NCBI GenBank assembly: GCA_023898465.1
Contig: CP060223.1
Coordinates: forward strand, 736,001-800,000
Reading direction: 5' to 3'
From: Candidatus Nomurabacteria bacterium
GTDB taxonomy: Bacteria > Patescibacteriota > Patescibacteriia > HK-STAS-PATE-3
DNA: 64,000 nucleotides
In this document: one piece after another, positions 1 through 64,000 of the stretch
Numbering within the stretch: position 1 is the stretch's first letter
Layout: the number at the start of each line of letters is the position of its first letter
Made by a program: the position numbers and the translations under genes
Notes under the pieces: model-generated
Databases searched by the model: none
Told to the model about the DNA's origin: nothing
Seen by the model: only the letters and a program-made list of their open reading frames with translations

Positions 1-577
1 GAAAGGCTCCAAGCATGAAAGCTAGCTTCACATCACCAAGCCCCATTCCTACCTGCCCACTTGCCTTCTTATAGAACCAGCCGATCAGGTAGAAACTTAC
101 TCCTCCAGCCGCAGAGCCAGTGAGAGCTGGTACCAGGCCAATAGTCCAAGGTGAGAGCATCAATCCAAGTACAACTCCTCCCAAGCTGATTTCGTCGGGA
201 ATGATCCGCTCGCGCCAATCCGTGAAGAAGACAACGAGCAGACCAAAGAAAAACAGCCAGGCGGAAAACCTCGGTATCATGTCAGGAATGGCAACGTAGA
301 CCAGCAGGGCCAAGCCACCACCCAGCAGTTCAACCACAGGGTAGTGAAGCGAGATTGCTGACCGACAGTAGGCGCAACGCCCACGCAAAGCAATCCAGCT
401 CAAGACTGGAACGAGATGCCAGGATCGAAGACGTCGACCACAGCATGGCGCGTATGACCTTGGCGTGCATACGCTCTCCCTAGGAGGGAGGCGATGAATG
501 CACACATTAGCGAAACTGCCGAGCAAAGTGCCAACCATGAACACGAAGCTCGCAATCAGATACACACTTCCGTACAT
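1..577 (-). CDS. Prepilin peptidase (A24 family, PilD-like), N-terminal part; C-terminus runs off the window start
   Basis: Reverse-strand translation from the ATG at 577 (RBS GGGAGGAG 5 nt upstream). It gives MYGSVYLIASFVFMVGTLLGSFANVCIHRLP…CTPRSYAPCCGRRLRSWHLVPVLSWIALRGRCAYCR…MGLGDVKLAFMLGAF. The Cys-pair Zn motif, the LRGRC…C box and the G-x-G-D-x-K-L catalytic-region motif are classic for A24 peptidases. Not in the ORF track, probably because it is truncated by the window edge. Confidence 0.7.
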   Translation of the reverse strand, partial: MYGSVYLIASFVFMVGTLLGSFANVCIHRLPPRESVCTPRSYAPCCGRRLRSWHLVPVLSWIALRGRCAYCRSAISLHYPVVELLGGGLALLVYVAIPDMIPRFSAWLFFFGLLVVFFTDWRERIIPDEISLGGVVLGLMLSPWTIGLVPALTGSAAGGVSFYLIGWFYKKASGQVGMGLGDVKLAFMLGAF

Positions 578-686
578 GTCTCCTCCCTGAGTTTGTATTC
601 TCCCCTGGACACCCCTCTTGAGAGGTACCCGGGGAAGATCACGTCCACCGAAGCTTCATGCAAGGGTGGACGTGATCGCTGAGCGC

Positions 687-1097
687 TTACTCGCGCTGCG
701 GGGTCAGGACAAGGACGGACTCGCCATCCTTTCCATTGACCGTGATGCGATAGGAGGAGAAGAACTCGGCCGGATCGTAGTAGACCGCACCAGACTCCTT
801 CCCAGCCTTGTCGTAGGACCCGACGTCGTAGACCGCCGTACCTCCGAAGGGATTCCGGATACTACGCCTGGCGTTCGCCACCCCAGCGATGGAATCCGGA
901 TAGACTCCTCCGTTCGCTGTAGCCCAGTCATCGACCATGTCCTGCACTTCGTAGGCATTGGACTTGGCCGTCGACAGACGTGCCCTGTCCTGCAGCGCCA
1001 GGTAATTCGGGACGGCGATGAGCGCCAGGATCCCGATGATGACCACCACGATCATGAGCTCGATGAGGGTGAATCCCTCCTGATTCTTCCGAAGCAT
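687..1097 (-). CDS. Type IV pilin / pseudopilin-like protein (prepilin-type N-terminal cleavage/methylation domain)
   Basis: ORF 687..1163(-). An internal Met gives MLRKNQEG|FTLIELMIVVVIIGILA, the canonical G|F(T)LIE prepilin cleavage site followed by a hydrophobic helix. RBS GGAGGAAGTG precedes this ATG. Sits immediately upstream of the prepilin peptidase. Confidence 0.8.
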   Translation of the reverse strand: MLRKNQEGFTLIELMIVVVIIGILALIAVPNYLALQDRARLSTAKSNAYEVQDMVDDWATANGGVYPDSIAGVANARRSIRNPFGGTAVYDVGSYDKAGKESGAVYYDPAEFFSSYRITVNGKDGESVLVLTPQRE

Positions 1098-1140
1098 CAC
1101 TTCCTCCTCTCTGGCTTCACCGGCAGCCAGTTGCCGTTGT

Positions 1141-1230
1141 AGAGAATATTTTTCTCTCCGCAATCCTTATTCCCTTCCTCCCCTTTCAAAAGGGGAGGCT
1201 AGGTGGGGTTAAGAACTCTGGAGAGAGGAG
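1141..1230. repeat. Palindromic intergenic element, family A copy 1 (outer arms TCTCTCCGCAAT…CTCTGGAGAGAGG, inner perfect hairpin CTCCCCTTTcaaaAGGGGAG)
   Basis: Near-identical to 3612..3700. Lies directly 5' of the pilin start on the minus strand. Confidence 0.7.
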
Positions 1231-1581
1231 GAGGACAACCAAGGCAGAAGTGACACAAGGTCACAACCGCGAAGATCGACCCTCCTCCATGTGCTAGTGA
1301 CGCCCGCATTCGCGCCAAAGTTGGCGGGTGAGCAGACGGCGGTGATGCGTCAATCCGCATCGAGCTCGCAGCGCCCGACGACGCTGCCACTCGTGCAAAA
1401 AGAGTTCCACATGATGGAAAAATGATATGACACCCTCCATCACTTGAACTCCTGATTACAGAAGCAATACGCGCTCCGCGCCATCCATGTTACCCCGCTC
1501 AAGAAGAGCAAGAGACAAAAGAAGGCGGTGAGTGGCCCGATCGGAGTGGTCAGCGCTCCGAGCATGCCAAGCGATAGCAGT

Positions 1582-2211
1582 TCAGCAGCCACTGCCTGAA
1601 AAAGATATCGCATCCTTGCCTCCTAGGTTTCTGGTCCGATATGCACCGAACCAGACTACAACGTGACAGACCAGGCTGACGCCTGGATATACCAGAGCCG
1701 CGAAACCATCCGGCCAGGCAACAACACCTTGCAACGCATACGCCAGCACGCCCAAACTCCACGGCCACTGGCTCATGCGCTGAGTACGAGAGAAACTCAT
1801 CTTCGCTATAGGTACAAAGGAAGGGATCACCACCACCTGAGCGATGATGTTCTCTGCCTTTGGATTATGAGCAAGGGTTGCGTAACCCAGAGCTATCACA
1901 ACGCCAATTCCCATAGACATGTCCCACGCGTCGATCCTCGCAATCTGGCTGACTTGCTTCCACCCGAGCTTCACAATGTACGCAAGGGTGAAGAGCATGA
2001 TCAGGCTAATGCAGGCGACCTGCACATAGGTAAAGATGCGCGCGTAAAGTGACGTGAATTCCCGATAGGTAAGAAAATTCAACATCACCCACACAAACCA
2101 CATCCCGATGGTAACGGGATGCGGCACTTCGCCCTTGAAGATGGCTCGGAGATACGCGAAGTATGCTCCAGCCAAAGCCAAGGAAGCAAGAACCATACAT
2201 ACCGCTCCCAT
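1582..2211 (-). CDS. Hypothetical polytopic membrane protein
   Basis: 209-aa ORF with several hydrophobic helices. RBS GGAGGTATTC precedes the ATG. No recognisable family. Confidence 0.5.
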   Translation of the reverse strand: MGAVCMVLASLALAGAYFAYLRAIFKGEVPHPVTIGMWFVWVMLNFLTYREFTSLYARIFTYVQVACISLIMLFTLAYIVKLGWKQVSQIARIDAWDMSMGIGVVIALGYATLAHNPKAENIIAQVVVIPSFVPIAKMSFSRTQRMSQWPWSLGVLAYALQGVVAWPDGFAALVYPGVSLVCHVVVWFGAYRTRNLGGKDAISFSGSGC

Positions 2212-2282
2212 GAATACCTCCAGCTAAACGTGTTTTCTTCCTCCCTTGAATAACTAAACTCAATTTAGTAACTCAAGGGAGG

Positions 2283-2313
2283 CTCCGTCCATGTAGGTGT
2301 GACATGGACGGAG
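2283..2313. repeat. Perfect 12-bp inverted repeat CTCCGTCCATGT-(7)-ACATGGACGGAG
   Basis: Seen directly. Lies in the 5' region of the 1582..2211(-) gene. On the minus strand it is preceded by GGCGGCCGCC+T6, a terminator-like sequence. Confidence 0.6.
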
Positions 2314-2399
2314 CGGTACGGCCTTGAACCTTTCAAAAAAGGCGGCCGCCATCACTGCGCTGCGTATGTTTGGTGATGCAACGCTTTGTGACAAAGCTG

Positions 2400-2497
2400 T
2401 GGCAGATGCAGGATTCGAACCCAACGACTCGCGAAAGAGTCATCTGGTGAATCGGTTGTTAACCGACGGGACCACTCCCTGGTCACCAGCACCTGCC
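2400..2497 (-). ncRNA. tRNA-like structured element (7-bp acceptor-like stem GGCAGGT/ATCTGCC, GGGTTCGAATCC T-loop-like motif, several internal hairpins); not a canonical tRNA
   Basis: Minus-strand sequence GGCAGGTGCTGGTGACCAGGGAGTGGTCCCGTCGGTTAACAACCGATTCACCAGATGACTCTTTCGCGAGTCGTTGGGTTCGAATCCTGCATCTGCCA (98 nt). It has the T-loop consensus and a terminal acceptor-like pairing. It cannot be folded into a standard cloverleaf by hand. Confidence 0.3.
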
Positions 2498-2504
2498 AAT
2501 AAAG

Positions 2505-2555
2505 TATACACTCTCCGCAGTCCCGTACCTCACATGGTACGAGGCTCTGGAGAGA
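2505..2555. repeat. Palindromic intergenic element, family B copy 1 (arms CTCTCCGCAGTC…CTCTGGAGAG, inner hairpin CCGTACCtcacatGGTACGAG)
   Basis: Shares arms with family A but carries a different inner hairpin. Related copy at 3053..3112. Confidence 0.7.
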
Positions 2556-2594
2556 TCCGGAGCAAGTAACGTGTACTTACTCCGGAGAGAAAGG

Positions 2595-3014
2595 TCACAT
2601 GACGCGACCGAGCCTCGATCGAAGTCGTCCGAGCTGCGGCACAGTGAGAAGATCGTTCCGATGCTGAGAGCGTCGTCTCTCTTCTTCTGCACGACACCTC
2701 TCGGTCTCGCGCTTCTGTCGCTTGTCCGCTTCAGTCTTCCGCCACGCTTCCAGCGCGTGACGGAGCGTGTGGAGGACGTCGTACGCATCCTCCGGACGAT
2801 GCGATGCGCAATGTGGCTCGACCACTCCGTGCGTCTGACCTCGATGCGGGCAATACGCCTGCTTCGGACTGCAGGCTTGGCCGCACTGACGACAGACCAG
2901 ACTAGCCTCTTCCGGGTTCGCCAAGATCTTTTCGACCTCGGCTTCAGTGAAAGACCTCGGGACCATGTAGGACCCGGACTCGCTGAGAACCATCATCGAG
3001 ATTGAGAATGACAT
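2595..3014 (-). CDS. Hypothetical small Cys-rich protein (possible zinc-ribbon)
   Basis: 139-aa ORF with CRQCGQAC…CPH…C cysteine cluster and a basic C-terminus. RBS GAGGAGG precedes the ATG. Confidence 0.45.
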   Translation of the reverse strand: MSFSISMMVLSESGSYMVPRSFTEAEVEKILANPEEASLVCRQCGQACSPKQAYCPHRGQTHGVVEPHCASHRPEDAYDVLHTLRHALEAWRKTEADKRQKRETERCRAEEERRRSQHRNDLLTVPQLGRLRSRLGRVM

Positions 3015-3052
3015 CGTAGCCTCCTCACTGACTTCCGGCGTCAGCAGCCGCT

Positions 3053-3112
3053 TAGAGAAACCATTTCCTCTCCGCAGTCTCGTACCTCACATGGTACGAG
3101 GCTCTGGAGAGG
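3053..3112. repeat. Palindromic intergenic element, family B copy 2
   Basis: TAGAGAAACCATTTCCTCTCCGCAGTC + CTCGTACCtcacatGGTACGAG + GCTCTGGAGAGG. The left module is identical to that of A copy 2. Confidence 0.7.
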
Positions 3113-3157
3113 CCCCGAACTGTGGAAGCTCAGGGCGAAAATCGATTGGACTTGAGA

Positions 3158-3595
3158 CTAGGTTAGTCTCTCAACCGATTTCACGTACACCCAACCCTTC
3201 AATCGGCCTCGAACGTAAGATACGGTGACCTCACTTCCTTCAGCAACAGCATCGAAGAGCTGACGTTCTACAGAAACAGTATCTCGTCCTTCAGCAACAT
3301 CGACTGTCAGCTCCCACTTGTCGGAGTGGTGTACGCTTTGAGGCAGAGTCGTTTTTGTTGCCGCATTATAGACATACATAACGGTGACGTGTGCGGCCGT
3401 GAACGTCTTGTTAACAACGCGCCCTCGGCCCTCTTGAAGCGGTCGGAACCACGAGTCAATCGCCGTGAAGATGCCCCAACCCAGCGCAACGAGCACGATG
3501 AGCACGATGAGAAGTATGACTGCAGCTAGGAGTGACCCATAGGGCCAATCGTTCAAGAGCTCCATAAATCCCCTCATCATATCAGCCGAAAACAT
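3158..3595 (-). CDS. Hypothetical membrane-anchored protein (N-terminal TM helix, beta-rich C-terminal domain)
   Basis: 145-aa ORF. RBS AAAGGGAGGG precedes the ATG. Hydrophobic segment LLAAVILLIVLIVLVALGWGIF. Confidence 0.5.
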   Translation of the reverse strand: MFSADMMRGFMELLNDWPYGSLLAAVILLIVLIVLVALGWGIFTAIDSWFRPLQEGRGRVVNKTFTAAHVTVMYVYNAATKTTLPQSVHHSDKWELTVDVAEGRDTVSVERQLFDAVAEGSEVTVSYVRGRLKGWVYVKSVERLT

Positions 3596-3611
3596 ATCGC
3601 CCTCCCTTTGC

Positions 3612-3700
3612 TAGAGAAACCATTTCCTCTCCGCAGTCCTCATTCCCTTCCTCCCCTTTCAAAGGGGAGGCTAGGTGGGGTTAAGAACTCTGGAGAGAGG
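3612..3700. repeat. Palindromic intergenic element, family A copy 2
   Basis: TAGAGAAACCATTTCCTCTCCGCAGTCC…CTCCCCTTTcaaAGGGGAG…GTTAAGAACTCTGGAGAGAGG. Almost identical to 1141..1230. Confidence 0.7.
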
Positions 3701-3767
3701 AGGAGAAGGGCAGTCTTCTTCTCCAGTGTACTTGTCACCCGCTCTACTGCCTGCGGGAAAGAACTAG

Positions 3768-4217
3768 TCAGATGCACTCAGGGTGTGCACCGACATAACG
3801 CCCTTCCACTCCTATTGTAGAGACGTAATCTCCACAAATCTCCCCTCCACACATGACACAACCATGGGTAGCACATGGTTCCTTTTCTCGGGGTGTCCAG
3901 TCACAGGACCCCCCTCTTTCCTTGCCGCATGAGTAGCACGCGGCTACCCACTCGACAATTCCCTTGTGATCTTCAGGGGATTGGATGGGTACCTGGAATG
4001 ATATCCCCGTCAGATCCACACCACAGAATTTGCACTGTTTGTCATATACCGTCCCACGCCGAACTTCCAGTTCGGCTAGTCCGCGTTGATCCATCCCTGC
4101 CATTTCCCCTTTCCTTATGGTGGGGATATGATCGTTACAATATGCAACGTCATAAAGCAGGCCAGATGTGTAGTGAGTCGCGACCTGGTTACACGTATGA
4201 CAATGGATGGTCTTCAT
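3768..4217 (-). CDS. Hypothetical Cys-rich protein (multiple CxxC pairs)
   Basis: 149-aa ORF with about 16 Cys, including CHTC, CKFC, CYSC and CVMCGGEIC motifs. Confidence 0.45.
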   Translation of the reverse strand: MKTIHCHTCNQVATHYTSGLLYDVAYCNDHIPTIRKGEMAGMDQRGLAELEVRRGTVYDKQCKFCGVDLTGISFQVPIQSPEDHKGIVEWVAACYSCGKERGGSCDWTPREKEPCATHGCVMCGGEICGDYVSTIGVEGRYVGAHPECI

Positions 4218-5097
4218 TTCATCCTCCAGCGCCTAGAGCGCTTTTACCTGCCCCGCGGAGCAAGCGTATTTCAACTTCTTGGTGAAAGGAATCGTGCACG
4301 CGTACGTGCAGTATGTAGAATCCCCTTCCAGCGGGGCACAGCGCGCAAGGCACTATGGAGTCGCCACCATCGCTTGATGATGACCCTCCTCAAATCGTCC
4401 TCCGACTCAAACTTATTCGACAAGAATCAAGCGAGCTACAAAATTAACTTCATGAGAACGACTTAAGGAGAAATAGATTGTCAACGTTCACGAATCCTCA
4501 GCAACAATCTGGAGGCGAGTAACGAAATGTATCTTTGGACCGAGGCCCGATACACCCTACAGTTTCTCATGAAAGTAGTCAGTTTGCACCAACCGCGATC
4601 ATGTCCACTGGATGTCACTCCCCCTCCATATTGCTGCTGGAGATGAAAGAGGCAGACTTGAGGTATCGGTTTTCCACAATGCTGAGCAAAAGCCCAACAC
4701 CGTAGGATACCTCAAGTCCAACTCCTTCCTTTCCCGGAAGATCGGAGCGAGGTGGTCGCGGCCCTTCGCTCAAAATTTGCGTGACCGGCCAAATGCTCCC
4801 TCCGATGTTTCGGGAAAGTACTGCTAATAAAAATAGGCAGTAGACTGGGGATTTCGAGGAGACGACGAAACACGCAGTATACTGCCTTTTTACTCACCGT
4901 TTTTACGTAGGCAAAACCGGTGTCTCTCTCCTCGGATATTTATTTGGAATGAACCCCCTAAATCAGCGTAACAGCGGATAATACCATACCTAGCTATTCT
5001 TGTCAAGAGTTAAAGGTGCTAATATTAGCCAATTTAGCTAAAATTAGCCCATCCTTACATTATTCCCAGGTGGTAGAAGGAAGGGCTGGGGGTGGCG

Positions 5098-5937
5098 TCA
5101 GCACCGCCATAGCTCCTCACCTCGCACCTCAATGCACACATCCCCTTCTTCAATAGTTGAGAGTATCTGGGCACCGCGCTGCTCCACTCGCTCAAGCGTT
5201 TCAGGGCTAGGATGCCCAAATTGATTATCTAGGCCCGCGGAAACTATAACGATGCTGGGCTCTACCGCATCCAACCAAGCATCACTGGAGGAGGTTTTTG
5301 AGCCATGATGACCCAACTTCAATACATCAGCATGGAGTGGTAAACCAGACTCCAGCATTTCCTTTTCCTCATCAAAGTCGGCGTCGCCAGTCAATATGAA
5401 TGATTTCGCGCCAACATCTAAGCGAGTAACTACTGAATAGCGATTTTGATCGTCTGGCTCCTTTCCTCGCCAATCACCTTTAGGTGCGAGGACGGTCAGC
5501 TCCGCACCAGGCAAACTATAGCGTTGACCAGGCTGCGCATAGAGTATCGTTACCCCCTGATCAACTAAGAGCTGGAGAAACTCCTGATAGGCGGGCAAGT
5601 AATGTTCCACTCCGGTGAGTAAAACGCTTTGCACATGATAACGATGTAGCACCTCAACAAAGCCTGTCACATGATCAGCGTCAGGATGTGTCAGCACAAG
5701 CAGTTCAATAGTGCGGTCAAAATATGGTAAACGCTCACCTAGCCGCTCAACAACGGTCATGTCAGCTCCTGCATCAGTCAACACGTCAAAATGTTGTAGC
5801 GCTTGAATAAGTATCGCGTCTCCCTGTCCAATATCTAGAGTAGTCACTCGCACGAAATGCACCTGACGATATGACCAGACAACATATCCTGCCACGAAAA
5901 TACACAGCACAAATAAAATGAGTCGTATTCGCTTCAT
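5098..5937 (-). CDS. ComEC/Rec2-related metallo-beta-lactamase domain protein (C-terminal part of a split ComEC)
   Basis: LDIGQGDAILI…HPDADHVTG…LKLGHHGS MBL-fold motifs typical of the ComEC C-terminal domain. The start overlaps the upstream ORF by 4 nt (ATGA). Confidence 0.8.
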   Translation of the reverse strand: MKRIRLILFVLCIFVAGYVVWSYRQVHFVRVTTLDIGQGDAILIQALQHFDVLTDAGADMTVVERLGERLPYFDRTIELLVLTHPDADHVTGFVEVLHRYHVQSVLLTGVEHYLPAYQEFLQLLVDQGVTILYAQPGQRYSLPGAELTVLAPKGDWRGKEPDDQNRYSVVTRLDVGAKSFILTGDADFDEEKEMLESGLPLHADVLKLGHHGSKTSSSDAWLDAVEPSIVIVSAGLDNQFGHPSPETLERVEQRGAQILSTIEEGDVCIEVRGEELWRC

Positions 5938-7439
5938 GCCTGAGAAATTTTTAATGCTGCTCTTTGCCTCCTATCCAAATACCATACCCAGGCAAAAAGT
6001 CCGAAATAGAGAAGCAGCCACCAATATTGTCCTGTGGCAAAATGCAACAATGACCAATCCGGCAAAGCAAAAAATTCCACTACCATGATTACACCACGCA
6101 GTATGAGCCAGGTTGCCGCTCCAAATAGTATGCCAAGTGATAAAGAGAGCACGCTAAGTAAAAGCGCCGCCGTCCCGGCTGCCATGGCAAAAGGAATCAA
6201 GGGAAGGATGAGCACGTTCACAAATAAACTAACGAGAGACACTCGACCAAACACGCAGAGAATAAGTGGCAAGGTAAATAAGGAAGCGGCAATAGTGGCA
6301 GAGATGGTGCCCCGTATTTCAAAGCGCTCTGGCAAGAAATGCACCCAACGATCAACATGACCAGAAAGCAACATAAGTCCCAGGGTAGACCCAAAAGAGA
6401 GCTGAAAGCCCGCATCATCTAATAAGATGCGCGGGTTTACTAAAACCATACTTACCCCACTCAGCACGAGGGCATTTATCCCGCGACTCGGTCGACCTAC
6501 ATGTCCGGCAAAAGCGGCAATGCACCCCATAATACCTGCCCGCACAATCGACGCTTGGCCGCCCACAAAAATTACAAACAGCGAAATTGCTAAGAGGACA
6601 AACCAAAAGGCATGCCGGCGACCAATCGTTTTTATCGCCATCGACATGATGAGGTTTACAACAATGGTGATATTAAATCCTGACAGCGCAATGAGATGTG
6701 TCGTACCTGTCCGACCAAAGGCCTCTGTTAACCACTCAGGCAATCCGCGGCGCGCACCAACCAAGAGACCAGCCTCAAATGATGCTTCAGGCTCGGGTAG
6801 GATACGGGAGAGCTGCGCAGTCACCCACTCCCTCCCATCAATGAGCGCACCACTAAAACTCCAATGAGAGGATTGTACAAGATCGAAGTGGCGAGCACTG
6901 CAGGTTGTCGCAATTCCGGATAAGGCTAGATAACGATCATAGGCAAAATCCTCAATCGGCTCGGGATGACGCACAAAGCAGCTGAAGCTCACCTCATCAT
7001 TTAATCGAAAACGCGGATACAATAGCGCTCGCACTAAAATCTTTGCATCATTATTCTGTTCTGCACTTGTAATTTGATTATTAGAATTTGTTTTTTGTTT
7101 ATTGGTATTTGGAATTTGGGATTTGCTATTTGGGATTTCTATGGTGTACTTAATATGATCGCGGCGAATATCAGGCGCTGCTACAATCTGACCTTGCAGA
7201 CTAGTGTTCCCTTCAGGCAATTGAGCGAGCTCTGACACTACGGTTGCTCGCACTACACCAAGCGACAATCCAAAAAGACAAAGGAGCAACAGTGGTGCGC
7301 GCCGCCCTATAACGAAGATAATAAATACCCCGCAACAAAAAAGAAGCGGGTAAAGCAAAGGCAGAGAAATCCATCGGTAGAGACCTATACCGATGAGGAA
7401 AGAAATAAGTGTAGAGAGAAAAAGCTGGGAACGCGTCAT
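5934..7439 (-). CDS. comEC: ComEC/Rec2 competence membrane channel domain protein (N-terminal part of a split ComEC)
   Basis: 501-aa polytopic protein carrying a DUF4131-like N-terminus and a competence domain (…LIALSGFNITIV…). Contains an internal low-complexity N/Q/K-rich insert. Confidence 0.8.
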   Translation of the reverse strand: MTRSQLFLSTLISFLIGIGLYRWISLPLLYPLLFCCGVFIIFVIGRRAPLLLLCLFGLSLGVVRATVVSELAQLPEGNTSLQGQIVAAPDIRRDHIKYTIEIPNSKSQIPNTNKQKTNSNNQITSAEQNNDAKILVRALLYPRFRLNDEVSFSCFVRHPEPIEDFAYDRYLALSGIATTCSARHFDLVQSSHWSFSGALIDGREWVTAQLSRILPEPEASFEAGLLVGARRGLPEWLTEAFGRTGTTHLIALSGFNITIVVNLIMSMAIKTIGRRHAFWFVLLAISLFVIFVGGQASIVRAGIMGCIAAFAGHVGRPSRGINALVLSGVSMVLVNPRILLDDAGFQLSFGSTLGLMLLSGHVDRWVHFLPERFEIRGTISATIAASLFTLPLILCVFGRVSLVSLFVNVLILPLIPFAMAAGTAALLLSVLSLSLGILFGAATWLILRGVIMVVEFFALPDWSLLHFATGQYWWLLLYFGLFAWVWYLDRRQRAALKISQA

Positions 7440-7503
7440 ATCGCTGCGCCACCAACTTGTCCACTATGACTCTACGCTATGTGATGAAAAAAAGAAAGAC
7501 CTC

Positions 7504-7821
7504 TCAATGAGAGGTCTCCACGGCCTGAGAAGCAAGCACGTTCAAGCGCAAGTGACGCACCACCGCGCCGTAGGTAAAGCGCAGCCGAGTTCCCGAAGGA
7601 ACAAGAATCGAATCTCCTCGATTGATACGTGACCCATCGGCCACGAGGACGATCGGACCGGCCAGAGTCAGATTCCTCACTCGAATCTGATCACCCTCTA
7701 CCGAGAAGCTCACCTCCCTCGGAAGCTTCCCTCGGAGGATTTTGCCCTCCTCATCATCCTTACTCCTGAAGGAAACGATCTCGAGACCCTCGATTTCAGT
7801 AGCGCCCATGTAGCCCTCCAC
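7504..7821 (-). CDS. Hypothetical protein
   Basis: 105-aa ORF with no recognised motif. Visibly GC-richer than its neighbours. Confidence 0.35.
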   Translation of the reverse strand: MEGYMGATEIEGLEIVSFRSKDDEEGKILRGKLPREVSFSVEGDQIRVRNLTLAGPIVLVADGSRINRGDSILVPSGTRLRFTYGAVVRHLRLNVLASQAVETSH

Positions 7822-7936
7822 AGGTTGATAGAAAAGAGCAGCTACTCAGTATGTACCATGCGCAAAAGACTCCGTCAAATAAAGAAAGCCCCTCTACATC
7901 CTGCAAAGGGGCTGTACTTGCGGTGAGTGAACGAGG

Positions 7937-8179
7937 CTAGCGGACGACGCGGAAGAGAGTCTCGTCGACAGTGAAGTCCGTACCGTACGGTACCACCACG
8001 TGGCGCGTCGGCCAGACGGTCTCACGACCAACCCGGACGCCACCCACAGCGCTAGTGTTGTGCAACACCACCTGCTCATACCCACGGGAGCGGAGACTCA
8101 CCCCAATATCGTAATCGCCGACCTGGGGATCACGGGGGACCGGATGTGTCCTCATTCCATCAACACGCACAATCTGCAT
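7937..8179 (-). CDS. Hypothetical protein
   Basis: 80-aa ORF. GC-rich. No recognised motif. Confidence 0.35.
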   Translation of the reverse strand: MQIVRVDGMRTHPVPRDPQVGDYDIGVSLRSRGYEQVVLHNTSAVGGVRVGRETVWPTRHVVVPYGTDFTVDETLFRVVR

Positions 8180-8282
8180 GGTTTTTTCCTCCCAGCAGAA
8201 AAAAATTGGATGTCAAAAAACCGCAAGTAAGAAATACCATACGCCAAAAATACGGCTTTGTCAACGCCTAGCGCCGTGTTAA

Positions 8283-9366
8283 TTATATTACCGCACCCTC
8301 GCCTTTTAAATACGCTTCGATAAAGCCATCCAAATCACCATCGAGTACGGCTTGCGGATTATCTCCCTCGTGCTTAGTGCGATGATCTTTCACCATCTTA
8401 TAGGGATGCAACACATAAGAGCGAATTTGATTTCCCCATTCAGCTGAGTGAAATTCACCCCGAAGTTCTTTGCGCTTTTCCTCTTGTTCTTCCAGCCGCC
8501 TCATGTGCAATTTCTGCTTGAGAATCTTCATGGCTGTCTCTAGGTTCTGCTTTTGCGAACGCTCATTCTGACACTGCACAGTAATCTTGGTGGGTAAATG
8601 GACAATCCGTATAGCTGAATAGGTAGTGTTCACGCTCTGTCCACCATGACCTGAGGCCGTTGATGCCTCAATCTTCAAATCCTTTTCATCAATAACAATA
8701 TCAGGCAAGTCGCCAAAGTCCGGGATCACCTCAACAAGCGCAAATGAAGTATGACGCATCTTCTCGGCATCAAAAGGAGAAATGCGCACGAGGCGATGCA
8801 CACCTGCTTCGGCTTTGAGATAACCATAAGCATAGCGACCAAGCACTTCCATAGTAACACTCTTTATGCCCGCCTCACTACCTCGAGACTCATCAATCAC
8901 TTTCGCTGTCCAGCCCTTGCGTTCAAAATAACGCAGGTACATGCGCTTCAACATCTCAGCCCAATCCTGCGCATCAGTACCACCCGCTCCGGCATGAATA
9001 GCAAAGACGGCATCATTGGCATCGTACTCGCCACTAAGCATCATAGTAAATTCAAGCTGAGTAAAATCTTTCTCCAGCTTTTCGATTTGCGACTGCAGCT
9101 CTTCAGAGTCGCCAGTCTCTTGAGCTAGCTCATCTAGGGCTTGCGATTCTTCTTGCATTCGTTGCCAAAGCTCAACCTCTTTCTTAAGTTCGTCAAATTC
9201 ACGACTTGTCTTTGCCGCTGCCATATTGTCAGACCAGAAATCTGGCTGACTCATCTTATCTTCTAATTCCTTCAATAACTGCTGCTTTTGCGGCAGGTCA
9301 AAGAAACCCCCGTGAGGAGGCAATCTTTTGTGCGAGTTCGTGGATGCGTCCTTGAAGATCAGTCAT
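8283..9366 (-). CDS. prfB: Peptide chain release factor 2 with programmed +1 frameshift
   Basis: GGQ motif (ASGHGGQSVNT) and SPF motif (RISPFDAEK) identify RF2. The upstream short frame ATG(9366)…GGG TTT CTT TGA C ends at the classic CUU UGA C shift site with an SD-like GGGGG just before it. The +1 frame continues DLPQKQQLLKELE…, matching the listed ORF 8283..9323. Confidence 0.9.
9297..9303 (-). promoter_or_regulatory. RF2 autoregulatory +1 frameshift site CUU UGA C
   Basis: Seen in sequence. Preceded by AGGGGG (internal SD). Confidence 0.85.
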
Positions 9367-9616
9367 AAAACAAAAGTAACATACAAATTTGCTGAAAGCA
9401 ATTCTCGATACACTGATATGACTCCTGTTGCGCGCTGCTGCTGTCTCTGCATGAATAAACCGAGTAGTCAGCATTGATGTTCAGCAGCGCTTGATTCTTT
9501 TGCTTCTTTTCTGATCCCTGTCCCGAACGAAGTCATCGAGCCTGTTGTGATGACGATGTTGAGGGAAAGCAGAAAAGAAGTGTATGGACACCTCTCCGTT
9601 CACTAAGTACGATGCA

Positions 9617-10885
9617 CTATACTTCGCGCTCGCCTAAAGTGAGTTGAATAGTTTTTTCCTCACCATCATGCAATACCTTCAGACTAACAGTATCGCCTAC
9701 CTTATAGTCAATTAAGATATTTGTCAGCGTGGTATCCGAAGTAATTTTCTTGCCATCGAATTCCAGGATAATATCGTTTTCCTCTAGGCCAGCCTTATCT
9801 GCCGGACTGCCTGGGATAACCGCCAACTCGGAAGCATCACTTCCTCGAACGAGTAGAGCGCCATAATCAACTGAGAGATTGTTTTGCTCCTGCATATTGG
9901 CAGTGACTACCGTGTAGCGAATGCCTAGGTAAGGACGAACAATTTTCCCTTTTTCCTGCACGCTTTGCACATCCTGTTTAGCTGCATTAATTGGAATAGC
10001 AAAGCCAAGTGATTGACCCTCAGTAGAAACTGCGGTGTTCACGCCAATTACTTCACCGGAAATGTTCAGTAATGGACCGCCTGAGTTTCCTGAATTAATT
10101 GCCGCATCGGTCTGAATGGTGTCTTCAATCACTTCGGTTTGGCCGCTGCCATCACCTGCTTCAATAGTACGAGAGAGACCTGACACAATACCTTTCGTCA
10201 CTGTGTTTTGGAATCGACCTAAGGCGTTTCCAATTGCAATCACTGTTTCACCGATTTGCACGCTTTCTGAATCGCCCAGCTTCACTGCTGGTAAACCAGT
10301 TTTATCAATCTTCAAAATCGCCAAATCAAGACTTGGGTCTCGGGCTAAAACTTGTGCATCAACCCGCGTGCCATCATTCAGCACGACTGAGTAATCAATG
10401 GTCTCTAAATCTACTACATGCTTATTGGTAAGAATTAAACCATCGCTGGAAACAATAAAACCTGTACCACCGCGCACATCGCGCTTACCTTGTTGGGGCT
10501 GACTCGGCACCCCAATGCCAAATGGAGAGAAAAAATTTGAATCTTGAGAAATCTGACTAAAATCCTGCGTCCCAATGACGCTCACCACACTATCTTGCAC
10601 CTGATTCACTACATCAACCGTAGCTGAATCCTCGGCTACTTGCACCGTACGATTTTCAGTAATTGCTGAGCCTGAGGCATTTAAGCCAAAAAGTTTTTCA
10701 ATCCCACTGCCAAGTTGATTATTCACCGCCAACACGCCAAATACTGCTCCGGAAATAGCGCCGAGCACTAAACTAAACACGACCGCCATGATAAGTATGG
10801 AACGGAAAGCTTTTTTCTCGCTCTCGTGCATGGTCGGCTGAGAGGGTCTTACATTGTGATTTTCTTGTGGTGTGATATCCCCCAT
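9617..10885 (-). CDS. htrA: HtrA/DegP-family serine protease with C-terminal PDZ domain, N-terminal membrane anchor
   Basis: Catalytic triad context: TNKHVV (His), D, GNSGGPLLN (Ser). PDZ-like C-terminus. A terminator-like hairpin CCCAATGC…GTATTGGG+T5 lies downstream of the neighbouring gene. Confidence 0.85.
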   Translation of the reverse strand: MGDITPQENHNVRPSQPTMHESEKKAFRSILIMAVVFSLVLGAISGAVFGVLAVNNQLGSGIEKLFGLNASGSAITENRTVQVAEDSATVDVVNQVQDSVVSVIGTQDFSQISQDSNFFSPFGIGVPSQPQQGKRDVRGGTGFIVSSDGLILTNKHVVDLETIDYSVVLNDGTRVDAQVLARDPSLDLAILKIDKTGLPAVKLGDSESVQIGETVIAIGNALGRFQNTVTKGIVSGLSRTIEAGDGSGQTEVIEDTIQTDAAINSGNSGGPLLNISGEVIGVNTAVSTEGQSLGFAIPINAAKQDVQSVQEKGKIVRPYLGIRYTVVTANMQEQNNLSVDYGALLVRGSDASELAVIPGSPADKAGLEENDIILEFDGKKITSDTTLTNILIDYKVGDTVSLKVLHDGEEKTIQLTLGEREV

Positions 10886-11094
10886 AGCGTATACCCAGGG
10901 TACTGTTCATACCGTGCAGTGTCAAGTCAAAAAGCATCAGTATGGCAGGAAAAAATACCTGCTACGTATAGTACAGCAAGCCTCTCCCTTTTCTTTCATA
11001 AATGAAAAACCCAATACTTTTAAATATATAAGCATTGGGCTCATTCTTCTCAAACTGTGCTCATAAAATAACAAGCACATTGAGACACGACGCT

Positions 11095-11409
11095 CTAGCG
11101 AACTTGCCGGTTTTTTCTATTTCTCCGGCGACGCGAACGTCGAGAGCCCAGTGAAGTCAGTACCACCTCTTGGCAAGGGAATTCCTTAACAAATGGTGGC
11201 CAGTTCACTGGGAAGAACAAGGCTTGGTACCCATGACGGTCAATCAGCTCTTGCCGAAACCTCTCCTCGCAGACATACCACTTCCGTCTCAGCAAAATCC
11301 GACGATTTTCGTGATGTAGCTGTCCGAGTCTCTCTGCCTGCTTCCTGTCGTCAGCCACGATCGGCTGACTCATTCCGCACACTGGACATTGAGCCAGAAA
11401 GCGTTGCAT
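11095..11409 (-). CDS. Hypothetical small protein with CPVCG…C zinc-ribbon-like motif and Arg-rich C-terminus
   Basis: 104-aa ORF. Confidence 0.35.
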   Translation of the reverse strand: MQRFLAQCPVCGMSQPIVADDRKQAERLGQLHHENRRILLRRKWYVCEERFRQELIDRHGYQALFFPVNWPPFVKEFPCQEVVLTSLGSRRSRRRRNRKNRQVR

Positions 11410-11859
11410 CTCTCATCCTCCTTTCGAGGTCTTGGGTGGTAGTGACAAGGAACGAACAAAGCATAATAGACCATGAACACTATTTTGTCAATCCAAAACA
11501 AAAGGACCTGAGCTGTGCATCAAGTCCTTTGAAAGTCATCTTCATCTTCAAGCGTTTCCCGATCGCGACGTGACAGCCCCCGGAAGTGGACTATGTAGAA
11601 TGACCCGAGCAATATGGCAGCCAGCCCAAAGATCGAGCCAATGATCAAGGGAAGATGCATGCCTCCTCCTAGGGGATGATATCTCCGGCCCGCAGCTCCT
11701 CGAAGTCTTCCTCGGTTGGATCTGGAATTATGGGCATATCGTGGATACGCTCGAAACACTTGAGGCTCCACACAACAAGACCAATCACCACAGCAATGGA
11801 AAACACAAAGATTGCCAAGGTAATCCACAATACCTGCACTTTAACCTCCTCCGTCGCTG

Positions 11860-12747
11860 CTACGCAGCAACTAAGTCAGCCAGACTCACTAACTCATATC
11901 CCTGATCTCGAAGCTCAGTGATGATAGTTGGTAGTGCGTCCTCAGTTGAGATGCCCCCAACCTGTAAAAGGACAATTCCCCCATTAGCCGCCCGACTCAT
12001 CACCCGCGCTTCAATATCCGCTGCAGTGGCGCCGGCCTGCCAATCTAAACCGTCGACTGTCCAAGTAACCGGACAGTAACCAGCCGACATTACTATATCC
12101 GTCACAGTTTGGTCAACCGATCCAAATGGTGGCCGGAAAAAGGGCTTTGTTGTTAGGTTAGTAATCCCGCTAATTTCTTCATCCGCTGCTTCCAATTCTA
12201 ACAAGGCTTCATCCTCTGTTAAATCTTCAAAGTCGGGATGTGTGTCGCTCTGATTGTAAATGCGATATCCAGCATCGCTGATTTTTTGTACGACATCGGG
12301 ATTGTTACGAGCAAAGGTGCCGGTGAAAAAGAATGAGGCTGGCGCATTTGCCTCCTGCAAGACTTGTAAAATCTCATCAACATTTGCTCCATTGCCGCGT
12401 CCGCTGAAGGTAAGCGTCATTTTTTTCGCGCCGCCCAGTACCGAGATTACCCCGTCGCATTGCGTAGCTACATCAAAATCCTCTGCTACGGCCGGCGCCA
12501 CGCTTGTATTTGTATTCGCATCAGCATTTTCATTTGTCTCAGTATTCGTGTTTGTCACCTCAGCCAGCTGGGTAGTACTATTCTCTACTGCAGTGTCGGC
12601 CGAGTTGGTATCACCTTTGCCAAAGACCCTTTGGATAAGAACGACTACGATAATAAGCGCGACGACATACAAAATCCAGCGAAAAAGCTTCGCATTCGTG
12701 ACAGGCTTACGTTCTTGATAGCGGGCGTAGCGTTGATACGCCGGCAT
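11860..12747 (-). CDS. Polysaccharide deacetylase (NodB-homology) family protein, membrane-anchored; catalytic motifs look degenerate
   Basis: N-terminal TM helix and a T/N-rich linker. The NodB-like fold carries motif-1 TFSGRGNG (canonical is TFDDG) and motif-2 NQSDTHPD (canonical is H[ST]xxHP). Confidence 0.65.
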   Translation of the reverse strand: MPAYQRYARYQERKPVTNAKLFRWILYVVALIIVVVLIQRVFGKGDTNSADTAVENSTTQLAEVTNTNTETNENADANTNTSVAPAVAEDFDVATQCDGVISVLGGAKKMTLTFSGRGNGANVDEILQVLQEANAPASFFFTGTFARNNPDVVQKISDAGYRIYNQSDTHPDFEDLTEDEALLELEAADEEISGITNLTTKPFFRPPFGSVDQTVTDIVMSAGYCPVTWTVDGLDWQAGATAADIEARVMSRAANGGIVLLQVGGISTEDALPTIITELRDQGYELVSLADLVAA

Positions 12748-12760
12748 AAAGCGCTCCTAG

Positions 12761-13321
12761 TTAGGATTGAGGAACTTCCCTCCGTGCTTTCATTCTAACA
12801 AACCAGCGCACACTTTCAAAGCCGCCAAAAAGCACAGTGGTATAGAAAAGGTCACCTATCAAGGTATTGCGGAAAAATGGCAACGCCATGGTGTAAGACT
12901 GGATCAAGCCGCTAAAGGTGTGAGCGTACATGGTACCAAAGAACCAAACTGCCCAGTTGGTCACGAGATAAAAAACTATTGAGCCGAGCAGCGTGCCACC
13001 TGCAATGCTAAGCACGTTCTTCTTCTGTCGCACCCAGAGTCCAATAAGTCCAACAAAGGCAAAGCTCAGCCACGTGATAGGTGCGAGGGAATACCAGCCT
13101 GCCCCATGAAGACCCCAGGGCAAGGCTTCACGAAAAGCTGGCACAGACATCAATATGTCGCTCATCATCATAATACTCAAGGGCAAAATGACTGCCCAGG
13201 ACTTACGTAAATATACACCAGCAAATAGAGCAATGGCCGCAACTGGAGCCACGTTTAATGGGTGTGGGATGAGGCGTAGGAATACGCCGACGAAAAGGAG
13301 AATGTAGGGAAGAATTTGCAT
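12761..13321 (-). CDS. Hypothetical polytopic membrane protein (transporter substrate-binding-component-like topology)
   Basis: 186 aa with 5–6 hydrophobic helices. Confidence 0.45.
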   Translation of the reverse strand: MQILPYILLFVGVFLRLIPHPLNVAPVAAIALFAGVYLRKSWAVILPLSIMMMSDILMSVPAFREALPWGLHGAGWYSLAPITWLSFAFVGLIGLWVRQKKNVLSIAGGTLLGSIVFYLVTNWAVWFFGTMYAHTFSGLIQSYTMALPFFRNTLIGDLFYTTVLFGGFESVRWFVRMKARREVPQS

Positions 13322-13331
13322 AGTCAGGGAC

Positions 13332-13763
13332 TTACTTTAGCAGGCGCTTCTGCAATGCGTCAAATGCGGTAAGAGCTCGCTGTACTGTACTCATAAGTGG
13401 TAAATTCCCCGCCTCCGCAATAGTCACCCATCGATACTCGTCATGCTCGTCGCTTAAATGGACTTGCTGCTCTTCAGTGGTGCACCAGATATACATTCCA
13501 ACAATATGTCGTTTGAGGCCCTGGATTGTTGGCTCCCAAGCATCAATGGAAATTGGAATATCAACGCGAATATGCAAACCCGTTTCTTCCGCCACTTCCC
13601 GTTTTATGCCATCAAATGGTGATTCACCTAAGCCTAAACGGCCTCCAGGAACATCCCATTTACCAACATTTGTCGCTTCATCATATGCCCGCTCGCGAAG
13701 TAAAAGAATTTTATCTTTATGCGTAATGATCGCTTTTACCGCTACAAATTGTTCTTGGGGCAT
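13332..13763 (-). CDS. NUDIX hydrolase
   Basis: Nudix box GGRLGLGESPFDGIKREVAEETGL. Confidence 0.8.
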   Translation of the reverse strand: MPQEQFVAVKAIITHKDKILLLRERAYDEATNVGKWDVPGGRLGLGESPFDGIKREVAEETGLHIRVDIPISIDAWEPTIQGLKRHIVGMYIWCTTEEQQVHLSDEHDEYRWVTIAEAGNLPLMSTVQRALTAFDALQKRLLK

Positions 13764-13774
13764 AAACGTTTTCC

Positions 13775-14314
13775 TTAGTAGTCAATTCCCTTTTCGGCCA
13801 ACCTGCCTTCATCATAAGGATGTTTCACCTTACGCATGTCAGTCACCAGATCAGCCAACTTGTTAATACGAGGATAGTTGGTATGTCCGGTCAGCACTAA
13901 ATGCAGCGAGGGACGCTTGGCCTTCATAAGCTTAATAAGCGCCGTTTGAGAAAAGAGCTCTGACTCAATAGCTGAAATTGCTTCATCAAGAATTACCACA
14001 TCATAAGCATTTGAACGAACTGCTCGCATGGCCGCTTGAAGCGCCTGCTGCGCTGCTCGCTTATGGACGATGAAAGGTTTCGTATCGTTCAAAATTTTCA
14101 CAAAGCCTTTGCCAAGCACCCAAACATCAACGCCAAGCTTTTTGAGCATGGCGCGTTCACCCGAGGGCCAGCGCTCTTCTTTTACAAACTGGAGGAAGAA
14201 AACCCGCTTACCCCAACCACGAGCTCGGACAGCCACGCCAACCGCTGCAGTAGTTTTTCCTTTTCCCTTCCCAAGGTACAGGAGAGTGAGGCCTGAGGGT
14301 GTTTTTTTATCCAT
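13775..14314 (-). CDS. cobO: Cob(I)yrinic acid a,c-diamide / corrinoid adenosyltransferase (CobA/CobO/BtuR family)
   Basis: P-loop LYLGKGKGKTTAA. ILDE. C-terminal HPYDEGRLAEKGIDY, matching the BtuR C-terminus. Start taken at the internal Met (MDKKT…) of ORF 13775..14347. Confidence 0.75.
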   Translation of the reverse strand: MDKKTPSGLTLLYLGKGKGKTTAAVGVAVRARGWGKRVFFLQFVKEERWPSGERAMLKKLGVDVWVLGKGFVKILNDTKPFIVHKRAAQQALQAAMRAVRSNAYDVVILDEAISAIESELFSQTALIKLMKAKRPSLHLVLTGHTNYPRINKLADLVTDMRKVKHPYDEGRLAEKGIDY

Positions 14315-14372
14315 ACCAGAGCATCCCGCCCCATTGCTTATTAGCAATGGGGCGGGATTTTCAAGCTAGTGA

Positions 14373-17306
14373 TTAGGAGCAGCCGCTCGTATTACCGCAT
14401 TCCAGACACTTGTAGCAGGATGCGTTGCGAACCATGATAGCTCCGCAGAAATCGCAAGGCGGTGCGTCGGTTTGATTCTTGATCGTGCTCAGTTCAAGTT
14501 GAACTCCAGAAGTGGCGCTTTCTTTTTCCTCTACTTTTTCTTGCACCTTCTCTGCTACTGGAGCAGCGCTGGCGACTGGCTCGGCTTTCTGGACTGGAGC
14601 AGTTGAGGTCGCCTGCGCGGTCAGATCAGCATTGTGGAATTCAGCTGCCTCTTTTGAGGTCATGAACTTCAGGGCTAACCAGCGGAAAATGTAATCCATG
14701 ATCGACTTCACCATCGGGATCTGCTTGTTGCGTGTGAAGCCGGCTGGTTCAAAGCGAGAGTGCGTAAATTTGCTAATGAGCACCTTCAGCGGCACACCAT
14801 ACTGCAAGTTCAGGGAAATTGAAGTGGCAAAGGCGTCCATTACTCCAGAGAGTGTACTACCCTCTTTACTCATGGTGATGAAGAGCTCGCCTGGTTGTCC
14901 GTCAGGATAGAGACCAACCGTGATGTAACCCTCGTGCCCGGCAATATCAAACTTATGCGTGATAGATTGACGCTCGTCTGGTAGACGATGGCGGTAGGGC
15001 TTCGGGTCAGGTGAAACAACGGCTGCCGCGGTCTTCTCTTGCTTCTTACCATCCTCAGTCAAGGAAGTATTGAGCGGCTGCGTACGCTTTGATCCATCAC
15101 GGTAGATAGCTAAGGCCTTCAAGCCAAGCTTCCAACCCTGAATGTAGGCATCCATGATTTCTTCTACTGTGGAATCAGCTGGCATGTTGACGGTCTTAGA
15201 GATAGCACCAGAGATGAAAGGTTGTGCTGCGCCCATCATTTTTAAGTGACCCATGTGGTGAATGGAGCGTGTACCGTTTGCAGCTGGGAAAGCACAGTCA
15301 AACACGGCTAGATCTTCTTTCTTTACATGAGGAGCACCCTCGATTGTGTCATTGCTATCAATGAAGTCAGTGATAGCGGTAACCTGCTCTTTGGTATACC
15401 CCAGCCTATCCAAGGCCATTGGTACTGTGCGGTTGATAATCTTCATATATCCGCCACCAACCAGCTTCTTGTACTTCACCAAAGCAATATCAGGTTCAAT
15501 GCCGGTAGTATCACAGTCCATCATAAAAGCGATGGTTCCGGTCGGAGCTAATACGGAAACCTGGGCATTGCGGACACCATACTGGGTACCACGGGTAACT
15601 GCTTCGTCCCACACATTGCGAGAAGCTTCCCACATGTCGCTCGGGATCAAGGACTGCGTAATACCATCAACTGCTTCACGATGCTGACGTAATACACGGA
15701 GAGTGGAGTCTTTATTCGTTTCATAATCTGGGAAAGGCCCCATCTCTTTAGCAATCTCGGCTGATTGCGCATAGGCCTGACCAGTTAAGAGGGCAGTAAT
15801 AACTGCTGCGTAGGCTCGGCCTTCATCGCTGTCATATGGTAAGCCAAGTGACATCAAGAGGGCACCCAAGTTTGCGTAACCAATACCTAAAGTACGGTAG
15901 AGGTGACTGCGCGCAGCGATCCGCTCAGTTGGGTAGCTTGAGTTATCGACAATGATTTCCATGGCAGTGATCAACACCTTGATGGCATGGAGATACTTGG
16001 TGTAGTCAAAGCGACCATCCTGCGTCCGAAACTTCATCAGGTTGATAGATGCTAGGTTGCAGGCAGTGTCGTTCAAGAACATGTACTCGGAACATGGGTT
16101 GGAAGCATGGATACGGTCAGTGTTCAGACAGGTGTGCCAATTGTTGATGGTGGTGTCATATTGCAATCCCGGGTCACCACACTGATGGGTTGCTTCAGAA
16201 ATCATGCGCAGCACATCGCGAGCTTTGTACGTATCAACCACTGCATCATCTTTTACTGCCCGGGTCTGCCAATAGCCATCGCTCTCGACTGCTTTCATGA
16301 ATTCATCAGTAACGCGGACGCTGTGGTTAGCGTTTTGGAAATAGACTGAGGTATAGGCCTCGCCGTCAATTGCGCCATCATAACCTGCATCAATTAATGA
16401 CCAGGCTTTTCGCTCTTCTTTTGCCTTACTCCAGATAAATTCAACTACGTCTGGGTGTTCAACGTTCAAGATAACCATCTTAGCGGCTCGTCGCGTTTTT
16501 CCACCCGACTTGATCACGCCAGCAAAAGAGTCAAAGCCCTTCATGAAAGAAACCGGCCCTGAGGCTGTACCACCACCAGACAAGCGCTCTCGTGAAGAGC
16601 GAATTGGTGAAAGGTTGGAGCCAGCGCCAGATCCGAACTTGAAAATCATACCCTCGCTCTTTGCCAAGCTAAGGATAGAATCCATTGAATCTTCTACCGA
16701 GAGAATAAAACAGGCCGAGCACTGTGGATGAGTGTAATCATCCTGAGCTAAACCCACTTCCTGCTTCTCTTTTTGCCAATACCAGCGGCCAGCGCCGGAT
16801 CCCCGGTCATAGCGATGCACGCCACAGTTAAACCATACCGGGCTATTGAAGGTCATATACTGATGCACAATCAACCAGGTCAATTCATCGTAAAAAGTCT
16901 GTGCATCATCAGCTGTAGCAAAATAACCATCCGCCTGACCCCAGTCAGTGATGGTACGAGTGACACGATCAATTAACTGCTTGATGCTGGTCTCTCGCTG
17001 ACCCTTATCATTATCACCGTAAAAATATTTTGAGACAACGATGTTTGTAGCATTCTGTGTCCAAAAATTTGGAACCTCGACATCCTTTTGCTCAAAAACC
17101 ACTTTACCTTTTGAATCAGTAATCGCCGCGGTGCGTCGCTCCCATTGAATCTCATCAAAGGGTTGTACATTTCCACGTGAAAAAAAGCGCTGCCATCGCA
17201 AACCGAGGCCTCGCTTACCCTTCTGCTTAGTATCCATTAATTTTTCCAACAGAGCTTCTTTAGTGCTCTCGTGGACATGAGTATTCGACTGGGCAGAAGG
17301 CGGCAT
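14373..17306 (-). CDS. nrdJ: Adenosylcobalamin-dependent ribonucleotide reductase (class II, NrdJ) with C-terminal Cys4 zinc ribbon
   Basis: 977 aa. Active-site region NPCSEYMFLNDTACNLASINL. C-terminal CDFCG…CYKCLECG. Confidence 0.9.
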   Translation of the reverse strand: MPPSAQSNTHVHESTKEALLEKLMDTKQKGKRGLGLRWQRFFSRGNVQPFDEIQWERRTAAITDSKGKVVFEQKDVEVPNFWTQNATNIVVSKYFYGDNDKGQRETSIKQLIDRVTRTITDWGQADGYFATADDAQTFYDELTWLIVHQYMTFNSPVWFNCGVHRYDRGSGAGRWYWQKEKQEVGLAQDDYTHPQCSACFILSVEDSMDSILSLAKSEGMIFKFGSGAGSNLSPIRSSRERLSGGGTASGPVSFMKGFDSFAGVIKSGGKTRRAAKMVILNVEHPDVVEFIWSKAKEERKAWSLIDAGYDGAIDGEAYTSVYFQNANHSVRVTDEFMKAVESDGYWQTRAVKDDAVVDTYKARDVLRMISEATHQCGDPGLQYDTTINNWHTCLNTDRIHASNPCSEYMFLNDTACNLASINLMKFRTQDGRFDYTKYLHAIKVLITAMEIIVDNSSYPTERIAARSHLYRTLGIGYANLGALLMSLGLPYDSDEGRAYAAVITALLTGQAYAQSAEIAKEMGPFPDYETNKDSTLRVLRQHREAVDGITQSLIPSDMWEASRNVWDEAVTRGTQYGVRNAQVSVLAPTGTIAFMMDCDTTGIEPDIALVKYKKLVGGGYMKIINRTVPMALDRLGYTKEQVTAITDFIDSNDTIEGAPHVKKEDLAVFDCAFPAANGTRSIHHMGHLKMMGAAQPFISGAISKTVNMPADSTVEEIMDAYIQGWKLGLKALAIYRDGSKRTQPLNTSLTEDGKKQEKTAAAVVSPDPKPYRHRLPDERQSITHKFDIAGHEGYITVGLYPDGQPGELFITMSKEGSTLSGVMDAFATSISLNLQYGVPLKVLISKFTHSRFEPAGFTRNKQIPMVKSIMDYIFRWLALKFMTSKEAAEFHNADLTAQATSTAPVQKAEPVASAAPVAEKVQEKVEEKESATSGVQLELSTIKNQTDAPPCDFCGAIMVRNASCYKCLECGNTSGCS

Positions 17307-17346
17307 GGGAATATCCTTTCTGTAATGGTTAATGAGGAAAGTAGCG

Positions 17347-17850
17347 TTATGAGCGGCGACGTTTTTTTACAGTTCGCCGGACTGTTTTTGTACGGAGGAG
17401 AGCTTGCAGTTCGCGTTGGAAAGTCTCAGCGTCTTTGAAAGACCGGTAGACGGAAGCAAATCGGATGTAGGCAACCGGATCAATCTTCTTAAGGTGACGC
17501 ATGATGACTTCGCCAATATCCTTTGACTTCACCTCTTGAGCACTCTTGCGACCACTTAGCTTCTGAATGTCGCGCTCGATTCGACTGAGCAGCTGAGTAA
17601 ACTCTTCAGTAGTCGTAGGTCGCTTCTCAAGTGCCTTGCGTAACCCTTGCTCCATTTTTTCACGTAGGTAGGGTTCCCGGCGTCCATCTCTTTTTAAGAT
17701 GGTGACATTGAGGAGCTCTACTTCTTCATAGGTGGTGAAGCGGAAGGTGCAGCGAGTACATTCGCGACGACGTCGGATGGCAAAGCCATCGGTGACGAGG
17801 CGTGAATCAGTAACCTTGCTATCCGCGTGATGGCAAACCGGACATTTCAT
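17347..17850 (-). CDS. nrdR: Transcriptional repressor NrdR (zinc ribbon + ATP-cone)
   Basis: MKCPVCHHADSKVTDSR…CTRC zinc ribbon followed by an ATP-cone. Confidence 0.9.
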   Translation of the reverse strand: MKCPVCHHADSKVTDSRLVTDGFAIRRRRECTRCTFRFTTYEEVELLNVTILKRDGRREPYLREKMEQGLRKALEKRPTTTEEFTQLLSRIERDIQKLSGRKSAQEVKSKDIGEVIMRHLKKIDPVAYIRFASVYRSFKDAETFQRELQALLRTKTVRRTVKKRRRS

Positions 17851-18072
17851 ACCGTTAGCAACTCTTCAGGCTCCATGAGGAGAAGCCTATCCAAGTTATT
17901 CAGATAATGCATCGACAGGGATTAGCCTGTCGACTTGATACACCATCCTGAAGAAAGGACGGTGCGTAGAGCAATAAGTTGTAAGGTTTTTTGGAGGCTT
18001 TCTTGAGACGAAAACAGGCCACTGCCATATCGCGTACTTGTGCTGGCTGGTGCCCGTGTTGCCCCCGTTGCT

Positions 18073-18125
18073 ACAATATCTAGTAGTGCTAGGTGTAATT
18101 TTACTACAAGATATAGTCTTGTCAA
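18073..18125 (-). promoter_or_regulatory. Sigma-70-like promoter (minus strand TTGACA-16-TAAAAT) with two NrdR-box-like palindromes
   Basis: Minus strand reads TTGACAagactatatcttgtagTAAAAT. Box B ACAAGATATAGTCTTGT (18106..18122) lies within the spacer. Box A ACAATATCTAGTAGTG (18073..18088) lies just downstream of the predicted TSS. Both resemble the NrdR-box consensus acaCwAtATaTwGtgt. The promoter sits about 230 nt upstream of nrdR. Confidence 0.55.
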
Positions 18126-18223
18126 CCCACAAAACACTAGGAATTTGTGAGTTAAGGGGATTGGAACGGCGCAAAGCACCTCGCCACGCTGAGCGTGACG
18201 TCCCCCTACTCTATCAAGATGTC

Positions 18224-19435
18224 CTAGAGCATTTTCTTTCGGATGAAGGCTGGGATTTCCAGCTCCTCTTCCTCTTTTGTTTTCTCTGTACCGCTATCAC
18301 TGACTGGTCGCGATACCTCTGGAGTAATACGCTTCGGTTTTGGGGCTGGCTCCTCGCGCTTGAAGTCCATTTCCGGCTCATCATCCATAAACGAGGTGCT
18401 GTGCTTTGGCTCGTCTTGGGCAATTGGCGAGATAGTAGGCATCTTTTTCATCACTGGGCGCTTCCCATCCTTACCAAAGCCAGTCGCGATAACCGTAATC
18501 TTAATTTCATCACCAAGTGATTGATCAATCACAGAGCCAAAGATAACCTTAGCGTTTGCATCAGCAGAACTGGTAATAACTTTAGCCGCCTCATTGACTT
18601 CGTACATGGATAACTTCTCGCCACCAGAGATGGTGAAGAGGATGCCATGTGCGCCATCGATAGAAAGCTCGAGCAAAGGAGAATCAATGGCCGCCTTAGC
18701 TGCTTCAGTAGCACGATTTTCGCCAGTGGAGCGACCAATACCCATCAGTGCGGTACCAGCATTTTGCATAATCGCCTTCACGTCAGCAAAGTCGACGTTG
18801 ATAAGACCTGGAACGGTAATCAATTCAGCGATACCCTGCACGCCCTGACGCAACACATCATCAACGATTGCGAAAGATTCCAGTAAGGAAGTTTTCTTAT
18901 CAATAATTTGTAAGAGTCGATCATTAGGAATAGTAATGATGGTGTCTACTCGATCAGCTAATTCGCTGTGTCCGCTCTCGGCAATTGAATTACGCTGCGC
19001 ACCTTCAAAACTAAATGGCTTCGTAACAACAGCTACTGTTAAAGCGCCAACGTCCTTGGCGATTTCAGCAATCACTGGGGCAGCACCAGTACCAGTGCCT
19101 CCGCCCAAACCACAGGTGATGAAAACCATATCAGAGCCTTTTAAGAGGTCGTGAATTTCATCCTGACTCTCTTCAGCGGCTTTGCGGCCCACATCGGGAT
19201 CCATACCAGCGCCTAAACCACGAGTGGTGGCTTTACCAATATGCACCTTAGTTGAAGCTGAATTATGGTGAAGGGCTTGCGCGTCAGTATTTACGGCAAT
19301 AAACTCGATGCCACGAATATGCGCATCGATCATGCGGTTGACTGCTGATCCACCGGATCCCCCGACTCCGATGACCTTTATTTTCGCGAATGTTTCAACT
19401 GGCGGCTTTACTTCTGTTGGTGATTGTTTAGGCAT
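18224..19435 (-). CDS. ftsZ: Cell division protein FtsZ
   Basis: Tubulin signature [11 protein letters not shown]-terminal conserved peptide EIPAFIRKK. Confidence 0.95.
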
Positions 19436-19520
19436 GATGCGAACAATTGAAGCTAATCCTTCGTGCTGATAGTGTAGCGACCAAAGCGGTCTTCTGTCAA
19501 TCTAAGCGTTAGGGAAAAAT

Positions 19521-20759
19521 CTAGGGTAAAAATGACTTCAGCCAATCCTTCACTTTTCCAGTAGCATCTCGGACTGAATGAAGCTTATTCAAGGAAAGTC
19601 GAGGGCCAGTATCAAGACCAGCTCCCCAGGCTAATAAGCCAATTGCCGTGGTATAAGTGGGCTCTTGCACCTTATCTATGGCCGTAACCACATTTGTTGG
19701 CATACCAACGCTGGCAGGCAAACGAAATTGTTTTTTAGCAACATCCACTAGTCCTGGCAGTTTTGCTCCACCGCCAGTTAAGACGATCCCGGCTGGCAAG
19801 CGACCAGAGCGGTCAATTGACTGTAACTCTTTATCAACCATGGAAAAAATTTCCTCAGTGCGAGCTTCCAGAATTTCGGCGACGTGTCGTCGTGAAACCG
19901 TAGCATTATCGCCTCCCTCGTAATCGCTCAGAGTTATCTCTTCGCGCTTCTGCACTTCATCAGGGATCGCGCTGCCATGTTCGAGTTTAATCTTCTCTGC
20001 GACATCGATAGAGGTGCGTAAGCCAATCGCAATGTCATTGGTCAGATGATTTCCACCAACCGGTAATACCTTGGTATGCAGGACGTCGCCTTCCTCAAAA
20101 ACAACTAAGGAGGTGGTACTAGCACCAATATTCACTAAAGCCACACCTAATTCCCGCTGACGCTTTGATAGCGTCGCTTCAGCACAGGCGAGAATCCCGA
20201 GCACCAAGTCATCAACATGAATACCCGTGCGATACACACATTTGGTGAGGTTCTTAATTTGAGAGGAGAGACCCTGAATAATCTGCACGTCTACTTCTAA
20301 GCGCAGGCCAGTCATACCGACCGGATCCTTCACTCCCTCTTGATTATCTACAGTAAACAAACGAGGAATAACGTGGAGAGTTTCATAATTCGGCGGAGTG
20401 GCAACAGCCTGCGCTGCGTCAACAACTCGCTCCACATCATCATCTTTTATTTCTCCATCAGCTTTTGCCACAGCCACCACACCATGACTATCCTGGGAGG
20501 TGATGTGCGTACCTGTCATGCCCACGATAGCTTGCTCGATTGGCAAGCCGGACATACGTTCTGCTCGCTCTAAGGCAGTGGAAATTGAGGTAACCGCATC
20601 TTCGATACTGGTGATCGAACCTTTGCTAATACCTTCGGACGGGCTTTCAGCAGCGCCCAGTATTTGTAATGAATGATCAGCCGGATTTCGTTGGCCAACC
20701 ACAACCCGGATCATGTGTGATCCGATATCCAGGCCTGTAAATACCACATCTTTTGCCAT
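19521..20759 (-). CDS. ftsA: Cell division protein FtsA
   Basis: Actin-like ATPase fold. Sits immediately upstream of ftsZ. Confidence 0.9.
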   Translation of the reverse strand: MAKDVVFTGLDIGSHMIRVVVGQRNPADHSLQILGAAESPSEGISKGSITSIEDAVTSISTALERAERMSGLPIEQAIVGMTGTHITSQDSHGVVAVAKADGEIKDDDVERVVDAAQAVATPPNYETLHVIPRLFTVDNQEGVKDPVGMTGLRLEVDVQIIQGLSSQIKNLTKCVYRTGIHVDDLVLGILACAEATLSKRQRELGVALVNIGASTTSLVVFEEGDVLHTKVLPVGGNHLTNDIAIGLRTSIDVAEKIKLEHGSAIPDEVQKREEITLSDYEGGDNATVSRRHVAEILEARTEEIFSMVDKELQSIDRSGRLPAGIVLTGGGAKLPGLVDVAKKQFRLPASVGMPTNVVTAIDKVQEPTYTTAIGLLAWGAGLDTGPRLSLNKLHSVRDATGKVKDWLKSFLP

Positions 20760-20776
20760 ACCTGCTATTCCTTAAA

Positions 20777-21154
20777 CTAGGTGTTAAATAAAGAAATGAC
20801 GTGAGGGAGAACAATGAGCGCCACGATGAGCAATCCTACGAAAGAAGCAATCAGGACTGCTCCAGCCATAATGTCCTTAATCATTTGGACATAGGTATGG
20901 ATGCGGGGCTCAACAATATCAGTTAACTTTTCAAATGCGCTATTCAGTAACTCGAGAATCAGGATAAGCGCACATATTAAGAGCAACGTAATTATTTCCC
21001 AAGTCTGCAAAGGGAAAATAATGATGAAGAGAATGACGATAGCCACTGCGCCGGTCAGCACTCGGAAATTTTGTTCCTGCTGCCAAGTGGTTCGCAAACC
21101 TCTGATTGCGTAGCGGAAACTTTTGCGCAAAAGAGAGAAACTGAGAAAGCTCAT
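20777..21154 (-). CDS. dgkA: Diacylglycerol/undecaprenol kinase (DgkA family)
   Basis: 125-aa three-TM protein with the DgkA signature region (…ELLNSAFE…). Confidence 0.8.
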   Translation of the reverse strand: MSFLSFSLLRKSFRYAIRGLRTTWQQEQNFRVLTGAVAIVILFIIIFPLQTWEIITLLLICALILILELLNSAFEKLTDIVEPRIHTYVQMIKDIMAGAVLIASFVGLLIVALIVLPHVISLFNT

Positions 21155-21603
21155 GACCGTGCTTTTGTGAGATAGTCTTTCACTTTATCCTCCCAAGCGC
21201 GCATTATGCGTCGCTCCCCTACTTTGTGATGATCGTGTCCGAGCAAATGCAGATAACCATGGATAAGCAGATCGCGTAACTCCTCTTTAACCGGTCGTTT
21301 CCGTCGATCTGCCTGACGTTGCATTTGATCAGGCGCAATAATCAGCTCGCCAAAAGGGAAATCATCTGAGGAAGCATCCTGGTCACCCTCCATAGTATAC
21401 GTGAAAGAGAGCACATCCGTCACGCGATCAATTTTCCGGTAGCGCTTATTGAGGCGCCGTACTTCTTGATCAGGGAGGAAGGTAACTACAACAGAGTGTT
21501 CCGAATCTTTGGTTTCAGTTAGCTTAGCAGCTGCTTGGATTACTTGGCGAATCCAAGTGGTTGAAAGGTGCGCGGGGGTCTGATTAACAACAGTAATACG
21601 CAT
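21151..21603 (-). CDS. ybeY: rRNA maturation endoribonuclease YbeY
   Basis: HGYLHLLGHDH zinc-binding motif. Confidence 0.85.
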   Translation of the reverse strand: MRITVVNQTPAHLSTTWIRQVIQAAAKLTETKDSEHSVVVTFLPDQEVRRLNKRYRKIDRVTDVLSFTYTMEGDQDASSDDFPFGELIIAPDQMQRQADRRKRPVKEELRDLLIHGYLHLLGHDHHKVGERRIMRAWEDKVKDYLTKARS

Positions 21604-21606
21604 CAG

Positions 21607-22743
21607 CTAGGACGAAGAGCTCGTCAAGCGGAAGCTCTGATACATCATATCAAAAGTCGTCTGGAAATTGAGTGCTGTCAGTTGGCTTACCGCGTAATGA
21701 ATCACGTAAATCTTATCAGCTTTTCCTAAGTACACATCCTCACCAGTCGGGCTCTTTACGCCTTCTAGACCATTCACCACCACATCCTCCAAATCACTGG
21801 AGCTCACGCCTGTATTTAGGGAAAGATAGTAATTTCGGGCGCTTAGCTTTGTTGGGTTATCCTCAACAATAACCTGGATAGTCTCACCAGTTGGATTCGT
21901 AGGCAAAAACTGCACAGTACGGCTATTTTGATCAGTAGCCGAAGCAACCCATTGGGTTGGATAGAGCATAGTGTAGTTAAAGCTGGTGTTGGTAAAGCTT
22001 CGCACTAAGCCTGTGGTATCTAAACGACCGATTCCGCGTGGATTGTAGCCGAGATAGACCTCACCAACGATTTCTGAGGCGCTGTTGACGCGCTTTCCGT
22101 CAATGAAGCCATCTCCATCAGTATCAGGTTGTGTGGCTTCGGTGCCATAGAGCTGCTCTTCCACATCGGTTAAACCATCATCATCGCTATCTAGGGTTGA
22201 TGGCAAAGGTTCAGTTCGAGTGCCCGTGGTATTCGTATTTGTCGTCGTATTTGTATTCGCGCTGTTCGTGTTGGTGGACGTATTGGTATTTTGATTCGTT
22301 ACCACACTATTCGTGTTCTGATTACTTACCGTGTTGGTATTTTGATTAGACACAGTATTCGTATTTCCATTCTCATTCCCATTCGTCACGTTCGCGTTAT
22401 TGGTATTCTGCGAAGCATTACTATTTGCTGAGGTGTTTGTGTTGCTGGTATTGAGATTAAGCTGGAAATTAGCCGCGTTTACGGTATTAGCATTGTCGTC
22501 AGCCGGAGACTGTACAAGGAAATAAACTGCCGCCGCAGCGCCTCCGCCGAGCAGTAAAGTAACCATAATGACAATCCAAAGCATGCGGTTTGGCTTGCCT
22601 GGTCGGCCTTTTTTCGCTTCTGGGTCCAAAAAACGATCCGGCATTACGTGGATATCATCGAAGTGCACCTTGGGGTTCTCGTTTGTATTTACCCCCGGTG
22701 TATTTTTTGGCTGTTGATCTTTGGAGTGATCTCTACCGAACAT
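21607..22743 (-). CDS. Membrane-anchored secreted protein with N/T-rich low-complexity linker and thrombospondin-type-3-like Ca-binding repeats
   Basis: N-terminal TM (LWIVIMVTLLLGGGAAAAVYFLV). Long NxNT repeats. DSDDDGLTDVEE…DTDGDGFIDGKR motifs. Confidence 0.5.
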   Translation of the reverse strand: MFGRDHSKDQQPKNTPGVNTNENPKVHFDDIHVMPDRFLDPEAKKGRPGKPNRMLWIVIMVTLLLGGGAAAAVYFLVQSPADDNANTVNAANFQLNLNTSNTNTSANSNASQNTNNANVTNGNENGNTNTVSNQNTNTVSNQNTNSVVTNQNTNTSTNTNSANTNTTTNTNTTGTRTEPLPSTLDSDDDGLTDVEEQLYGTEATQPDTDGDGFIDGKRVNSASEIVGEVYLGYNPRGIGRLDTTGLVRSFTNTSFNYTMLYPTQWVASATDQNSRTVQFLPTNPTGETIQVIVEDNPTKLSARNYYLSLNTGVSSSDLEDVVVNGLEGVKSPTGEDVYLGKADKIYVIHYAVSQLTALNFQTTFDMMYQSFRLTSSSS

Positions 22744-22751
22744 GACAAGCG

Positions 22752-23252
22752 TTATTGATTGACGTTGAGATTCGCGCGCGAGTTTTGAAAGTCGAGCAAC
22801 GAACCAGGTCCATTTGGATTAAAACGGTCTTTTACTTCTTCACCATCGAGAAATCCGTCACGGTCTGTATCGGCGACCAGCGGATCTGTCTGATATACCT
22901 CGACTTCTTCTCGATCGAATAAGAAATCAGAATCAGTGTCCACTCGAGTTGGGTCTGTGCCCAGCTCAGCCTCTTCGGCATCAGTAAGTCCATCCCCATC
23001 AGTGTCAGTCTCATCAGGATTTTGATCTGCTCCAGAACGTAATGACAGAGCATTTGTATTTGCACTGCTATTCGTGGTGCTATTGTTTACGCCGTTTTCT
23101 GTAGTGCTCTGTTTTGGCCAGTAGCGAAGAGCGAGGAGGACGATGATAAGAAGAGCAAGACTGACTATGAGTATACGAAGAATCAGCCCTTTTGACAATG
23201 CTCGAGATGGCTGAGATGAACTCATTTGTTGTTCAGGCGCTTCTTGGGGCAT
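22752..23252 (-). CDS. Membrane-anchored protein with thrombospondin-type-3-like DxDxDG repeats
   Basis: TM helix followed by N/S/T-rich linker. DTDGDGLTDAEE, DTDSDFLFDREE and DTDRDGFLDGEE repeats. Confidence 0.5.
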   Translation of the reverse strand: MPQEAPEQQMSSSQPSRALSKGLILRILIVSLALLIIVLLALRYWPKQSTTENGVNNSTTNSSANTNALSLRSGADQNPDETDTDGDGLTDAEEAELGTDPTRVDTDSDFLFDREEVEVYQTDPLVADTDRDGFLDGEEVKDRFNPNGPGSLLDFQNSRANLNVNQ

Positions 23253-23255
23253 AAC

Positions 23256-26200
23256 TTATGGTCTCTGATAATTAAAGCATGAGCAGCTGGAATTTCCTAG
23301 CGTATCAAAACTGCAAGGGTCGCCCAGTGGAGCTCCGGTCCACTTCCCTGGTCCGTCATACTCCATTTCAGCATACAGGGAGTAATTATTTGCCTCTTTA
23401 CACACGCCAGATCCGCCGCAGTCAGCATTAGATCGACAGGCAACACCACTTCCCTCGCATACTCGACTGGAGATGTAGGCGTAAATATTTGAACCGTTAG
23501 GGTCGCAGTAGAAGGTCTTGGTAGGCTCATTCCAGCAGGTTGTTTGCTCGTAGCCAGCCGGACAGGATCCAAATTGGTTGAGTGGATCAACACTCATACT
23601 ACGGCCAAGTGCATTACCCAAAGTGCTTTGCCAAGAAGGCCACTTAGAAGTACTCATGCCGAGGAGGAAGCTACCAGCTTCAAGGGATGGATAATGGCCA
23701 TTACTGGTGAAGTACTTTTCTAAACCAATGCTGGTATCCTGCAGATCTGCCAGGCGCTTGGTGTCTCGAATAATTTTTGCCTTATTCTCCGGGCCAATAC
23801 TTCCATTGGTATTCATTTTAATACGATTCAACATTTGCTGAAAAATATTGCGAGTGGCATCGTTTGCTCCATCGTTATAAGAAAGCACAAAAATGTGCGG
23901 TACCAATGAAGGAATCGCGTCAAATAAGTTGGTGCCAGCTAAGTAGACAGTCCGCCCATCTCGTAAGGCCTGATAACCATCTATAGTAGTCGATGATGGA
24001 GTGCTCGTAGCAAATGGGAACTGACGACGGTACCATTCTAGCGGTGACAAACCTTCGGAGTTTTGATATACCCGCACGCCAATGGCATCAATAGCATTCG
24101 AATCTGCTTCTTTAAACAAATACTGCTTCTGTACGTCTCCGGTCTGTCCTTTGATAACCTGCAAGTCAAAATTCGGCAACGTACTGTCATTATCACGACA
24201 ATACCCTAGGTGGAAATGATAGTCCTCACACCCTCCGCCCAGACTACAATTTCCCGCACTATCATCAAAATTCCATGCATCTGCACATCGGAAATAATCC
24301 ACTAAGGCCGAGCCGCGTTTCTCAGTGCCATCAGTGCTAACAGAGGCGGTGGCGGAAATAACGGCTTGGCCATTTTCTGCACCGGTCTTTGCTACATTCG
24401 TCGCACTTCCATCCGGCAGCTCCTGAGGATCAGTTAAGGTCGCTACCGTCGTAGTATCAATATCCCAGGACCAATCCCATTCATAGACGCCTGGAATCTC
24501 ATTTATCGGCCCTGAATCACTGCGTGGAGTAGCAGTAAAGAGCTGCTCCTGTCCCTCGGTATCAGCATTCCAAAGCGCTGGAGTGATATCCACGCCGGTT
24601 AATGCGCACACGCTGTCACTATCCACGCTAGTAAAGACCCAGGAGTAATTTGGCATGAGTACGCCGTCTGCACCTCGCAAGCCGTTCAATTCCGTACGAT
24701 ACGCAGTGTTCTTTAAGAGCAGACCAGGGTTCACCCGCAGCTGCGTGGCACTCTTTGCCGTAAAGGTAATGGGGACGCTATTGCCTACGCATCCGCCTGT
24801 TGTACAAACACCTGAAGCACACTCAGTACCCTCCGAACATGCCTCACCTTCACTAAGGCCTCCATCTACGGTCACAATCACCGTATCTGTGGTCATCGTG
24901 CTGACGTCCATAGCCTGGGCAAAATTGGCTTCGATGCTGGTATTGCGACACACGTCAGTATCGCCTGGATTTGGTCGGGTGCTGCTCACACTTGGTTGCG
25001 GCGCACAGCAGCCGGAATTTGCACAGCCATTCCCTACTGAACAATCACTATCAGCCACACAAACCTGACAACTTGGTGCGGTAATGGTGAAAGGGAAAGC
25101 ATTGCTGTCCCCGGCAGCCTTATGCACCACAGTATTCACTGTACCAGTAGGCAGGCCAAGCGGCACTAACACGTCGATTAACGCATCCACCCAGCCATTA
25201 AAGACACTCACATCAATACCTGAGAAACGGACGGCATCGCTTGCTTCTTGTGTGCCAAAATTTTGACCAATAATTTTTACCGGCTGTGCCTCTTGGCCGC
25301 TGTTTGGTTGCAAGGCACAAATGCCAGGTAGGATATTGCTGTTTACATCAAAGTCAGGAAGTATGGGCTCGCCCGTCGCGGCGTCATTAGTGCTATCACT
25401 TACCCCGTCTAAGCCACGCACAACGGTGATCGGACCATCAACTGCATCATCACCAGCTGGTGTGTTTCGATTTGGCACCTCGCTCGCCACAATCACGTTG
25501 TTCCGCCACAGCGCAGGAGGATTTGGACAAATATCACTATTAGCCCACAGGCCTTCTTTATCGCTTGAGTAGCGTACCTGACTATTGCCAACGCAAGTAC
25601 CACCCGGACAATCATTGTAGGTAGTGGTACAGCTAGCACCGTCATTATCACCACCAGAGCAGGTACCTGCCACATAGGATCCGAAATAACAACCATTGAT
25701 GGTTAACCAAGTGCCAATATCTCCACCGTTTGGGCTATAACCAGTGATAACTGGAGTACAGCGATGTTCTGCATTGTTACAGGTGCTTCCTCCACAGAGG
25801 CCGCCCTGCGTACAGTCAGTTGTTTCGTCACACCAGAGGAAATCAATGGTGAGATCGGAAGTATCATATTTACCGCTCCATGAACCCCGCACAGTAGCGT
25901 AGTCAGGAGCAGGTGGAAGTGTTGTTTCTTGTACGGCATGTACCGTAGCTACATCGTCACTAGTATCAGAGTCTGTGGCAAAGTCAGCGTCACCGCTTGG
26001 ACTAACTGTCCAGGTCCAAGGCGTCCCATCAGTATCAATCTGCTGGCCTCCAGCATCACATTGATCAGGGGAAGCATAGGCTTTGCCATAGAAATTTCGT
26101 TCACCATCCTCAACAGTGATGAGCTGGCTAGGAGGCGTCACGGTAACGTGGTCAACCGCGCAAGAGCTTGGGTCATCTTTTGTTCTGAAAGTCCACTGAT

Positions 26201-28850
26201 AAGCTGGAGAGCCAAGGTAGGTCGTATTGGTATTCCCGATTTCCTCTCCACTTGATCCTAATACTCCACCGGGGCCGCCAATTAAGAGTGCAGCATACCA
26301 CTGACTAATCTGCAGTGAACCAACTGGATCAAACTCCAGGCGATCGGTGGCTGCATCATAGGTAATCCCCTCCACGCCGACATTGCCAGTAAAGCTGGTA
26401 CAACTGGCATCTGAGCACTTACGCAAAAGTATAGTGCTGGTAGTCAAAGTGCTCGCATTAATATCGATGCTCGAAGGGCCAAAAGTATTGTGCAGCACCA
26501 CGTTCGGACAAACTGCCTGGCAAGTAGGCCAAGGGTCGGTAACAAAAATTTGATTCGGTGGATAATCCTGTACCGTAAACGGGACTGGGTTTGAATCATT
26601 ATCACTCGCGTCAGTCACATAGACTGGGTGGGTGTTACTCGCTGCACCGCTCGGCACTTGTGACATGGCTGACGTATCAGACCAGCTGGAAATCGTAGCG
26701 GGCTGTCCGTTGTAATAAGTTACCCCGCCGGTAGCTGAACCAAAGCGGACACCGCGTGCCTCAACAGTCTGACCTCGATATCCGCTGCTTGGACTCATCG
26801 AAGCAAGGCAAGGACCCTGAGCGGCCGTATCAGAGTTTACTGAAAAAGCGATATTCGTATTTGATTCCTGCGTACCATAGGCCCCGTCGTCGTAATCAAT
26901 GGTTACCTGTGTGTACACCGAATTACCATTGCTGTAATCCTCAGGAATCGTCGTGACAATGTAGTTTGGTGCAGCTGGGTCATTGAGGCGCGGCGAAGTA
27001 TTGGTCGGCGGCGGAAAAGCCGGGTCAGTATCAAAGTCAGGATCACGCGGCTGAGCACTATGCGTATCAGTGCCAGTGAAACAACTTCCATAAATAGTCA
27101 CGCATTGCCCAGGTGGACCGTTGTTTGGATTTATGGCTGCTACAAAAGGCACACAGGTACAATTTTCTGCATCAGTGACACTGAAATTCCAATTACCTGC
27201 CAGAGTATTTCCATCGCCATCGATTTCTCGATCAGTGGTGATGCGGACATTGAAGTCAGAATTCTGACTCAGGTCATTATTCGGATCAAATTGGTATACC
27301 TTGAAACCGGCATTTGGCGAGCCTGGATTTGGATCAATGATGCGGAAGACGCCGCCCAAGCCAGCCACTTCGTAATCTGGCCCTGGCATTGAGGAGGGAG
27401 CCGGCATGGTTGCACTCATATCTACACCCGGTGTGGCAGGATTATCAATCTCGATAGTTACTGAGTAATCCCACATCGATAGGGTGAAGACTGTAGTAAT
27501 ATTTGTGCTTGGGCAAACATTTCCGCCCTGTGGGTCATAGGCAGCAATACCAGCCGTCAAATCATTGGTTTGGAATTCCCACACTTCGGGCGGTTGTAAG
27601 CCGTTTCCACACAGATCTTCTACGTTTTGTACCGTGATGCGATACCAAGTGAAAGACTCCAACATGGCGCCGTCAGTGAATCGAATATCTACCCGATTAT
27701 CTCCACCTGAGCTAACAACAAGGGAGTCACTGGAGACTGTTCCAATCACTGCGCCACCCTCTCCATCAAGCTGCTGGAGATCAAAAATGCCTGGAATAGG
27801 ATGACTATCAACATCAGCCAAGGAGCTAATATCAATTGCCTCACTAAACCAAATCGAGAGTAAAGGATCGCGTGGTACGTTTCGATCTGGATATCCTGGC
27901 TCAGCACTGATCACCGGGTAAGCTGAACTAACGCTAGGCACCGTCTCATCAACTACATCATTGGTAGTGAAATTCCAGCGATAATGATCACCCGCATCAA
28001 CACAGCCACCGTCAGCGGTACAGTTCGTTAAGCTCAAACCGCCAGTGCTCTCTAAGGTTTTTGGAATGAATAACGTGTAATCAGCAAATGAGTCAAAAAG
28101 CTCATCTGGATGCTTAAAGGTGAGGCTCTTATCTGATGAAGTGAAGATACCAGACACCTCAGCTCCCCCACCGGCATGTTCAAGCTTCAATGGATTGGTC
28201 GCGTCATTCACTGCCGCCTCCACCGTTGCCGAATCAACATTTAAATTGAAACGCGGCATCACTCGACTGCAACGATTCACGTTTTGAGAATTGTCCGGCC
28301 CATCATGCGCAGTTAAAATTTCATTCACGGTAAATTGACTACTTGGCAGCATACAAAGGGGTGATGGGTCAGGTACATTACACTGCGTCCCAGACGCATC
28401 ACAAAGCAGACAAACTCCGCATGGTAAACCCGGATCACACGAATAGGTGTCGCCATTGGTGACATTACTTACCGTGTTGATGACAAAGGTAACAATGGCC
28501 CAGGAAATGAGAATAATAACGAGACCAACTGCCGCGCTGATGATAATCTGTTTTGCTTTATCAACCTTGTCGGCATTTCCACCAGCCGTCATCCAAATAT
28601 ACCCACCGTAGATAACAAAAACTACCGCTACCAGGGCCATAATACCGAGAGCCCAACGGATGATATTTATGATAACGTCTTTGAGATCAGCCGTACCCAG
28701 ACCGATTGAGCTGCCGATGTTTTCTATGGTAAAAGCTGTCGACTGTGCAGCCGCCGGTGCAGGATGAAAAGCTACACTAAGGGCGAGTAAGATACCCCCA
28801 GTAAAAATAACCCCTGTAATGATTCCGAGTAATAGTCGTTTCACAAGCAT
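23256..28850 (-). CDS. Giant (1864 aa) Cys-rich cell-surface protein; N-terminal two-TM hairpin resembling T4SS-pilin (VirB2/TrbC-like) fold, followed by Ig-like/beta-rich repeats and Cys-rich modules
   Basis: N-terminus has two hydrophobic helices separated by MTAGGNADKVDKAKQ. The body carries many repeated C-x-S/T-G-x-C modules and a single uninterrupted frame. Its size and composition are typical of CPR giant surface proteins. Confidence 0.65.
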   Translation of the reverse strand: MLVKRLLLGIITGVIFTGGILLALSVAFHPAPAAAQSTAFTIENIGSSIGLGTADLKDVIINIIRWALGIMALVAVVFVIYGGYIWMTAGGNADKVDKAKQIIISAAVGLVIILISWAIVTFVINTVSNVTNGDTYSCDPGLPCGVCLLCDASGTQCNVPDPSPLCMLPSSQFTVNEILTAHDGPDNSQNVNRCSRVMPRFNLNVDSATVEAAVNDATNPLKLEHAGGGAEVSGIFTSSDKSLTFKHPDELFDSFADYTLFIPKTLESTGGLSLTNCTADGGCVDAGDHYRWNFTTNDVVDETVPSVSSAYPVISAEPGYPDRNVPRDPLLSIWFSEAIDISSLADVDSHPIPGIFDLQQLDGEGGAVIGTVSSDSLVVSSGGDNRVDIRFTDGAMLESFTWYRITVQNVEDLCGNGLQPPEVWEFQTNDLTAGIAAYDPQGGNVCPSTNITTVFTLSMWDYSVTIEIDNPATPGVDMSATMPAPSSMPGPDYEVAGLGGVFRIIDPNPGSPNAGFKVYQFDPNNDLSQNSDFNVRITTDREIDGDGNTLAGNWNFSVTDAENCTCVPFVAAINPNNGPPGQCVTIYGSCFTGTDTHSAQPRDPDFDTDPAFPPPTNTSPRLNDPAAPNYIVTTIPEDYSNGNSVYTQVTIDYDDGAYGTQESNTNIAFSVNSDTAAQGPCLASMSPSSGYRGQTVEARGVRFGSATGGVTYYNGQPATISSWSDTSAMSQVPSGAASNTHPVYVTDASDNDSNPVPFTVQDYPPNQIFVTDPWPTCQAVCPNVVLHNTFGPSSIDINASTLTTSTILLRKCSDASCTSFTGNVGVEGITYDAATDRLEFDPVGSLQISQWYAALLIGGPGGVLGSSGEEIGNTNTTYLGSPAYQWTFRTKDDPSSCAVDHVTVTPPSQLITVEDGERNFYGKAYASPDQCDAGGQQIDTDGTPWTWTVSPSGDADFATDSDTSDDVATVHAVQETTLPPAPDYATVRGSWSGKYDTSDLTIDFLWCDETTDCTQGGLCGGSTCNNAEHRCTPVITGYSPNGGDIGTWLTINGCYFGSYVAGTCSGGDNDGASCTTTYNDCPGGTCVGNSQVRYSSDKEGLWANSDICPNPPALWRNNVIVASEVPNRNTPAGDDAVDGPITVVRGLDGVSDSTNDAATGEPILPDFDVNSNILPGICALQPNSGQEAQPVKIIGQNFGTQEASDAVRFSGIDVSVFNGWVDALIDVLVPLGLPTGTVNTVVHKAAGDSNAFPFTITAPSCQVCVADSDCSVGNGCANSGCCAPQPSVSSTRPNPGDTDVCRNTSIEANFAQAMDVSTMTTDTVIVTVDGGLSEGEACSEGTECASGVCTTGGCVGNSVPITFTAKSATQLRVNPGLLLKNTAYRTELNGLRGADGVLMPNYSWVFTSVDSDSVCALTGVDITPALWNADTEGQEQLFTATPRSDSGPINEIPGVYEWDWSWDIDTTTVATLTDPQELPDGSATNVAKTGAENGQAVISATASVSTDGTEKRGSALVDYFRCADAWNFDDSAGNCSLGGGCEDYHFHLGYCRDNDSTLPNFDLQVIKGQTGDVQKQYLFKEADSNAIDAIGVRVYQNSEGLSPLEWYRRQFPFATSTPSSTTIDGYQALRDGRTVYLAGTNLFDAIPSLVPHIFVLSYNDGANDATRNIFQQMLNRIKMNTNGSIGPENKAKIIRDTKRLADLQDTSIGLEKYFTSNGHYPSLEAGSFLLGMSTSKWPSWQSTLGNALGRSMSVDPLNQFGSCPAGYEQTTCWNEPTKTFYCDPNGSNIYAYISSRVCEGSGVACRSNADCGGSGVCKEANNYSLYAEMEYDGPGKWTGAPLGDPCSFDTLGNSSCSCFNYQRP

Positions 28851-28872
28851 GGAAAGAAACGACGCGAAGTGC

Positions 28873-29322
28873 TCAGCCGCTTAATTGCGACTTCACTATG
28901 GCTTGCACGGTCGCGCCATCAGCCTGACCTTTCGTTTTTGGCATAACTGCTGCCATTACCTTTCCCATATCCCCTAGGGAGCTAGCCCCTGTCTCAATAA
29001 TGGCTTCTTGGACGAACTTGGTAATATCTGCTTCAGACATTTGGGCTGGTAAATACTTCCCAATTGCCTCATATTCTGCCTTTTCTTGCTCTGCCAGCTC
29101 TGTTCGGCCGGCTTTGCTATACATATCCATAGCTTCTTTGCGCCGTTTCTGTTCGCGTTTCAGGACCTTCAAAACTTCTTCATCATCCAAAACCTCTTTT
29201 TTCAAGTCAATTTCTTCATTTTTCATGACTGATTTCAGATAGCGCAAAACCGCCACGGCGGTCTTGTCGCTAGAGACAAATGCTTTTTTATAGTCCTCTT
29301 CGATTGTCTGTTGGAGTCCCAT
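28873..29322 (-). CDS. GatB/YqeY domain-containing protein
   Basis: 149 aa matching the YqeY-like architecture (…LREQKRRKEAMDMYSKAGR…). Confidence 0.8.
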   Translation of the reverse strand: MGLQQTIEEDYKKAFVSSDKTAVAVLRYLKSVMKNEEIDLKKEVLDDEEVLKVLKREQKRRKEAMDMYSKAGRTELAEQEKAEYEAIGKYLPAQMSEADITKFVQEAIIETGASSLGDMGKVMAAVMPKTKGQADGATVQAIVKSQLSG

Positions 29323-29326
29323 TCAG

Positions 29327-29608
29327 CTATGTTCTTACTGAGGGTAAACGCGGTCCACTTGGTCGGCCGCCCTTGCGCTTCCGTCGATCCAATTCAGGAA
29401 GCTTTCCCATTTTACGAAGGAGCTCATTTCGATCCTTGATTTCTTTGCGTCGAATTGCGCTCTCACGAATTGCCCGCTTACTGCGAGGCGCTTCGTAATA
29501 TCTTCCTTTTTTTGCTCTTATGAGTAAGCCGCTTTGTTGGACTCGTTTGGTGAAGCGTCTGAGCAAGCTTTCAGTAGACTCACCGTCTTTCTTCTTTACT
29601 TCTACCAC
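29327..29608 (-). CDS. rpsU: 30S ribosomal protein S21 (with basic C-terminal extension)
   Basis: ESLLRRFTKRVQQSGLLIRAKKGRYYE matches the S21 core. Confidence 0.8.
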   Translation of the reverse strand: MVEVKKKDGESTESLLRRFTKRVQQSGLLIRAKKGRYYEAPRSKRAIRESAIRRKEIKDRNELLRKMGKLPELDRRKRKGGRPSGPRLPSVRT

Positions 29609-29757
29609 CGAGATAATTCACCTCCTTACTGAGATGCCCTGTCCGATAGACAGGCCTACGCGCAAACACGCGTACCGAACTTTTAAAGTAAAAAAAATAT
29701 ACCACTTTCTATGGGCCTATGTCAAATGGAAATATACCGCCCTAGATGGGACTTTAG

Positions 29758-30099
29758 CTAGGTAATCCCGGCTACCCGCTCCCCACCAAGTAGGTGAATA
29801 TGGAGATGAGGGACTGACTGGCCACCATCCTGACCCACATTCATGACAACTTTATAACCCGACTCTGCAATTCCCTCTTTGGCAGCTGTACGGCGTAATA
29901 CATCGAGAAGCTTCCCTAGTAAGGCGTCTTGTCCATCACCTAATGTTGCGAGACTCTCAATATGCGTCTTGGGAATAGCGAGAATGTGAATGCGCGCCTT
30001 TGGATAGACATCACGAATAACCATGAGCTCATCATCTTGATAAAGTGCCTCGCTTGGTAGCTCGCCTTGTACGATCTTACAGAAGATACAATCGCTCAT
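29758..30099 (-). CDS. HIT-family (histidine triad) hydrolase
   Basis: HLHIHLLGG histidine-triad motif. Confidence 0.85.
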   Translation of the reverse strand: MSDCIFCKIVQGELPSEALYQDDELMVIRDVYPKARIHILAIPKTHIESLATLGDGQDALLGKLLDVLRRTAAKEGIAESGYKVVMNVGQDGGQSVPHLHIHLLGGERVAGIT

Positions 30100-30112
30100 C
30101 TTCTTCCTAAGC

Positions 30113-31540
30113 TTATAAATCGAGCTTCTGTTGCGCTTCTGAAACGCCTGATTCCTCTTCCATTTTTGCTACAACCTCTGGATCAGCTGCTTGGAGTTGT
30201 TGTGACTTACCTCGTTGCAGGCGCTTCACCACTTCATTTACAATTTTCTGCATATCTACCACTTCCTGAATGCCGTTTTCCATATCACGGATGAGAATTG
30301 TTCCATCCATCATCTCTTTTTGGCCAAGAATCAGTGTATATTTTGCATTCACGCGATTGGCTGCTTCTAACTGAGGTTTAATGCCGTCTTTGCTTAAACT
30401 CTCAGCCACTCGGACGCCCTGAGCTGACAATTCGCCAAAAAGTTTAATGGAAAGTTTACGGGCTGGGTCACCTAATTGTGCCAAAAATACATCGGCATCT
30501 GGCAATGCTTGCGCTTGAACGCCTTGTTCATGCAATCGATTAATCAGACGCTCAATCCCGCAAGCCGCACCCACGGCTGGCGTGGCTCGTCCGCCAATTT
30601 GTTCAATTAGACCGTCATAACGACCGCCACCACCGAGCTCAATCACTCGATCATCCCCTTCTGAGAGAACTGGTAGGAACTCAAAAGCTGTTTTGGAGTA
30701 GTAATCCAATCCTCGTACAATTCGTGGATCAAGCGTATACGGAATTTCTAACTCATCAAGGTATTCCAGCACTGACACAAAGTGCTCCCGGCTTTCTGTA
30801 TTCAAGTGATCTACGGTTTGTGGCGCTGTTTCAGCTAGAGTGCGGCATCCTGTCTGTTTGCAGTCCAATAAGCGGAGGGGATTCTTTTGCATACGACGCA
30901 AACAGTCTTCACATAGCTCACTCTTGTGGGACTTATAGTAGTCCAATAAGGCTTTTTCATACGCTGCCCGACTTTCCTTATCACCTAAGCTGTTCATATG
31001 CACGTTCACCGGCACTTGCAAACGTCGAAACACCTCATAAGTCATCGAAATTATCTGAGCGTCAACAACAGGGTGCGCATCGCCGATCGCCTCAAAGCCA
31101 AATTGAAAAAACTGACGATAACGACCAGCCTGTGGCCTATCATGTCGAAAAAATGACTCAATATAAAAGACTTTTACCGGCTGCGGCTGATTTAACATCC
31201 CATGTTCAAGGTAGGCCCGAGCCACGCCAGCCGTCCCCTCAGGCCGTAAGGCTAGGGATTCGTTGCTACGGTCAGTGAAGGTGTACATTTCCTTTTCCAA
31301 TACATCAGTCTCTTTGCCGATAGTACGATTAAACAAAGCTGCTGGTTCCAGCACCGGGGTTTCAATCTGCTCATAACGATATTCCATTGCCACCTGACGC
31401 ACTGTTTCCTCAACTAAACGCCAATAACCCTGTTCACTCGGCAGAATGTCCTTCATACCACGAACGAGCGTTGGGGTTTTTGGCTGATTGCTTCGCTTCG
31501 GGGCTGCTTGTTCAGCTGTATCTTTTACTTCTTTGCTCAT
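30113..31540 (-). CDS. hisS: Histidine--tRNA ligase
   Basis: Class II aaRS motifs (GMKDILP, LRPEGTAGVARAY) and a C-terminal anticodon-binding domain. Confidence 0.9.
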   Translation of the reverse strand: MSKEVKDTAEQAAPKRSNQPKTPTLVRGMKDILPSEQGYWRLVEETVRQVAMEYRYEQIETPVLEPAALFNRTIGKETDVLEKEMYTFTDRSNESLALRPEGTAGVARAYLEHGMLNQPQPVKVFYIESFFRHDRPQAGRYRQFFQFGFEAIGDAHPVVDAQIISMTYEVFRRLQVPVNVHMNSLGDKESRAAYEKALLDYYKSHKSELCEDCLRRMQKNPLRLLDCKQTGCRTLAETAPQTVDHLNTESREHFVSVLEYLDELEIPYTLDPRIVRGLDYYSKTAFEFLPVLSEGDDRVIELGGGGRYDGLIEQIGGRATPAVGAACGIERLINRLHEQGVQAQALPDADVFLAQLGDPARKLSIKLFGELSAQGVRVAESLSKDGIKPQLEAANRVNAKYTLILGQKEMMDGTILIRDMENGIQEVVDMQKIVNEVVKRLQRGKSQQLQAADPEVVAKMEEESGVSEAQQKLDL

Positions 31541-32157
31541 TGGTTTGCTCCTGTGTCTACTACCGTATCATTACGAGAAAAATGGGTAAGTTTATCAAAA
31601 GGCCAAGCCCGAACCCAGATTCGACCAACGATCGAGTCTCCGGAAATAGGCCCAAATATACGCGAATCCAAACTTGATGGTCGATTATCGCCCATCACAA
31701 AGTATTCATTATCACTCAGGGTGACATCCTCGGTGCCATTGGTATAGATACTCTCAGGCAAATAAATAGATTCATCAAGGGTCATGCCATCCGGGTGCTC
31801 ACTATTAATGATTTGAATTGTGCCGTGTTGCAATTTTACTTCTTCGTTCGGCAATCCAATAATCCGTTTAATATAGAATTCAGACTCCTGTCGTGGATTA
31901 TGAAAGACCACTACTTCACCACGTCGCGGCTCAGAGATGCGATAACTCAACTCATCAATAATAAGGTATTCATTATCATGAAAATTCGGCTCCATCGAGG
32001 CGCCCTTCACATAAAAAGGCTGCATGAGAAAATAGCGAACCGGTACGATAATCGCCAAGGCGATAATCACTACTTTTAACAGCTCGACAAAAAATAAGCC
32101 GGCTGAAGTGGCAAATCCCGGAACTATCTTATCTTCACGACCAGCCATATCTGCCAT
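31537..32157 (-). CDS. lepB: Signal peptidase I (S26 family)
   Basis: GASMEPNF (catalytic Ser) and GDNRPSSLDSR motifs. The listed ORF start at 32313 overlaps the tRNA-Val gene. Start taken at the internal Met (MADMAGRED…) with RBS AGGAAA. An alternative start is at 32232. Confidence 0.8.
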   Translation of the reverse strand: MADMAGREDKIVPGFATSAGLFFVELLKVVIIALAIIVPVRYFLMQPFYVKGASMEPNFHDNEYLIIDELSYRISEPRRGEVVVFHNPRQESEFYIKRIIGLPNEEVKLQHGTIQIINSEHPDGMTLDESIYLPESIYTNGTEDVTLSDNEYFVMGDNRPSSLDSRIFGPISGDSIVGRIWVRAWPFDKLTHFSRNDTVVDTGANQ

Positions 32158-32282
32158 TTTCCTAGTTCCAACTGGTTGTAATGATTTATCGTCCTTGGAA
32201 TTTTTTGTAGACCGATATTCTGTTTTTGGCATAAGGCCGTTTTTGAAAAAATAGAAAGCGAATGAAGAAAAATTTCCTGGTG

Positions 32283-32356
32283 GACGATGGAGGAGTCGAA
32301 CCTCCGACCTCACGAATGTGAATCGTGCGCTCTAACCAACTGAGCTAATCGTCCAT
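32283..32356 (-). tRNA. tRNA-Val (anticodon CAC)
   Basis: Manual cloverleaf: GGACGAT/ATCGTCC acceptor, GCTC/GAGC D-stem, anticodon arm CACGA-TTCACAT-TCGTG, TTCGACT T-loop. Confidence 0.8.
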
Positions 32357-32503
32357 AGCAGACCTACGCCACAGAATCATCCGAGAAAACCGGCCATTTT
32401 CGTGAAAATCGAGTGCACAATACCACACAAAAGGGGCTGATTCAAGCTGGGACTAGGCAGACGCACCTGCTTTTGCCATACTGACTCCATAGCAACTTTT
32501 CTT

Positions 32504-33175
32504 ATGGAAGCATTTGCCGCGTTTGACGCCTTTCTCCTTATTCTATGGATTCTCCTCCTGAGCCAAGGCCGGCTTAGGTCGATGCTCTTACTATCCAGCC
32601 TATTGAGCATTCCGCTTGTGGTACTCGCCACGCTTTTGCAGCCTGACTACTATGATCCACCTGCTTTTACCTCGGCGCCAATTGATATCGAGCGGTTGAT
32701 ATTTCTCTTCTTAGCTGGAGGAATTGCTGCCACGATATACCCAGCCATGAGTCGACAGTATTTTCTACCGATTAGCAATGGCCGAAATATGTGGCCGGAA
32801 CGAGTTTTTGTCCCACTGGGAATTATCACGATAATTCTTTTGCCGCCCGTCCTCTTCCACTGGAGCGCTATGCACGCATTAGTACTCGGTGAAGTTGTAG
32901 GCGTCTTGCTGGTTATCTGGATTGGCCGTGACCTGCGGAATATCATGCTTGGCTCTGCATTATTAAGCGGCCTAGGCTATTTCTTGCTGCTAAAGCTCTG
33001 GTCGCTCCTCTTCCCTGATGTCCTGGAGCTTTGGAACCCCGAAGCGTTTTGGGGCATTCACGTATTGAACGTACCTCTCGGAGAGCTCGTACTGGCGCTA
33101 CTCTTTGGCGCACTCTGGGGACCCCTGGTCGCGTTAATCTTTCACCGACACCTCACCCGTCAAACGCAACCGTAA
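32504..33175 (+). CDS. Hypothetical polytopic membrane protein
   Basis: 223 aa with 6–7 hydrophobic helices. No recognised motif. Confidence 0.45.
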   Translation: MEAFAAFDAFLLILWILLLSQGRLRSMLLLSSLLSIPLVVLATLLQPDYYDPPAFTSAPIDIERLIFLFLAGGIAATIYPAMSRQYFLPISNGRNMWPERVFVPLGIITIILLPPVLFHWSAMHALVLGEVVGVLLVIWIGRDLRNIMLGSALLSGLGYFLLLKLWSLLFPDVLELWNPEAFWGIHVLNVPLGELVLALLFGALWGPLVALIFHRHLTRQTQP

Positions 33176-33222
33176 CGCAGATGGCTGCGTCACGGCTACG
33201 GGGATATTCAACGTACACTCAA

Positions 33223-33780
33223 CTATAGCTCGCTAGCTGGTCCACGGCCACGGGGGTGTCCAAAGCCATGACCCATACTATCGTCTGCTTGATGAGCGGC
33301 ACGCATTTTTTCGTGTAGCTCGACATGGCTAATGCCATATTGGTCGAGCAATTCAGGAAAGCTCTTGCTCTCCAGCTCTGTTTGGAGCTCATCCACACTG
33401 ATGCCGAGGATGTCGGCTTTTGTCTGCAACATGGATTGATAACGAGTTTGTGTCTCGCTTACCCGCTGGTTAATTTCATCCTCACTCAAGCCCTGCTCGC
33501 TGAGACGCGTTCGCAGTTGCTCAAGCATCTTGGCGTGAAATTCCTCTTGGGTAAGACCTTGCTCCTCCACGATATCGCGGAGATCTTTTGTCTCTAACTC
33601 GGATCGAAGCGCATCTGCGTCGAGACCGAGGATCTCTGCGGTGTCGTCAACTTGTTGCCCACCCTTGCCCATGCCAAAGAGGCCATGAGCTGAAGCGATA
33701 TTGCTTACCAGCGCAGTTGCGCCGATAATGCCCATAACCGCTACGGTGGCAAAGAGTACTTTGTGCTGCATTGTAGTCAC
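33223..33780 (-). CDS. Secreted repeat protein with LTXXQ motif (Spy/CpxP-like periplasmic chaperone family), putative
   Basis: Signal peptide/TM followed by two internal repeats (…LGLDADALRSELE…GLTQEEFHAKMLEQL… / …LGISVDELQTELE…). An LTQEE motif is present. Confidence 0.5.
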   Translation of the reverse strand: MTTMQHKVLFATVAVMGIIGATALVSNIASAHGLFGMGKGGQQVDDTAEILGLDADALRSELETKDLRDIVEEQGLTQEEFHAKMLEQLRTRLSEQGLSEDEINQRVSETQTRYQSMLQTKADILGISVDELQTELESKSFPELLDQYGISHVELHEKMRAAHQADDSMGHGFGHPRGRGPASEL

Positions 33781-33834
33781 CTCCTCAGGTTTAATGTGTC
33801 TGTCATTACTACAATGCAGGGAGGGATTTTCTTT

Positions 33835-34554
33835 CTAGTACGCGTTTTCGCGATAATAATGATAGACTCGCGGCTGACGTCCAGGTAAGCTCACGTGCAG
33901 TATTTCATCAGCGTTATAGCTGCTCGCGTCAATCCGATCGCCTAACACCTGTGCCCACTCACCAACCCGAATTGGCACATCAGGCCGAATCAAGGTGTCG
34001 TTGGCATAGTAGATAACAAAGTCATTTCCATTTGGCGCTACCAGGAGAAAACCAGGGTCACTTACCTCGACAATTTTTCCTGATACCCAGCTATCGCCTG
34101 AGTAACGCTCATGCATTATCGGCTCTAGGAAGCGAATACCACGCGCTGAATCTGGCACGCCAGCTTGATCAAGTAAAACAGCAAAGAGCGTGACGCCGCC
34201 GACCATGCCAACCGCTACCCATAGAAAGGTGTGCTTGTAAGAAAACTCGTACTTGCGCATCAGCCAAATACCTAGAGTGATACCAACTACTGCGACGAAA
34301 ATTGGGATCCACGGCACGTTCTCGATAAATGGACCAATACCGCCGTGACCAAGGTAGCTCAAAGGCTGGTGCACGCGTAATCGATAGAGCACCACGCTGA
34401 AGAAGAAGAGCGTCAGCGCCATACTAGCCAATAATCCAACGCTCAGCGCTATACCACCTATGATGAAATAGGCCTTCGGGCGCATCTGGAGTTTTTGCTC
34501 CTTAATCTCCTGTGTAATTTGTTCAGCCAGTGACGGCTTGGGTTTCTCGTTCAT
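33835..34554 (-). CDS. Putative anti-sigma factor (membrane protein encoded directly downstream of, and overlapping, the ECF sigma gene)
   Basis: 239 aa with a cytoplasmic N-terminus and 3–4 TM helices. Overlaps the sigma gene by 32 nt. Confidence 0.45.
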   Translation of the reverse strand: MNEKPKPSLAEQITQEIKEQKLQMRPKAYFIIGGIALSVGLLASMALTLFFFSVVLYRLRVHQPLSYLGHGGIGPFIENVPWIPIFVAVVGITLGIWLMRKYEFSYKHTFLWVAVGMVGGVTLFAVLLDQAGVPDSARGIRFLEPIMHERYSGDSWVSGKIVEVSDPGFLLVAPNGNDFVIYYANDTLIRPDVPIRVGEWAQVLGDRIDASSYNADEILHVSLPGRQPRVYHYYRENAY

Positions 34555-35095
34555 ACAAAGTTTTGAGTAACTTTTTACCCCGGTTAATACGCGTCCCCAC
34601 TGTCCCGATCGGAATGTGGAGCACGTCGCGAATTTCTTCGTATACTAAATCTTGAAAGTAGAAAAGGATGAGCGGCTCTCGATATTTAATATCCAACTTA
34701 TCGAGGCATCGCTCAAGCATGCGACGAATTTCTTTGCGCTCAAATTTTTCCTGGGCGCTCTCTTTGGTATCCGGCACCACATGCACTTCCGGCGTTTCAT
34801 CAATCGACACTTCTCGTTTGTGTTTTTTCAATTCATTCATGGCCTCATTATGCACGATGCGATATATCCAGCTAGAAAACTTTTTCTTCACTTGGAAACC
34901 TTGTAAGTTTACAAAGGCCTTGATAAAAGCCGATTGCAAAACGTCCTCCGCCCTATCCGGATCTTTCACCAGAGTGAGCGCATAACGTCGCAAGCGCTCT
35001 TCATATCGCTCTACTACAAAACGGTAGAGTTCTTGATCGCGTTCGCGAACCTGGACAACAAGCTCTTCATCGCTCAATTCGGCTGGGTCTGGCAT
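34523..35095 (-). CDS. ECF-type RNA polymerase sigma factor (sigma-70 regions 2 and 4)
   Basis: Region 2 …LVKDPDRAEDVLQSAFIKAF…; region 4 HTH …REPLILFYFQDLVYEEIRDVLHIPIGTVGTRINRGKKLL. Confidence 0.85.
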   Translation of the reverse strand: MPDPAELSDEELVVQVRERDQELYRFVVERYEERLRRYALTLVKDPDRAEDVLQSAFIKAFVNLQGFQVKKKFSSWIYRIVHNEAMNELKKHKREVSIDETPEVHVVPDTKESAQEKFERKEIRRMLERCLDKLDIKYREPLILFYFQDLVYEEIRDVLHIPIGTVGTRINRGKKLLKTLYERETQAVTG

Positions 35096-35217
35096 ACGGT
35101 ATATATACTACACTAAAAGGCGATTTTTTATTTCAAAGCCTATTTGACACTCCAAAAAATGGGCAGTAGAGTGGACAAGCGATTCCACCACATCTAGCCG
35201 AAAGTAAGGAGGGCAAG

Positions 35218-35523
35218 ATGTCCTTGGTCGTTGTAACACATGATGGTAGCCTGCCATGCAACCGTGGAGGCACGGGTAGGCGTGTTGGCTACTTCTCGCC
35301 TGAATCGCGGATGTATTTCCCTCTGACCGGGGGCAGTGTCTACATCCCGATTCCTCCGCCACCGCCCAAACCTCCAAACTACTTCGAACTTCCGAGAACC
35401 ACCTGGCGTGACCGCTGCATCGAGTGTAATGGTCACACGAGCTGGAAGAGGAAGAAACTCGAAGGCGGCGTGCGTGAGGTCAAGGTCTGCGAAGAGTGTG
35501 GCAAGCTGATGCGTCCGTACTAG
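35218..35523 (+). CDS. Hypothetical small protein with C-terminal CxxC…CxxC zinc ribbon and poly-Pro tract
   Basis: 101-aa ORF. Followed by a strong rho-independent terminator. Confidence 0.4.
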   Translation: MSLVVVTHDGSLPCNRGGTGRRVGYFSPESRMYFPLTGGSVYIPIPPPPPKPPNYFELPRTTWRDRCIECNGHTSWKRKKLEGGVREVKVCEECGKLMRPY

Positions 35524-35533
35524 AGCGTCCGTG

Positions 35534-35569
35534 GACCGCTTCTCAATCTGAGAGGCGGTCTTTTTTCTT
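35534..35569 (+). terminator. Rho-independent terminator (GACCGCTTCTCAatcTGAGAGGCGGTC + T6CTT)
   Basis: Seen directly. A TTGACA -35-like hexamer follows immediately. Confidence 0.75.
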
Positions 35570-35642
35570 GACAGTGCAGCGTATTGTCGTTAAGGTGCTG
35601 GGTCGGAAACTGGACATTCACAAACGCAATGAAGGAGGGACT

Positions 35643-36035
35643 GTGTCATACGATCCAAACGCTTTTTTCCCGCCCTACATGAATTCGACCAACGAGGGTA
35701 ACCAGCATAGCGCCGGCATGCACGTGGTCGGGCTGCAGTTCTTCTTGGACGGCCTGATCATCGGCGGCAAGATCAACGCGCCACTCATCCCGATCACCGG
35801 AATGACTGACGAGGCCACGGCGAACGCGGTGAAAGCGCTCCAGCGCGAGCTCGGCATGAGCGACGTTGATGGCAACTTCGGCCAGGGTACCAGGGAAGCC
35901 CTGCTCCGTGCCACCAGCTTCAACTTCAACACGATCCCTGGATCGATCCGTACCATCCAGGGAATCTGGATCGACCCGGACGGAAATCTCAAGCCTTGGC
36001 CCCTGGCGTTCACCGACGATCTGCCCGGCGACTAG
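35643..36035 (+). CDS. Small peptidoglycan-binding-domain (PG_binding_1-like) protein
   Basis: Start taken at GTG 35643 (RBS AAGGAGGG), downstream of the terminator that lies inside the listed ORF 35496..36035. Motif AVKALQRELGMSDVDGNFGQGTREALL. Confidence 0.55.
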   Translation: MSYDPNAFFPPYMNSTNEGNQHSAGMHVVGLQFFLDGLIIGGKINAPLIPITGMTDEATANAVKALQRELGMSDVDGNFGQGTREALLRATSFNFNTIPGSIRTIQGIWIDPDGNLKPWPLAFTDDLPGD

Positions 36036-36047
36036 GACCCACCCGCG

Positions 36048-36084
36048 CCGCCTCTTCTTTCACGGAGAGGCGGTCTTTTCTTTT
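36048..36084 (+). terminator. Rho-independent terminator (CCGCCTCTtctttcacggAGAGGCGG + TCTTTTCTTTT)
   Basis: Seen directly. Its right arm and downstream ~45 bp are near-duplicates of the 35534 module. Confidence 0.75.
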
Positions 36085-36111
36085 GACCTCGCAGCATCTT
36101 GGATGTATGTT
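36083..36111 (+). promoter_or_regulatory. Sigma-70-like promoter TTGACC-17-TATGTT upstream of the transposase gene
   Basis: Seen in sequence. About 36 nt upstream of the TTG start. Confidence 0.5.
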
Positions 36112-36146
36112 ACACACAGACAAAGGTGGCGCCTTAGGGTTACCTT

Positions 36147-36722
36147 TTGACCCAGCGCAGAATTTATCAAAACACATACCCATACCATCTCACCACGGTA
36201 ACGAAAAACCGACGGTGGGCATTTCGAGATGTGAAACTAGCATGGAAATTGCACCAGGCAATTCTTGGCGCGTGTTTTGTTAAAGGTTACACCGCGCTGG
36301 CATTTTGCATATTACCGGACCATATACATTTGTTGGTTTGGAAGCATATCCCAGCGCGGGTAGGAGAACCCACGCTGGGCCTGGATGAAATACAAACACA
36401 ATTATTATTCCCCGAAGCCCAGCGCGCGTTCTCTAACGTGCGCGATAACAACCATGATGACATTTCATACTTAATGAAATCAATAAAAGGCACCTTTGCT
36501 CGATCAATTTCCTCCGGCCCCATCTGGCAACCCAGCTTCAATTCCCGCATCGTCGACTCTGATCAACGCCTCTACAACACACTGCAGTATATTCAATATA
36601 ATTATCGTAAACATAAACTACCCGCACACTATGGCCAAGCACCATATACCTTTCTTAATATCCCAAAAAGCATTTACAACATTGACCAAAACCGGTTTTT
36701 CTCGTACGATGGCAGAGATTGA
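36147..36722 (+). CDS. IS200/IS605-family HuH Y1 transposase-like protein, solitary (RayT/TnpA-REP-like)
   Basis: TTG start. YHLTTVTKNRR and ILPDHIHLLV (HuH) motifs are typical of Y1 transposases. No accompanying tnpB or IS ends are evident. Confidence 0.7.
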   Translation: MTQRRIYQNTYPYHLTTVTKNRRWAFRDVKLAWKLHQAILGACFVKGYTALAFCILPDHIHLLVWKHIPARVGEPTLGLDEIQTQLLFPEAQRAFSNVRDNNHDDISYLMKSIKGTFARSISSGPIWQPSFNSRIVDSDQRLYNTLQYIQYNYRKHKLPAHYGQAPYTFLNIPKSIYNIDQNRFFSYDGRD

Positions 36723-38303
36723 TTGGACTTATGTATGCCGGCACCTCGCGCCAAAAAGACCACAAAGAAAAACCCGCCAAAGCAAGCGTCTGAAAAAATA
36801 GCAGAGGCTCAAATTATCATACCTGAGGCATCACCAGCGATAGAGATACCCAAGACTGCAACTCCACACTTCTTTGGATGGAAATTTTTTGTTGTGCTGG
36901 GAATTATCACTGGACTTTCCATGGGCTTTGCTACTTTTTCACGTGTCATTGATCCTCCAAATACCAATGGCGCAGTCGGCACCGAGCAACTCTCCCTACT
37001 CCAACACATTAATCAGCTGGTGGAGAATCAAAACAGACCTTTGCAAGGTGAGTCACGCGACCGGGTGAATATCCTCCTGCTGGGTATTGGCGGCGAAGGA
37101 CACGAGGGCGCCCTTTTAGCCGATACTATCATCCTGGCCAGTCTCCAACCCTCAACTGGAAAAATTGCACTGCTCTCTATCCCTCGTGACTTCTATGTTC
37201 CTATCCCGGGATATGATTGGCGCAAAATTAACAACGCAAATGCTTTTGGAGAAGTAGACGACTACCCGGGCGGTGGTGAACGCTTAACCGCTGATGTGCT
37301 CGAAGATATCTTAGATGTTGATATTCCTTATACTGCGAGAATCGATTTCAACGGCTTCATTCAAATGGTGGATAATCTCGGCGGCATAAGTGTTGATGTG
37401 GAAAAAGGCTTTGTCGACACACGATACCCAACCGAGAACTATGGGTATCAAACCATTCGCTTCGATGCCGGTCGTCAGACCATGGACGGCGAAACTGCAT
37501 TGAAGTTTGTCCGTTCGCGTAAAAGCACTTCTGACTTTGATCGATCGCGACGCCAACAACTCGTTTTACTTGCCCTCCGACAAAAGGCCCTCAACTTCGG
37601 CACTCTGATAAACCCTAGCCGCATATCGGACGTCCTCGGCAGTCTTTCAAGCAATGCACACACAAATATGGAACTATGGGAAATCCTGCGTCTCGCTGAA
37701 CTGGTTGAAGACGCTGACACCACAAACATAATCAATGTCATCCTGGATAGCAGCGCCGACAGTCCGCTTATGGATGATCGCACAACTGTTGACAATGCCT
37801 ACATCGTCCGACCAAGAAAAGGTTGGGATGACTGGTCAGAGCTCCAAGATATTGCCAACAACATCTTTCAACGGGAGGGTGAAGCACAACCCTTAACTGC
37901 TTCCGTGGTCGTACAAAACGGCACTCGTACCGTGGGTCTGGCCAGTGAAACTGCAGACATACTGGAGAGCTACGGACTCGAGGTTATCGATATCGGGAAC
38001 ACAAGCGTCCGTGGTTATACGCAAACCTATATTTATGATATTAGTAATGGTGAAAAGGCTATGGCATTAGCAGCACTGAGACAGGCCCTACCTTTTGCTC
38101 ATGTGTACTCTAAGACCCCGCTCTATCTCAACCCCGACGCACTACTGACCACAGACCTCAGCGGCCGAATTACCGAGATAGCAGTCGAATTACAACAAGA
38201 AACCCATCCTGACTTTGTCGTTATCCTAGGCGACGATACTGATCCTGATGTACTCTTATCTCACAGCAAGACAAGTAGCTCCTCACTGATAACCAGTCGA
38301 TAG
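36723..38303 (+). CDS. LytR-CpsA-Psr (LCP) family cell-envelope phosphotransferase
   Basis: TM anchor followed by the LCP domain (…LLLGIGGEGHEGALLADTIILASL…LSIPRDFYVPIPGY…) and a LytR_C-like C-terminus. Confidence 0.85.
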   Translation: MDLCMPAPRAKKTTKKNPPKQASEKIAEAQIIIPEASPAIEIPKTATPHFFGWKFFVVLGIITGLSMGFATFSRVIDPPNTNGAVGTEQLSLLQHINQLVENQNRPLQGESRDRVNILLLGIGGEGHEGALLADTIILASLQPSTGKIALLSIPRDFYVPIPGYDWRKINNANAFGEVDDYPGGGERLTADVLEDILDVDIPYTARIDFNGFIQMVDNLGGISVDVEKGFVDTRYPTENYGYQTIRFDAGRQTMDGETALKFVRSRKSTSDFDRSRRQQLVLLALRQKALNFGTLINPSRISDVLGSLSSNAHTNMELWEILRLAELVEDADTTNIINVILDSSADSPLMDDRTTVDNAYIVRPRKGWDDWSELQDIANNIFQREGEAQPLTASVVVQNGTRTVGLASETADILESYGLEVIDIGNTSVRGYTQTYIYDISNGEKAMALAALRQALPFAHVYSKTPLYLNPDALLTTDLSGRITEIAVELQQETHPDFVVILGDDTDPDVLLSHSKTSSSSLITSR

Positions 38304-38305
38304 TC

Positions 38306-39640
38306 ATGGCACAACAAATCAACGTCACCATCATTGGCAGAACCAATGTTGGCAAGTCCCGTCTCTTTAATCGTCTCACAGAATCGCGAGGTGCTATTGT
38401 GGCACCTGAATCAGGCACTACTCGGGATATGAATGCGAAAGAAATCGAGTGGCGAGACACACGCTTCAATTTAATCGATACAGGTGGATGGACTATTAAC
38501 GAGGATGACGAAATTTCTACTGCAATACGCAAGCGAACTGAGCGAGCAGTCCGCGAAGCAAAGCTGCTGCTCTTTGTCGTTGATGGACGGGCTGACCTAA
38601 CACATGAGGATCTCCAATTTGCAGCCTGGATACGGAAACAGAAAAAACCTTGTCTGCTGGTAGTGAATAAGATCGAAAGCACACCGGCGGAACGACGCAT
38701 CCCAACCGAAATTCATCGCCTCGGACTTGGCTCTGCCTATGCAGTATCAGCTGCCAATGGACGCGGCAGCGGTGATCTGCTCGATGTTATTGTTGAGAAG
38801 CTAGGCGGCGCTAGTGCGCAAACAAAAGATCCAGGTTTAAGGATCGCCTTTATCGGGAGACCAAACGTTGGGAAATCCTCTCTCATGAACGCCATCCTGA
38901 ACGATGACCGCGTCTTAGTCAGTCCACAACCTTTTACTACCCGCGACGCTATTTCCGTTCCTTTCACCTGGAAAGAGAAAAAATTCACCCTGGTGGATAC
39001 TGCTGGATTACGTCGCCGCGTCCGCGTGCCACGCAAAAGTTTAGAAGCTGAAGGAGCTGATATCAGTCGCCAAACTATGCATGCTGTCGATGTATTGGTG
39101 CTCGTGCTCGACCTTAGTGAGCGTATTAGCGCCCAAGACCGTACGCTCATAGTTGAAGCGATGAAGGCTGTCCCAGCTATGGTCATCGCTGCAAATAAAT
39201 GGGACTTGGTGACTGAAAAAGACGCAACCACGCTCTTTACTATGGAAAAAGATATTCGCAGCCATCTCAGCTTTGTCCACTGGGCACCGATTGTATTTGT
39301 TTCTGCATTTGAAAAAACACGCGTAGCAAACCTGCTTGAAAAAGCCCAAAGCGCCTGGCACAACGCACAACGCAAACTTTCTGATAACGAATTAGAAGCG
39401 TTCCGAGATCAACTCATCCGCCGTCATCCCCCCACGAAAGGAAAGGGCGCTCGACGTCCACGCATCAGAGTAATTACGCAAATACGTACCGCTCCGCCAC
39501 ACTTTGATATCACCATAGGACCAAAGGAGGATTTACATCCTAACTATCTCGCTTTTGTTGAACGCATGCTTCGAGAACGCTATGATTTTGAAGGCAGCGC
39601 TATTCACCTCTCTATCCGTAAACCAAAGATTAACCGATGA
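38306..39640 (+). CDS. der: Ribosome-biogenesis GTPase Der (EngA), tandem GTPase domains + KH-like domain
   Basis: Two G1 motifs GRTNVGKS and GRPNVGKS. The stop overlaps the pth start (ATGA). Confidence 0.9.
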   Translation: MAQQINVTIIGRTNVGKSRLFNRLTESRGAIVAPESGTTRDMNAKEIEWRDTRFNLIDTGGWTINEDDEISTAIRKRTERAVREAKLLLFVVDGRADLTHEDLQFAAWIRKQKKPCLLVVNKIESTPAERRIPTEIHRLGLGSAYAVSAANGRGSGDLLDVIVEKLGGASAQTKDPGLRIAFIGRPNVGKSSLMNAILNDDRVLVSPQPFTTRDAISVPFTWKEKKFTLVDTAGLRRRVRVPRKSLEAEGADISRQTMHAVDVLVLVLDLSERISAQDRTLIVEAMKAVPAMVIAANKWDLVTEKDATTLFTMEKDIRSHLSFVHWAPIVFVSAFEKTRVANLLEKAQSAWHNAQRKLSDNELEAFRDQLIRRHPPTKGKGARRPRIRVITQIRTAPPHFDITIGPKEDLHPNYLAFVERMLRERYDFEGSAIHLSIRKPKINR

Positions 39641-40167
39641 AATGCATTGTTGGACTAGGTAACCCTGGCACGAAATATGACGACACCCGCCATAACCTGG
39701 GCTTCGCACTGGTTGACGCAATTGTTGAGCACCTTGAGTTAGCGCCTTTTCAAGAGCAGAGTAAATTTAAAGCTGAGATGACCCGCAATGATGATCCTAT
39801 CCATCATTGGTTTTTCATGAAGCCACAAACCTACATGAATAACTCTGGTGAGGCAGTTGGTGAGTTTGTCCGATTCTATAAACTTCCGCTCAATGATTTA
39901 CTGGTTATTCACGATGATCTTGATTTACCTTTCGGTGAAATAAAGCATGTTGTTGATCGCGGACCGGCTGGACATAATGGAGTACAATCAATCATCGATG
40001 TTGTGGGCTCACAAGCTTTTCATCGTATCCGCATCGGCATTGGATCAAACAAGGAACTAGGCATTCCCTCTGAGGACTACGTTCTGCAAAAATTCAACAC
40101 TGAGGAAAAGCAAAAAATCTCCGAGCTACTCGAGCCTGTCCTCAACATCATTCTGAACTGGGCCTAA
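39637..40167 (+). CDS. pth: Peptidyl-tRNA hydrolase
   Basis: MKCIVGLGNPGTKYDDTRHNLGF N-terminal signature. Confidence 0.9.
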   Translation: MKCIVGLGNPGTKYDDTRHNLGFALVDAIVEHLELAPFQEQSKFKAEMTRNDDPIHHWFFMKPQTYMNNSGEAVGEFVRFYKLPLNDLLVIHDDLDLPFGEIKHVVDRGPAGHNGVQSIIDVVGSQAFHRIRIGIGSNKELGIPSEDYVLQKFNTEEKQKISELLEPVLNIILNWA

Positions 40168-40351
40168 AGAAAAAACGCCAGTGTCAGTTTTCCTACGAGT
40201 GCGGGGCTTCACACTCTTTTTTGTAGTACTTACCAACACTGGCGTTGCAGGTCCGGAGGGTCGTCCGGACAGAGAAGGACATCGGCCGCGCTTGGCGAGA
40301 AGGAAGCGAGCTTCAATGCGAGTCTCACTCAAGCAACGACCGACGTCCATG

Positions 40352-40423
40352 TGCCGTGGGAGGGATTCGAACCCCCAACCTTCAGATTACGAGTCAGATG
40401 CTCTACCACTGAGCTACCACGGC
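40352..40423 (-). tRNA. tRNA-Thr (anticodon CGU)
   Basis: Manual cloverleaf GCCGTGG…CCACGGC-A. Anticodon arm TCTGA-CTCGTAA-TCTGA has one U·U pair. Confidence 0.7.
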
Positions 40424-40579
40424 AGCTGTGTTGCGGGTCCTCAGGGCCTGCATGCTCTTCCCAGCGTACTGGACACTTTGGGCTGCAACACAACTTTTTA
40501 AGGACAGGCCGGGAAAATCCCGGGGGTGTTTATCTATGCACCTCTCGGTGAACTGATGGTATTTCACCTGTCCAAGATG

Positions 40580-40650
40580 AGCGGGAGACGGGATTTGAAC
40601 CCGCGACCTTCCGCCAGAGGCGGCTGCTCTGCCAACTGAGCTACGCCCGC
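40580..40650 (-). tRNA. tRNA-like gene with non-canonical anticodon arm (isotype undetermined; possible pseudogene)
   Basis: Acceptor GCGGGCG/CTCCCGC has one mismatch. D and T arms are canonical. Between them CCGCC-TCT-GGCGG forms a perfect 5-bp stem with only a 3-nt loop, so no 7-nt anticodon loop can be drawn. Confidence 0.45.
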
Positions 40651-40796
40651 AAAAAAGAACGGACTAAGAATGTAGCGTATCCCCAAAAAGCTGTCAACCC
40701 TGTACCAGGCTTGGTGCGAGGTCAACCCTATCGTTCGCGAACTACGGAATCAAGAAAAAGGGAGATGCCATCAATGATGAACATCTCCCGAAGATT

Positions 40797-40868
40797 TGGT
40801 ACCTCCTGGAATCGAACCAGGGTAACCCGATTTTCAGTCGAGCACTCTACCAACTGAGTTAAGGTACC
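40797..40868 (-). tRNA. tRNA-Phe (anticodon GAA)
   Basis: GGTACCT acceptor. Anticodon arm CTCGA-CTGAAAA-TCGGG. T-loop TTCGATT. Confidence 0.8.
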
Positions 40869-40956
40869 GCTAGAGCGTGGCGGAAAGGCGAAGGACTTTC
40901 ACCAACTCACTGATCAAGACCAGCGTGTCCTCGGGGACGCCTTTCCAGAACAGATG

Positions 40957-41028
40957 AGGCGGGTCAAGGATTTGAACCTCGGAATCGCGGATTTGAAGAC
41001 CGCTGCCTTACCACTTGGCTAACCCGCC
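40957..41028 (-). tRNA. tRNA with UCA anticodon, tRNA-Cys-like body (candidate UGA-reading tRNA)
   Basis: GGCGGGT/ACCCGCC acceptor with discriminator U73. Anticodon arm GCGGT-CTTCAAA-TCCGC gives U33, anticodon 34-36 = UCA, A37. Short variable loop, 72 nt. The acceptor, discriminator and anticodon stem closely resemble bacterial tRNA-Cys (GCA), with G34 changed to U. Confidence 0.55.
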
Positions 41029-41050
41029 TTTCAACCTATAAGTTAGAGAG

Positions 41051-41124
41051 GCGCCCTGGAAGGAATTGAACCTCCGACATCTGGGTCCATAGCCCAGCGC
41101 TCTTCCGACTGAGCTACAGGGCAC
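41051..41124 (-). tRNA. tRNA-His-like (extra 5' G-1 opposite C73); anticodon reads AUG by manual fold, atypical
   Basis: G-1 + TGCCCTG acceptor with C73. D-arm GCTC-AGTCGGAA-GAGC. Anticodon arm CTGGG-CTATGGA-CCCAG. Body resembles tRNA-His, but position 34 is A rather than G. Confidence 0.45.
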
Positions 41125-41133
41125 AACAAACGG

Positions 41134-41206
41134 TAGCGCAAGCAGGATTCAAACCTACGTTTCCACACAGAGAATGTGGCGACCTAAACCACTAGTCGAT
41201 TGCGCC
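41134..41206 (-). tRNA. tRNA, anticodon CUC by manual fold (Glu-like), atypical U37
   Basis: GGCGCAA/TTGCGCT acceptor (G1·U72). Anticodon arm CCACA-TTCTCTG-TGTGG. T-loop TTTGAAT. Confidence 0.45.
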
Positions 41207-41311
41207 GGCAAATAGATTGCGACAGACCCTCTTCCGAGAGAGTGACGGCTCATCCTGCTATGAAAGAGGCCATCACAAAATGGTAAGCAATGTACTACAC
41301 CTGATCTAATG

Positions 41312-41386
41312 CGGCGCTGACAGGATTTGAACCTGCGAAACACTCGGCTGACCGCCGAGCTGCCTTAACCACTAGACTACAGCGCC
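41312..41386 (-). tRNA. tRNA-Asp-like (anticodon GUC), with 6-bp anticodon stem and G33
   Basis: GGCGCTG/CAGCGCC acceptor. Anticodon arm GCTCGG-CGGTCAG-CCGAGT. 75 nt. Confidence 0.5.
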
Positions 41387-41470
41387 AAAAAAAGAGCTGT
41401 CCGATGGTACCCCGGAAAATTACTTATGTCAAGAAACCCCGCCTCATCATTTGACAAGGCGGGGTAACTA

Positions 41471-42118
41471 TCAATTCAGCGAGAAACGGAAGGGAATGAC
41501 TGTCCAGACGGCCACCGCCCTATCACGCTGCTTCGCCGGACTAAAGAGCCACTGGAGTGCCGCAGCACATGCTGACTGATTCATCGACTCGAGCACCTCA
41601 CTCTGCACCACACTCGCTGCATCAACCGCACCGGTCTCGGTAATATGCACGCGCACCATCACCAAACCTTCCGCACCAGCCTGACGAGCCAAGTCAGGAT
41701 AGACCGGAGCTACCCGATGAATGACCTGTGGCGCTGTATCATAGGCCACAAAAGTCTCGGGTATTCCACTGTCCTGTCCGCTCATCACAATTGGCGGAGC
41801 AAAGGGATCGTAGGTCGTAGGAGCCAGCGTTTCTTCCAGACTGGCCATCTCGCTGATCTCAGCCTCAGCCGGCAAGTCAGGTCGCTGCACTTCTTGCGGC
41901 GGAGGTGGAACCACGAAGTCCTCCATGAACTCCACCGCGGTCATCACGCGCTCATGCAACTGATAAGGATGCGGGACATAGGGCGGCGAAAACCTGGCGA
42001 GCAAGAACAAGAGGGCAGTTGCTACCAGAAAACTCCAGCCTATGTCACGCCAGTAGTGCTGCTTCAGTAGGTAATGCTCTGAGGCACGGAAGCTTTCCAA
42101 TCCGATCACAAAGCACAC
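41471..42118 (-). CDS. TonB C-terminal-domain protein (N-terminal TM anchor, Pro-rich spacer)
   Basis: TM helix, then PPPPQEVQRPDLPAE spacer, then C-terminal …PVYPDLARQAGAEGLVMVRVHITETGAV…, a TonB_C-like motif. Confidence 0.55.
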   Translation of the reverse strand: MCFVIGLESFRASEHYLLKQHYWRDIGWSFLVATALLFLLARFSPPYVPHPYQLHERVMTAVEFMEDFVVPPPPQEVQRPDLPAEAEISEMASLEETLAPTTYDPFAPPIVMSGQDSGIPETFVAYDTAPQVIHRVAPVYPDLARQAGAEGLVMVRVHITETGAVDAASVVQSEVLESMNQSACAAALQWLFSPAKQRDRAVAVWTVIPFRFSLN

Positions 42119-42466
42119 TCCTTCTCAACCCCGGGAGGTGTATGTAGCTGCAAAGAACTGACCAGAGCTAGGGAGGCTGATGCACAGCTGCCATGCATCC
42201 GATACAGTTATCTCTAGTGTACCCTATTCGGGAATAAAGAAAAAACTCGGCCACACAGCGTCGCCGGCAAGTGGAAAGCAATAGCTGATAAACAGTACTA
42301 CCTTCACTTGAAGCTACTTGGTTTGCATAGGAGGGGTCGCATTCCGTTCGCAACTTACCGACGACGCCATACTGCCGAGCATAGCGAAGCCACTTTCACT
42401 ACCATGAACGTAACGGGAAAAAATAGCATGCATTTCCCACTTTGTCAAGGGTGAAAGGAGAAGATA

Positions 42467-42495
42467 TTGCGCATTTTTACTATTCGCGCTATACT
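42467..42495 (+). promoter_or_regulatory. Sigma-70-like promoter TTGCGC-17-TATACT upstream of mfd
   Basis: Seen in sequence. Lies inside the 5' end of the listed ORF 42442.., which argues for a downstream start. Confidence 0.5.
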
Positions 42496-42555
42496 AGATT
42501 TGCACTGCACAGTTGTTGCACATGCCTTTGTCTATTTCTTGGTGAGTACGTCGCT

Positions 42556-45500
42556 TTGACCCCTCCATCTCGACAAGCCCCGGATATTTCCGGGCGTATT
42601 TCGCAGGAGAGCCATATTGAGCTCTCTGGACTTACGAATAATTCAGCCAAAGCCTGGCTCATACTCCATATGCTCCCGAAAATAAAGGAGCATGGGACGC
42701 TTTTGTGGTTGGTGCGAAATGTTCGAGAAGCTGAAGAACTCTTTCATCAACTGCGCTTCTGGTCCGACACACTCAAGGTGCCGGTGAAGCTGACCGACCT
42801 CCAGCCAAATAACTTGGCTGCCCTGCAAGCAATGCGTAATACTGAGCCAGGAATTACCGTTGCCGCTATTCCCCTCCTTCACGAACCATTTCCCTCACCG
42901 ACTATTTTTGAACGAGCCACTCGTAATTTTGTTGTCGGACAAGAATGTGAATTAGTCCCCCTCCTCTCTCACCTTGCTTCAATCGGATATGAAAGTGATG
43001 CCCAGGCTTCAACGCCCGGTACTTTTGCGCGTCGAGGAGGCATTATTGATATCTATGCTCCGCATTGGGAACAGCCCTACCGGATTGAATTAGAGGGAAG
43101 CGCCATTTCTTCGATTCGCCCCCTGAATAGTAAAACAAAGCGCCTCGGCGCAGAGGTGACGAACGTAAAAGTGCTCCCCATCGAACTAAAAAATACAGCG
43201 ATGAGCGCTACAATTTTTGACTATCTTTCACGCGCACACACGCTCGTAGTCATGTCCGACCCTGAGGGTTTGGCTGAATTAGACCACGATTGGAAAACCA
43301 TAGAAGAACGATTTAAATCATTTCATCAACTTAGCTTCCATACCTTTGGCACGCGGGGCTCAGTCAATTTCGATTTCCAGTCGCCCAAACTTTATCACGG
43401 CTTACTCGATCAGCTAGGCCAAGACCTCAAAGCATGGAAGACTGAAAAATACGACGTCACTTTCATTACCACAAAAGCGAGTGAACTAAAAAAATACTGC
43501 ACGGCCAAGAAGCTCCCTCTACCAAACTTTCTTACTCCACCACCCGGCTATCGTATCTACGGCTGGATGAGTAAAGATGAAGGGAGAGTTGTCCTGACTG
43601 ACAACGATATTTACGGTGAAGAAAAAGATGAGGCGCCGAGCTCTGACTATTCGCGAGTGAGCGCATCAGCCTTTGTGGCCGAATTACGCCCGGGCGACTT
43701 TGTCGTGCACATGGATCATGGTATTGGACGCTTCACTGGCATGACGACGAATAAGATCGATGGCATTGCGAAAGAATATTTTGTACTCGAGTATGCCGAG
43801 GGCGACAAGCTCTTTGTGCCCGTCGATGCTGCAGAAAAAATTTCCAAATACTTCGGCTTAGCGCAACCAAAACTCCACCGCCTCTCTGGCAGCAACTGGT
43901 ATCAAGTTACTCACAAAATTCGCGAGGAAGCTTCAAAGATTGCTCAAGAACTTCTGCGGCTCTATGCTAAACGCGATACTACCGCCGCCGCTGCTTTTGT
44001 GCAGGACACCGCAGAAGAAAAAGCACTGGCTGAATCTTTCCCCTACGAATTAACTCCTGATCAAGCTCGGGTGATTAAAGAAGTAAGCGCCGACATGGAA
44101 AAAACGACTCCAATGGATCGACTGGTTTGCGGAGACGTGGGTTTTGGTAAAACTGAAGTGGCAGTCCGAGCAGCTATGCGGGCTGTCATGAACGGGAAGC
44201 AGGTAGCTGTGCTATCACCTACGACTATTCTGACCCAGCAGCACTTCGACACCTTCCGCAATCGTCTAGAGCACTTTAATGTTAAGGTGGAGCTTCTTTC
44301 ACGATTCCGATCAGAGAGCGAACAGGATCGCGTCATTCAAAAACTGCACACTCGGGACGTCGACATCATTATTGGCACCCATCGCCTCTTATCAGATGAT
44401 ATTAAATTCCGTGATCTCGGCCTCATTATTATTGATGAAGAACAGCGCTTTGGTGTAGCGCATAAGGAAAAACTTAAGGAACTACGAACTCAAGCGCATA
44501 TTCTCACCCTGTCCGCTACTCCAATCCCTCGTACACTCAACTTTGCCCTTTCTGGCTTACGCGACATCAGCGTTATTGAAACGCCGCCAGAGGGTCGCCT
44601 GCCAATTGAGACGCTTGTGAAGCCCTACGATGATAAGCTGGTCAAAGAGGCTATTATGCGCGAGCTCGATCGAGGAGGTCAGGCCTATTACCTCTATAAT
44701 AATGTCGAGACTATTGAGCTAGCAGCCAAACGCCTTGGTCGATTAATCCCGAAAGCCAAGATTGGCATCGCCCACGGTCAAATGGCAGAGGACGTGCTTT
44801 CAAAAGCCATGTCTGAATTTGATAATAAGAAGACAAACATTCTTGTTTGCTCAACGATTATTGAAAGTGGTCTAGACCTACCAAATGTGAACACCTTGAT
44901 TGTTGATAATGCACCGAAGTTCGGACTAGCGCAGCTCTACCAGCTCCGTGGTCGAGTCGGCCGTAGCAAGCGACAAGCCTATGCGTATTTCCTCTATCAT
45001 GCGGAGAAGTTAAATGATGCAGCTCGCAAACGCCTGCAGGCTCTACTAGAAGCAAAAGAGCTTGGCTCTGGTTTCCAAATTGCCTTACGTGACTTGGAAA
45101 TTCGTGGTACTGGAAATCTCCTGGGTCGCGAACAGCACGGTAAGGTTGCGGCTATCGGATTAGCCCTCTATACCCGACTACTCTCGCAAGCTATAGAAGA
45201 ACAAAAGAGTGGTGTTACCCAAAAGCCACTCCGTGAAGTGCAAATTGATCTGCCAGTGGAGATTGGCATTCCAAAACAGCTTGTGCCAAGCGAGCCAAAG
45301 CGCTTAAAACTCTATCAACAGCTAGCCGGATTAACGACTGAGAAAGATTTAGACCTATTCATGCAAAAAGAATTCCGCGGAGTAGACCTGCCTGACCCAC
45401 TGCAAAATCTTTACGAGGTGCTACGGATTAAAATTCGCGCCCAACACACTGACCTGACCCACTGCACCGCCTCGAAGCTCTCAGTCGACGGTACACCACG

Positions 45501-45717
45501 TGAACGCATCATCCTCAAATTTGCAAGTAAGGTTTCTGGCGACACGATGAGGTTATTAGAAAGCATTGTGCCAGGCTGGAACTTCATGGGCGACCAAGCA
45601 AAGATCGATAAGAGCGCTCTGGGTGCAAAGTGGCTCCATACCTTGCAACGCATTGTAGAAAAACTGCGACTGCCTGATGAAGCGCCAGCGCCGGTAGCAG
45701 ATCATAGTCAAAAGTAA
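42556..45717 (+). CDS. mfd: Transcription-repair coupling factor Mfd
   Basis: UvrB-like N-terminus (…LSGLTNNSAKAWLIL…). Helicase motifs CGDVGFGKTEVA and DEEQRFGV. TRG motif region. Start placed at in-frame TTG 42556, downstream of the predicted promoter. The listed ORF starts at 42442. Confidence 0.85.
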   Translation: MTPPSRQAPDISGRISQESHIELSGLTNNSAKAWLILHMLPKIKEHGTLLWLVRNVREAEELFHQLRFWSDTLKVPVKLTDLQPNNLAALQAMRNTEPGITVAAIPLLHEPFPSPTIFERATRNFVVGQECELVPLLSHLASIGYESDAQASTPGTFARRGGIIDIYAPHWEQPYRIELEGSAISSIRPLNSKTKRLGAEVTNVKVLPIELKNTAMSATIFDYLSRAHTLVVMSDPEGLAELDHDWKTIEERFKSFHQLSFHTFGTRGSVNFDFQSPKLYHGLLDQLGQDLKAWKTEKYDVTFITTKASELKKYCTAKKLPLPNFLTPPPGYRIYGWMSKDEGRVVLTDNDIYGEEKDEAPSSDYSRVSASAFVAELRPGDFVVHMDHGIGRFTGMTTNKIDGIAKEYFVLEYAEGDKLFVPVDAAEKISKYFGLAQPKLHRLSGSNWYQVTHKIREEASKIAQELLRLYAKRDTTAAAAFVQDTAEEKALAESFPYELTPDQARVIKEVSADMEKTTPMDRLVCGDVGFGKTEVAVRAAMRAVMNGKQVAVLSPTTILTQQHFDTFRNRLEHFNVKVELLSRFRSESEQDRVIQKLHTRDVDIIIGTHRLLSDDIKFRDLGLIIIDEEQRFGVAHKEKLKELRTQAHILTLSATPIPRTLNFALSGLRDISVIETPPEGRLPIETLVKPYDDKLVKEAIMRELDRGGQAYYLYNNVETIELAAKRLGRLIPKAKIGIAHGQMAEDVLSKAMSEFDNKKTNILVCSTIIESGLDLPNVNTLIVDNAPKFGLAQLYQLRGRVGRSKRQAYAYFLYHAEKLNDAARKRLQALLEAKELGSGFQIALRDLEIRGTGNLLGREQHGKVAAIGLALYTRLLSQAIEEQKSGVTQKPLREVQIDLPVEIGIPKQLVPSEPKRLKLYQQLAGLTTEKDLDLFMQKEFRGVDLPDPLQNLYEVLRIKIRAQHTDLTHCTASKLSVDGTPRERIILKFASKVSGDTMRLLESIVPGWNFMGDQAKIDKSALGAKWLHTLQRIVEKLRLPDEAPAPVADHSQK

Positions 45718-45795
45718 TTTCAATAAAACGAAAAACACGATATACTTCTCCATGAGAGGAGTTATTTCGATTTTAAGGAAGTTGCAAGGGGGAAA

Positions 45796-47211
45796 ATGAA
45801 AACATATCCAAAGCTCACTACAAAAATATTGCCACCGGCGCCACCTTTGCGAAAAGCGCTCGGTGTTGGCGTTGTCGTAATGGGTCTGGCCATCGGCACG
45901 GGCGAGCTCATCCTCTGGCCGCATCTCGTTACCAAGTACGGCTTACATTTACTATGGATGGCCCTGCTCGGCATTAGCTTCCAGTATTTTATTAACCAAG
46001 AAGTTGCCCGGCATGCCCTAGCTACCGGAGAAGGTTTTTTCTTATCCTCTGCTCGTGTTTTGAAATGGACGGTATGGTTTTGGTTAGCCTCAGCCATACT
46101 CCTCTACATATGGCCGGGCTGGGCCAGCGCTATCGGCACTATGCTGGCTGAACTTTTTGGCTTCGGGGGCCATCTCGCCTGGTCATGGATCGCACTTGGC
46201 TTTGTCCTTGTGCTCACCTTTAGCGGGCGAGCTGCCTACACCATGCTAGAGCGATCACTCAAGATTACTGTGCCAAGCTTTTTTATTTTACTCGTTGTCA
46301 TCAGCGTCATTAATCTCAGCGGAAAAGATTTAGCTGATGGCCTGGTTGGCTTATTAAGCTTTGGTAAAATGTCCAGTGGCGTGGATACGAATGTCCTCTT
46401 AAGCGCTGTCGTATTTGCCGGCGCTGGTGGCATGTTAAACTTGGCCGTCTCGCTCTGGTATCGCGATAAGCAGTTTGGCATGGCAAAATATGGCGGCCGC
46501 ATAGAAAACCCAGTCACAGGTAAAACAGAGGCTGTCGCCGCAGCTGGACATACTTTTGCCATGAATAAAACCAACTTAAAGCGTTGGGAGGATTGGATGC
46601 GCTTTGTCAGAGTTGACCAAGGAGTTATCTTCTGGCTGCTGGGACTCATTACACTCTTCCTACTGAGCCTCAATGCCTACGTCGTACTTAAACCCCAGGG
46701 CATTATACCCGAGGGCTTGGACGTCGCTATTGCGCAAGCCAACATCTTTGGTGAGAAATGGGGCGCCTTTGGCTATAACCTCTTTCTCGTCATGGCAACC
46801 CTGATGCTCTTCTCAGTCATGTGGACGGTCATTGACGCATTAACTCGCATGGTCAGTACTATCCTGTACGAAAATGCCCACATCGGACCCTATCAACAGA
46901 AGCTCCAATGGTTAAAAAAAGTTTCCCTCAGCAAATTTTATTACACAACCATCGTCCTCGTTGTTATTTCCGGCGCAGCCTTGTTACCGCTTGAACAGCC
47001 TCTGACTTTGCTTGTTATCTCCGCGGTCCTTGGAGGACTCACCATGGCAGTGTATACGCCACTCCTTATCTATTTGAATAACGCCCGACTGCCAAAGGCG
47101 CTCCGACCGAGCTGGCCAACCAATGTGGTTATGGTAGGCATCTCCGCCTTCTTTATCTACTTTGCTATTCGCGTCATCATCGAGCAGTTTCACGTATTGA
47201 CCGGGCTATAG
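45796..47211 (+). CDS. Polytopic membrane transporter, Nramp-superfamily-like (putative divalent metal transporter)
   Basis: 471 aa, about 11 TM helices. TM1 region GLAIGTGELILWP is reminiscent of the Nramp DPGN region. Assignment tentative. Confidence 0.45.
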   Translation: MKTYPKLTTKILPPAPPLRKALGVGVVVMGLAIGTGELILWPHLVTKYGLHLLWMALLGISFQYFINQEVARHALATGEGFFLSSARVLKWTVWFWLASAILLYIWPGWASAIGTMLAELFGFGGHLAWSWIALGFVLVLTFSGRAAYTMLERSLKITVPSFFILLVVISVINLSGKDLADGLVGLLSFGKMSSGVDTNVLLSAVVFAGAGGMLNLAVSLWYRDKQFGMAKYGGRIENPVTGKTEAVAAAGHTFAMNKTNLKRWEDWMRFVRVDQGVIFWLLGLITLFLLSLNAYVVLKPQGIIPEGLDVAIAQANIFGEKWGAFGYNLFLVMATLMLFSVMWTVIDALTRMVSTILYENAHIGPYQQKLQWLKKVSLSKFYYTTIVLVVISGAALLPLEQPLTLLVISAVLGGLTMAVYTPLLIYLNNARLPKALRPSWPTNVVMVGISAFFIYFAIRVIIEQFHVLTGL

Positions 47212-47279
47212 GCTTTTGATAGGATTTGCGTAGTGGCGATCAATCTGGAGCGCCACATCTTTGTTATGTGGCACATACT

Positions 47280-48380
47280 ATGCCACCTCATTTTTCAATT
47301 GAAGAAAAAAGCTACTGGATCGCCTGGTCGCACATAGGCAATGTCGGGCCCCACACTGCCCAGGCTTTACGTACCCATTTTGGCAATCTACAAAAGGCCT
47401 GGCAGGCCCCAGACGATGCGCTCGCCCAATTAGGTATCAGCCCTAAAGCACTTCGTTATCTCCTCAAACGCCGTCGAGAAATAGATGTTGAGCACTGCGT
47501 GAGAAACTTAGCAAGATTTGATATCCAAGCACTTTGTATACCTGAGCCAGATTATCCTGAGCTCCTACGACAAAGCCCCGGCGCACCCTATGTCTTGTAT
47601 GTGAAAGGCAAATTGGCAATGTTACCGAGTATTGCCATCGTTGGCACGCGTACTATGTCACGCTATGGGAAAATAGTCACCCAGGACTTTAGTCGCCGAT
47701 TGGCCAGCGCCGGATGCAGTATTGTGTCGGGTCTTGCCCTCGGGGTAGATGCCTGCGCCCATCAAGCCGCCTATGAGGCAAATGGACATACAGTAGCTGT
47801 TTTTGGATCAGGCCTTGATGGAATATATCCCAGCGCAAATTTTCATCTTGCTGAGCAAATCCTGGCGCATGGAGGAGCTTGGATTTCAGAATTTCCACCT
47901 GGCACCCTAGTACAGGCCAGGAACTTTCCTCAACGAAACCGTATTATCGCCGGCTTAAGCCTAGCAACTATTGTCATAGAGGCTGGCGAAAAATCAGGCG
48001 CACTTATCACAGCCCGAGCTGCCCTCGAAGCAAACCGGGAGGTGTTTGCTGTACCAGGGCAAATTACCAGCCCTCAATCACTCGGGACAAATAGACTTAT
48101 TCAAGAAGGGGCGACGCCTCTTTTACAAGCTGCGGAAATTCTACAAAACCTCCAGTTGAAACCACTTTCCTCTCCAGCAAATTCGCCTCTCCCGCCTGTT
48201 AATCTGAGCTCAGAAGAGGCGGATATATTAGCCTGTTTCCAGAGTGAAGCACTGCATTTGGACCAGCTCATCGAGCGAAGTAAAATGCCTAGCCAGCGAG
48301 TATTACAGCTCTGTGCTCAGCTCGAATTAAAAGGCTGCATTAGAGCAGTTGATGGCGGTCAATACCTACTCCAGCGATGA
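47280..48380 (+). CDS. dprA: DNA processing protein DprA (Smf)
   Basis: Rossmann-like DprA core (…IVSGLALGVDACAHQAAYEANGHTVAVFGSGLDGIYP…) and a C-terminal winged-helix-like region. Start taken at the internal Met MPPHFSIEEK. Confidence 0.85.
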   Translation: MPPHFSIEEKSYWIAWSHIGNVGPHTAQALRTHFGNLQKAWQAPDDALAQLGISPKALRYLLKRRREIDVEHCVRNLARFDIQALCIPEPDYPELLRQSPGAPYVLYVKGKLAMLPSIAIVGTRTMSRYGKIVTQDFSRRLASAGCSIVSGLALGVDACAHQAAYEANGHTVAVFGSGLDGIYPSANFHLAEQILAHGGAWISEFPPGTLVQARNFPQRNRIIAGLSLATIVIEAGEKSGALITARAALEANREVFAVPGQITSPQSLGTNRLIQEGATPLLQAAEILQNLQLKPLSSPANSPLPPVNLSSEEADILACFQSEALHLDQLIERSKMPSQRVLQLCAQLELKGCIRAVDGGQYLLQR

Positions 48381-48457
48381 AATTTTCTTGACCAGGACTT
48401 GACGAGATGCCACGCAAGCTGGTACAAGACCAGTTGTACTTTAAGTAAAGTGAACTC

Positions 48458-50944
48458 ATGGCCAAGCAACTTATCATTGTTGAGTCGCCGACCAAGGCAA
48501 AAACTATTGCCAGATTCCTCGGCAAAGATTACACCATCCGATCATCGAACGGACATGTTCGTGACTTACCGAAAAGCACTCTCGGTGTTGATGTCGATGA
48601 TGATTTTTCTCCCAGCTACGTCATTCCAACCAAAAGCAAGAAGCAAGTTGCTGAACTGAAGAAACTAGCTAAAGAGGCTGATGTCATCTATTTCGCAACT
48701 GATGAAGATCGCGAAGGTGAAGCTATCTCTTGGCATTTGGCTCAGCTACTCAAGCCAACAAAAGCTGAACTTAAGCGCATTACATTCCACGAAATTACCA
48801 AAGAGGCAATTGAAGCAGCCCTACAAAACCCTCGCACAATTGATGAAAACTTAGTTGATGCCCAGCAAGCCCGTCGCGTTTTAGACCGACTGGTGGGCTA
48901 TGAATTATCCCCTCTGCTTTGGAAAAAAATCGCCTACGGGCTGTCAGCCGGCCGAGTCCAATCCGTCGCGGTTGATTTAATTGTGCAACGTGAATTAGAG
49001 CGCATGCGTTTTGTTTCTGGTGCCTATTGGGATCTGCAAGCTCGGCTACAAAAAGACCAACAGAATTTCGATGCCAAACTGACCGCGCTTGATGGGCAAC
49101 GCATCGCGAATGGTAAAGACTTCTCTGAACAAACAGGGAAGCTCAAAGAAAAAAGTGACGCCATCTTAATTGACGCGAAACGAGCCAAAGAGCTCCAGGG
49201 CGATCTACAAGATGCTGAATGGAAAGTAAGTGATGTACAAGAAAAACCTCAGCAAGCTCATCCAGCCCCTCCTTTTATTACATCGAGTCTGCAGCAAGAA
49301 GCCAACCGTAAGCTGGGTCTGTCTTCACGGGACACTATGCGAATCGCTCAGCGTCTCTATGAAGAGGGTTTAATCACCTACATGCGTACCGACTCTCCTA
49401 ACCTCTCGCAGCAAGGTATTGCCGGTGCACGTGAGGCTGTTGAGCAAGGTTTTGGCAAAGAATTTCTCTCAGCCGCTCCACGTCAGTACAAGGCGAAAAG
49501 TCGCGGCGCCCAAGAAGCTCATGAAGCAATCCGGCCAGCCGGTGCACATTTCCGCTCACCTGATGCAGCAGGCTTAAGTGGTCGAGAAAAAGACCTCTAC
49601 GCCCTGATCTGGAAACGCACCTTAGCCACCCAGATGGCTGAAGCTAAGAAGCTTATCATGACTGTGAAGATTCAAGCCAAGCAGGCTGAATTCACGGCAA
49701 CAGGGACAACTATCCTCTTCCCTGGATTCTTAAAAGTATATGCCGACGGCGCAAAAGCAGATATTTTGCAGGACACCCTTTTGCCAAAGCTGAGCGTTGG
49801 CGATATTGCGAGCTTAGAAGAGTTAACACCTGAAGAGCATACTACCAAGCCACCGGCCCGTTTCAATGATGCGACCTTGGTAAAAACCTTAGAGCAAAAT
49901 GGCGTCGGCCGCCCTTCCACCTATGCTTCTATCATCAGTACTATTATTGACCGTAACTACGTCAGAAGGATTGGCAACGCCCTAGCTCCTACCTTTACCG
50001 CTTTTGCTGTTACCCAACTCCTCACCAAGCATTTCGCCCACCTGGTCGATACCAACTTCACTTCCAAAATGGAAGAGGAACTCGATCAAATCGCCGAGGG
50101 GAAACTTTCCTGGAAGCCTTATATTAAAAATTTCTACTCAGGTGAGGAGCATTTTCATCAACAGGTTGAAGAACAAGAGGATAAGATTGATCCAAATAAA
50201 TCTCGCAGTTTTACCCTGCCTCATCTCCCAAATGTAGAAATCCGCGTGGGACGTTATGGTCCCTATATTGTCAGTGAGAGTGGTAATGGCGATGATGATA
50301 CTCATGCGTCTATCCCAGAAGATCTGGCTCCAGCTGACTTAAGCGAAGAGCAAGTTCAGGAATTACTTGAGGTGCAGAAGAATGGACCAAAGCCAATGGG
50401 GCAGTACCCGGAAACTGGTGAACCAATCTACGTGTTAACTGGCCGATTCGGTCCCTATCTCCAGGTCGGTGAAAAAACTGATGAAAATCCAAAGCCTCGT
50501 CGCGCCTCTATTCCGCGAGGAGTGAATCCGAACGAGTTAAGCATGGAAGACGCCCTAAAATATCTCAGCCTACCTCGGACGCTTGGCGCTCATCCTGAAA
50601 GTGGTAAGGATGTCGTTGCTAATGTAGGCCGATTTGGCCCCTATATTGTCCATGACGGCGATTTTCGCTCCCTGACTAAGGATGATGACGTTTATACGGT
50701 CAGCTTAGCTCGAGCGCTTGAATTACTGGCTCAGGAGAAAAAAGGACGACGAGGTGCCAAGGAGCTTAAAAAACTTGGAGAACATCCAAAAGATAAAAAG
50801 CCTGTCACTTTGCTCGAAGGTCGCTACGGCCCATACCTCAAGCATGGCCGGACAAATGCTTCATTGCCAAAAGACATAAAAGTAGAAGAGCTCACTCTGG
50901 AAAAAGCTGTCGAGATTCTCGCTGAAAAGAAAAAGAAGAAGTAG
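48458..50944 (+). CDS. topA: DNA topoisomerase I
   Basis: Toprim N-terminus MAKQLIIVESPTKAKTIARFLG…, catalytic Tyr region, four C-terminal GR(F/Y)GPY(I/L) repeats. Confidence 0.95.
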   Translation: MAKQLIIVESPTKAKTIARFLGKDYTIRSSNGHVRDLPKSTLGVDVDDDFSPSYVIPTKSKKQVAELKKLAKEADVIYFATDEDREGEAISWHLAQLLKPTKAELKRITFHEITKEAIEAALQNPRTIDENLVDAQQARRVLDRLVGYELSPLLWKKIAYGLSAGRVQSVAVDLIVQRELERMRFVSGAYWDLQARLQKDQQNFDAKLTALDGQRIANGKDFSEQTGKLKEKSDAILIDAKRAKELQGDLQDAEWKVSDVQEKPQQAHPAPPFITSSLQQEANRKLGLSSRDTMRIAQRLYEEGLITYMRTDSPNLSQQGIAGAREAVEQGFGKEFLSAAPRQYKAKSRGAQEAHEAIRPAGAHFRSPDAAGLSGREKDLYALIWKRTLATQMAEAKKLIMTVKIQAKQAEFTATGTTILFPGFLKVYADGAKADILQDTLLPKLSVGDIASLEELTPEEHTTKPPARFNDATLVKTLEQNGVGRPSTYASIISTIIDRNYVRRIGNALAPTFTAFAVTQLLTKHFAHLVDTNFTSKMEEELDQIAEGKLSWKPYIKNFYSGEEHFHQQVEEQEDKIDPNKSRSFTLPHLPNVEIRVGRYGPYIVSESGNGDDDTHASIPEDLAPADLSEEQVQELLEVQKNGPKPMGQYPETGEPIYVLTGRFGPYLQVGEKTDENPKPRRASIPRGVNPNELSMEDALKYLSLPRTLGAHPESGKDVVANVGRFGPYIVHDGDFRSLTKDDDVYTVSLARALELLAQEKKGRRGAKELKKLGEHPKDKKPVTLLEGRYGPYLKHGRTNASLPKDIKVEELTLEKAVEILAEKKKKK

Positions 50945-50983
50945 CTATTCTCGGCTCCGACCTCCTCATGCTACTATGCCGGC

Positions 50984-52477
50984 ATGAAAAGGAGCACAAA
51001 GAACCTGCGTAAAGTTGATGATGGCTCAGTCAACACCTGGTCGGCTGATGATTTTGTACGTGCTATCCAAGCCTATGATGCCCAGGCTGATGTTGATATT
51101 GTCCGCCTGGCGTATGAATATGCTGAACAAGCCCACCAGGGACAAATGCGAAAAAACGGTGAGCCGCATTTCACTCACTGCATTGCCACGGCCGCTCGAC
51201 TAACTCACCTCCACCTCGACCCCATCACCATCTCGGCAGCTTTACTGCACGATGTGGTAGAGGATACTCCAATAACGGAAGAACAGCTGAAAAAGGATTT
51301 TGGCGCGGAAATTACCAAGCTGGTGATGAGCGTCACAAAATTAGGTAAGATCAAATATCGCGGCATGGAGCGCTATGTAGAAAATATCCGCCGCATGTTT
51401 GTAGCCATGGCTGAAGACGTTCGGGTGATTCTGATTAAGCTCTCAGATCGTATCCATAACCTCAGTACGCTCTCAGCTCTACCTCGGGAGAAACAACTCC
51501 GCATTGCCACTGAGTCGCTGGAAATTTATGCAGCCATTGCCAACCGTCTAGGTATAGGTGAGTTTCGTGGTCAGATTGAAGATTTGGCTTTTCGCTATGT
51601 TCACCCGGATGAGTATATTCGTATCGAAGCACTCTTTCGCGAACACTATCCTCATGCAGAAAAATTTCTGCTCAGCGCCCAACATACCATAGCGAAGGAA
51701 TTCGCTGATGCTGGCATAGTAATCGTGTCCTGCCACGGCCGTAAGAAACACCTCTACAGTCTTTGGAAGAAATTACAGCGACCAGAGCTAAACGGTGATA
51801 TTCATCAAATTAATGATTTAATTGCCCTCCGCATTATCGTTAAAGACGTGCCGAGTTGCTACATGGCGCTGGGAAAAATTCATGAACTTTGGAAACCGAT
51901 TAAAGGTAAGATCAAAGACTACATTGCTCAGCCCAAACCAAACGGTTACCAATCACTACATACCACAGTTTTTGGACCGCATGGCAGGATTATTGAAATA
52001 CAAATTCGCGATACAGTGATGCACGAATTTGCCGAATATGGTATTGCTGCGCATTGGCATTATAGCGAATCAGGTAAACCAAAGGGTGTTTCACAAGTAC
52101 CGAAACGCATGACCAATTGGATGCAAGCACTCACGCAATGGAAAAAAGAGTTTGCCAAAGACCAGGAGTATTTGGAAAGTCTAAAAGTTGACGTGTTTAA
52201 AAATCAAATCTACGTCTTTACACCCGAGGGTGACGTAGTTGAGTTACCTGAAGATGCGACACCGGTTGATTTTGCCTACCGGGTTCATACTGATGTGGGA
52301 AATCAATGCTCGGGAGCAAGAGTGAATGAAAAAATCGTGGCTTTGGATACCCCACTTCGCAGTGGTGATGTTGTGGAGATACTAAAGGAAAAAAAACGAA
52401 AACGCCCGAACCGAGACTGGTTAGACTTTGTGAAAACGCACAGCGCTAAAGAACAGATCCGAAAGGCAACCCGGTAG
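50984..52477 (+). CDS. RelA/SpoT-homolog (p)ppGpp synthetase/hydrolase (HD + synthetase + TGS; no ACT domain)
   Basis: HD motif HFTHCIATAARL…HDVVEDT. Synthetase region GRKKHLYSLWKKL…DLIALRIIV. TGS VFTPEGDVVELPEDATPVDFAYRVH. Confidence 0.9.
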   Translation: MKRSTKNLRKVDDGSVNTWSADDFVRAIQAYDAQADVDIVRLAYEYAEQAHQGQMRKNGEPHFTHCIATAARLTHLHLDPITISAALLHDVVEDTPITEEQLKKDFGAEITKLVMSVTKLGKIKYRGMERYVENIRRMFVAMAEDVRVILIKLSDRIHNLSTLSALPREKQLRIATESLEIYAAIANRLGIGEFRGQIEDLAFRYVHPDEYIRIEALFREHYPHAEKFLLSAQHTIAKEFADAGIVIVSCHGRKKHLYSLWKKLQRPELNGDIHQINDLIALRIIVKDVPSCYMALGKIHELWKPIKGKIKDYIAQPKPNGYQSLHTTVFGPHGRIIEIQIRDTVMHEFAEYGIAAHWHYSESGKPKGVSQVPKRMTNWMQALTQWKKEFAKDQEYLESLKVDVFKNQIYVFTPEGDVVELPEDATPVDFAYRVHTDVGNQCSGARVNEKIVALDTPLRSGDVVEILKEKKRKRPNRDWLDFVKTHSAKEQIRKATR

Positions 52478-52482
52478 TAACT

Positions 52483-53253
52483 TTACACTGCCTTTAGAAA
52501 AACCCGGTGCAATGTTGTGTTGTTGCTAGAGAGTATATAGCTCTCTGCATCACTTTTTGGCTTTTTCCCTTTCAGATCAGTAATCTTTGCCCCGGCTTCT
52601 CGAGCAATTAACAAACCTGCAAAGTAATCATAGTATTCATTGCCATACTGCACTACCGCCTCGATTCGGCCACTAGCTAATAAACAATAATCCAGTGCGG
52701 GTGACCAATTATTCACTATGCGACTAACGTCCAAATGGAATAGTTTATTGTATTGCCGAGCAACCCTTCGTCGATCGGTTGTATAGCCACAGGTGTATAC
52801 AATCGAGGCTCTTTCAATCTCATTCACCTTATTAACTCGGAGTCTTACTCCATTGCAAAAAGCGCCCTTTCCTAGCTCAGCGTAGTAAGTCTTCTGAAGC
52901 GAAGAATGATGCACCGCTCCGGCAATAACCTTACCTCGATAGGTTAAAGCGATTGATACAGAGAAGTATGGGATGCCCATAACAAAATTTCTCGTACCAT
53001 CCAAAGGGTCGATGACAAAACCATAGTCACTCTTATTATCCAGCTGTGTTTCTTCCTCGGCTGTAATGCTGTAACGAGGAAAGTGTTTGCGCAAATACTT
53101 CACTACTGCTCGCTCTGACTCTATGTCAGCTCGCGTCTGTAAATCAGAGGCGATAGTTTTTTGCTTGGTAGCTAATTGAGTGCCAAAGTATTTACGATGT
53201 ATACGTCCACCGAGTTCAGCGGCCCGGATAATGTGTCGTATACGGGTAGTCAT
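52483..53253 (-). CDS. Inositol monophosphatase family protein
   Basis: DPLDGTRNF metal-binding motif and C-terminal DYFAG…A(R)EAGA region. Confidence 0.8.
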   Translation of the reverse strand: MTTRIRHIIRAAELGGRIHRKYFGTQLATKQKTIASDLQTRADIESERAVVKYLRKHFPRYSITAEEETQLDNKSDYGFVIDPLDGTRNFVMGIPYFSVSIALTYRGKVIAGAVHHSSLQKTYYAELGKGAFCNGVRLRVNKVNEIERASIVYTCGYTTDRRRVARQYNKLFHLDVSRIVNNWSPALDYCLLASGRIEAVVQYGNEYYDYFAGLLIAREAGAKITDLKGKKPKSDAESYILSSNNTTLHRVFLKAV

Positions 53254-55529
53254 TATTCCTCGTCATTGCCACTACCCTGCAATTCGCTCAGCAGGCTCTG
53301 CGCATCAACATTCTCCGGATCAAGCTGCAGGGCAGTGTTTACCTGCGAAAGCGCGCTCTCAGTCTCATCGATTGCCTGATAAGCCTGGGCAAGAGCGAGT
53401 CGGACCTGCACGTTTCGCGGCGTGATATTTACAACAGTCGTCAGTAATTGAATTGCCTTATTGTAGTCACCATTTAAGCCTTCGTGGCGGGCCAGCTCAA
53501 AAAGCACATCTGGATCATTTGGATAATCCATAGCTAAGGTACGTAACATATCACGGGCCAATGCTTCATTGCCCAGTAATTCATGTGTTAAGGCGAGATG
53601 ATAGCGAGTGTCTAAATCACCTGGCGCTAAATCAAGCGCTTTTGTTAGATGGGTATATGCCGATTGAAGCAGCGCATCAGCTTGCCCGGCCGTGCTTTCA
53701 TCTTTAGCGAGCTGCTGTGAGCTGACTAACTCGAGCTTCGCCCAGTTACGATAGTGCTTCACGTTATTTGGCTCAATGGCAATAAGCGCTTCAAGCATGT
53801 CTTGCTCAGCTAAGGGGCTAGTACCGGCTAAGAGTCGGATAGCTGGAATATAACGAAGTGCCTGCTCATATACCACTGGGTTTTTAGGATCCAGGGAAAT
53901 AGCCTGCTCAATCGGATCAACTGCTGACAAAGCCAGCTGTTTCTGCAATGTTTGATCCTCGCTTAGCTGAGCACTTACAAGGGCATGCTCGGCAGAATCA
54001 AGGCGATACGTTGCTCGCCAAGGATCCAATGAAATGGCGTGATCAATCGTAGCCTGCACGCTTTGCAATGGTTCGGTGTTGAGGATGGCTGTTCGCGCTT
54101 GCGTAATGTAGACGCTTCCAAACCATACGCGCAGCTGACCATACCAAAGTCCAACAAAGAGAAGTAGGGAAAATGCCACAACGCCCCGAAGAAACTTATT
54201 CGATGGCTGGGCAGTTTTTTCTTTACCATACATTCCCAGGATGCCGATACTCAACCAAAGGGAAAGCGAAACAAGCATGGAGCCTGGGGTGAAGAAGATA
54301 ATCAAAAGGTTCAAGAGGAAAAACCAAATTGCCAAGCTTTGAAAATCGCCCTGTTTCTTTTTTTGATCAAGTATGGTCCCACTGCTCTGCCAAACTAAAC
54401 GAGCTAAAAGCCACAGGAAAAGCAATCCTCCGAGAATCCCTGTGCCAGCAAAAACCTGCAGCCAATAGTTATCCGGTCGACTGAAACGAACATCAGCGTA
54501 GGAGCTGGTATTCAAATCAATTGGCCGATAAGAAACTAAATCATAATAAAAAGTGGAAGGCCCACTACCGAGAATCGGCTGACTGCTCAGCGTCGACAGA
54601 CTGACTCGAGCTGAACTGCTTGCGGGCATGGTAATATCGACACCATAACTTTTGCCAGAATACTTACTGACTGACAAACTGAGCAAAAGAATCCCCACCA
54701 ACATGGCAGCGATAATCCACGCATCGGCAAAAGGACGCTGCTTCAATACCACCCGTGTCAGAAGTAAAAGCACCACACCCGCTACGATGCAGAGGGCTGC
54801 TAGGTAGACATCCACAAAAAGCAAAACGAGCAAGTGAATAGACATCACCAGGCTGAGCAGTACGCGTGAAATCGCGTGTGAGGTATTGCGCCACAGCTGC
54901 CAGGCCAAGAAGAATTGAAGTACACTCAGTAAAGCGAGTACGCCGGGTGAACCAGCTAATGGATGAAACGCTTCGGGTATACCGGTGCCAGGGAAAAGTG
55001 GTACTCCGGCGAGGTGAATAAAGCTTAAGAGACTGGCTAGCGCACCGGAAGTAAGGAATAAGCTCAGATAAAAACGTCCGCACGACTCGTCAGTGGTCTG
55101 ACGCAACAGAAACGCGAAGAGGATGAAGTAGAAACTAGCCAATGCGGTATCGCTTTGCGTCCCTGACATGCCGAAGAGACTAACATAAGGCTGCACGGAA
55201 AAAATGGTGCTCAATAGTAGCGCTAAGGCAAAGAGCCCTAAACTCAGACTTAACCAATCAAAACGACCTTGCCACTGCTGCGCACGCAATGACCAGAGCA
55301 ACCAAGCAATCATAGCAACTGAGACTCCGAGTGCGAGGAGTATCATTTTTGGCAACTCCCAAAAGTCAGAAAAGCCGCTGTAGTAGATAAGCGGCAAGAA
55401 GAAAATAACTGCCCCCAGAGCTGTCCGAATGGTCAGCAGATAAGATGAAGTATGTGACTTACGTGGTGATAGTCGTGATGATGTTCTCAAGTTCTTCATC
55501 TGAATAAAAATCAATGGTAATGCTGCCAC
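53253..55529 (-). CDS. O-antigen ligase/polymerase-like (Wzy_C) membrane protein with C-terminal TPR repeats
   Basis: N-terminal ~10 TM helices with a large periplasmic loop, then ~300-aa TPR-like repeats. Start codon uncertain (GTG 55529 or ATG 55499). Overlaps the parB 3' end. Confidence 0.6.
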   Translation of the reverse strand: MAALPLIFIQMKNLRTSSRLSPRKSHTSSYLLTIRTALGAVIFFLPLIYYSGFSDFWELPKMILLALGVSVAMIAWLLWSLRAQQWQGRFDWLSLSLGLFALALLLSTIFSVQPYVSLFGMSGTQSDTALASFYFILFAFLLRQTTDESCGRFYLSLFLTSGALASLLSFIHLAGVPLFPGTGIPEAFHPLAGSPGVLALLSVLQFFLAWQLWRNTSHAISRVLLSLVMSIHLLVLLFVDVYLAALCIVAGVVLLLLTRVVLKQRPFADAWIIAAMLVGILLLSLSVSKYSGKSYGVDITMPASSSARVSLSTLSSQPILGSGPSTFYYDLVSYRPIDLNTSSYADVRFSRPDNYWLQVFAGTGILGGLLFLWLLARLVWQSSGTILDQKKKQGDFQSLAIWFFLLNLLIIFFTPGSMLVSLSLWLSIGILGMYGKEKTAQPSNKFLRGVVAFSLLLFVGLWYGQLRVWFGSVYITQARTAILNTEPLQSVQATIDHAISLDPWRATYRLDSAEHALVSAQLSEDQTLQKQLALSAVDPIEQAISLDPKNPVVYEQALRYIPAIRLLAGTSPLAEQDMLEALIAIEPNNVKHYRNWAKLELVSSQQLAKDESTAGQADALLQSAYTHLTKALDLAPGDLDTRYHLALTHELLGNEALARDMLRTLAMDYPNDPDVLFELARHEGLNGDYNKAIQLLTTVVNITPRNVQVRLALAQAYQAIDETESALSQVNTALQLDPENVDAQSLLSELQGSGNDEE

Positions 55530-56331
55530 GTCCTTTGCGACGAGTGATGCGGACTTTGGTATTTAATGCGCTGCGTAGACTATCCTCTAGCGCGGCGATT
55601 TCGGGATTACGAGCCTGCGCCGCTGCTCCATGTGAAGAATGACTGCGACGCAGATCTTCGCCTCCTCGGACTGTTAAATCTTTCTTCATAATCGACTGCC
55701 AGAGCTTAATCTGCTCTGTCGGATCAACTTCACTTAAGATAACCTTCGCGTGACTCATCGTAATAGCGCCGTCACGCAAACTCTTCTGTACTTCGACCGG
55801 CAGATTAAGCAAGCGAAGGATATTGGCTACTGTCGCGCGCTTCTTCCCAACCCGACGCGCTACTTCCTCTTGAGTTAATGCAAATTCATCGATCAAGGCG
55901 CGATACGCCTCAGCCTCTTCGATTGGCGAAAGGTCTTTACGTTGAATATTTTCAATCAAGGCTAATTCTAGCTTTGACTGGGCTGAAGCGGTACGGACAA
56001 TAGCCGGCACAGTAGCGAATTCCAAAGTGCGAGCTGCCCGAAATCGCCGCTCGCCTGCTACCAATTCATAGCTGCCACTAGAAAGCTTTGTCACAATGAG
56101 TGGCTGGAGTATGCCATGTGCTTTGATTGAGGCAATTAAATCTTCTTGGGCTTGATAATCAAAATGCTGCCGAGGCTGATGTGGATTAGCCACGATTTGC
56201 TCGACTGGAATTTTTTCTACCCGCTCTCCATCAGTCGGTAAAGAGCGTAGGGCGGGATTCACTCCTGGGTTTTGGGTACCAGGCTTCGGAATCAATGCGG
56301 AAAGACCGCGACCAAGGACAGGTTCACTCAT
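55459..56331 (-). CDS. parB: Chromosome partitioning protein ParB
   Basis: ParB box GERRFRAA, HTH, N-terminal LGRGLSALIP. Confidence 0.9.
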   Translation of the reverse strand: MSEPVLGRGLSALIPKPGTQNPGVNPALRSLPTDGERVEKIPVEQIVANPHQPRQHFDYQAQEDLIASIKAHGILQPLIVTKLSSGSYELVAGERRFRAARTLEFATVPAIVRTASAQSKLELALIENIQRKDLSPIEEAEAYRALIDEFALTQEEVARRVGKKRATVANILRLLNLPVEVQKSLRDGAITMSHAKVILSEVDPTEQIKLWQSIMKKDLTVRGGEDLRRSHSSHGAAAQARNPEIAALEDSLRSALNTKVRITRRKGRGSITIDFYSDEELENIITTITT

Positions 56332-57104
56332 GTATGATGTGGGCTTAATACTTCGCGAGCAAGGCGACTATAGGCTCGAGCACCGCGCGAATCAGGATCA
56401 TGTTTCAAAATAGGACGTCCATGCGATGGCGCTTCGGCTAAATGCACATTACGTGGGATAACGGTGCGGAAAATACGATTTGGGAAATAGCGATAAAGCT
56501 CTTGAAGCACTGCATCAGAAAGTTTGTATCGACTGTCGTACATGGTAAGGACTGCGCCAAGCACTTCTACGTTCGGTTGAATGCTTTCTTTCACTAGTTG
56601 AATAGTCTCCAGTAACTGACTCAAGCCCTCTAAAGCCAAATACTCACACTGCACCGGGATAAGCACCTCGCGGGCTGCGGTTAAGCCGTTAATGGTCAAC
56701 ATGCCGAGCGAAGGAGGGTTATCAATAAGTACGTAGTCGTATTGCTCGGCAATCTCGGGAATAGCACGATCGAGTTGACCTTCTCGACCATCCATATTTA
56801 CCAATTCAACATTGGCTCCAGCTAAGGAAACTGTCGCGGGGGCGATATGATAACGATCATGCGCAGTTGGTTGAATTATCTCTGAGAGCGCCGCCGCTCC
56901 AAGCAAGGTCTCGTACACACCGCGCTCTAACTCACGATGCTTAATACCTAAACCACTTGTTGCATTGGCCTGCGGATCAAGATCAATTAAAAGTACACGA
57001 GCACCATAATGGGCAAGATAGGCACCCAGGTTAATTGCGGTTGTGGTTTTTCCAACCCCGCCTTTCTGATTTACGATAGAAATAATTCGCGCCATAGCGT
57101 GCAA
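56328..57104 (-). CDS. parA: Chromosome partitioning ATPase ParA (Soj)
   Basis: Deviant Walker A KGGVGKTTTAINL. Confidence 0.9.
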   Translation of the reverse strand: MHAMARIISIVNQKGGVGKTTTAINLGAYLAHYGARVLLIDLDPQANATSGLGIKHRELERGVYETLLGAAALSEIIQPTAHDRYHIAPATVSLAGANVELVNMDGREGQLDRAIPEIAEQYDYVLIDNPPSLGMLTINGLTAAREVLIPVQCEYLALEGLSQLLETIQLVKESIQPNVEVLGAVLTMYDSRYKLSDAVLQELYRYFPNRIFRTVIPRNVHLAEAPSHGRPILKHDPDSRGARAYSRLAREVLSPHHT

Positions 57105-57196
57105 TTACGGCGACTAGTATACCACAAAATAACCAAAAAACGAAGGCGCTCGTTGACATATCATGAGAACTTCTTTACCATTGGCATGTTTCACAC

Positions 57197-57283
57197 GCCG
57201 CGGTGGCGGAACTGGCAGACGCACAGGACTCAAAATCCTGCGAGCGCAAGCTCATGAGAGTTCGATTCTCTCCCGCGGCACCA
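57197..57283 (+). tRNA. tRNA-Leu (anticodon CAA), type II with long variable arm, encoded CCA
   Basis: GCCGCGG acceptor. Anticodon arm CAGGA-CTCAAAA-TCCTG. Variable arm CGAGCGCAAGCTCAT. 3' CCA. Confidence 0.8.
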
Positions 57284-57313
57284 AAAAACCGCCTCGTAGG
57301 CGGCTTTCTGCTT
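57284..57313. terminator. Bidirectional rho-independent terminator (A6-CCGCCTCGTAGGCGG-CTTTCTGCTT)
   Basis: Seen directly. Lies between the convergent tRNA-Leu (+) and the 57327..57572 (-) gene. Confidence 0.7.
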
Positions 57314-57326
57314 GTCTGGCTTATAG

Positions 57327-57572
57327 TTAACCGGATGACTCGGCAGCATCCAGGGCCTTAAGAGCATCCACGCCCTCTTCTAACACGCTTAGGTATTGAT
57401 TATTTAAACGCGTCATCACCTGTAAGTAAAGACGTGCATAGGTGACATGTTCCTTGCCTCGTTCAGCTGGATCTTTCGTATCAGTAAAATAATCATCCAG
57501 CATCTTTTTAGCCTCAGGCCACTTTTCAGCTTTCATGAGCTCTTCTAATTTGTCGAGGTTTACTGTGCTCAT
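57327..57572 (-). CDS. Hypothetical small protein
   Basis: 81-aa ORF. Start overlaps the upstream gene stop (ATGA). Confidence 0.4.
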   Translation of the reverse strand: MSTVNLDKLEELMKAEKWPEAKKMLDDYFTDTKDPAERGKEHVTYARLYLQVMTRLNNQYLSVLEEGVDALKALDAAESSG

Positions 57573-58711
57573 TTGGTGTTCTCTATTTGAGTAATATACA
57601 TGGAAATAATCGCCCGCTTACCTGGACGGACATTCTTAGCAATGTCGCGAAGGGATTCGATCAAGAATGTACGGGCTTCTCCTGGACGACGTAAACCTAC
57701 CTTGGGATCTTTAAAAATCTTATCCATTTTCTTGGCAAAGGCGTCATAGCGATTTACTTCGCGGATTGAGCGTTCGAGGGTATCGGCAACTTTTGTCTCT
57801 ATGCGAAGCTGCAACTCTTCTTCAAAGTCATCTTCACTCAATTCAACTGTTTTAGAACCATCACCAGACTCATATTCCACGTGATAGGTAAAGTCGGATA
57901 AATAATCAGTGCCTTGCTGCTCACTGAGCGTACGAAGTTGCGCTAAATACTCTAACGCCTTCTGCGTGCCAGTCTCCGACTCATCTGAGCCGAGTTGTTG
58001 TAATTTTTCTTGCGCAAGTTCACGCGCTCGTTCCATAATCGCCCGAGCAGGCTCTATAGCGTCCCAGATATCCTGTCGTATCTTTTGCACTTCTCGCAGC
58101 TCACCAAGAGGACCAAGTATCCTCTCTACTTTACGCAACTCTTTATCATAATCTTTTTCAACATTATGACGGGTAGCTAATTCTTCTTGAGCTATCTTCT
58201 GGTCTTCGCTAGGCTTAATAAAACGTCCAATAATAAACCAACGCTGTTTGCCTTGCTTTGCCGCTTCTTTGAGCAGCTTTTCTTTCTCTCGTAATTTTCT
58301 CTCACCGCCATGCTCGGCCAGCAGCGTTTCTACCTCTAGCTCCCTTTCCTCAATCATCTCCTTACTCTCTCTATACTGGCGAGCTTCATTCTGAATAGTA
58401 GCAAGTGCTTCTGGATTCTCGCGAACTTCTCGTTGGATATATTCATCAATTGCCGCAAACTCGGCGTCATCCATCTGAATATCAAGCTGCTTAGCTATCT
58501 CTTCCTTAAAAAGCTTTTTAATTTCAGGCCCTACGCTCTGAGCTAATTCAAATGCCTCATGTCGCTCCGCTAGCTGCTCAGGCCCTAAAGCATCGAAATC
58601 GAGGTCATCATCATAGCTATCTAAAAATTCAACGAACTTTGGATCGTTGAGATATTGCTCTGGACTGCCCCCCGCCTCGCGTGACATGTCGGAAAAATGT
58701 CCTTCACGCAT
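57569..58711 (-). CDS. Hypothetical acidic coiled-coil-rich protein
   Basis: 380 aa, E/K/L-rich. No recognised catalytic motif. Confidence 0.5.
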   Translation of the reverse strand: MREGHFSDMSREAGGSPEQYLNDPKFVEFLDSYDDDLDFDALGPEQLAERHEAFELAQSVGPEIKKLFKEEIAKQLDIQMDDAEFAAIDEYIQREVRENPEALATIQNEARQYRESKEMIEERELEVETLLAEHGGERKLREKEKLLKEAAKQGKQRWFIIGRFIKPSEDQKIAQEELATRHNVEKDYDKELRKVERILGPLGELREVQKIRQDIWDAIEPARAIMERARELAQEKLQQLGSDESETGTQKALEYLAQLRTLSEQQGTDYLSDFTYHVEYESGDGSKTVELSEDDFEEELQLRIETKVADTLERSIREVNRYDAFAKKMDKIFKDPKVGLRRPGEARTFLIESLRDIAKNVRPGKRAIISMYITQIENTK

Positions 58712-58808
58712 ATCAAAAAGCTAATTAACTGTTAGTGTTTTTGTATTTACATTGGTAGTATAGCAAAAAAATTGCTTTTTAGCAAGATTGTCGACTATTT
58801 ATTTATCC

Positions 58809-58841
58809 TTGACTTGACTTTATGCTGAGAATCCGTAGTAT
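58809..58841 (+). promoter_or_regulatory. Sigma-70-like promoter TTGACT-16-TAGTAT driving the tRNA-Met gene
   Basis: TTGACTTGACT followed by TAGTAT. The predicted TSS coincides with the mature tRNA 5' end. Confidence 0.55.
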
Positions 58842-58846
58842 GCACC

Positions 58847-58921
58847 TGCGGGGTGGAGCAATGGTAGCTCGGCGGGCTCATAATCCGCAGGTTGAGGGTT
58901 CAAGTCCCTCCCCCGCAACCA
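58847..58921 (+). tRNA. tRNA-Met (CAU), initiator-like (A11:U24, GGG in anticodon stem)
   Basis: TGCGGGG/CCCCGCA acceptor. Anticodon arm GCGGG-CTCATAA-TCCGC. 3' CCA encoded. Confidence 0.7.
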
Positions 58922-59133
58922 AGCGTCATCAAGTCCTTCATCCTACGTATTCCGACAAGTCGGACTACTTCGGATTACGGCCGTGTGCCGCTTTTCAGAC
59001 TCGCACTTAACCAAAAGGCCCAAGTGCTCGTCTGTGGAGATGCTTGAAAAGCTTCGAGAGACGGTATACACTGCTCATGCTTCATATTTATCGAACTGAA
59101 GAGCTGCGAAAAGTAAAAATGTAATTACGACGT

Positions 59134-59210
59134 GCCGGGGTAGCTCAGTTGGTTAGAGCGGAGGACTCATAAGCCTCAGGTCGGCGGTTCGATCCCGCCC
59201 CCCGGTACCA
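59134..59210 (+). tRNA. tRNA with CAU anticodon, elongator-type (Met or Ile2/lysidine)
   Basis: GCCGGGG acceptor. GCTC/GAGC D-stem (Y11:R24). Anticodon arm GAGGA-CTCATAA-GCCTC. CCA encoded. Confidence 0.7.
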
Positions 59211-59260
59211 AAAAAATGCCCACTGCTACCTACTGAGTAGTTTTAGATATTCTCATTAAT

Positions 59261-59740
59261 TTAACTTTCCCCAATTTCGCTTTTTCCTAACCAAGCGTCA
59301 ATCGTCCACTTCCATGATTTACGCCATACAAGGAAAATAGACAATACAATCAAACCTAAATCCTTTAAGAGCGCTTCAGTCGGTGTCGCTCCGATCGAGA
59401 AAGTACCAAAGCAACCACAATCGATGTCTGTGTTCCCTCGAGCAATATTAATACTAATGGCAATGATAAAGCTCAAGAGCATAAGCGTGAGCGCTCCAGC
59501 CGCCCATCGACGCCAAAATCCAGCCAACACAAAGAGACCGCCCAATAACTCAATCCACGGCGTCACCAATGCGAATATACTTACCATACCCTCGGGAAGT
59601 AATTCGTAGGTGCGAATCGCTGCCTCAAATTCCTCCACTGGCGCCATGAGCTTCCCAAGCGCGGCGTAAACAAAGATTCCACCGACCAGCAAGCGAGCAA
59701 GCCATTCTAAGGCAATCAGCCAGCGCTTAGTTGTTGGCAT
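59261..59740 (-). CDS. DoxX/MauE-family membrane protein with CGCFG motif (putative thiol-oxidoreductase partner)
   Basis: Four TM helices and a …IDCGCFGTF… motif characteristic of MauE/DoxX-like proteins. Start taken at the internal Met to avoid overlap with the downstream DsbA. Confidence 0.6.
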   Translation of the reverse strand: MPTTKRWLIALEWLARLLVGGIFVYAALGKLMAPVEEFEAAIRTYELLPEGMVSIFALVTPWIELLGGLFVLAGFWRRWAAGALTLMLLSFIIAISINIARGNTDIDCGCFGTFSIGATPTEALLKDLGLIVLSIFLVWRKSWKWTIDAWLGKSEIGES

Positions 59741-60527
59741 TGACCTCGGATTGGTCAGTCGATGCAGTAGCGTCCGCTTCGGCAATTGCGGCATCGATCA
59801 CGGACTTCCAATTATCAGTGGTCATACCACCGACACGTCGCTCTCCATTGATGAAGAAGGTAGGAGTAGAATTTACCTTACGAGCATTACCTTCCCCAAT
59901 ATCAGTATTTACCGCTTCTTTTTGCTCGGTATTATCTATACAGCTTTGAAAAGCTTCGGAATCAATCCCAAGGTCAGAAGCGTACTGCACAAAAGTGTCA
60001 GTAACGGTGGAGCCGCTTAATACTGACCAGCTCGCTTGCTCCTCAAAAAGTTTATCGTGATACTCCCAGAACTTACCTTGCGCGAATGCACATTGTGCCG
60101 CCTCTGCAGCTGCTCGTGCATTTTTGTGAATGGTAGTTAAGGGATAATCATTGTACACAAAGCGCACATCATTTGGATATGCCGCCAACACTTCAGGGAG
60201 ATTTGTATCTGCTGCCTTACAGGCTGGACACTGGAAATCTGAGTACTCTTCAATTAAGACCTTTGCGGTTTCAGGACCTCGGCTTGGGTCGTTATCGTTT
60301 GAGAAATCACCTGCTGTACTTGTATTGTCACTACCCTGGAAAGCCCAAATACCTCCTCCAACAACCACTACAAGAATGATGACAGTCCAAATAAGCTTTT
60401 TCATACGGGCTGACTGGGCACCTTTTTCTCGGTTTGCCATTTTTTCTTGGCGTCGTAATTCTCGTCGCTGTTTTTTGGTTAGCTGCTGTTCTGTATTATC
60501 GTTCATAGCTTTGTAGAAAAGTATCAA
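59727..60527 (-). CDS. DsbA-like thioredoxin-fold thiol:disulfide oxidoreductase, membrane-anchored (paralog 1)
   Basis: TM anchor. CxxC active site FQCPACK. C-terminal cis-Pro region …TPTFFING…. Confidence 0.7.
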   Translation of the reverse strand: MILFYKAMNDNTEQQLTKKQRRELRRQEKMANREKGAQSARMKKLIWTVIILVVVVGGGIWAFQGSDNTSTAGDFSNDNDPSRGPETAKVLIEEYSDFQCPACKAADTNLPEVLAAYPNDVRFVYNDYPLTTIHKNARAAAEAAQCAFAQGKFWEYHDKLFEEQASWSVLSGSTVTDTFVQYASDLGIDSEAFQSCIDNTEQKEAVNTDIGEGNARKVNSTPTFFINGERRVGGMTTDNWKSVIDAAIAEADATASTDQSEVNANN

Positions 60528-61170
60528 GTAGTCCTAAATCCCAGGTTAAAGTTTGCTCGCTTTGTCCGGGGATGGCAATAGTCAATTGTAAGGTTTTTGG
60601 ATTCACTTTATCGATATCCAATCCTTCTTCACTTGTCCGGGCAAAGGCTACTAAGCCAATACGTTGATTGACTTCAGAGGCTGGCAAGAGCACTGAGTTA
60701 GCCTCTGACCACTGCTGCACGGGATATACATTACCCTCATCATCACTTAAGCTAACAATTTCCTCAGGATCAAATTCAGAAAGTTCATCATCTGAACTAG
60801 CTAAGGTGAGGTAGAAGACGATTGTATCAGTATTTGGCTTCAGGATGGCTAAACGATCAGCAACTTCACCCTGATGCCCTGATTTGGTGGGAAGCGCCTC
60901 TAATGCACTAGCCAGCTCTGGGAAAAAATAGCTCGCTTCTACCAATATCTTTGCATTCGTATCACCACTCCGCCAGCCAGCATCAAAGTAATCAGTAAAG
61001 ACGCCTTCGGGGGAAGTATCGCTTGAGGTATTACTAAGGAGTGTAGTGTCGCTAATAGAACTCGATCCATGCGGCCAACTTAGCCACACTCCGAAGATAA
61101 TTACCACAATACCAAAAGCCCAGAACCACACGGGCAAACTGGGCTTTGGTGTAACTTTCTTACGTGGCAT
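60496..61170 (-). CDS. Hypothetical exported protein with N-terminal TM anchor (DUF4352-like beta-sandwich, tentative)
   Basis: 224 aa with a signal-anchor and S/T-rich linker. Confidence 0.45.
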   Translation of the reverse strand: MPRKKVTPKPSLPVWFWAFGIVVIIFGVWLSWPHGSSSISDTTLLSNTSSDTSPEGVFTDYFDAGWRSGDTNAKILVEASYFFPELASALEALPTKSGHQGEVADRLAILKPNTDTIVFYLTLASSDDELSEFDPEEIVSLSDDEGNVYPVQQWSEANSVLLPASEVNQRIGLVAFARTSEEGLDIDKVNPKTLQLTIAIPGQSEQTLTWDLGLLDTFLQSYER

Positions 61171-61184
61171 GCTGCCGAATCGTT

Positions 61185-61967
61185 CTAGAGTAACTGGTCA
61201 ATAACTGATTTGAAGCTGGCGTACGGAAGTGCGCCGCTAATCAATTGACCAGTAGTGACATCGTCACCCTGTAAGACAAAGGTGGCCGGAGTACCAGACA
61301 CACCAGCGAGTTCTCCTTCACTCATATCAGCCTGTACATCATCATCATACTTCTTGCTCTGGTAGCAATCATTAAACTTATCAACGTTTAGTCCGAGATC
61401 GCTCGCTACCTGACTGTAATAGGAGTCGCTCATTGAAGACTGCGTTGCGAATATCTTATCGCCAAACTCCCAAAACTTATCTTGCTCAGCAGCACATTCA
61501 GAAGCATTTGCCGCTGGTAGCGCTTGAGGGTGAATCGAAGTGAGTGGGAAATGTCGATACACTAGAGAAACAGTGTCAGGATTCTCATCAATAATTCGCT
61601 GCAAGGTTGGGTGAAGGTTGCTGCAGTATGGGCACTGGAAATCAGAGAACTCTACCAGTACTACTTTTGCTTTAGAAGGGTCAGCGCCAAGGTAATGATC
61701 ATCCTTGGTTGGCTTGCTAATAGCCGATGCGTTGCCGGTCGGGGCTGCAGCTGCAGAGGTGTTTGTATTTGCTGCGGCCACTGTATCGGTTCCCTTTACT
61801 GTTGCAGTTGAAGCGCCACCGCCAAACATAATAAAGCCCAGCGCAGTAAGTGCTACGCCAACAAAAAGACCCAACATAAATGTGGTCTTGGGAGGTGCAT
61901 CGAGGATGCCGGCTGGACGTGAGCCTTCACCCGATGGCACGTTACGAACTACTGGAGATGGTGTCAT
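61185..61967 (-). CDS. DsbA-like thiol:disulfide oxidoreductase, membrane-anchored (paralog 2)
   Basis: FQCPYCSNLHP CxxC motif. …TPATFVLQG…. Confidence 0.7.
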   Translation of the reverse strand: MTPSPVVRNVPSGEGSRPAGILDAPPKTTFMLGLFVGVALTALGFIMFGGGASTATVKGTDTVAAANTNTSAAAAPTGNASAISKPTKDDHYLGADPSKAKVVLVEFSDFQCPYCSNLHPTLQRIIDENPDTVSLVYRHFPLTSIHPQALPAANASECAAEQDKFWEFGDKIFATQSSMSDSYYSQVASDLGLNVDKFNDCYQSKKYDDDVQADMSEGELAGVSGTPATFVLQGDDVTTGQLISGALPYASFKSVIDQLL

Positions 61968-62043
61968 GTGCTCGAGAATTTAAGAAAAAAATGAAATGCC
62001 TAAGTGATGGATAGTATACGAATTTTGAGCCCGTATTGTCAAT

Positions 62044-62772
62044 TTACTCTAACAACCCTTCTATCAACTGCTGAAAAGTGGCAAAAGGTAGGGCCCCTTC
62101 AATTTTTCTTCCGTTTACAAAAAACGTAGGCGTGCCACGAACCCCTAAATCCAAGCCGTCGGAAAAATCGTCCAAAATTTCATTCTCATATTTGCCACTA
62201 GTTATACAACTCGTAAACTCATCTTCTTTCACTCCGGCTAATCTAGCCCAAGCCAGGATATTTTCCTGCGTCATTTCGTCTTGTCCAATAAACATACGAT
62301 CATGGAGCGACCAATATTGATTTGAGCCTTGTTCCCAAGCACACTGCCCTGCTTCAGCCGCAAATAACGCGAGTGGATGAGCCTCAGTAACTGGGTAATC
62401 ACGAAAGACAAAACGAATTTGCCCACTGTAGGTATTCATAAGCTGACGTACGGTTGGAAACACCTCCTTACAATAGGGGCATTGGTAATCTCCAAACTCA
62501 ACAATAGTTACTGCAGCATCAGCAGGACCGAGTGATGGATCATTTTCACCGACCAGTTGAGCATCGAGATTGCTATTTGTGTTTACTCCCTGATTTTGCT
62601 GGGTATTAAACGTAAAACTACTGGTATCGCTAGTGATAACCTTTTGCAAGGAATGAATAGTAAGCCCGACGTATCCGCCACTCAAAATAATGAAAAGCGC
62701 GCCAAGACCAAGTACCCATGGTTTCATATACCAAGGGCGACTTTTTTGTACATACGATGGCACGTCTTGCAT
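62044..62772 (-). CDS. DsbA-like thiol:disulfide oxidoreductase, membrane-anchored (paralog 3)
   Basis: YQCPYCKEVFP CxxC motif. …TPTFFVNG…. Confidence 0.7.
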   Translation of the reverse strand: MQDVPSYVQKSRPWYMKPWVLGLGALFIILSGGYVGLTIHSLQKVITSDTSSFTFNTQQNQGVNTNSNLDAQLVGENDPSLGPADAAVTIVEFGDYQCPYCKEVFPTVRQLMNTYSGQIRFVFRDYPVTEAHPLALFAAEAGQCAWEQGSNQYWSLHDRMFIGQDEMTQENILAWARLAGVKEDEFTSCITSGKYENEILDDFSDGLDLGVRGTPTFFVNGRKIEGALPFATFQQLIEGLLE

Positions 62773-62870
62773 GGGACTTCATCGTAGCAGAAAAAGCGCT
62801 ATGTAGCGAGAAAGTGAAACAACGGAAATTCACCTGCTACTTGCGCACTTGATGCTTGAATTTTCAGCGC

Positions 62871-64000
62871 CTACACAATAAGCAGTATCGAGATCGTGTA
62901 CATCAAGAGCAGAGAGTAGACAACAGTTGGATGATGCTGCACTCGGAATCGAATAAATACCATCAATGCGAGCGCAATGGTTAAGAAAATGAGGAAGGCA
63001 ACAAAGAAGCGCTGCGAGTATAAGACGATTTGAATAAGCGTGTCAGGAGTGATCAGACGGCTTGGCTCCAAAACCATTCGACCGAAGAATTCCGTAGTGA
63101 TAAGTGGAGCCTCGGTAATATTTTGCGCTGCGTCCTGCGCAATAACTGAAATAGCGCTATCAGCTTGAGCACTACCTCGTGTATCAATTTGACCGTAATA
63201 TCCGTCAACGCTCGGTTGGAGATTCGCTTCGATTCCTCCATAGCGAACTACTACATGCTCTGGGTCATTGGTGACTGTTGCAAAGACATCATAACCAGTC
63301 CGCGGTTCCCAGGATGGTAAGACGACAGATCGATCAAGGGCAATAAGTGGAGACTGGGTATCAATGGAAATAGTTACCGGCTCGGTGCTGCCACTCTCAA
63401 GTTGTGAGTCCGGATCAACCGCATAGGCAATTAAACTATGTGAACCGTCAAGCAAGGGCTCAGTCACATCACCTTCGTATTTACCCTCGGCATCAGCCTT
63501 TACCTCAAGTACCACTGTTTCACCATCTTGCACCTTTACGACAGCATTAGGACTGGTCACTCCGGCCACTCTCGGCTGCGCCACATTTAACAAGCTTTCC
63601 GGTTTTGGAAAAGCAATAGTCGGAGTAATTGGTGGCTCGGCCTTTACTACTGGCTGAGGTGTCGGCGTGCTAGGTGTAGTAGGAGTGCTGGGTTGTTGTA
63701 TGCTTGGTGTGCTTGAGGATTGCGAAGTTGCAGGTGCGGGCTCCGGTGCTGCGGCTACTTCTACCTGCAAAGGCGCGCCAAACATCTGTGCAACCACAAT
63801 AGTCTGTACACCATTTACTTCACCAGTGGAAACCGCAATACCAATCTCAGTGTAATTTGCATTCATGATATTTTTACGGTGCGAAGGACTTGCTAACCAG
63901 GCATCAACCAGCGTTTCGGCCGTTGAAAAATCCTTAGCTAAATTCTCACCAGCAAATTTATATGAATACCCTGCTCGCTTAAACCAGTCCCACGGGGTCA
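62871..64000 (-). CDS. CAP/SCP (PR-1-like) domain protein with P/T-rich linker, Ig-like region and C-terminal TM anchor; N-terminus runs off the window end
   Basis: The frame continues upstream of the listed Met as …SPSHRKNIMNANYTEIGIAVS…, the conserved CAP C-terminal motif (HR.NIL……Y.EIG). Partial gene. Confidence 0.55.
   Translation of the reverse strand, partial: TPWDWFKRAGYSYKFAGENLAKDFSTAETLVDAWLASPSHRKNIMNANYTEIGIAVSTGEVNGVQTIVVAQMFGAPLQVEVAAAPEPAPATSQSSSTPSIQQPSTPTTPSTPTPQPVVKAEPPITPTIAFPKPESLLNVAQPRVAGVTSPNAVVKVQDGETVVLEVKADAEGKYEGDVTEPLLDGSHSLIAYAVDPDSQLESGSTEPVTISIDTQSPLIALDRSVVLPSWEPRTGYDVFATVTNDPEHVVVRYGGIEANLQPSVDGYYGQIDTRGSAQADSAISVIAQDAAQNITEAPLITTEFFGRMVLEPSRLITPDTLIQIVLYSQRFFVAFLIFLTIALALMVFIRFRVQHHPTVVYSLLLMYTISILLIV

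Follow-up and report, generated by a model that had tools for sequence, protein, structure and literature searches.

Seven tRNA genes, most with irregular anticodon arms, form a candidate accessory island between pth and mfd in a Candidatus Nomurabacteria chromosome

In this study, we show that a Candidatus Nomurabacteria (CPR) chromosome carries, between pth and mfd, an array of seven minus-strand tRNA genes (positions 40351-41386 of the window, the 64-kb stretch that was read from a genome of 1.08 Mb), five of which are non-canonical. Judged from their sequences, the irregular genes are unlikely to be decaying pseudogenes and are not the normal tRNA architecture of the lineage, and we give an even chance to the explanation that the array represents an accessory tRNA island restricted to one clade, with a spare or decoy role. 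The original prediction of a seven-gene array was borne out by ARAGORN and by Rfam model RF00005, each of which recovered 7/7 genes, and all seven (48.5-74.5 bits) exceed the RF00005 gathering score of 29 bits. The five members that had been described as non-canonical are so in the cloverleafs, the covariance-model alignments and the MFE folds; the covariance models recognize all seven as tRNA, and the five keep their deviations. An independent assembly, L028, reproduces the island with 1 SNP in 1303 nt, and the anomalies are therefore not sequencing errors.

The 7-bp acceptor, 4-bp D and 5-bp T stems and the T-loop are intact in the seven genes, except for one C6.U67 and one A13.A22 mismatch. 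Since mismatches affect 0/35 T-stem pairs and 1/49 acceptor pairs in the cloverleafs, the defects of the array are concentrated in the anticodon arm. A 17-nt anticodon arm of 5 bp and a 7-nt loop, having U at position 33 and a purine at 37, is present in the Thr gene (with a U29.U41 mismatch), the Phe gene and the His gene, and the genes at 40580-40650, 41312-41386, 41134-41206 and 40957-41028 depart from it. The canonical decoding set, consisting of sense anticodons with A34 only in Arg-ACG, is broken by the anticodons UCA (40957-41028) and AUG (41051-41124). Oddities of these kinds were found in 7.5% of 1221 reference tRNAs, mostly from phage arrays, against which 5/7 odd members in the array gives P = 4e-5. 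CCA is encoded in 0/7 array genes versus 4/4 tRNA genes elsewhere in the window (P = 0.003). These four (Val-CAC, Leu-CAA and two Met-CAU) are all canonical, tRNA-Val(CAC) keeps both its position and its canonical form in relatives as well as in the sister clade, and the irregular genes are restricted to the one island, which leaves the earlier suggestion that the lineage tolerates unusual tRNA architecture unsupported. In a survey of 1.7 million bacterial tRNAs, His-AUG accounted for 0.002% and was, with Cys-ACA, the rarest species, anticodon stems that had neither 4 nor 5 bp made up 0.2%, and suppressor tRNAs occurred in 0.3% of standard-code genomes (PMC13092985).

Two genes had been predicted to be normal. 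This holds for tRNA-Phe(GAA) (40797-40868; 68.8 bits), a canonical cloverleaf, and does not fully hold for tRNA-Thr(CGU) (40352-40423; 74.5 bits), which is canonical but for U29.U41, a mismatch common to its L034 counterpart. The ortholog of the Thr gene in the relative L031 has identical acceptor and T arms and the anticodon CUU (Lys). The gene at 40580-40650 (52.5 bits), labeled 'Arg UCU' by ARAGORN, has a Gly-type body (G1:C72, C2:G71, G3:C70, U73 and no A20) with an anticodon arm of 15 nt instead of the usual 17 and the C6.U67 mismatch. Gly-GCC tRNAs make up 10/25 of its nearest neighbours, and it is matched best by a viral UCA tRNA whose arm likewise measures 15 nt. The claim that no 7-nt anticodon loop is possible in this gene agrees with the short arm and with the MFE fold, in which 5 bp close a 3-nt loop; it goes too far in that the ARAGORN reading accommodates the 7-nt loop CCUCUGG (C33) on a four-position stem of one G.A and three Watson-Crick pairs.

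The gene at 40957-41028 (63.7 bits) has a Cys-type body, with U73, G1:C72, G2:C71, C3:G70 and the A13.A22 mismatch, and 18/25 of its nearest neighbours are Cys-GCA when the anticodon is masked. The CysRS identity features U73, G2:C71, C3:G70 and a 13:22 mismatch are present, together with the anticodon UCA instead of GCA. This anticodon, which reads the stop codon UGA and is of the opal-suppressor type, was overlooked in the original prediction; with UCA and a U31.U39 mismatch, the latter reducing the anticodon stem to 4 bp and enlarging the loop to 9 nt, the gene is not a normal Cys tRNA. Its ARAGORN label 'SeC(tca)' reflects the anticodon alone. A tRNA-Sec has an 8/5 (13-bp) branch, a 6-bp D stem, a long variable arm, a length of about 95 nt and the anticodon UCA, and this identity was ruled out by the 72-nt length, the 7/5 format, the 5-nt variable loop and the match to RF00005 and not RF01852.

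The His gene (anticodon AUG; 41051-41123, with G-1 at 41124; 60.7 bits) encodes the G-1 that pairs with C73, a feature of His identity. Apart from U1.G72 its stems are perfect, and its loop CUAUGGA places A at position 34, as it does in L028. The Glu gene (CUC; 41134-41206; 50.6 bits) combines G1.U72, U37, U56 and a 4-nt variable loop, and pairing of U32 with G38 could shrink its anticodon loop to 5 nt. The Asp-type gene (GUC; 41312-41386; 48.5 bits), with G73 and G10, has a 19-nt anticodon arm carrying a 9-nt insert where the Rfam model has 7; it folds either into 6 bp with the loop CGGUCAG (G33) or, by MFE, into 7 bp with the 5-nt loop GGUCA. Hence the His-like gene with A34, the Glu gene with U37 and G1.U72, and the 6-bp anticodon stem with G33 had all been correctly described from the letters, the last with the MFE alternative to be added, and the acceptor wobble or mismatch pairs that had been mentioned are C6.U67 (40580-40650), U1.G72 (41051-41124) and G1.U72 (41134-41206).

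All signals found around these genes are on the minus strand as well. The promoter-like site P1 (TTGACA-17 nt-TACCAT; 41404..41432; 10/12 matches in a consensus scan) precedes the Asp-type tRNA by 18 nt, and a five-gene unit, Asp-Glu-His-UCA-Phe, would be transcribed from it. Directly past Phe, this unit is closed by a terminator-like hairpin recognized by sequence inspection (GGGAGATG...CATCTCCC and then TTTTT; 40752..40789), which the automatic scan missed because the loop exceeds the length that the scan allows. Five genes thus lie between P1 and a terminator, four of them irregular including one of suppressor type, an arrangement matching that of polycistrons of irregular tRNAs, and we infer that they would be co-transcribed. 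A second promoter-like site, P2 (TTGACA-17 nt-TACATT; 40669..40697; consensus scan), is 19 nt upstream of the Gly-type tRNA and is kept in L031. The unit predicted for P2 would run from the Gly-type short-arm RNA through a structured spacer to Thr and a terminator. The spacer (40424..40579), in which a hairpin of ~72 nt abuts the Thr 5' end, is 90% identical to L031 despite saturated synonymous sites in the flanking genes. The structured trailer with the terminator (40168..40351), which also serves the convergent pth, has 84% identity to L031, and 3 of its pairs are compensatory.

The neighbours of the island on the chromosome are pth, a TonB_C protein and mfd; a fragment of an IS200-like Y1 transposase lies 3.4 kb from it. 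The gene order lytR-der-pth-[island]-mfd is held in six lineages, and the irregular tRNAs are different in each; those of the relatives include UCA, CUA and Cys-ACA anticodons and anticodon arms of 15-45 nt. In the sister clade, the pth-mfd gap contained no tRNA at 3 loci, and no tRNA array was found beside pth at 80 more distant pth loci. As a negative control, a metagenome scan with the Pth clade alignment returned only loci of <=51% identity with no island in any of them. A search for Mfd in species-representative genomes gave only matches of <=47% identity in unrelated phyla. For the five-gene unit (Asp, Glu, His, UCA, Phe), the sole ortholog is that of L028, a near-identical strain, and since the close relative L031 is without the whole unit, these genes are dispensable. 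The P2 unit of the window is 83-90% identical to that of L031 as against 40-44% for the third codon positions of der and mfd, an identity that could be due to recent transfer instead of constraint.

Two scaffold families could be followed across the relatives. In the Gly-type family, 99.2% of cells are paired, compensatory double changes occur at 9/16 pairs and 0/500 shuffles were as good, while the anticodon arms measure 15, 15, 17, 17, 21, 27, 32 and 45 nt. In the Cys-type family, double changes occur at 8/21 pairs with the anticodons UCA, ACA, GUA and UCA, and UCA on a Cys-type body thus recurs in two lineages, the window and L034. Bodies that covary while the anticodon or the whole arm changes argue for maintained accessory tRNAs or tRNA-like RNAs. 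Abnormal spacing between the D arm and the T loop was seen in 5/15 clade members versus ~3% of 255 tRNAs elsewhere; in L032 (4860-4921) the T arm is deleted, and in L034 the UCA gene has A73 and a hairpin inserted in the T loop. Two members in relatives (L032 and L037) encode U73-CCA. A match to YrlA (Y RNA-like) was found in L034 only and is below threshold (36.9 versus 69 bits), and this identity was rejected. In Patescibacteria, tRNA-Asp and tRNA-Asn genes frequently contain a group I intron at position 35/36 (PMC13011429). An origin of the long arms from short introns or intron scars was not supported, as no removed segment restores the canonical form of the loop and the inserts lie well below the size of a group I intron; imprecise intron loss is conceivable as their origin.

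It is possible, though we think it unlikely, that the array is the remnant of a tRNA cluster brought by a phage or another mobile element, in which the odd copies are non-functional and heading for deletion. In agreement with this, none of the seven encodes CCA, unlike housekeeping tRNAs, the content of the island differs in each relative, the sister clade has no island, the members with a deleted T arm (L032) or a T-loop insertion and A73 (L034) are damaged, and A34 tRNAs are foreign to CPR decoding. Moreover, the closest match of the short-arm gene 40580-40650 lies in a viral tRNA array, L301. Viral scans with a Cys/Gln-type D-arm motif and a T-arm motif, both of which proved generic across isotypes, supplied this single related viral gene and the reference set of 1221 tRNAs. 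However, in both scaffold families the acceptor, D and T stems are preserved through compensatory covariation, the near absence of mismatches from T stems and acceptors leaves the defects concentrated in the anticodon arm, the promoter-like sites and the terminator are intact, the P2 unit is conserved where neutral sites are saturated, and a genome of ~1 Mb is expected to purge dead DNA. Neither phage or integrase genes nor convincing att-like repeats were found at the flanks of the island, and blastn against 50,697 phage records returned only generic tRNA similarity and no near-identical array. The original prediction had offered pseudogenes or paralogs as one alternative: the paralog part stands, given the absence from the sister clade and the variable content, and the pseudogene part agrees poorly with the near-consensus promoters, the terminator, the confinement of the defects largely to the anticodon arm and the covariation of the Gly-type and Cys-type families.

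In the accessory-island explanation, Thr-CGU and Phe-GAA would be ordinary decoders and Glu-CUC nearly so, and the Asp, His, Cys-type (UCA) and Gly-type genes would be paralogs with rewritten anticodon stem-loops, the loop having been shortened, lengthened or zipped up, or given G33 or C33, A34 or a stop anticodon. In the Gly-type and Cys-type genes, for which relatives allow a comparison, selection would retain the body of the tRNA with its acceptor, D and T arms. The housekeeping decoders, among them canonical genes for His, Asp, Cys, Glu and Arg, are presumably encoded elsewhere in the genome. We assume that the accessory RNAs might serve as spare or decoy tRNAs, poorly handled by enzymes that recognize the canonical anticodon loop, such as anticodon nucleases, toxins and modification enzymes reading U33-G34-U35. 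A conserved body with a changing loop, together with gene turnover between close relatives, fits such RNAs. PADLOC, Pfam and NCBIfam detected no anticodon nuclease, toxin-antitoxin or defence genes in the vicinity of the island or in those window ORFs that were tested. The Cys-type UCA tRNA might be a weak opal suppressor competing with RF2; the idea of escape from nucleases leaves its stop anticodon unexplained.

The same covariation would be compatible with tRNA-like RNAs acting outside translation, in which the conserved body matters and the anticodon arm is free to vary, an explanation that we regard as improbable. Such RNAs might be aminoacylated and donate the amino acid to cell-envelope or other transferases, or might be handles for RNase P/Z that release the structured spacer RNAs. 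The Gly-type arms of 15-45 nt on an otherwise covarying body, the U73-CCA encoded by members in L032 and L037, and the strongly structured and conserved spacer and trailer around the Thr gene all point in this direction, and the staphylococcal non-proteinogenic tRNA-Gly is a precedent. On the other hand, no Fem/MprF-type aminoacyl-transferase gene was found near the island, bases of the anticodon are normally among the identity elements for GlyRS, AspRS, GluRS and CysRS, and the regular 7-nt loops that carry a stop or A34 anticodon are left unexplained. We would also put forward, as a speculation in which we place little confidence, that this CPR clade keeps a dedicated, rapidly diversifying pth-mfd cassette with selected Gly-, Cys- and Thr-type bodies and recurrently remodelled anticodon arms, from which new decoding specificities or decoys would arise naturally in an arms race over the anticodon loop. 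The cassette would, on this doubtful reading, rewrite arms into stop-codon readers, 'forbidden' A34 anticodons, switches between Thr CGU and Lys CUU, and non-decoding hairpins.

The Candidatus Nomurabacteria (CPR) chromosome uses the standard code. TGA ends 12/44 long ORFs in the window, including ATGA overlaps, and prfB (RF2) is present in the window (458 bits) with the SPF motif and a CTT-TGA-C (CUU-UGA-C) frameshift site. No in-frame TGA was found among same-frame ORF pairs split by TGA or beside CxxC in DsbA-like genes. An alternative code was not indicated by ORF coverage with each stop freed, stop usage, TGA-split pairs or read-through lengths, and a genome reassigned to code 4/25 was ruled out by prfB with its frameshift site, the TGA stops and the lack of in-frame TGA. 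His codons in the window are CAU (213) and CAC (130), and GAA is used 542 times. CPR appear to be without tRNA-Arg(ACG), and editing of A34 to inosine is therefore probably unused there (PMC8629427). If the array genes were genuine decoders, unmodified A34 would read CAU, the Asp, Glu and Arg variants would be functional, and UCA would represent an ambiguous or incipient reassignment of UGA to Cys. The His, Glu and Asp bodies do match their anticodons (G-1:C73 in His; a 4-nt variable loop and U13.G22 in Glu; G73 and G10 in Asp), CAU is the commoner His codon, UCA sits on a Cys-type body in two lineages, some forms of CysRS are reported to charge tRNA-Cys(UCA) (PMC5389517), and UGA reassignment is known elsewhere in Patescibacteria (PMC13092985). 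Against this, the genome encodes RF2 with a frameshift site that depends on UGA, TGA often serves as a stop and no in-frame occurrence was found, the anticodons AUG and CUC alone cannot serve CAC and GAA, the five-gene unit is absent from L031 and hence dispensable, and the other tRNAs of the lineage are canonical. Normal decoding geometry is incompatible with loops of 3-5 nt, G33 and arms of 15 or 19 nt, such as occur in the array. No member with a loop of 3-5 nt or an arm of 15-45 nt can be a normal decoder, and we judge it very unlikely that the array as a whole consists of genuine decoders.

If the RNAs are made, a streamlined 1-Mb symbiont pays for an opal-suppressor-type tRNA alongside RF2, keeps His-AUG, one of the two rarest bacterial anticodons (a relative having the other, Cys-ACA), and keeps tRNA bodies whose anticodon arm is an arbitrary hairpin. 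It would then be testable how a stop-codon reassignment starts, in an ambiguous intermediate with the release factor present, whether cells besides phages keep nuclease-proof or decoy tRNAs, and which parts of a tRNA are selected without a decoding function. Should the diversifying cassette be real, it would offer a visible intermediate of genetic-code change in a genome retaining RF2. Moreover, the pipeline labels Arg, SeC, His, Glu and Asp would mislead the inference of the tRNA complement and genetic code of CPR genomes.

Several known systems resemble the island in part. Streptomyces tRNA-ProX is an example of deliberately mistranslating tRNAs, with anticodons switched to Ala, Thr or Asn and with a dedicated synthetase paralog. 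Common to both systems is that the anticodon of one isotype, often with A34, sits on the body of another, but no synthetase paralog was found beside the island. Recoded lineages with suppressors include Absconditabacteria/Gracilibacteria with tRNA-Gly(UCA) and code-4 bacteria, among them the Patescibacteria family JAKLIH01, with tRNA-Trp(UCA) (PMC13092985). They share with our case a UCA anticodon in a CPR genome on a class-I tRNA of 7/5 format (PMC13092985), whereas here RF2 and UGA stops are present and no in-frame UGA was seen, and the body is Cys-type (G2:C71, C3:G70, A13.A22, U73) in place of Gly- or Trp-type. The 'extended superwobble' class, in which the anticodon stem has 4 bp (Fakih et al. 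2026; PMC13092985), has counterparts in U31.U39, unpaired at the lower end of the stem in the UCA tRNA, and in G27.A43, the top pair in the short-arm gene, and Thr-CGU is among the species with the highest share of such stems (PMC13092985). However, that class has a 17-nt arm with one terminal pair open, and arms that are truly 15 or 19 nt, as here, form a class of <=0.2% (PMC13092985).

For phage tRNAs, changes of the anticodon loop have been predicted to permit escape from anticodon nucleases (van den Berg et al. 2023, eLife; PMC10264068). Phage arrays are similar to the island in being clusters of accessory tRNAs whose anticodon loops depart from the host type (PMC10264068), and C33, U37, A34 and stop anticodons were present at low frequency in our phage reference set. 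The island stands in contrast to them in being chromosomal, between housekeeping genes and with no phage genes around, in a fraction of odd members ~10x that of the phage reference (5/7 versus 7.5%), and in the concordance of body and anticodon, which is kept in phage-array tRNAs and broken in 2/7 genes here.

The closest parallels, together with the phage arrays, are the polycistrons of irregular tRNAs, including suppressors, described by Mukai et al. (2017, NAR; PMC5389517), of which part are active in translation and part inactive. As in the present array, several irregular tRNAs are co-located and apparently co-transcribed, one scaffold carries many anticodons including nonsense and missense suppressor types, and a Cys-type tRNA with U73 and UCA is described (PMC5389517). 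The allo-tRNAs combine a long variable arm with an acceptor/T branch of 8/4 or 9/3 (PMC5389517), whereas the array is 7/5 and irregular in the anticodon arm; membership in the allo-tRNA class was rejected, all seven genes being 7/5 with variable loops of 4-5 nt (Rfam) or 3-6 nt as ARAGORN draws them. A separate element of the window, at 2399-2497, shows allo-tRNA features (an 8/4 or 9/3 branch and a long variable arm). The published polycistrons are reported to be associated with toxin-antitoxin or transposon genes (PMC5389517), in contrast to the present island, which no toxin adjoins (PADLOC, Pfam, NCBIfam). Finally, although polycistrons of irregular tRNAs and phage arrays are known, the published polycistron cases come from Acidobacteria, Clostridia, Proteobacteria and phages and do not include CPR, the group in which the present array is found (PMC5389517).

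We consider it probable, on structural and evolutionary grounds, that the seven minus-strand tRNA genes between pth and mfd (40352-41386) form a clade-specific accessory island in which the tRNA bodies are selected and change is directed at the anticodon stem-loop. Of the 12 tRNA-like genes that ARAGORN called in the window, seven lie on the minus strand at 40351-41386, and Rfam RF00005 recovered the identical seven, each above the gathering score of 29 bits. The original prediction had described an array in which most members fold non-canonically, and every anomaly it listed was borne out by the cloverleafs, covariance-model alignments and MFE folds. The gene at 40580-40650 ("Arg UCU", 52.5 bits) indeed lacks a regular 7-nt loop, since its anticodon arm has 15 nt and two loop positions are deleted in the covariance-model alignment; ARAGORN reaches a 7-nt loop, CCUCUGG (with C33), only through a 4-position stem starting with G.A, the MFE fold has 5 bp and a 3-nt loop, and C6.U67 is mismatched. 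The His AUG gene (41051-41123, or to 41124 with G-1; 60.7 bits) has the expected A at position 34 (loop CUAUGGA), and its encoded G-1 pairs with C73, the His identity mark of bacteria, next to U1.G72. The predicted U37 and G1.U72 of the Glu CUC gene (41134-41206, 50.6 bits) are joined by U56, and the Asp GUC gene (41312-41386, 48.5 bits) has the reported G33 and long stem in a 19-nt arm of 6 bp plus loop CGGUCAG, with an MFE alternative of 7 bp and a 5-nt loop. Two points were corrected. The gene at 40957-41028 (63.7 bits), previously taken as a tRNA-Cys, carries the anticodon UCA, which reads the stop codon UGA, and a U31.U39 mismatch leaves it an anticodon stem of 4 bp; and of the two genes called normal, Phe GAA (40797-40868, 68.8 bits) is so, whereas Thr CGU (40352-40423, 74.5 bits) departs in one pair, U29.U41. 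A near-identical strain from a separate sequencing run (L028) matches the entire 1303-nt region with one SNP, so the anomalies are not sequencing errors.

These features were set against 1221 tRNAs from the retrieved loci, chiefly phage tRNA arrays, a phage-heavy reference that biases the comparison against our own conclusion. Residues other than U33 occur in 5.0% of this set (G33 in 0.16%), a pyrimidine 37 in 1.5%, loops of other than 7 nt in 0.4%, A34 outside Arg-ACG in about 0.8% and stop anticodons in about 0.7%; at least one oddity of whatever sort is found in 7.5%, compared with five of the seven island genes (P = 4e-5). Base rates are comparable in a survey of about 1.7 million bacterial tRNAs, where no species is rarer than His-AUG and Cys-ACA (0.002% each), anticodon stems that depart from 4 or 5 bp account for 0.2%, and suppressor tRNAs are found in 0.3% of standard-code genomes (PMC13092985). 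The spacing from D arm to T loop, by a simple check, is abnormal in 5 of 15 clade tRNAs versus about 3% of 255 elsewhere. The suggestion that the lineage as a whole tolerates unusual tRNA architecture finds no support in the other four Rfam-supported tRNAs of the window (Val-CAC at 32278, Leu-CAA at 57197, Met-CAU at 58847 and 59134), all of which are canonical; tRNA-Val(CAC) is also canonical and CCA-bearing at the same position in L033 and L034, two relatives, as well as in the sister clade. All four encode a 3'-CCA, and none of the seven island genes does (Fisher P = 0.003).

The clade was defined by Pth homologs at least 59% identical, which form seven 90%-identity clusters, and the comparison covered six diverged lineages. 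Its contigs keep the order lytR-der-pth-[gap]-mfd, or minimally the pth side of it, and the tRNA set in the gap, on the strand opposite to pth, differs per lineage. Where Gly-type and Cys-type denote the body class with the anticodon disregarded, L031 (Pth 86%) has a "Lys CUU" gene and a Gly-type RNA of 88 nt whose arm has 32 nt; L032 (66%) has Lys CUU, a Gly-type RNA that has CCA and an arm of 27 nt, and a Lys-UUU-like gene without T arm; L034-36 (60%) have Thr CGU, a canonical Gly GCC with CCA, and a Cys-type UCA gene with a T-loop hairpin and A73; L037 (59%) has Lys UUU, a body of Trp type whose loop has 6 nt, and a Gly-type RNA that has CCA and an arm of 45 nt; and L038 (61%) has Thr UGU, two bodies of Gly type, read as "Ala UGC" and "Trp CCA", whose arms are zipped or mismatched, a Cys-type ACA gene, a well-formed amber-type CUA gene (73 bits), Arg ACG, and a Cys-type GUA gene with G33. 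The L038 CUA tRNA (73.4 bits) resembles tRNA-Asn in its D arm and anticodon stem and, in a part of the island that takes in 1778-1851(-) and 1866-1940(-), adjoins the Cys-type ACA tRNA and an Arg-ACG tRNA, a species normally missing from CPR. The unit of Asp, Glu, His, UCA and Phe is absent from L031, and island content is in rapid flux. Three sister-clade loci (Pth 52-55%) share the synteny, including the tRNA-Val, and a search of their pth-mfd gap (410-450 nt) returned no tRNA; nor does a tRNA array adjoin pth at any of 80 more distant pth loci. The island is thus an innovation of this clade.

Two further elements of the neighborhood were recorded. A non-coding/small-ORF block at about 42200-42360, 5' of mfd, with a 61-aa ORF at 42168-42353(-), is 72-88% conserved in all clade members and in the sister-clade loci L328-L330, whereas the remaining pth-mfd gap is not. 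An ORF of 191 aa (36147-36722(+)) that carries an IS200-like Y1 transposase domain has no counterpart at that position in relatives, and its TGA stop lies immediately in frame with the TTG start of lytR (36723).

It is unlikely that the genes are relics of an acquired array, a reading that the missing CCA, the fast turnover and the damaged members in relatives would suit; stem covariation, intact expression signals and the restriction of defects to the anticodon arm argue against it, as they do against the pseudogenes also proposed originally. In eight members of the Gly-type family, aligned after removal of the anticodon arm, pairing in the acceptor, D and T stems reaches 99.2%, and 9 of 16 pairs have compensatory double changes, a count equalled by 0 of 500 shuffles, while the arms themselves (15, 15, 17, 17, 21, 27, 32 and 45 nt) are each an arbitrary stable hairpin. 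The four Cys-type members show double changes in 8 of 21 pairs and all retain the Cys-typical 13:22 mismatch, with anticodons UCA, ACA, GUA and UCA and discriminators U, U, G and A. We conclude from these alignments that the tRNA bodies of the two families are under structural selection, a conclusion that covers the Gly-type and Cys-type genes only, the His, Asp and Glu genes having no diverged ortholog. Mismatches in the window island number 0 of 35 T-stem pairs and 1 of 49 acceptor pairs and cluster in the anticodon arm, which is the target of the changes. The island comprises two accessory promoter-to-terminator units: near-consensus promoter-like sites, TTGACA-17-TACCAT (41432-41404) before the five-gene unit and TTGACA-17-TACATT (40697-40669) before the unit of short-arm gene, spacer and Thr, end 18-19 nt upstream of the first tRNA of each, and a terminator hairpin directly follows Phe.

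Third codon positions of der and mfd are just 40% and 44% identical between the window and L031, so neutral sites are saturated; identity is 83% across the second unit (40166-40698) and 90% in the spacer of 156 nt within it, although this could reflect recent exchange instead of constraint. All eight substitutions in the Thr/Lys gene fall within positions 12-46, one of them a compensatory 27:43 change, and none in the 31 acceptor and T-arm positions (P = 0.008); next to its wholly replaced arm, the Gly-type gene has a double change from G10:C25 to A10:U25. The spacer ahead of the Thr tRNA (40424-40579(-)) and a trailer behind it (40168-40351(-); 84% identical to L031, with three compensatory pairs) fold as long GC-rich hairpins conserved despite saturated synonymous sites in the flanking genes. 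Neither matched an Rfam family, and they may be novel structured RNAs, processing signals or insulators. That the island genes are non-translational tRNA-like RNAs, or processing handles for these conserved spacers, is attractive for the Gly-type family, but it leaves the well-formed loops with stop or A34 anticodons unaccounted for and we think it quite improbable.

With the anticodon masked, 18 of the 25 nearest reference neighbors of the UCA gene are Cys-GCA (U73, G2:C71, C3:G70, A13.A22), and the "Arg UCU" body is Gly-like (10 of 25; G1:C72, C2:G71, G3:C70, U73), missing the Arg element A20. In the His, Glu, Asp, Thr and Phe genes body and anticodon agree. The closest relative of the short-arm gene is a viral "UCA" tRNA with an equal 15-nt arm and the same G27.A43; this Gly-type, U73-CCA gene (8278-8350(-) of L301, IMG/VR contig 3300041809_000574) lies within a viral array that also holds 79-80-nt Ala tRNAs with unusual D arms. 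CPR seem to be without tRNA-Arg(ACG) (PMC8629427), so A34-to-inosine editing is probably unused there and the His A34 would probably remain unmodified and read chiefly CAU. It cannot substitute for a G34 tRNA at the 130 CAC codons of the window, nor can the CUC anticodon read the 542 GAA codons; as these would go unserved and the five-gene unit is absent from L031, the housekeeping decoders are presumably sited elsewhere in the genome, judging from these 64 kb.

The window is bacterial chromosome, encoding FtsA, FtsZ, class II RNR, NrdR, YbeY, HisRS, LepB, LytR, Der, Pth (identical to NCBI USN53279.1), Mfd, DprA, TopA, RelA/SpoT, ParAB, ComEC and a giant protein with a T4SS-pilin domain, and the genome is that of a CPR/Patescibacteria member. 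Its genetic code is standard. Of 44 long ORFs, 12 end in TGA, some of them in ATGA overlaps like that of der and pth, and a scan of the window for same-frame ORF pairs or CxxC motifs broken by TGA returned none. The most decisive evidence is prfB (RF2) at 8283-9323(-), which scores 458 bits against the TIGR00020 cutoff of 370, has the SPF motif and is preceded by the classical autoregulatory +1 frameshift site GGG GGT TTC TTT GAC (CUU UGA C); within 8283-9400(-) a different frame is used for the first 22 codons, from an ATG at about 9364, and GGGGG precedes CTT TGA C. It is very doubtful that the island genes are genuine sole decoders or that UGA-to-Cys reassignment is incipient, given RF2, the UGA stop codons in use, codon usage, loop geometry and dispensability in L031. 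With a standard code and RF2 present, the UCA tRNA would not decode a reassigned codon but would compete with RF2 as a true suppressor, and it would disturb the prfB frameshift site in the same genome. It may act as a weak opal suppressor; tRNA-Cys(UCA) is reportedly charged by certain CysRS forms (PMC5389517). Three tandem DsbA/thioredoxin-like lipoprotein paralogs with CPxC motifs (59727-62772(-)), next to a MauE/DoxX membrane protein, include one weak match to a "(seleno)lipoprotein" family; all their CxxC motifs are intact, with no TGA interruption.

For the accessory island, the mechanism that we prefer, tentatively and with low confidence, is that its RNAs would be expressed as spare or decoy tRNAs refractory to anticodon-loop-targeting enzymes, the altered loops being their purpose. 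Several observations fit this. The arms of the short-arm, Glu (via U32.G38) and Asp (via C32-G38) genes can be zipped into 3-5-nt loops in MFE folds. The U33-G34-U35 motif, read by Tgt and colicin-E5-type nucleases, is altered in all three island GUN-type genes (Asp G33, His A34 and the L038 GUA gene G33). The islands also repeatedly contain Lys, Arg and Thr tRNAs, which are known to be targeted by nucleases or toxins. A parallel is the proposal that phage tRNAs escape anticodon nucleases via loop mutations (PMC10264068). Against the spare or decoy idea, no nuclease or toxin genes were found near the island, and it does not account for the stop anticodons.

Elsewhere in the window, a 99-nt tRNA-like element (2399-2497(-)) combines an acceptor stem of 8 or 9 bp with a T stem of 4 or 3 bp, a long variable arm, the consensus T loop GGUUCGAAUCC, a regular 7-nt anticodon loop with AAC (A34 as in the His gene) and A73, the layout of the 8/4 or 9/3 "allo-tRNA" of Mukai et al. 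2017. It is read as Val(aac) by ARAGORN, its only Rfam match, to tRNA-Sec, is below threshold (22.3 bits, E = 0.05), and it folds with an MFE z-score of -4.7. The stretch around it (about 600-4500) is richer in GC, and the ORFs there have no Pfam match.

No literature on comparable arrays in CPR was found. For the island genes, tRNA-Sec and decoders of a recoded genome were ruled out. Phage arrays share anticodon-loop variants with the island, although the seven genes are chromosomal and far more deviant. Closest among known systems are the "polycistrons of irregular tRNAs" and the allo-tRNAs with diverse anticodons that Mukai et al. reported in 2017 (PMC5389517); the same paper describes a Cys-type tRNA that has U73 and the anticodon UCA. 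The island genes resemble these systems in their co-located irregular format and suppressor-type anticodons, and differ in having neither the long variable arm nor the 8/4 or 9/3 structure nor the toxin-antitoxin association.

Follow-up and report, generated by a model that had tools for sequence, protein, structure and literature searches.

In the 64-kb stretch of DNA analyzed here (the window), which belongs to a ~1.08-Mb Patescibacteria (CPR) MAG, we found a Cys-type tRNA whose anticodon, UCA, corresponds to the stop codon UGA. We consider with moderate confidence that this tRNA is a redundant, probably xenologous copy of tRNA-Cys with a G34U change, that its activity would at most be that of a weak opal suppressor, and that it represents neither a selC*-type nor a code-25-type system, nor a new genetic code.

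40957..41028, minus strand: Cys-type tRNA with anticodon UCA (U34), a 7/5 cloverleaf with U73, a U31.U39 mismatch and no encoded CCA

ARAGORN called a tRNA at 40956-41028 (minus strand) with the anticodon tca and the label 'SeC', which it assigns because of the anticodon alone, and the Rfam tRNA model (RF00005) covered 40957-41028 of the minus strand at full length (63.7 bits, E = 1.7e-11). The unconstrained MFE fold was the cloverleaf itself (-27.8 kcal/mol, z = -2.45), with 2 of 200 shuffled sequences equally stable. The 72-nt tRNA is parsed as GGCGGGU UA GCCA AGUGGUA AGGC A GCGGU CUUCAAA UCCGC GAUUC CGAGG UUCAAAU CCUUG ACCCGCC U, which gives an acceptor stem of 7 bp, a T stem of 5 bp, a variable loop of 5 nt and an anticodon loop CUUCAAA containing U33, U34-C35-A36, A37 and A38. 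The U31.U39 mismatch is the sole stem defect, and the 3' end, ACCCGCC-U, places U73 as the last encoded nucleotide, without CCA. These results agree with the initial annotation, which had described a tRNA with a UCA anticodon (ARAGORN, the full-length Rfam match and the MFE cloverleaf), a GGCGGGU acceptor and U73 (parsed sequence and cmscan alignment), and a body too compact for tRNA-Sec (7/5, 5-nt variable loop, U73); the automated folding that it had proposed as a check of the triplet at 34-36 returned U34-C35-A36 and no other triplet. Characteristic of tRNA-Sec are an acceptor/T branch of 13 bp (8/5), a D stem of 6 bp, a long variable arm and G73. Identity with tRNA-Sec (selC) was rejected from the MFE fold and the cmscan alignment, in which these structural features are all absent and only the UCA anticodon is held in common.

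The acceptor pairs G1:C72, G2:C71 and C3:G70 (GGCGGGU/ACCCGCC) are of the Cys type and sit on a class I 7/5 body. U73 is a major determinant for CysRS, and C3-G70 is found in 55% of tRNA-Cys (PMC9976931). CysRS contacts G34 (PMC4536326) and depends on it, anticodon mutants being charged much more poorly (PMC9976931; PMC4536326). Among the CysRS determinants, U73, C35, A36 and the acceptor are present in the UCA tRNA while G34 is replaced by U34, and charging would be inefficient because G34 is missing; the window itself contains no cysS. Outside the anticodon, the similarity of the UCA tRNA to known tRNAs is not isotype-specific in BLAST searches against phages and E. coli: the phage matches are annotated as Val, Gln and Arg, and the top E. 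coli matches are unannotated, so that the assignment to Cys is made from the identity elements only.

UGA serves as a regular stop codon in the window, where TGA terminates 17 of the 58 genes (29%), and the distances to the next in-frame stop revealed no excess of back-up stops behind TGA. The factor that would compete with the UCA tRNA at UGA is RF2, which is encoded in the same window.

8283..9366, minus strand: prfB (RF2), NCBIfam TIGR00020, 457.9 bits

The prfB gene has the +1 frameshift site CTT TGA C at 9303-9297, in the context CGG GGG TTT CTT TGA C. We scanned the window for TGA recoding by stop usage, next-stop distances and all same-frame ORF pairs split by one stop, and an in-frame TGA with coding on both sides was found in none of the 58 genes. 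The TGA-separated ORF pairs lay mostly on the strand opposite to a called gene; the others were a RAYT-like ORF in frame with an LCP gene, a DprA extension overlapping topA, two ORFs on either side of the tRNA block at 40549 and a pair in an ORF-poor stretch at ~4714. The CPxC cysteines of all three DsbA-like (thioredoxin-fold) genes are encoded by ordinary TGY codons. Furthermore, no selA, selB or selD was detected in the 64-kb window, and no selB*- or cysS*-like partner adjoins the UCA tRNA. From stop usage, the ORF-pair scan and the normal CPxC codons, we reject global or local recoding of TGA in the window. The initial annotation had noted RF2 and its UGA frameshift site as intact, in agreement with the TIGR00020 match and the sequence, and had judged a global reassignment of UGA unlikely, which for the window can now be put more strongly, as an exclusion, given that TGA ends 17 of 58 genes and RF2 retains its frameshift site. 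The localized UGA recoding that it had proposed is unsupported in the window, where there is no TGA-split gene, the CPxC codons are normal and selA, selB and selD are missing, while its alternative, a suppressor pseudogene, comes near to our favored explanation.

That annotation had overlooked the setting of the UCA tRNA, an operon of CCA-less tRNAs, mostly altered in the anticodon arm, in a CPR genome. Seven tRNA genes form the block, in the order Asp-Glu-His-Cys-Phe, then Arg and Thr, with the UCA tRNA as the fourth. The further elements of the block, in the direction of transcription, are as follows.

41404..41432, minus strand: sigma-70-like promoter TTGACA-17-TACCAT, 10 of 12 matches in a consensus scan, putative in function
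41312..41386, minus strand: tRNA-Asp(GUC)-like, first gene of the operon, with the 9-nt anticodon loop GCGGUCAGC and without CCA (cmscan alignment)
41134..41206, minus strand: tRNA-Glu(CUC)-like, with U37 and the T-loop UUUGAAU (U56), without CCA (cmscan alignment)
41051..41124, minus strand: tRNA-His-like, with G-1:C73, anticodon AUG (A34) and G37, without CCA (ARAGORN, cmscan)
40797..40868, minus strand: tRNA-Phe(GAA), final gene of the operon, regular in structure, without CCA (Rfam, 68.8 bits)
40755..40789, minus strand: intrinsic terminator, a 13-pair hairpin followed by UUUUU, directly 3' of tRNA-Phe
40669-40697: promoter-like site near the tRNA-Arg(UCU)-like gene (consensus scan)
40580..40650, minus strand: tRNA-Arg(UCU)-like, with an anticodon arm 2 nt short, without CCA (cmscan, alignment with the tRNA-Arg of relatives)
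40352..40423, minus strand: tRNA-Thr(CGU), with a U29.U41 mismatch, without CCA (Rfam, 74.5 bits)

The first promoter-like site lies 18 nt upstream of tRNA-Asp, and the terminator folds at -18.5 kcal/mol (z = -3.17), with none of 200 shuffled sequences as good. Five tRNAs, four of them irregular, are located between these two signals, and this Asp-Glu-His-Cys-Phe unit is predicted to be co-transcribed. Downstream, the tRNA-Arg(UCU)-like gene combines an anticodon stem of 3-4 bp and a loop CCUCUGG containing C33 with a C6.U67 mismatch. CCA is encoded in 0 of the 7 block tRNAs versus 4 of the 4 other tRNAs of the window (Fisher P = 0.003). All seven are 7/5 according to cmscan; five (Asp, Glu, His, Cys and Arg) show anomalies in the anticodon arm, which holds 9 of the 11 anomalies in a list that is our own count (binomial P ~ 5e-5). 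The UCA tRNA has tRNAs, TonB, pth, der and mfd as neighbors, and genes for toxins, nucleases, Fem/MprF-type transferases or TA systems are absent next to the operon. Elsewhere in the same genome, an allo-tRNA-like gene is present at 2399-2497.

The tRNA block was probably imported together with the TonB gene next to it, and the two are flanked by a short repeat.

41471..42109, minus strand: orphan TonB_C gene (Pfam), just upstream of the tRNA operon
40160..40176, plus strand: left one of two imperfect 17-nt direct-repeat copies, GGGCCTAAAGAAAAAAC, located at the stop codon of pth
42230..42246, plus strand: right copy of the imperfect 17-nt direct repeat, between TonB and mfd

The GC content of the TonB gene is 0.567 versus 0.486 for the window, and its best homologs (54-59% identical) are found in ExbB-ExbD-TonB operons of Eisenbacteria; at only 57% identity to the best homologs, any transfer is old or its donor unsampled. 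The two repeat copies are 88% identical and flank the seven tRNAs and TonB, an arrangement that could have arisen by chance. We traced synteny via Mfd homologs in relatives, of which even the nearest are only 65-70% identical. One relative (L008) keeps the order of pth, slot and mfd but has other tRNA genes in the slot, non-canonical ones among them, and the slot is absent in the remaining relatives compared. The tRNA-Arg of a second relative (L010) has the same odd loop CCUCUGG as the block tRNA-Arg, and the tRNA-His in the L008 slot has the same G37/A38 loop context as the block tRNA-His; some of the anomalies may therefore be lineage traits. Likewise, a regular-looking tRNA-Lys(CUU) of L008 is also without CCA, so that the missing CCA is no proof of foreign origin. 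A phage origin of the cluster is unsupported, with no phage genes nearby and no IMG/VR match. T-loop-interrupted tRNAs are present in a relative as well.

The UCA tRNA was reproduced, including its anticodon, in assemblies from two further samples, Logan SRR12358675 and SRR23493594. The former matches the window at 99.994% over 17.8 kb, and the latter differs by 1 SNP in 1567 nt, which falls in the variable loop of the adjoining tRNA-His (position 41079). An assembly or sequencing artifact or a chimeric contig might be suspected, as the source is a MAG and the GC content of the block is deviant, but we regard this as extremely improbable: the tRNAs and the pth-side junction recur in three independent Logan assemblies (SRR12358675, SRR23493594 and SRR14234116), and the mfd-side junction is spanned by one, SRR12358675 only.

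We then asked how rare such a tRNA is, using a pattern that joins a Cys D-arm to YTTCAAA; being limited to a single type of D-arm, it would miss UCA tRNAs in which this arm differs. It gave four matches in 185,579 species genomes. Two of them, a degenerate copy in Anaerolineales and a fragment in Planctomycetota, are not called as tRNAs by ARAGORN, and the other two are tRNAs of the Bacillota lineage (Gordoniibacillus kamchatkensis and a Bacillota MAG) with an acceptor-stem mismatch; the Gordoniibacillus kamchatkensis UCA tRNA ends an 18-gene tRNA array, directly after tRNA-Gly. Nine further matches came from metagenomes, with an intact 7/5 tRNA in none of the nine, and among the four genome and nine metagenome matches none is a relative and few are intact. 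In IMG/VR, the UCA pattern had 0 matches, and the 3' halves of three block tRNAs returned nothing relevant. Judged by these pattern searches, public genomes and metagenomes contain intact 7/5 Cys-like UCA tRNAs only as near-singletons, and no conservation of the operon was found beyond the strain level.

We propose that a ~2-kb GC-rich block containing the seven CCA-less tRNAs and the orphan TonB would have been inserted between pth and mfd, and that anticodon position 34 of an acquired tRNA-Cys copy would have changed from G to U. The gene would be co-transcribed with those for Asp, Glu, His and Phe, from the sigma-70-like promoter to the intrinsic terminator. Decoding by the block tRNAs appears to stand under relaxed or altered constraint: 5 of the 7 combine anticodon-arm lesions with intact acceptor, D and T arms. 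If processed, CCA-tailed and charged by CysRS via U73, C35 and A36, the transcript would insert Cys at UGA in rivalry with RF2, and the expected outcome is weak, untargeted opal suppression, no dedicated recoding targets having been seen. Expression, cysteinylation and the level of suppression are predicted from sequence here. The tRNA would be redundant with a native tRNA-Cys(GCA): a tRNA-Asp with a 9-nt loop is implausible as the decoder of 5.9% of codons, and native copies must therefore exist elsewhere, and the choice of His and Cys codons (CAC 39%, TGC 44%) is in line with that in the other NNY boxes, the pattern to be expected from decoding by regular G34 tRNAs. Several observations speak against this explanation. 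The UCA tRNA is flawless except for U31.U39 and has U33, A37 and A38 in its loop, and the promoter and the terminator look intact. Moreover, random decay should strike the acceptor, D and T arms too, so the clustering in the anticodon arm could mean selection.

Such selection would fit a different interpretation, unlikely in our view, that the irregular operon, the UCA tRNA included, is non-decoding and that its anticodon arms are free to change or selected to do so. Its tRNAs might act as decoys or substitutes against anticodon-loop-cleaving toxins, donate amino acids to tRNA-dependent transferases, or serve as regulatory RNAs. The anomalies cluster in the anticodon arms (P ~ 5e-5) with the acceptor, D and T arms intact, the operon is equipped with a promoter and a terminator of its own, an allo-tRNA-like gene lies at 2399-2497 of the same genome, and the L008 slot holds other non-canonical tRNA genes; precedent exists in irregular-tRNA polycistrons and in allo-tRNAs that are charged yet unused in translation, tRNAs that may be linked to toxin-antitoxin systems (PMC5389517). 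Nevertheless, neither toxin or nuclease genes nor Fem/MprF-type transferase or TA genes adjoin the operon, which is unconserved beyond the strain level. Phe is a regular decoder, as is Thr for the most part, and the clustering statistic is built on our own list of 11 anomalies. A broader reading, in which a maintained operon on an acquired islet has deliberately remodeled anticodon arms (the Cys opal suppressor, A34 in His, the 9-nt loop in Asp, the short stem in Arg) and forms a functional system with the allo-tRNA-like gene, seems quite unlikely to us; the system would either bring about recoding or mistranslation under certain conditions (UGA to Cys, frameshift suppression) or supply toxin-resistant or decoy tRNAs for the interplay of the bacterium with its host or phages.

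The UCA tRNA could also be a maintained opal suppressor that places Cys at particular UGAs elsewhere in the genome, for example at former Sec/Cys positions or in regulated C-terminal extensions, as in the localized recoding of the initial annotation. The tRNA is intact, with U33, A37 and A38 in the loop and with U73, C35 and A36, it has expression signals (promoter-like site and terminator), and its UCA anticodon is stable over three samples; in addition, some CysRS forms charge tRNA-Cys(UCA), and selC* tRNA-Cys(UCA) recodes UGA (PMC5389517). We hold this purposeful use to be clearly unlikely, however, because an in-frame TGA with coding on both sides occurs in 0 of 58 window genes, the thioredoxin-fold CPxC motifs use TGY, no selB*- or cysS*-like partner adjoins, and the tRNA, a singleton, has no conserved relatives and is set among tRNAs unable to decode normally; a canonical 7/5 tRNA on EF-Tu would also have no obvious targeting to particular UGAs. 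It is very improbable that the gene is the sole tRNA-Cys of the genome, with UGU/UGC read by four-way wobble of a U34 that is unmodified or carries a special modification, or else after RNA editing, and with His(AUG) likewise the sole tRNA-His. In favor of this, CPR genomes are small and their tRNAs usually single-copy, Phe and Asp genes also lie within the cluster, and the 64-kb window has no GCA or GUG tRNA. Such a tRNA would, however, read UGA and UGG as well, although UGA is often used as a stop and RF2 has been retained; neither Asp nor Arg of the cluster can be a sole decoder, so duplicates must exist; His and Cys codon choice is unskewed; and the other window tRNAs all encode CCA, which the block tRNAs do not.

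Stop-reading tRNAs in organisms that still use that stop are the raw material of genetic-code change. To our knowledge, the only known cases of Cys at UGA are Euplotes and the specialized selC* system. A canonical-shape tRNA-Cys(UCA) beside RF2 in a CPR genome would offer a snapshot either of a code-change intermediate or of the decay of redundant, imported tRNAs. The lineage holds several non-canonical tRNAs, namely the irregular operon, the allo-tRNA-like gene and the T-loop-interrupted tRNAs of a relative. Automatic annotation mislabels these tRNAs as SeC, His(ATG) and Val(AAC), and inferences of the genetic code as well as estimates of completeness for CPR MAGs can be led astray by this. 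A functional operon would make programmed ambiguity or tRNA-based conflict in episymbionts accessible to experiment, and its remodeled tRNAs and the allo-tRNA-like gene, should they form one system, would add a novel type of accessory tRNA system to those of episymbiotic bacteria.

The UCA tRNA resembles the selC* tRNA-Cys in U73, the Cys determinants, the opal anticodon UCA, a host that keeps UGA as a stop and a predicted insertion of Cys at UGA. The selC* tRNAs, however, have an 8/4 acceptor/T branch with a bulged A51a, their variable arm and anticodon stem are both long (PMC5389517), and their genomes carry a complete Sec system (Mukai et al. 2017, PMC5389517); in the best-studied Deltaproteobacteria (Syntrophobacterales/Desulfobacterales), selB* comes after selC*, as does cysS* in some of them (PMC5389517). 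The UCA tRNA differs in its 7/5 branch, its 5-nt variable loop, the absence of selB*/cysS* neighbors and its CPR host. The comparable UCA tRNA-Cys of other bacteria to which the initial annotation had appealed are these selC* tRNAs, 8/4 and with a long variable arm, features that the UCA tRNA does not have. Similar in arrangement are the irregular-tRNA and allo-tRNA polycistrons of Acidobacteria and other bacteria, in which several non-canonical tRNAs occur together, potential nonsense or missense suppressors among them (PMC5389517). A G-1 tRNA of the His type whose anticodon is not that of His is also common to those polycistrons and the block, as is an uncertain function (PMC5389517). The polycistron tRNAs of Mukai 2017 are 8/4, 9/3 or have extra loops and lie near toxin-antitoxin genes (PMC5389517), whereas the block tRNAs are all 7/5, are changed in the anticodon arm and have no adjoining TA genes. 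Phage suppressor tRNAs of stop-codon-recoded phages likewise place a suppressor in an accessory tRNA cluster on apparently mobile DNA; here, in contrast, there are no phage genes nearby, no IMG/VR match and no recoded genes in the vicinity.

Code-25 genomes are without RF2 and have many in-frame UGA codons, whereas here RF2 is present and UGA ends 29% of the window genes. The Gly acceptor identity is C2:G71 and G3:C70; unlike tRNA-Gly(UCA), the UCA tRNA has the Cys-like acceptor G2:C71/C3:G70, and its position 36 is A. The code-25 tRNA-Gly(UCA) does have U73, as does the UCA tRNA. A CPR host and the UCA anticodon are further points of likeness to the tRNA-Gly(UCA) of Gracilibacteria, Absconditabacteria and their phages (bioRxiv 10.1101/2024.03.08.584096). 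Finally, the UCA tRNA is like the classical anticodon-mutant nonsense suppressors, laboratory opal and sporadic natural ones, in having a single-base change at position 34, here in a presumed duplicate gene, that makes a stop-codon reader; the classical suppressors and the Bacillota-lineage pair are lone mutations in regular tRNA sets, whereas here the change is one of many in the anticodon arms of an irregular block.

The UCA-anticodon tRNA gene is real and not an assembly error, since its sequence was reproduced in the independent Logan assemblies SRR12358675 (17,848 nt at 99.994%) and SRR23493594 (1,567 nt; its only SNP falls within the variable loop of the adjoining tRNA-His); an assembly artefact is therefore excluded for practical purposes. 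ARAGORN reported a 73-nt tRNA at 40956–41028 (−) with tca at positions 34–36, and the Rfam tRNA model covered 40957–41028 (−) end to end (63.7 bits, E = 1.7e-11). The cloverleaf was also the unconstrained minimum-energy fold (−27.8 kcal/mol, z = −2.45). The parsed molecule, GGCGGGU-UA-GCCA-AGUGGUA-AGGC-A-GCGGU-CUUCAAA-UCCGC-GAUUC-CGAGG-UUCAAAU-CCUUG-ACCCGCC-U, has a 7/5 acceptor/T structure, a 5-nt variable loop, and U33, U34-C35-A36, A37, A38 and U73; its irregular pairs are one non-canonical U31.U39 and the A13.A22 closing the D stem. The initial annotation of a compact tRNA with a UCA anticodon and U73 is thus confirmed by ARAGORN, the Rfam model and the fold, and its exclusion of tRNA-Sec agrees with the same structure: the ARAGORN label 'SeC' derives from the anticodon only, and the 13-bp acceptor/T branch, 6-bp D stem, long variable arm and G73 are all absent.

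Five tRNA genes, this one being the fourth, are located between a promoter-like site and a terminator-like hairpin, with two further tRNA genes (Arg and Thr) downstream. Anomalies in these tRNAs were read from covariance-model alignments and comparison with relatives.

Features of the tRNA block between pth and mfd
41432–41404 (−), sigma-70-like promoter, TTGACA-17-TACCAT
41312–41386 (−), tRNA-Asp(GUC): 9-nt anticodon loop; acceptor, D and T arms intact; CCA not encoded
41134–41206 (−), tRNA-Glu(CUC): U37 and U56; acceptor, D and T arms intact; CCA not encoded
41051–41124 (−), His-type tRNA: G-1:C73, loop CUAUGGA, anticodon AUG, A34 replacing G34
40957–41028 (−), Cys-like tRNA: UCA anticodon, U31.U39
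within the block, tRNA-Phe(GAA): regular
40789–40755 (−), strong hairpin followed by U5
40580–40650 (−), tRNA-Arg(UCU): anticodon arm 2 nt short, C33, C6.U67; acceptor, D and T arms reported as intact; CCA not encoded
within the block, tRNA-Thr(CGU): U29.U41 mismatch

By our own count, the anticodon arm, with 22% of the molecule, accounts for nine of the eleven anomalies (binomial P ~ 5e-5). A 9-nt anticodon loop, as in the tRNA-Asp, is the size class of frameshift-suppressor tRNAs. None of the seven block tRNAs encodes CCA, four of them reading N73-CAT, whereas all four other tRNAs of the window do (Val-CAC, Leu-CAA and two Met; Fisher P = 0.003); a relative with an Mfd of only 69% identity has a Leu-CAA 100% identical to this one. 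No bacterial tRNA-His is known to have A34. The AUG anticodon of the His-type tRNA is identical in the second sample, where the sole SNP lies at 41079 in the variable loop; CUGUGGA occupies the same loop context in L008, a contig of a syntenic relative (GCA_043800725.1, JAZDMR010000011.1), and HisRS is encoded nearby (30113–31540 (−)). Elsewhere in the window, ARAGORN called a 99-nt gene at 2399–2497 (−) as Val(aac), which Rfam missed; it sits in a GC-rich patch and is 100% identical in two ENA assemblies. With a 9-bp acceptor, a 3-bp T stem, a long D arm, an 8-bp variable arm, anticodon AAC and A73, it can be modeled in the 9/3 'allo-tRNA' architecture (cloverleaf −42.3 vs MFE −46.6 kcal/mol), which has reportedly been found so far in Clostridia, Proteobacteria and Acidobacteria.

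UGA is an ordinary stop codon in the window. In a greedy set of 58 window genes, TGA terminates 17, TAA 21 and TAG 20, and back-up stops are not enriched shortly downstream of TGA. The prfB gene matches TIGR00020 (457.9 bits) and contains the classical frameshift site CGG GGG TTT CTT TGA C, so the intact RF2 and UGA frameshift site noted initially were found as described, and global reassignment of UGA is excluded for the window. Purposeful localised recoding, also proposed in the initial annotation, finds no supporting evidence in the window: none of the ORF pairs split by a single TGA resembles one gene, most sitting opposite a called gene; the CPxC motifs of three DsbA-like genes are encoded by ordinary Cys codons; and selA/B/D, cysS and other relevant genes are absent from the 64 kb. 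In one TGA-separated pair, a RAYT/IS200-like transposase remnant (36147–36722 (+), 191 aa) is in frame with the downstream LCP gene, an arrangement that mimics read-through although the two genes are unrelated; another is the DprA tail overlapping topA. The DsbA-like genes themselves (59727–62772 (−)) are thioredoxin-fold paralogs with CPAC, CPYC and CPYC motifs that adjoin a MauE/DoxX membrane protein; for a genome of ~1 Mb, this is an unusually large set of disulfide-bond genes. ComEC is present as two ORFs at 5098–7439 (−), the N-terminal competence domain (5934–7439) and the MBL domain (5098–5937), which overlap by ATGA and represent either a split gene or a frameshift. About 880 nt (4218–5097) of this otherwise compact genome lack a convincing ORF and any Rfam match even at E < 0.5; this stretch may hold decayed genes or a non-coding RNA that is not yet recognised.

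Amino-acid identity was judged from the elements that the UCA tRNA retains. It keeps the Cys-type features U73, C35, A36 and the acceptor pairs G1:C72, G2:C71 and C3:G70. By the respective identity sets, Gly is unlikely from the 2:71 and 3:70 pairs and position 36, and Trp and Gln from position 73. Overall sequence similarity is not Cys-specific, as the phage matches are annotated Val, Gln and Arg and the best-matching E. coli sequences (81% over nt 10–62) carry no annotation; therefore, we assign the tRNA to the Cys type with only moderate confidence. It lacks G34, which in tRNA-Cys is directly contacted by CysRS, and mutating the anticodon greatly lowers charging efficiency (PMC4536326); certain CysRS forms do charge tRNA-Cys(UCA) (PMC5389517).

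Several features make the block look imported. An orphan TonB_C gene (41471–42109 (−)) lies directly upstream of the tRNAs in the same orientation, with no ExbB/ExbD beside it and a GC content of 0.567 vs 0.486 for the window (top 2.4% of equal-sized windows). Its best homologues (54–59% identical) belong to ExbB-ExbD-ExbD-TonB operons of 'Candidatus Eisenbacteria', and one such genome, GCA_020633975.1, co-occurs in the same samples (SRR12358675/6, SRR23493594 and ERZ27309201), so that the gene may stem from a host-to-episymbiont transfer and hint at the host. An imperfect 17-nt direct repeat (40160–40176 and 42230–42246), possibly due to chance, brackets exactly the tRNAs from Thr to Asp plus TonB. 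In L008, which has the order LCP-der-pth-[1.3 kb]-mfd-nramp-dprA-topA, the pth-mfd slot contains no TonB gene and different, likewise odd tRNA genes. These three genes (L008 8930–9610 (−)) are a tRNA-His(GUG) with G-1, C73, encoded CCA and a UUC^AAAU T-loop interrupted precisely at the C56/A57 junction by a ~52-nt insert, a tRNA-Lys(UUU)-like gene with a ~50-nt insert at the same place, and a tRNA with a 17-nt anticodon loop; such T-loop-interrupted bacterial tRNA genes would require an unknown splicing or tolerance mechanism. The nearest relatives by Mfd are 65–70% identical, followed by ~50% matches named Patescibacteria or Kerfeldbacteria, and the organism therefore belongs to a sparsely sampled CPR lineage.

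A scan of 185,579 species genomes for a Cys/Gln-type D arm plus YTTCAAA matched four places: a degenerate Anaerolineales copy, a truncated Planctomycetota fragment, and two Bacillota-lineage tRNAs with one acceptor-stem mismatch each, which may represent pseudogenes or natural opal suppressors that arise sporadically. One of the latter (L005 1864–1935, Gordoniibacillus kamchatkensis NZ_JXAK01000022.1) closes an 18-gene tRNA array, directly behind Gly(GCC), and the other (L007 6–79, a Bacillota MAG) adjoins Leu(UAA). A slightly looser pattern matched nine places in a metagenome collection, none an intact 7/5 tRNA and four being 5' halves broken after the anticodon loop; the IMG/VR scan gave no match. 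In several unrelated metagenome and genome contigs (L017, L018/L006, L019 and L022), a tRNA-Cys-like gene is reduced to its 5' half, which ends right after a CTTCAAA or TTTCAAA loop and is followed by unrelated sequence; these look like remnants of integration at tRNA-Cys genes rather than functional UCA tRNAs. By these scans, 7/5 tRNA-Cys(UCA) with this D-arm type forms no conserved family, and the window tRNA is a lineage-specific event.

In the reading that we consider the most likely, though at about even odds, the UCA tRNA arose by G34U in a redundant copy of tRNA-Cys that is probably xenologous. Redundancy with a native copy is likely because a tRNA-Asp with a 9-nt loop cannot account for the decoding of 5.9% of codons; that the UCA gene is the sole tRNA-Cys is very unlikely. 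Codon choice for His and Cys (CAC 39%, TGC 44%) is the same as in other NNY boxes. The redundant copy would be transcribed with its operon, receive CCA and be inefficiently cysteinylated; once charged, it would compete with RF2 at UGA and insert Cys there, acting as a weak, untargeted opal suppressor, or it may be effectively inert. A less likely rival, suggested by the changes specific to the anticodon arms, is a non-decoding role for the whole operon, for which irregular tRNA polycistrons and allo-tRNAs provide a precedent (PMC5389517).

Among known systems, the UCA tRNA differs from the UGA-recoding tRNA-Cys variants to which it was initially likened: those of the selC* family (PMC5389517) are 8/4 tRNAs with a long variable arm and are accompanied by selB*/cysS* in some lineages, whereas this tRNA is 7/5 with a 5-nt loop. 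It is likewise neither a tRNA-Sec nor a member of the code-25 tRNA-Gly(UCA) of other CPR lineages. It would work as a classical anticodon-mutant opal suppressor does, and its operon is similar to what Mukai et al. (PMC5389517) described as irregular tRNA polycistrons.

Follow-up and report, generated by a model that had tools for sequence, protein, structure and literature searches.

A cluster of five genes from a tiny, uncultured Candidate Phyla Radiation (CPR) bacterium of the Nomurabacteria/Parcubacteria type, found in the 64-kb window (the whole stretch of DNA that was analysed), is probably an oxidative protein-folding operon of a monoderm-like cell, in which a MauE-family membrane protein does the job of DsbB or VKOR while being homologous to neither. 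We give this reading a probability of about 0.7. The basic mechanism is not new, as it has already been published for other phyla; the cluster clearly adds a further example of a pathway described only recently, oxidative folding by MauE, and carries that proposal over to the CPR, a group in which surface proteins and pili are central to an episymbiotic lifestyle and in which MdbA-like oxidoreductases are known to be enriched.

RESULTS

Organization of the gene cluster

The genes are read on the minus strand from 62772 to 59261, in the order DsbA3 (CPYC), DsbA2 (CPYC), a 224-aa protein, DsbA1 (CPAC) and MauE/DoxX. The features discussed here are the following.

62044..62772 (−): DsbA3, membrane-anchored, CPYC, TPT cis-Pro loop, four Cys; public start 62727
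62013..62042 (−): sigma-70-like promoter match, TTGACA-18-TATACT, 11/12, from a consensus scan, in the 76-nt DsbA3–DsbA2 gap
61185..61967 (−): DsbA2, membrane-anchored, CPYC, TPA cis-Pro loop, four Cys; Thioredoxin_4/DSBA
60496..61170 (−): 224-aa protein, Cys-free, with an N-terminal TM anchor
59727..60506 (−): DsbA1, membrane-anchored, CPAC, TPT cis-Pro loop, 259 aa; the ORF runs to 60527
59261..59740 (−): MauE-family four-TM membrane protein, 159 aa from M19; the ORF runs to 59794
23256..28850 (−): candidate substrate, a 1864-aa exported surface protein with 60 Cys (Pfam, Cys count)

The initial annotation had listed a MauE/DoxX-like protein and three DsbA-like proteins. All four are present on the minus strand at these coordinates, as judged from the ORF list and Pfam; the fifth gene (60496-61170), which lies inside the cluster, had been omitted. 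Based on homologue lengths and on the gene calls of an identical public contig, we revised the starts to 59740 (MauE, 159 aa), 60506 (DsbA1, 259 aa) and 62727 (DsbA3, 227 aa). The longest ORFs of MauE and DsbA3 have no exact-sequence database match, as both genes begin farther downstream in the public annotation; the sequence of the 224-aa protein matches the identical public contig exactly.

The stop of DsbA1 overlaps the start of MauE by 14 nt, and MauE is translationally coupled to DsbA1. The promoter match in the DsbA3–DsbA2 gap is possibly an internal promoter for DsbA2, the 224-aa protein, DsbA1 and MauE, though it is only suggestive, since the region has no more promoter-consensus matches in total than expected from shuffling. 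The cluster is surrounded by tRNAs, ParA/ParB, a CAP/Big_13 protein and the SUF operon. No mau protein was found among the window proteins scanned, and with mauA, mauB, mauD and mauG absent from the neighbourhood a dedicated role in methylamine dehydrogenase maturation was rejected. Neither a rhodanese (SseA) nor a SodA gene adjoins the cluster.

The membrane protein belongs to the MauE family

The product of the last gene matches the Pfam MauE family (PF07291) with 95.7 bits (cutoff 27, E 3.3e-27, profile positions 4-127 of 128) and the DoxX model with 39.5 bits (8.7e-10). It has four hydropathy peaks and exactly two Cys, both within the motif DIDCGCFG (residues 105-112 of 159), so that the earlier description of a four-helix membrane protein carrying a Cys-Gly-Cys motif holds. 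In the AF2 model (pLDDT 86.9), helices span residues 4-32, 50-73, 77-100 and 120-139, and the CGC (108-110) is located inside the TM3–TM4 loop (101-119), with Lys30 in TM1 and Glu64 in TM2. Eight Lys and Arg residues are found in the N-terminus, loop 2 and the C-terminus together versus two in loops 1 and 3, and by this positive-inside count, which is computed from the sequence, the CGC loop is predicted to face the extracytoplasmic side. The homologues are 145-170 aa long. The CGC motif is conserved among them: C108, C110, F111 and E64 are invariant and K30, G109 and G112 are kept at >=90% in an alignment of 46 homologues (A1), although the invariance of the motif may be inflated in this set, whose candidates were retrieved via shared 5-residue words.

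The MauE protein shows neither homology to DsbB (PF02600) or VKOR (PF07884) nor two Cys pairs including a CXXC. It had been noted before that DsbB and VKOR are missing from the window, and our scan of multi-TM ORFs agrees: none of those scanned matches PF02600 or PF07884 and, among those examined in the 64 kb, none except MauE has paired redox-type Cys. The candidates that were rejected comprise ORF 1-577, which is prepilin peptidase-like by sequence; ORF 1582-2211, which has four TM segments and four Cys with neither a CXXC nor a Pfam match; and the remaining multi-TM ORFs, which are Cys-free, or ComEC-like by sequence and synteny, and of which those scanned match only DUF6580, Lycopene_cyc or TPR models. 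This absence covers the 64-kb window of a 1.08-Mb genome plus, in three related genomes, about 20 kb centred on MauE, where DsbB and VKOR were likewise not found.

Three ancient DsbA paralogues

Tested against PF13462/PF01323, the three DsbA-like proteins match Thioredoxin_4 (DsbA1 1.3e-29, DsbA2 1.4e-23, DsbA3 5.9e-32) and DSBA (2.2e-18, 1.7e-19 and 7.7e-21, in the same order), with DsbA1 and DsbA2 aligned to the DSBA model over nearly its whole length. Each has a basic N-terminal tail, a single N-terminal TM segment, a low-complexity linker and four Cys, and each carries a T-P cis-Pro motif near the C-terminus (STPTFF in DsbA1, GTPATF in DsbA2 and GTPTFF in DsbA3); a lipobox Cys is absent, and in DsbA1 two extra Cys are placed in the helical domain. 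This is in agreement with the initial annotation, which had described three anchored DsbA-like proteins with CPAC, CPYC and CPYC active sites. By family, active site and cis-Pro loop they are predicted to be DsbA/MdbA/BdbD-type thiol-disulfide oxidases, and their N-terminal tail and TM segment would place them outside the cytoplasm. The closest solved structures for DsbA1 are 7unn/4pwo (DsbA) and BdbD 3eu3, the best PDB matches of DsbA3 are DsbA 4pwp (1.6e-16) and BdbD, and the PDB relatives of the three proteins taken together are DsbA 4pwo/4pwp, BdbD and Mt-DsbA, a resemblance to the oxidases of Gram-positive bacteria. A link to selenoproteins was rejected: the NCBIfam model for the Rcas_1661 thioredoxin-like (seleno)lipoprotein (NF041057) gives 97-104 bits, under its cutoff of 190, and all Cys codons, those of the active sites included, are TGT or TGC.

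The three proteins share 29–35% identity among themselves versus 53–61% with their positional orthologues (61% for DsbA2 and its orthologue in locus L001); they are ancient paralogues rather than recent duplicates. DsbA1 groups with the MauE-adjacent CPAC DsbAs of loci L001, L003 and L005, and DsbA3 with DsbAs encoded just ahead of 224-aa family members in other CPR genomes, to which it is 42-45% identical.

Conservation of the DsbA–MauE gene pair

The same five-gene operon is present in a 59%-identical relative (L001/L002), and the overlapping DsbA(CPAC)–MauE pair occurs also in Kerfeldbacteria and in another CPR genome, so that 14-nt coding overlaps are kept across CPR lineages sharing only 40-59% identity. 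DsbA1 is the only paralogue consistently adjacent to MauE; the other DsbA clades are found elsewhere in relatives, in BlaI/M56 operons, and in the source lineage all three DsbAs and MauE have come to lie in a single cluster. Among 80 MauE loci of GTDB genomes, which were picked by the DIDCGCFG motif itself and are unusable for measuring its conservation, 24 have an adjoining DsbA-like gene. These are mostly from Actinomycetota, in which the pairing arose independently, and have the reverse gene order.

DISCUSSION

It has been reported recently, in a preprint of March 2026 that is not peer reviewed, that MauE from two phyla complements an E. coli ΔdsbB strain and that CXC mutants are dead (Gonzalez…Ruddock, bioRxiv 10.64898/2026.03.05.709764). 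The MauE proteins in that work are Caldithrix abyssi H1XRV2 and Desulfatibacillum aliphaticivorans B8FLW7, and the features of functional MauE are a CXC-F-G motif and a TM1 Lys and TM2 Glu, the proposed quinone site. The window MauE has every feature reported for the complementing proteins, namely the CGC-F-G motif in a TM3–TM4 loop predicted to face outward, the TM1 Lys and the TM2 Glu. MauE loci from the phyla of the experimentally studied proteins are about 32-42% identical to it. As with H1XRV2 and B8FLW7, it is a four-TM member of the Pfam family of about the same size with only two Cys, it is unlinked to mauA/mauB and its proposed partner is a thioredoxin-fold protein. Unlike them, it comes from the CPR, from a host lineage reportedly without quinone synthesis, and shares its operon with three anchored DsbAs and a candidate accessory protein that is novel. 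The preprint text contains no mention of the CPR, and no paper that connects MauE/DoxX with the CPR turned up in our literature searches.

The suggestion of the initial annotation that the CGCFG protein re-oxidizes DsbA gains support from these experiments on other MauE homologues, from the family features and from the conserved coupling to DsbA. We infer that Sec-exported, Cys-containing proteins would be the substrates, candidates being the 60-Cys giant surface protein and pilins, and that the three anchored DsbA/MdbA-like oxidoreductases would oxidize them at the outward-facing side of the membrane. The Cys-Gly-Cys pair in the extracytoplasmic TM3–TM4 loop of MauE would then re-oxidize reduced DsbA, the clearest case being the coupled CPAC paralogue DsbA1. 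From MauE the electrons may pass to an acceptor that is soluble in the membrane, by analogy a quinone, bound among the helices close to Lys30, Glu64 and Phe111. Parcubacteria have been reported to be without quinone biosynthesis (PMC4508563), so that it is not obvious that they have the usual electron sink. The compact operon suits the question of where electrons go in an organism thought to be without quinone synthesis, and its three DsbA clades, MauE and 224-aa partner make it a ready test set for which DsbA is recognized by MauE.

The proposed relay resembles several known systems. In the VKOR–MdbA/DsbA pathway of Actinobacteria (Actinomyces oris, Corynebacterium and M. tuberculosis Rv2968c/Rv2969c), which is also present in the CPR (Meheust et al., 2019), the DsbA-like oxidase is likewise anchored in the membrane; it has a Thr-cis-Pro loop, and its helical domain contains an additional structural disulfide. 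Its re-oxidant is a small polytopic membrane protein encoded alongside, and the pathway acts on surface proteins and pilins of cells that lack an outer membrane. The window DsbAs share their Thr-Pro loop with Mt-DsbA and Sa-DsbA and, like Mt-DsbA, have a second Cys pair within the helical domain. In E. coli DsbB–DsbA and B. subtilis BdbC–BdbD, too, DsbA oxidizes the substrates and a four-helix protein regenerates it and passes electrons to the membrane, and for the window DsbAs BdbD is one of the nearest relatives with a solved structure. However, MauE and DsbB are not homologues, the former having a single Cys pair and the latter two, and the window DsbAs are neither soluble proteins nor lipoproteins but carry a TM anchor. 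With MauE/MauD of the mau cluster the proposed relay shares the combination of a MauE-family protein and a CXXC thioredoxin-fold partner for a multi-disulfide exported protein; in contrast to that system, mauA/mauB/mauG are absent nearby and the partners number three instead of one and are DsbA-type (Thioredoxin_4/DSBA), not MauD/TlpA-type. In M. tuberculosis, DoxX is part of the DoxX–SseA–SodA membrane oxidoreductase complex. Unlike this protein and DoxD/TQO, the window protein scores far higher for MauE than for DoxX, contains the CGC motif and lacks rhodanese/SodA neighbours.

The strongest alternative, which we nevertheless consider unlikely, is that the DsbAs are generally oxidized by a canonical VKOR or DsbB/BdbC encoded elsewhere in the genome and that MauE is redundant, or dedicated to DsbA1 or to one class of substrates, much as MauE/MauD serves only methylamine dehydrogenase in methylotrophs. 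At least 750 CPR genomes with the MdbA-like family also encode VKOR, which ranks third by frequency among the neighbours of that family (Meheust et al., 2019, PMC6744442), and because of this frequency MauE may be redundant with VKOR in the source genome, or specialized. Many species have more than one of DsbB, VKOR and MauE (bioRxiv 10.64898/2026.03.05.709764), and the consistent adjacency to MauE of DsbA1 only, with the other clades in BlaI/M56 operons in relatives, would also fit. However, no VKOR or DsbB was seen in the 64-kb window or in the three relatives' MauE-centred loci, all three DsbAs are clustered with MauE in the source lineage, and a dedicated substrate of the mauA/mauB type is absent nearby.

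Considerably less probable is a reducing or thiol-homeostasis role, in which MauE/DoxX keeps one or more of the DsbA-like proteins reduced in the manner of DsbD/CcdA or forms a complex like that of mycobacterial DoxX. An earlier study has suggested that MauE is a reductase (Alvarez et al., as cited in bioRxiv 10.64898/2026.03.05.709764), and the DoxX match and the chance that one of the three paralogues is an isomerase point the same way. Against this, the only two Cys of MauE share one predicted extracytoplasmic loop, which leaves it without a trans-membrane thiol relay or a cytoplasmic partner site; MauE homologues complement the loss of an oxidase, DsbB (bioRxiv 10.64898/2026.03.05.709764); all three partners have the DsbA architecture with a helical insert, not that of TlpA/DsbE or dimeric DsbC; and rhodanese and SodA genes are not adjacent. 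That MauE and the DsbAs are mere neighbours, MauE having an unrelated membrane role, is hardly credible: although 56 of the 80 MauE loci, from diverse phyla, have no adjacent gene by a narrow DsbA profile, the 14-nt overlaps are kept between distant CPR lineages, the pairing has arisen independently in Actinomycetota, and 8.2% of the MauE entries in InterPro carry a fused thioredoxin-fold domain (bioRxiv 10.64898/2026.03.05.709764).

Returning to MauE as the re-oxidant of DsbA, the 1864-aa surface protein, with an N-terminal T4SS_pilin-like domain, TIG and Big_5 domains and an even number of Cys, is a candidate DsbA substrate. The initial annotation had explained the need for several DsbAs by the Cys content of this protein and of Cys-rich small proteins. 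The first part stands, with 60 Cys; the second is weak, as the 149-aa protein at 3768-4217, in spite of its 13 Cys, looks cytoplasmic and is not an evident DsbA substrate because it has neither a signal peptide nor a TM segment.

A bolder and doubtful extension is that CPR bacteria with neither quinone synthesis nor a respiratory chain still run a complete MauE-based extracytoplasmic disulfide relay, with a quinone scavenged from the host membrane or a non-quinone acceptor as the sink, with the 224-aa family as a CPR-specific DsbA accessory not recognized before, and with the module placed in relatives under BlaI/M56-type envelope-sensing control. The 224-aa protein consists of an N-terminal TM anchor, a helical segment and a C-terminal Ig-like beta-sandwich, contains zero Cys and might be a substrate-holding or scaffolding factor. 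Its family is very small, and a member directly follows a DsbA in two other CPR genomes too. The protein is a conserved DsbA companion, and the cluster draws attention to a small, uncharacterized family that is recurrently placed after a DsbA gene.

A predicted disulfide-bond formation cluster

In this study, we examined five closely packed ORFs that run along the minus strand from 62772 to 59261. The initial annotation had described three membrane-anchored DsbA paralogs and a MauE/DoxX-like protein here, and the ORFs, Pfam matches and active sites confirm this; a fifth gene, which it did not mention, encodes a 224-aa protein without an annotated function.

Genes of the cluster, in the order of transcription
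62044-62772, minus strand: DsbA3, 242 aa as longest ORF, CPYC active site
61185-61967, minus strand: DsbA2, 260 aa, CPYC active site
60496-61170, minus strand: 224-aa protein, no Cys
59727-60527, minus strand: DsbA1, 266 aa as longest ORF, CPAC active site
59261-59794, minus strand: MauE, 177 aa as longest ORF, four TM segments, DIDCGCFG motif

NCBI protein H6760_03970, from a Candidatus Nomurabacteria bacterium MAG, has the same sequence as the 224-aa protein (100 % identity), and over the 5 kb compared the Logan contig L007 does not differ from the window. Gene calls on L007 give products of 227, 260, 224, 259 and 159 aa in the order listed, and the 159-aa MauE call agrees with the lengths of MauE homologs (145-170 aa). 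Reckoned from the L007 starts, MauE begins within the 3' end of the DsbA1 gene (14-nt overlap with the DsbA1 stop), the 224-aa gene and the DsbA1 gene overlap by 11 nt, and 14 nt lie between the genes for DsbA2 and the 224-aa protein; the gap between the DsbA3 and DsbA2 genes is 76 nt and holds a sigma-70-like match (11/12), which is suggestive only. Upstream, between the SUF operon and the cluster, sits the gene for a CAP (SCP/PR-1) and Big_13 surface protein (62871-64000, minus strand, extending past the window), whose complete form on L007 (6834-8300) is a Cys-free 488-aa protein with C-terminal TM segments; the 331 aa encoded in the window make up its C-terminal part. On the downstream side come a pair of tRNA-Met genes and two ORFs that match nothing in Pfam, then a tRNA-Leu gene and ParA/ParB.

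MauE as the putative membrane re-oxidant

It had been proposed that the CGCFG protein is the membrane re-oxidant of the three DsbAs, and our comparison of sequence features supports MauE in this role. The idea coincides with a mechanism already published in 2026 for other phyla. The MauE proteins of Caldithrix abyssi and Desulfatibacillum aliphaticivorans restored motility and PhoA activity in an E. coli ΔdsbB strain, and neither Cys of the TM3-TM4 loop's CGC motif is dispensable (March 2026 preprint 10.64898/2026.03.05.709764). The same study describes a conserved Phe-Gly directly after this motif, a predicted quinone site lined by Lys and Glu residues of TM1 and TM2, respectively, and a distribution of MauE far wider than that of mauA (10.64898/2026.03.05.709764). 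All sequence features described there are present in the window protein, which matches Pfam MauE (PF07291) with 95.7 bits (cutoff 27) and DoxX with a lower score of 39.5 bits. In an alignment of 46 MauE homologs, C108, C110, F111 and E64 (159-aa numbering) are invariant and K30, G109 and G112 are conserved in at least 90 %, values possibly inflated since the candidates were gathered through shared 5-residue words, which may favour the motif. The AlphaFold model (pLDDT 86.9) has helices at residues 4-32, 50-73, 77-100 and 120-139. The CGC motif falls in the loop 101-119, which the Lys/Arg distribution (8 vs 2) would place on the extracytoplasmic side.

The reported absence of DsbB and VKOR from the window holds for the multi-TM ORFs scanned, none of which matched either family, and among those examined for a paired redox-type Cys motif MauE alone carries one. 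A 209-aa protein with four TM segments and four Cys (1582-2211, minus strand) was considered as a DsbB/VKOR-like candidate and rejected, as it has no CXXC, paired loop Cys or Pfam match. It is quite possible that a VKOR is encoded elsewhere in the genome, because an MdbA-like oxidoreductase family has been reported as enriched in the Candidate Phyla Radiation (CPR), where VKOR genes are frequent and often adjoin members of this family (Meheust et al. 2019, PMC6744442). With regard to the electron acceptor, quinone biosynthesis has been reported missing from Parcubacteria genomes (PMC4508563). Our search of a literature library found no paper linking MauE or DoxX to CPR bacteria, and the CPR setting of this putative MauE pathway is new here.

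The linkage of MauE to DsbA extends beyond the window. The five-gene order is repeated in a related CPR genome (L001/L002; MauE 59 % identical), together with ParA/ParB/TPR/RelA/TopA synteny, and an overlapping DsbA-MauE pair follows the fructose-bisphosphate aldolase gene in a Kerfeldbacteria MAG and another CPR genome. Of 80 MauE loci drawn from the genomes of GTDB species across many phyla, 24 adjoin a DsbA-like gene, a count made with a narrow DsbA profile that leaves other thioredoxin-fold neighbours uncounted; most of the 24 belong to Nocardioides and other Actinomycetota, where DsbA lies downstream of MauE and has an active site of the form CP[IFYAVL]C.

Three ancient DsbA paralogs

All three DsbAs match Thioredoxin_4 and DSBA in Pfam, with sub-threshold matches only in NCBIfam. 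Each has a basic N-terminal tail, a single TM segment, a low-complexity linker, four Cys (the CXXC and a helical-domain pair) and a Thr-Pro cis-Pro loop, features shared with those described for M. tuberculosis DsbA (PMC3853704). The nearest solved structures are Gram-positive-type DsbA entries (4pwo/4pwp, 7unn), B. subtilis BdbD and Mt-DsbA. A recent duplication, one of two origins raised by the initial annotation, can be set aside: identity among the three is 29-35 % as against 53-61 % to positional orthologs, and a neighbour-joining tree resolves three clades, namely DsbA1 (MauE-adjacent, all CPAC), DsbA3 and DsbA2, and thus the three are ancient paralogs. New here is this division into three clades, one of which supplies a conserved CPAC partner of MauE. 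In the closest sequenced relative the DsbA2 ortholog (L001 7708-8499) has CTFC in place of CPYC, a change that removes the usual Pro and may point to an altered redox role of this paralog.

The 224-aa protein family and a possible origin of the operon

The N-terminally anchored 224-aa protein gave no Pfam match even at E<=10. A word-indexed search returned three homologs, and a profile search run exhaustively against 1.84 billion representatives gave 31 matches at E<=0.001, ten of them at E<=1e-10. Most are about 170-230 aa long. Five exceed this length (382-1825 aa), and two of those scanned carry TPR or CoA-transferase domains, which makes them improbable members of the family. R67, A79, L90, Q100, Y149, L194, L196 and W210 are invariant, and the family has neither Cys nor an obvious metal site; a substrate-holding or scaffolding role is a guess.

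For each of two remote relatives (E about 1e-19), the gene comes straight after a DsbA gene and overlaps it by 14 nt, in operons of the order BlaI, M56/M48, DsbA, 224-aa family. One of the two operons immediately follows SUF genes, which matches the window. The DsbAs that precede them cluster with DsbA3 (42-45 % identity). The operon of the window thus has the appearance of two conserved CPR modules joined together, [DsbA3-type + 224-aa protein] and [DsbA1(CPAC) + MauE], and DsbA2 is placed between the genes for DsbA3 and the 224-aa protein. The tie of the 224-aa family to DsbA is new here.

In related CPR genomes, DsbA genes lie directly behind those for a BlaI-like repressor (Penicillinase_R) and an M56/M48 membrane peptidase (L003 11518-13544, L005 16670-19532, L088 238-2931 and L090 3040-5672), and some of these loci then carry a 224-aa family gene. 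The additional DsbAs of the two genomes with the aldolase-linked pair adjoin such genes. This suggests a disulfide module under envelope-signal control; the window operon, in contrast, has no such regulator pair.

Possible substrates

Proteins considered as substrates
23256-28850, minus strand: giant exported protein, 1864 aa, T4SS_pilin-like (VirB2-like) N-terminus, TIG and Big_5 domains, 60 Cys
3768-4217, minus strand: Cys-rich protein, 149 aa, 13 Cys (8.7 %)

The need for several DsbAs had been linked to the Cys content of a giant surface protein and of small Cys-rich proteins. As to the first part, the giant protein, a candidate substrate, does have 60 Cys, often closely spaced; other exported or anchored window proteins have mostly none or two. 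The second part is weak, because the 149-aa protein has no signal peptide or TM segment; it also lacks a Pfam match and is probably cytoplasmic and metal-binding, not a substrate for disulfide formation. The 1864-aa gene is followed by a gene for a TSP3-repeat protein, in the neighbourhood of FtsA/FtsZ.

Other observations in the window

A 72-nt tRNA with a normal cloverleaf (40957-41028, minus strand; Rfam tRNA model 63.7 bits, tRNA-Sec model not matched) has the anticodon loop CU-UCA-AA, and its anticodon UCA would read UGA, alongside TGA stops in 13 of the 48 confident window genes. In the acceptor stem, the U73 discriminator and the anticodon stem it resembles a tRNA-Cys, and it may act as a suppressor or as a tRNA of the Sec-to-Cys recoding type. 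ARAGORN also called a tRNA-His (41050-41123, minus strand; anticodon AUG, loop CUAUGGA) and a 99-nt tRNA-Val (2399-2497, minus strand; anticodon AAC). Such A34 anticodons are unusual in bacteria, and these may be true CPR oddities or mis-calls. A 215-aa anchored protein (41471-42118, minus strand) has a TonB_C domain (2.5e-17), in contrast to the view that CPR cells have no outer membrane. The Lycopene_cyc match (3.4e-08) of a Cys-free 223-aa protein with seven TM segments (32504-33175, plus strand) is unexpected, given the minimal isoprenoid and lipid metabolism of such a CPR genome.
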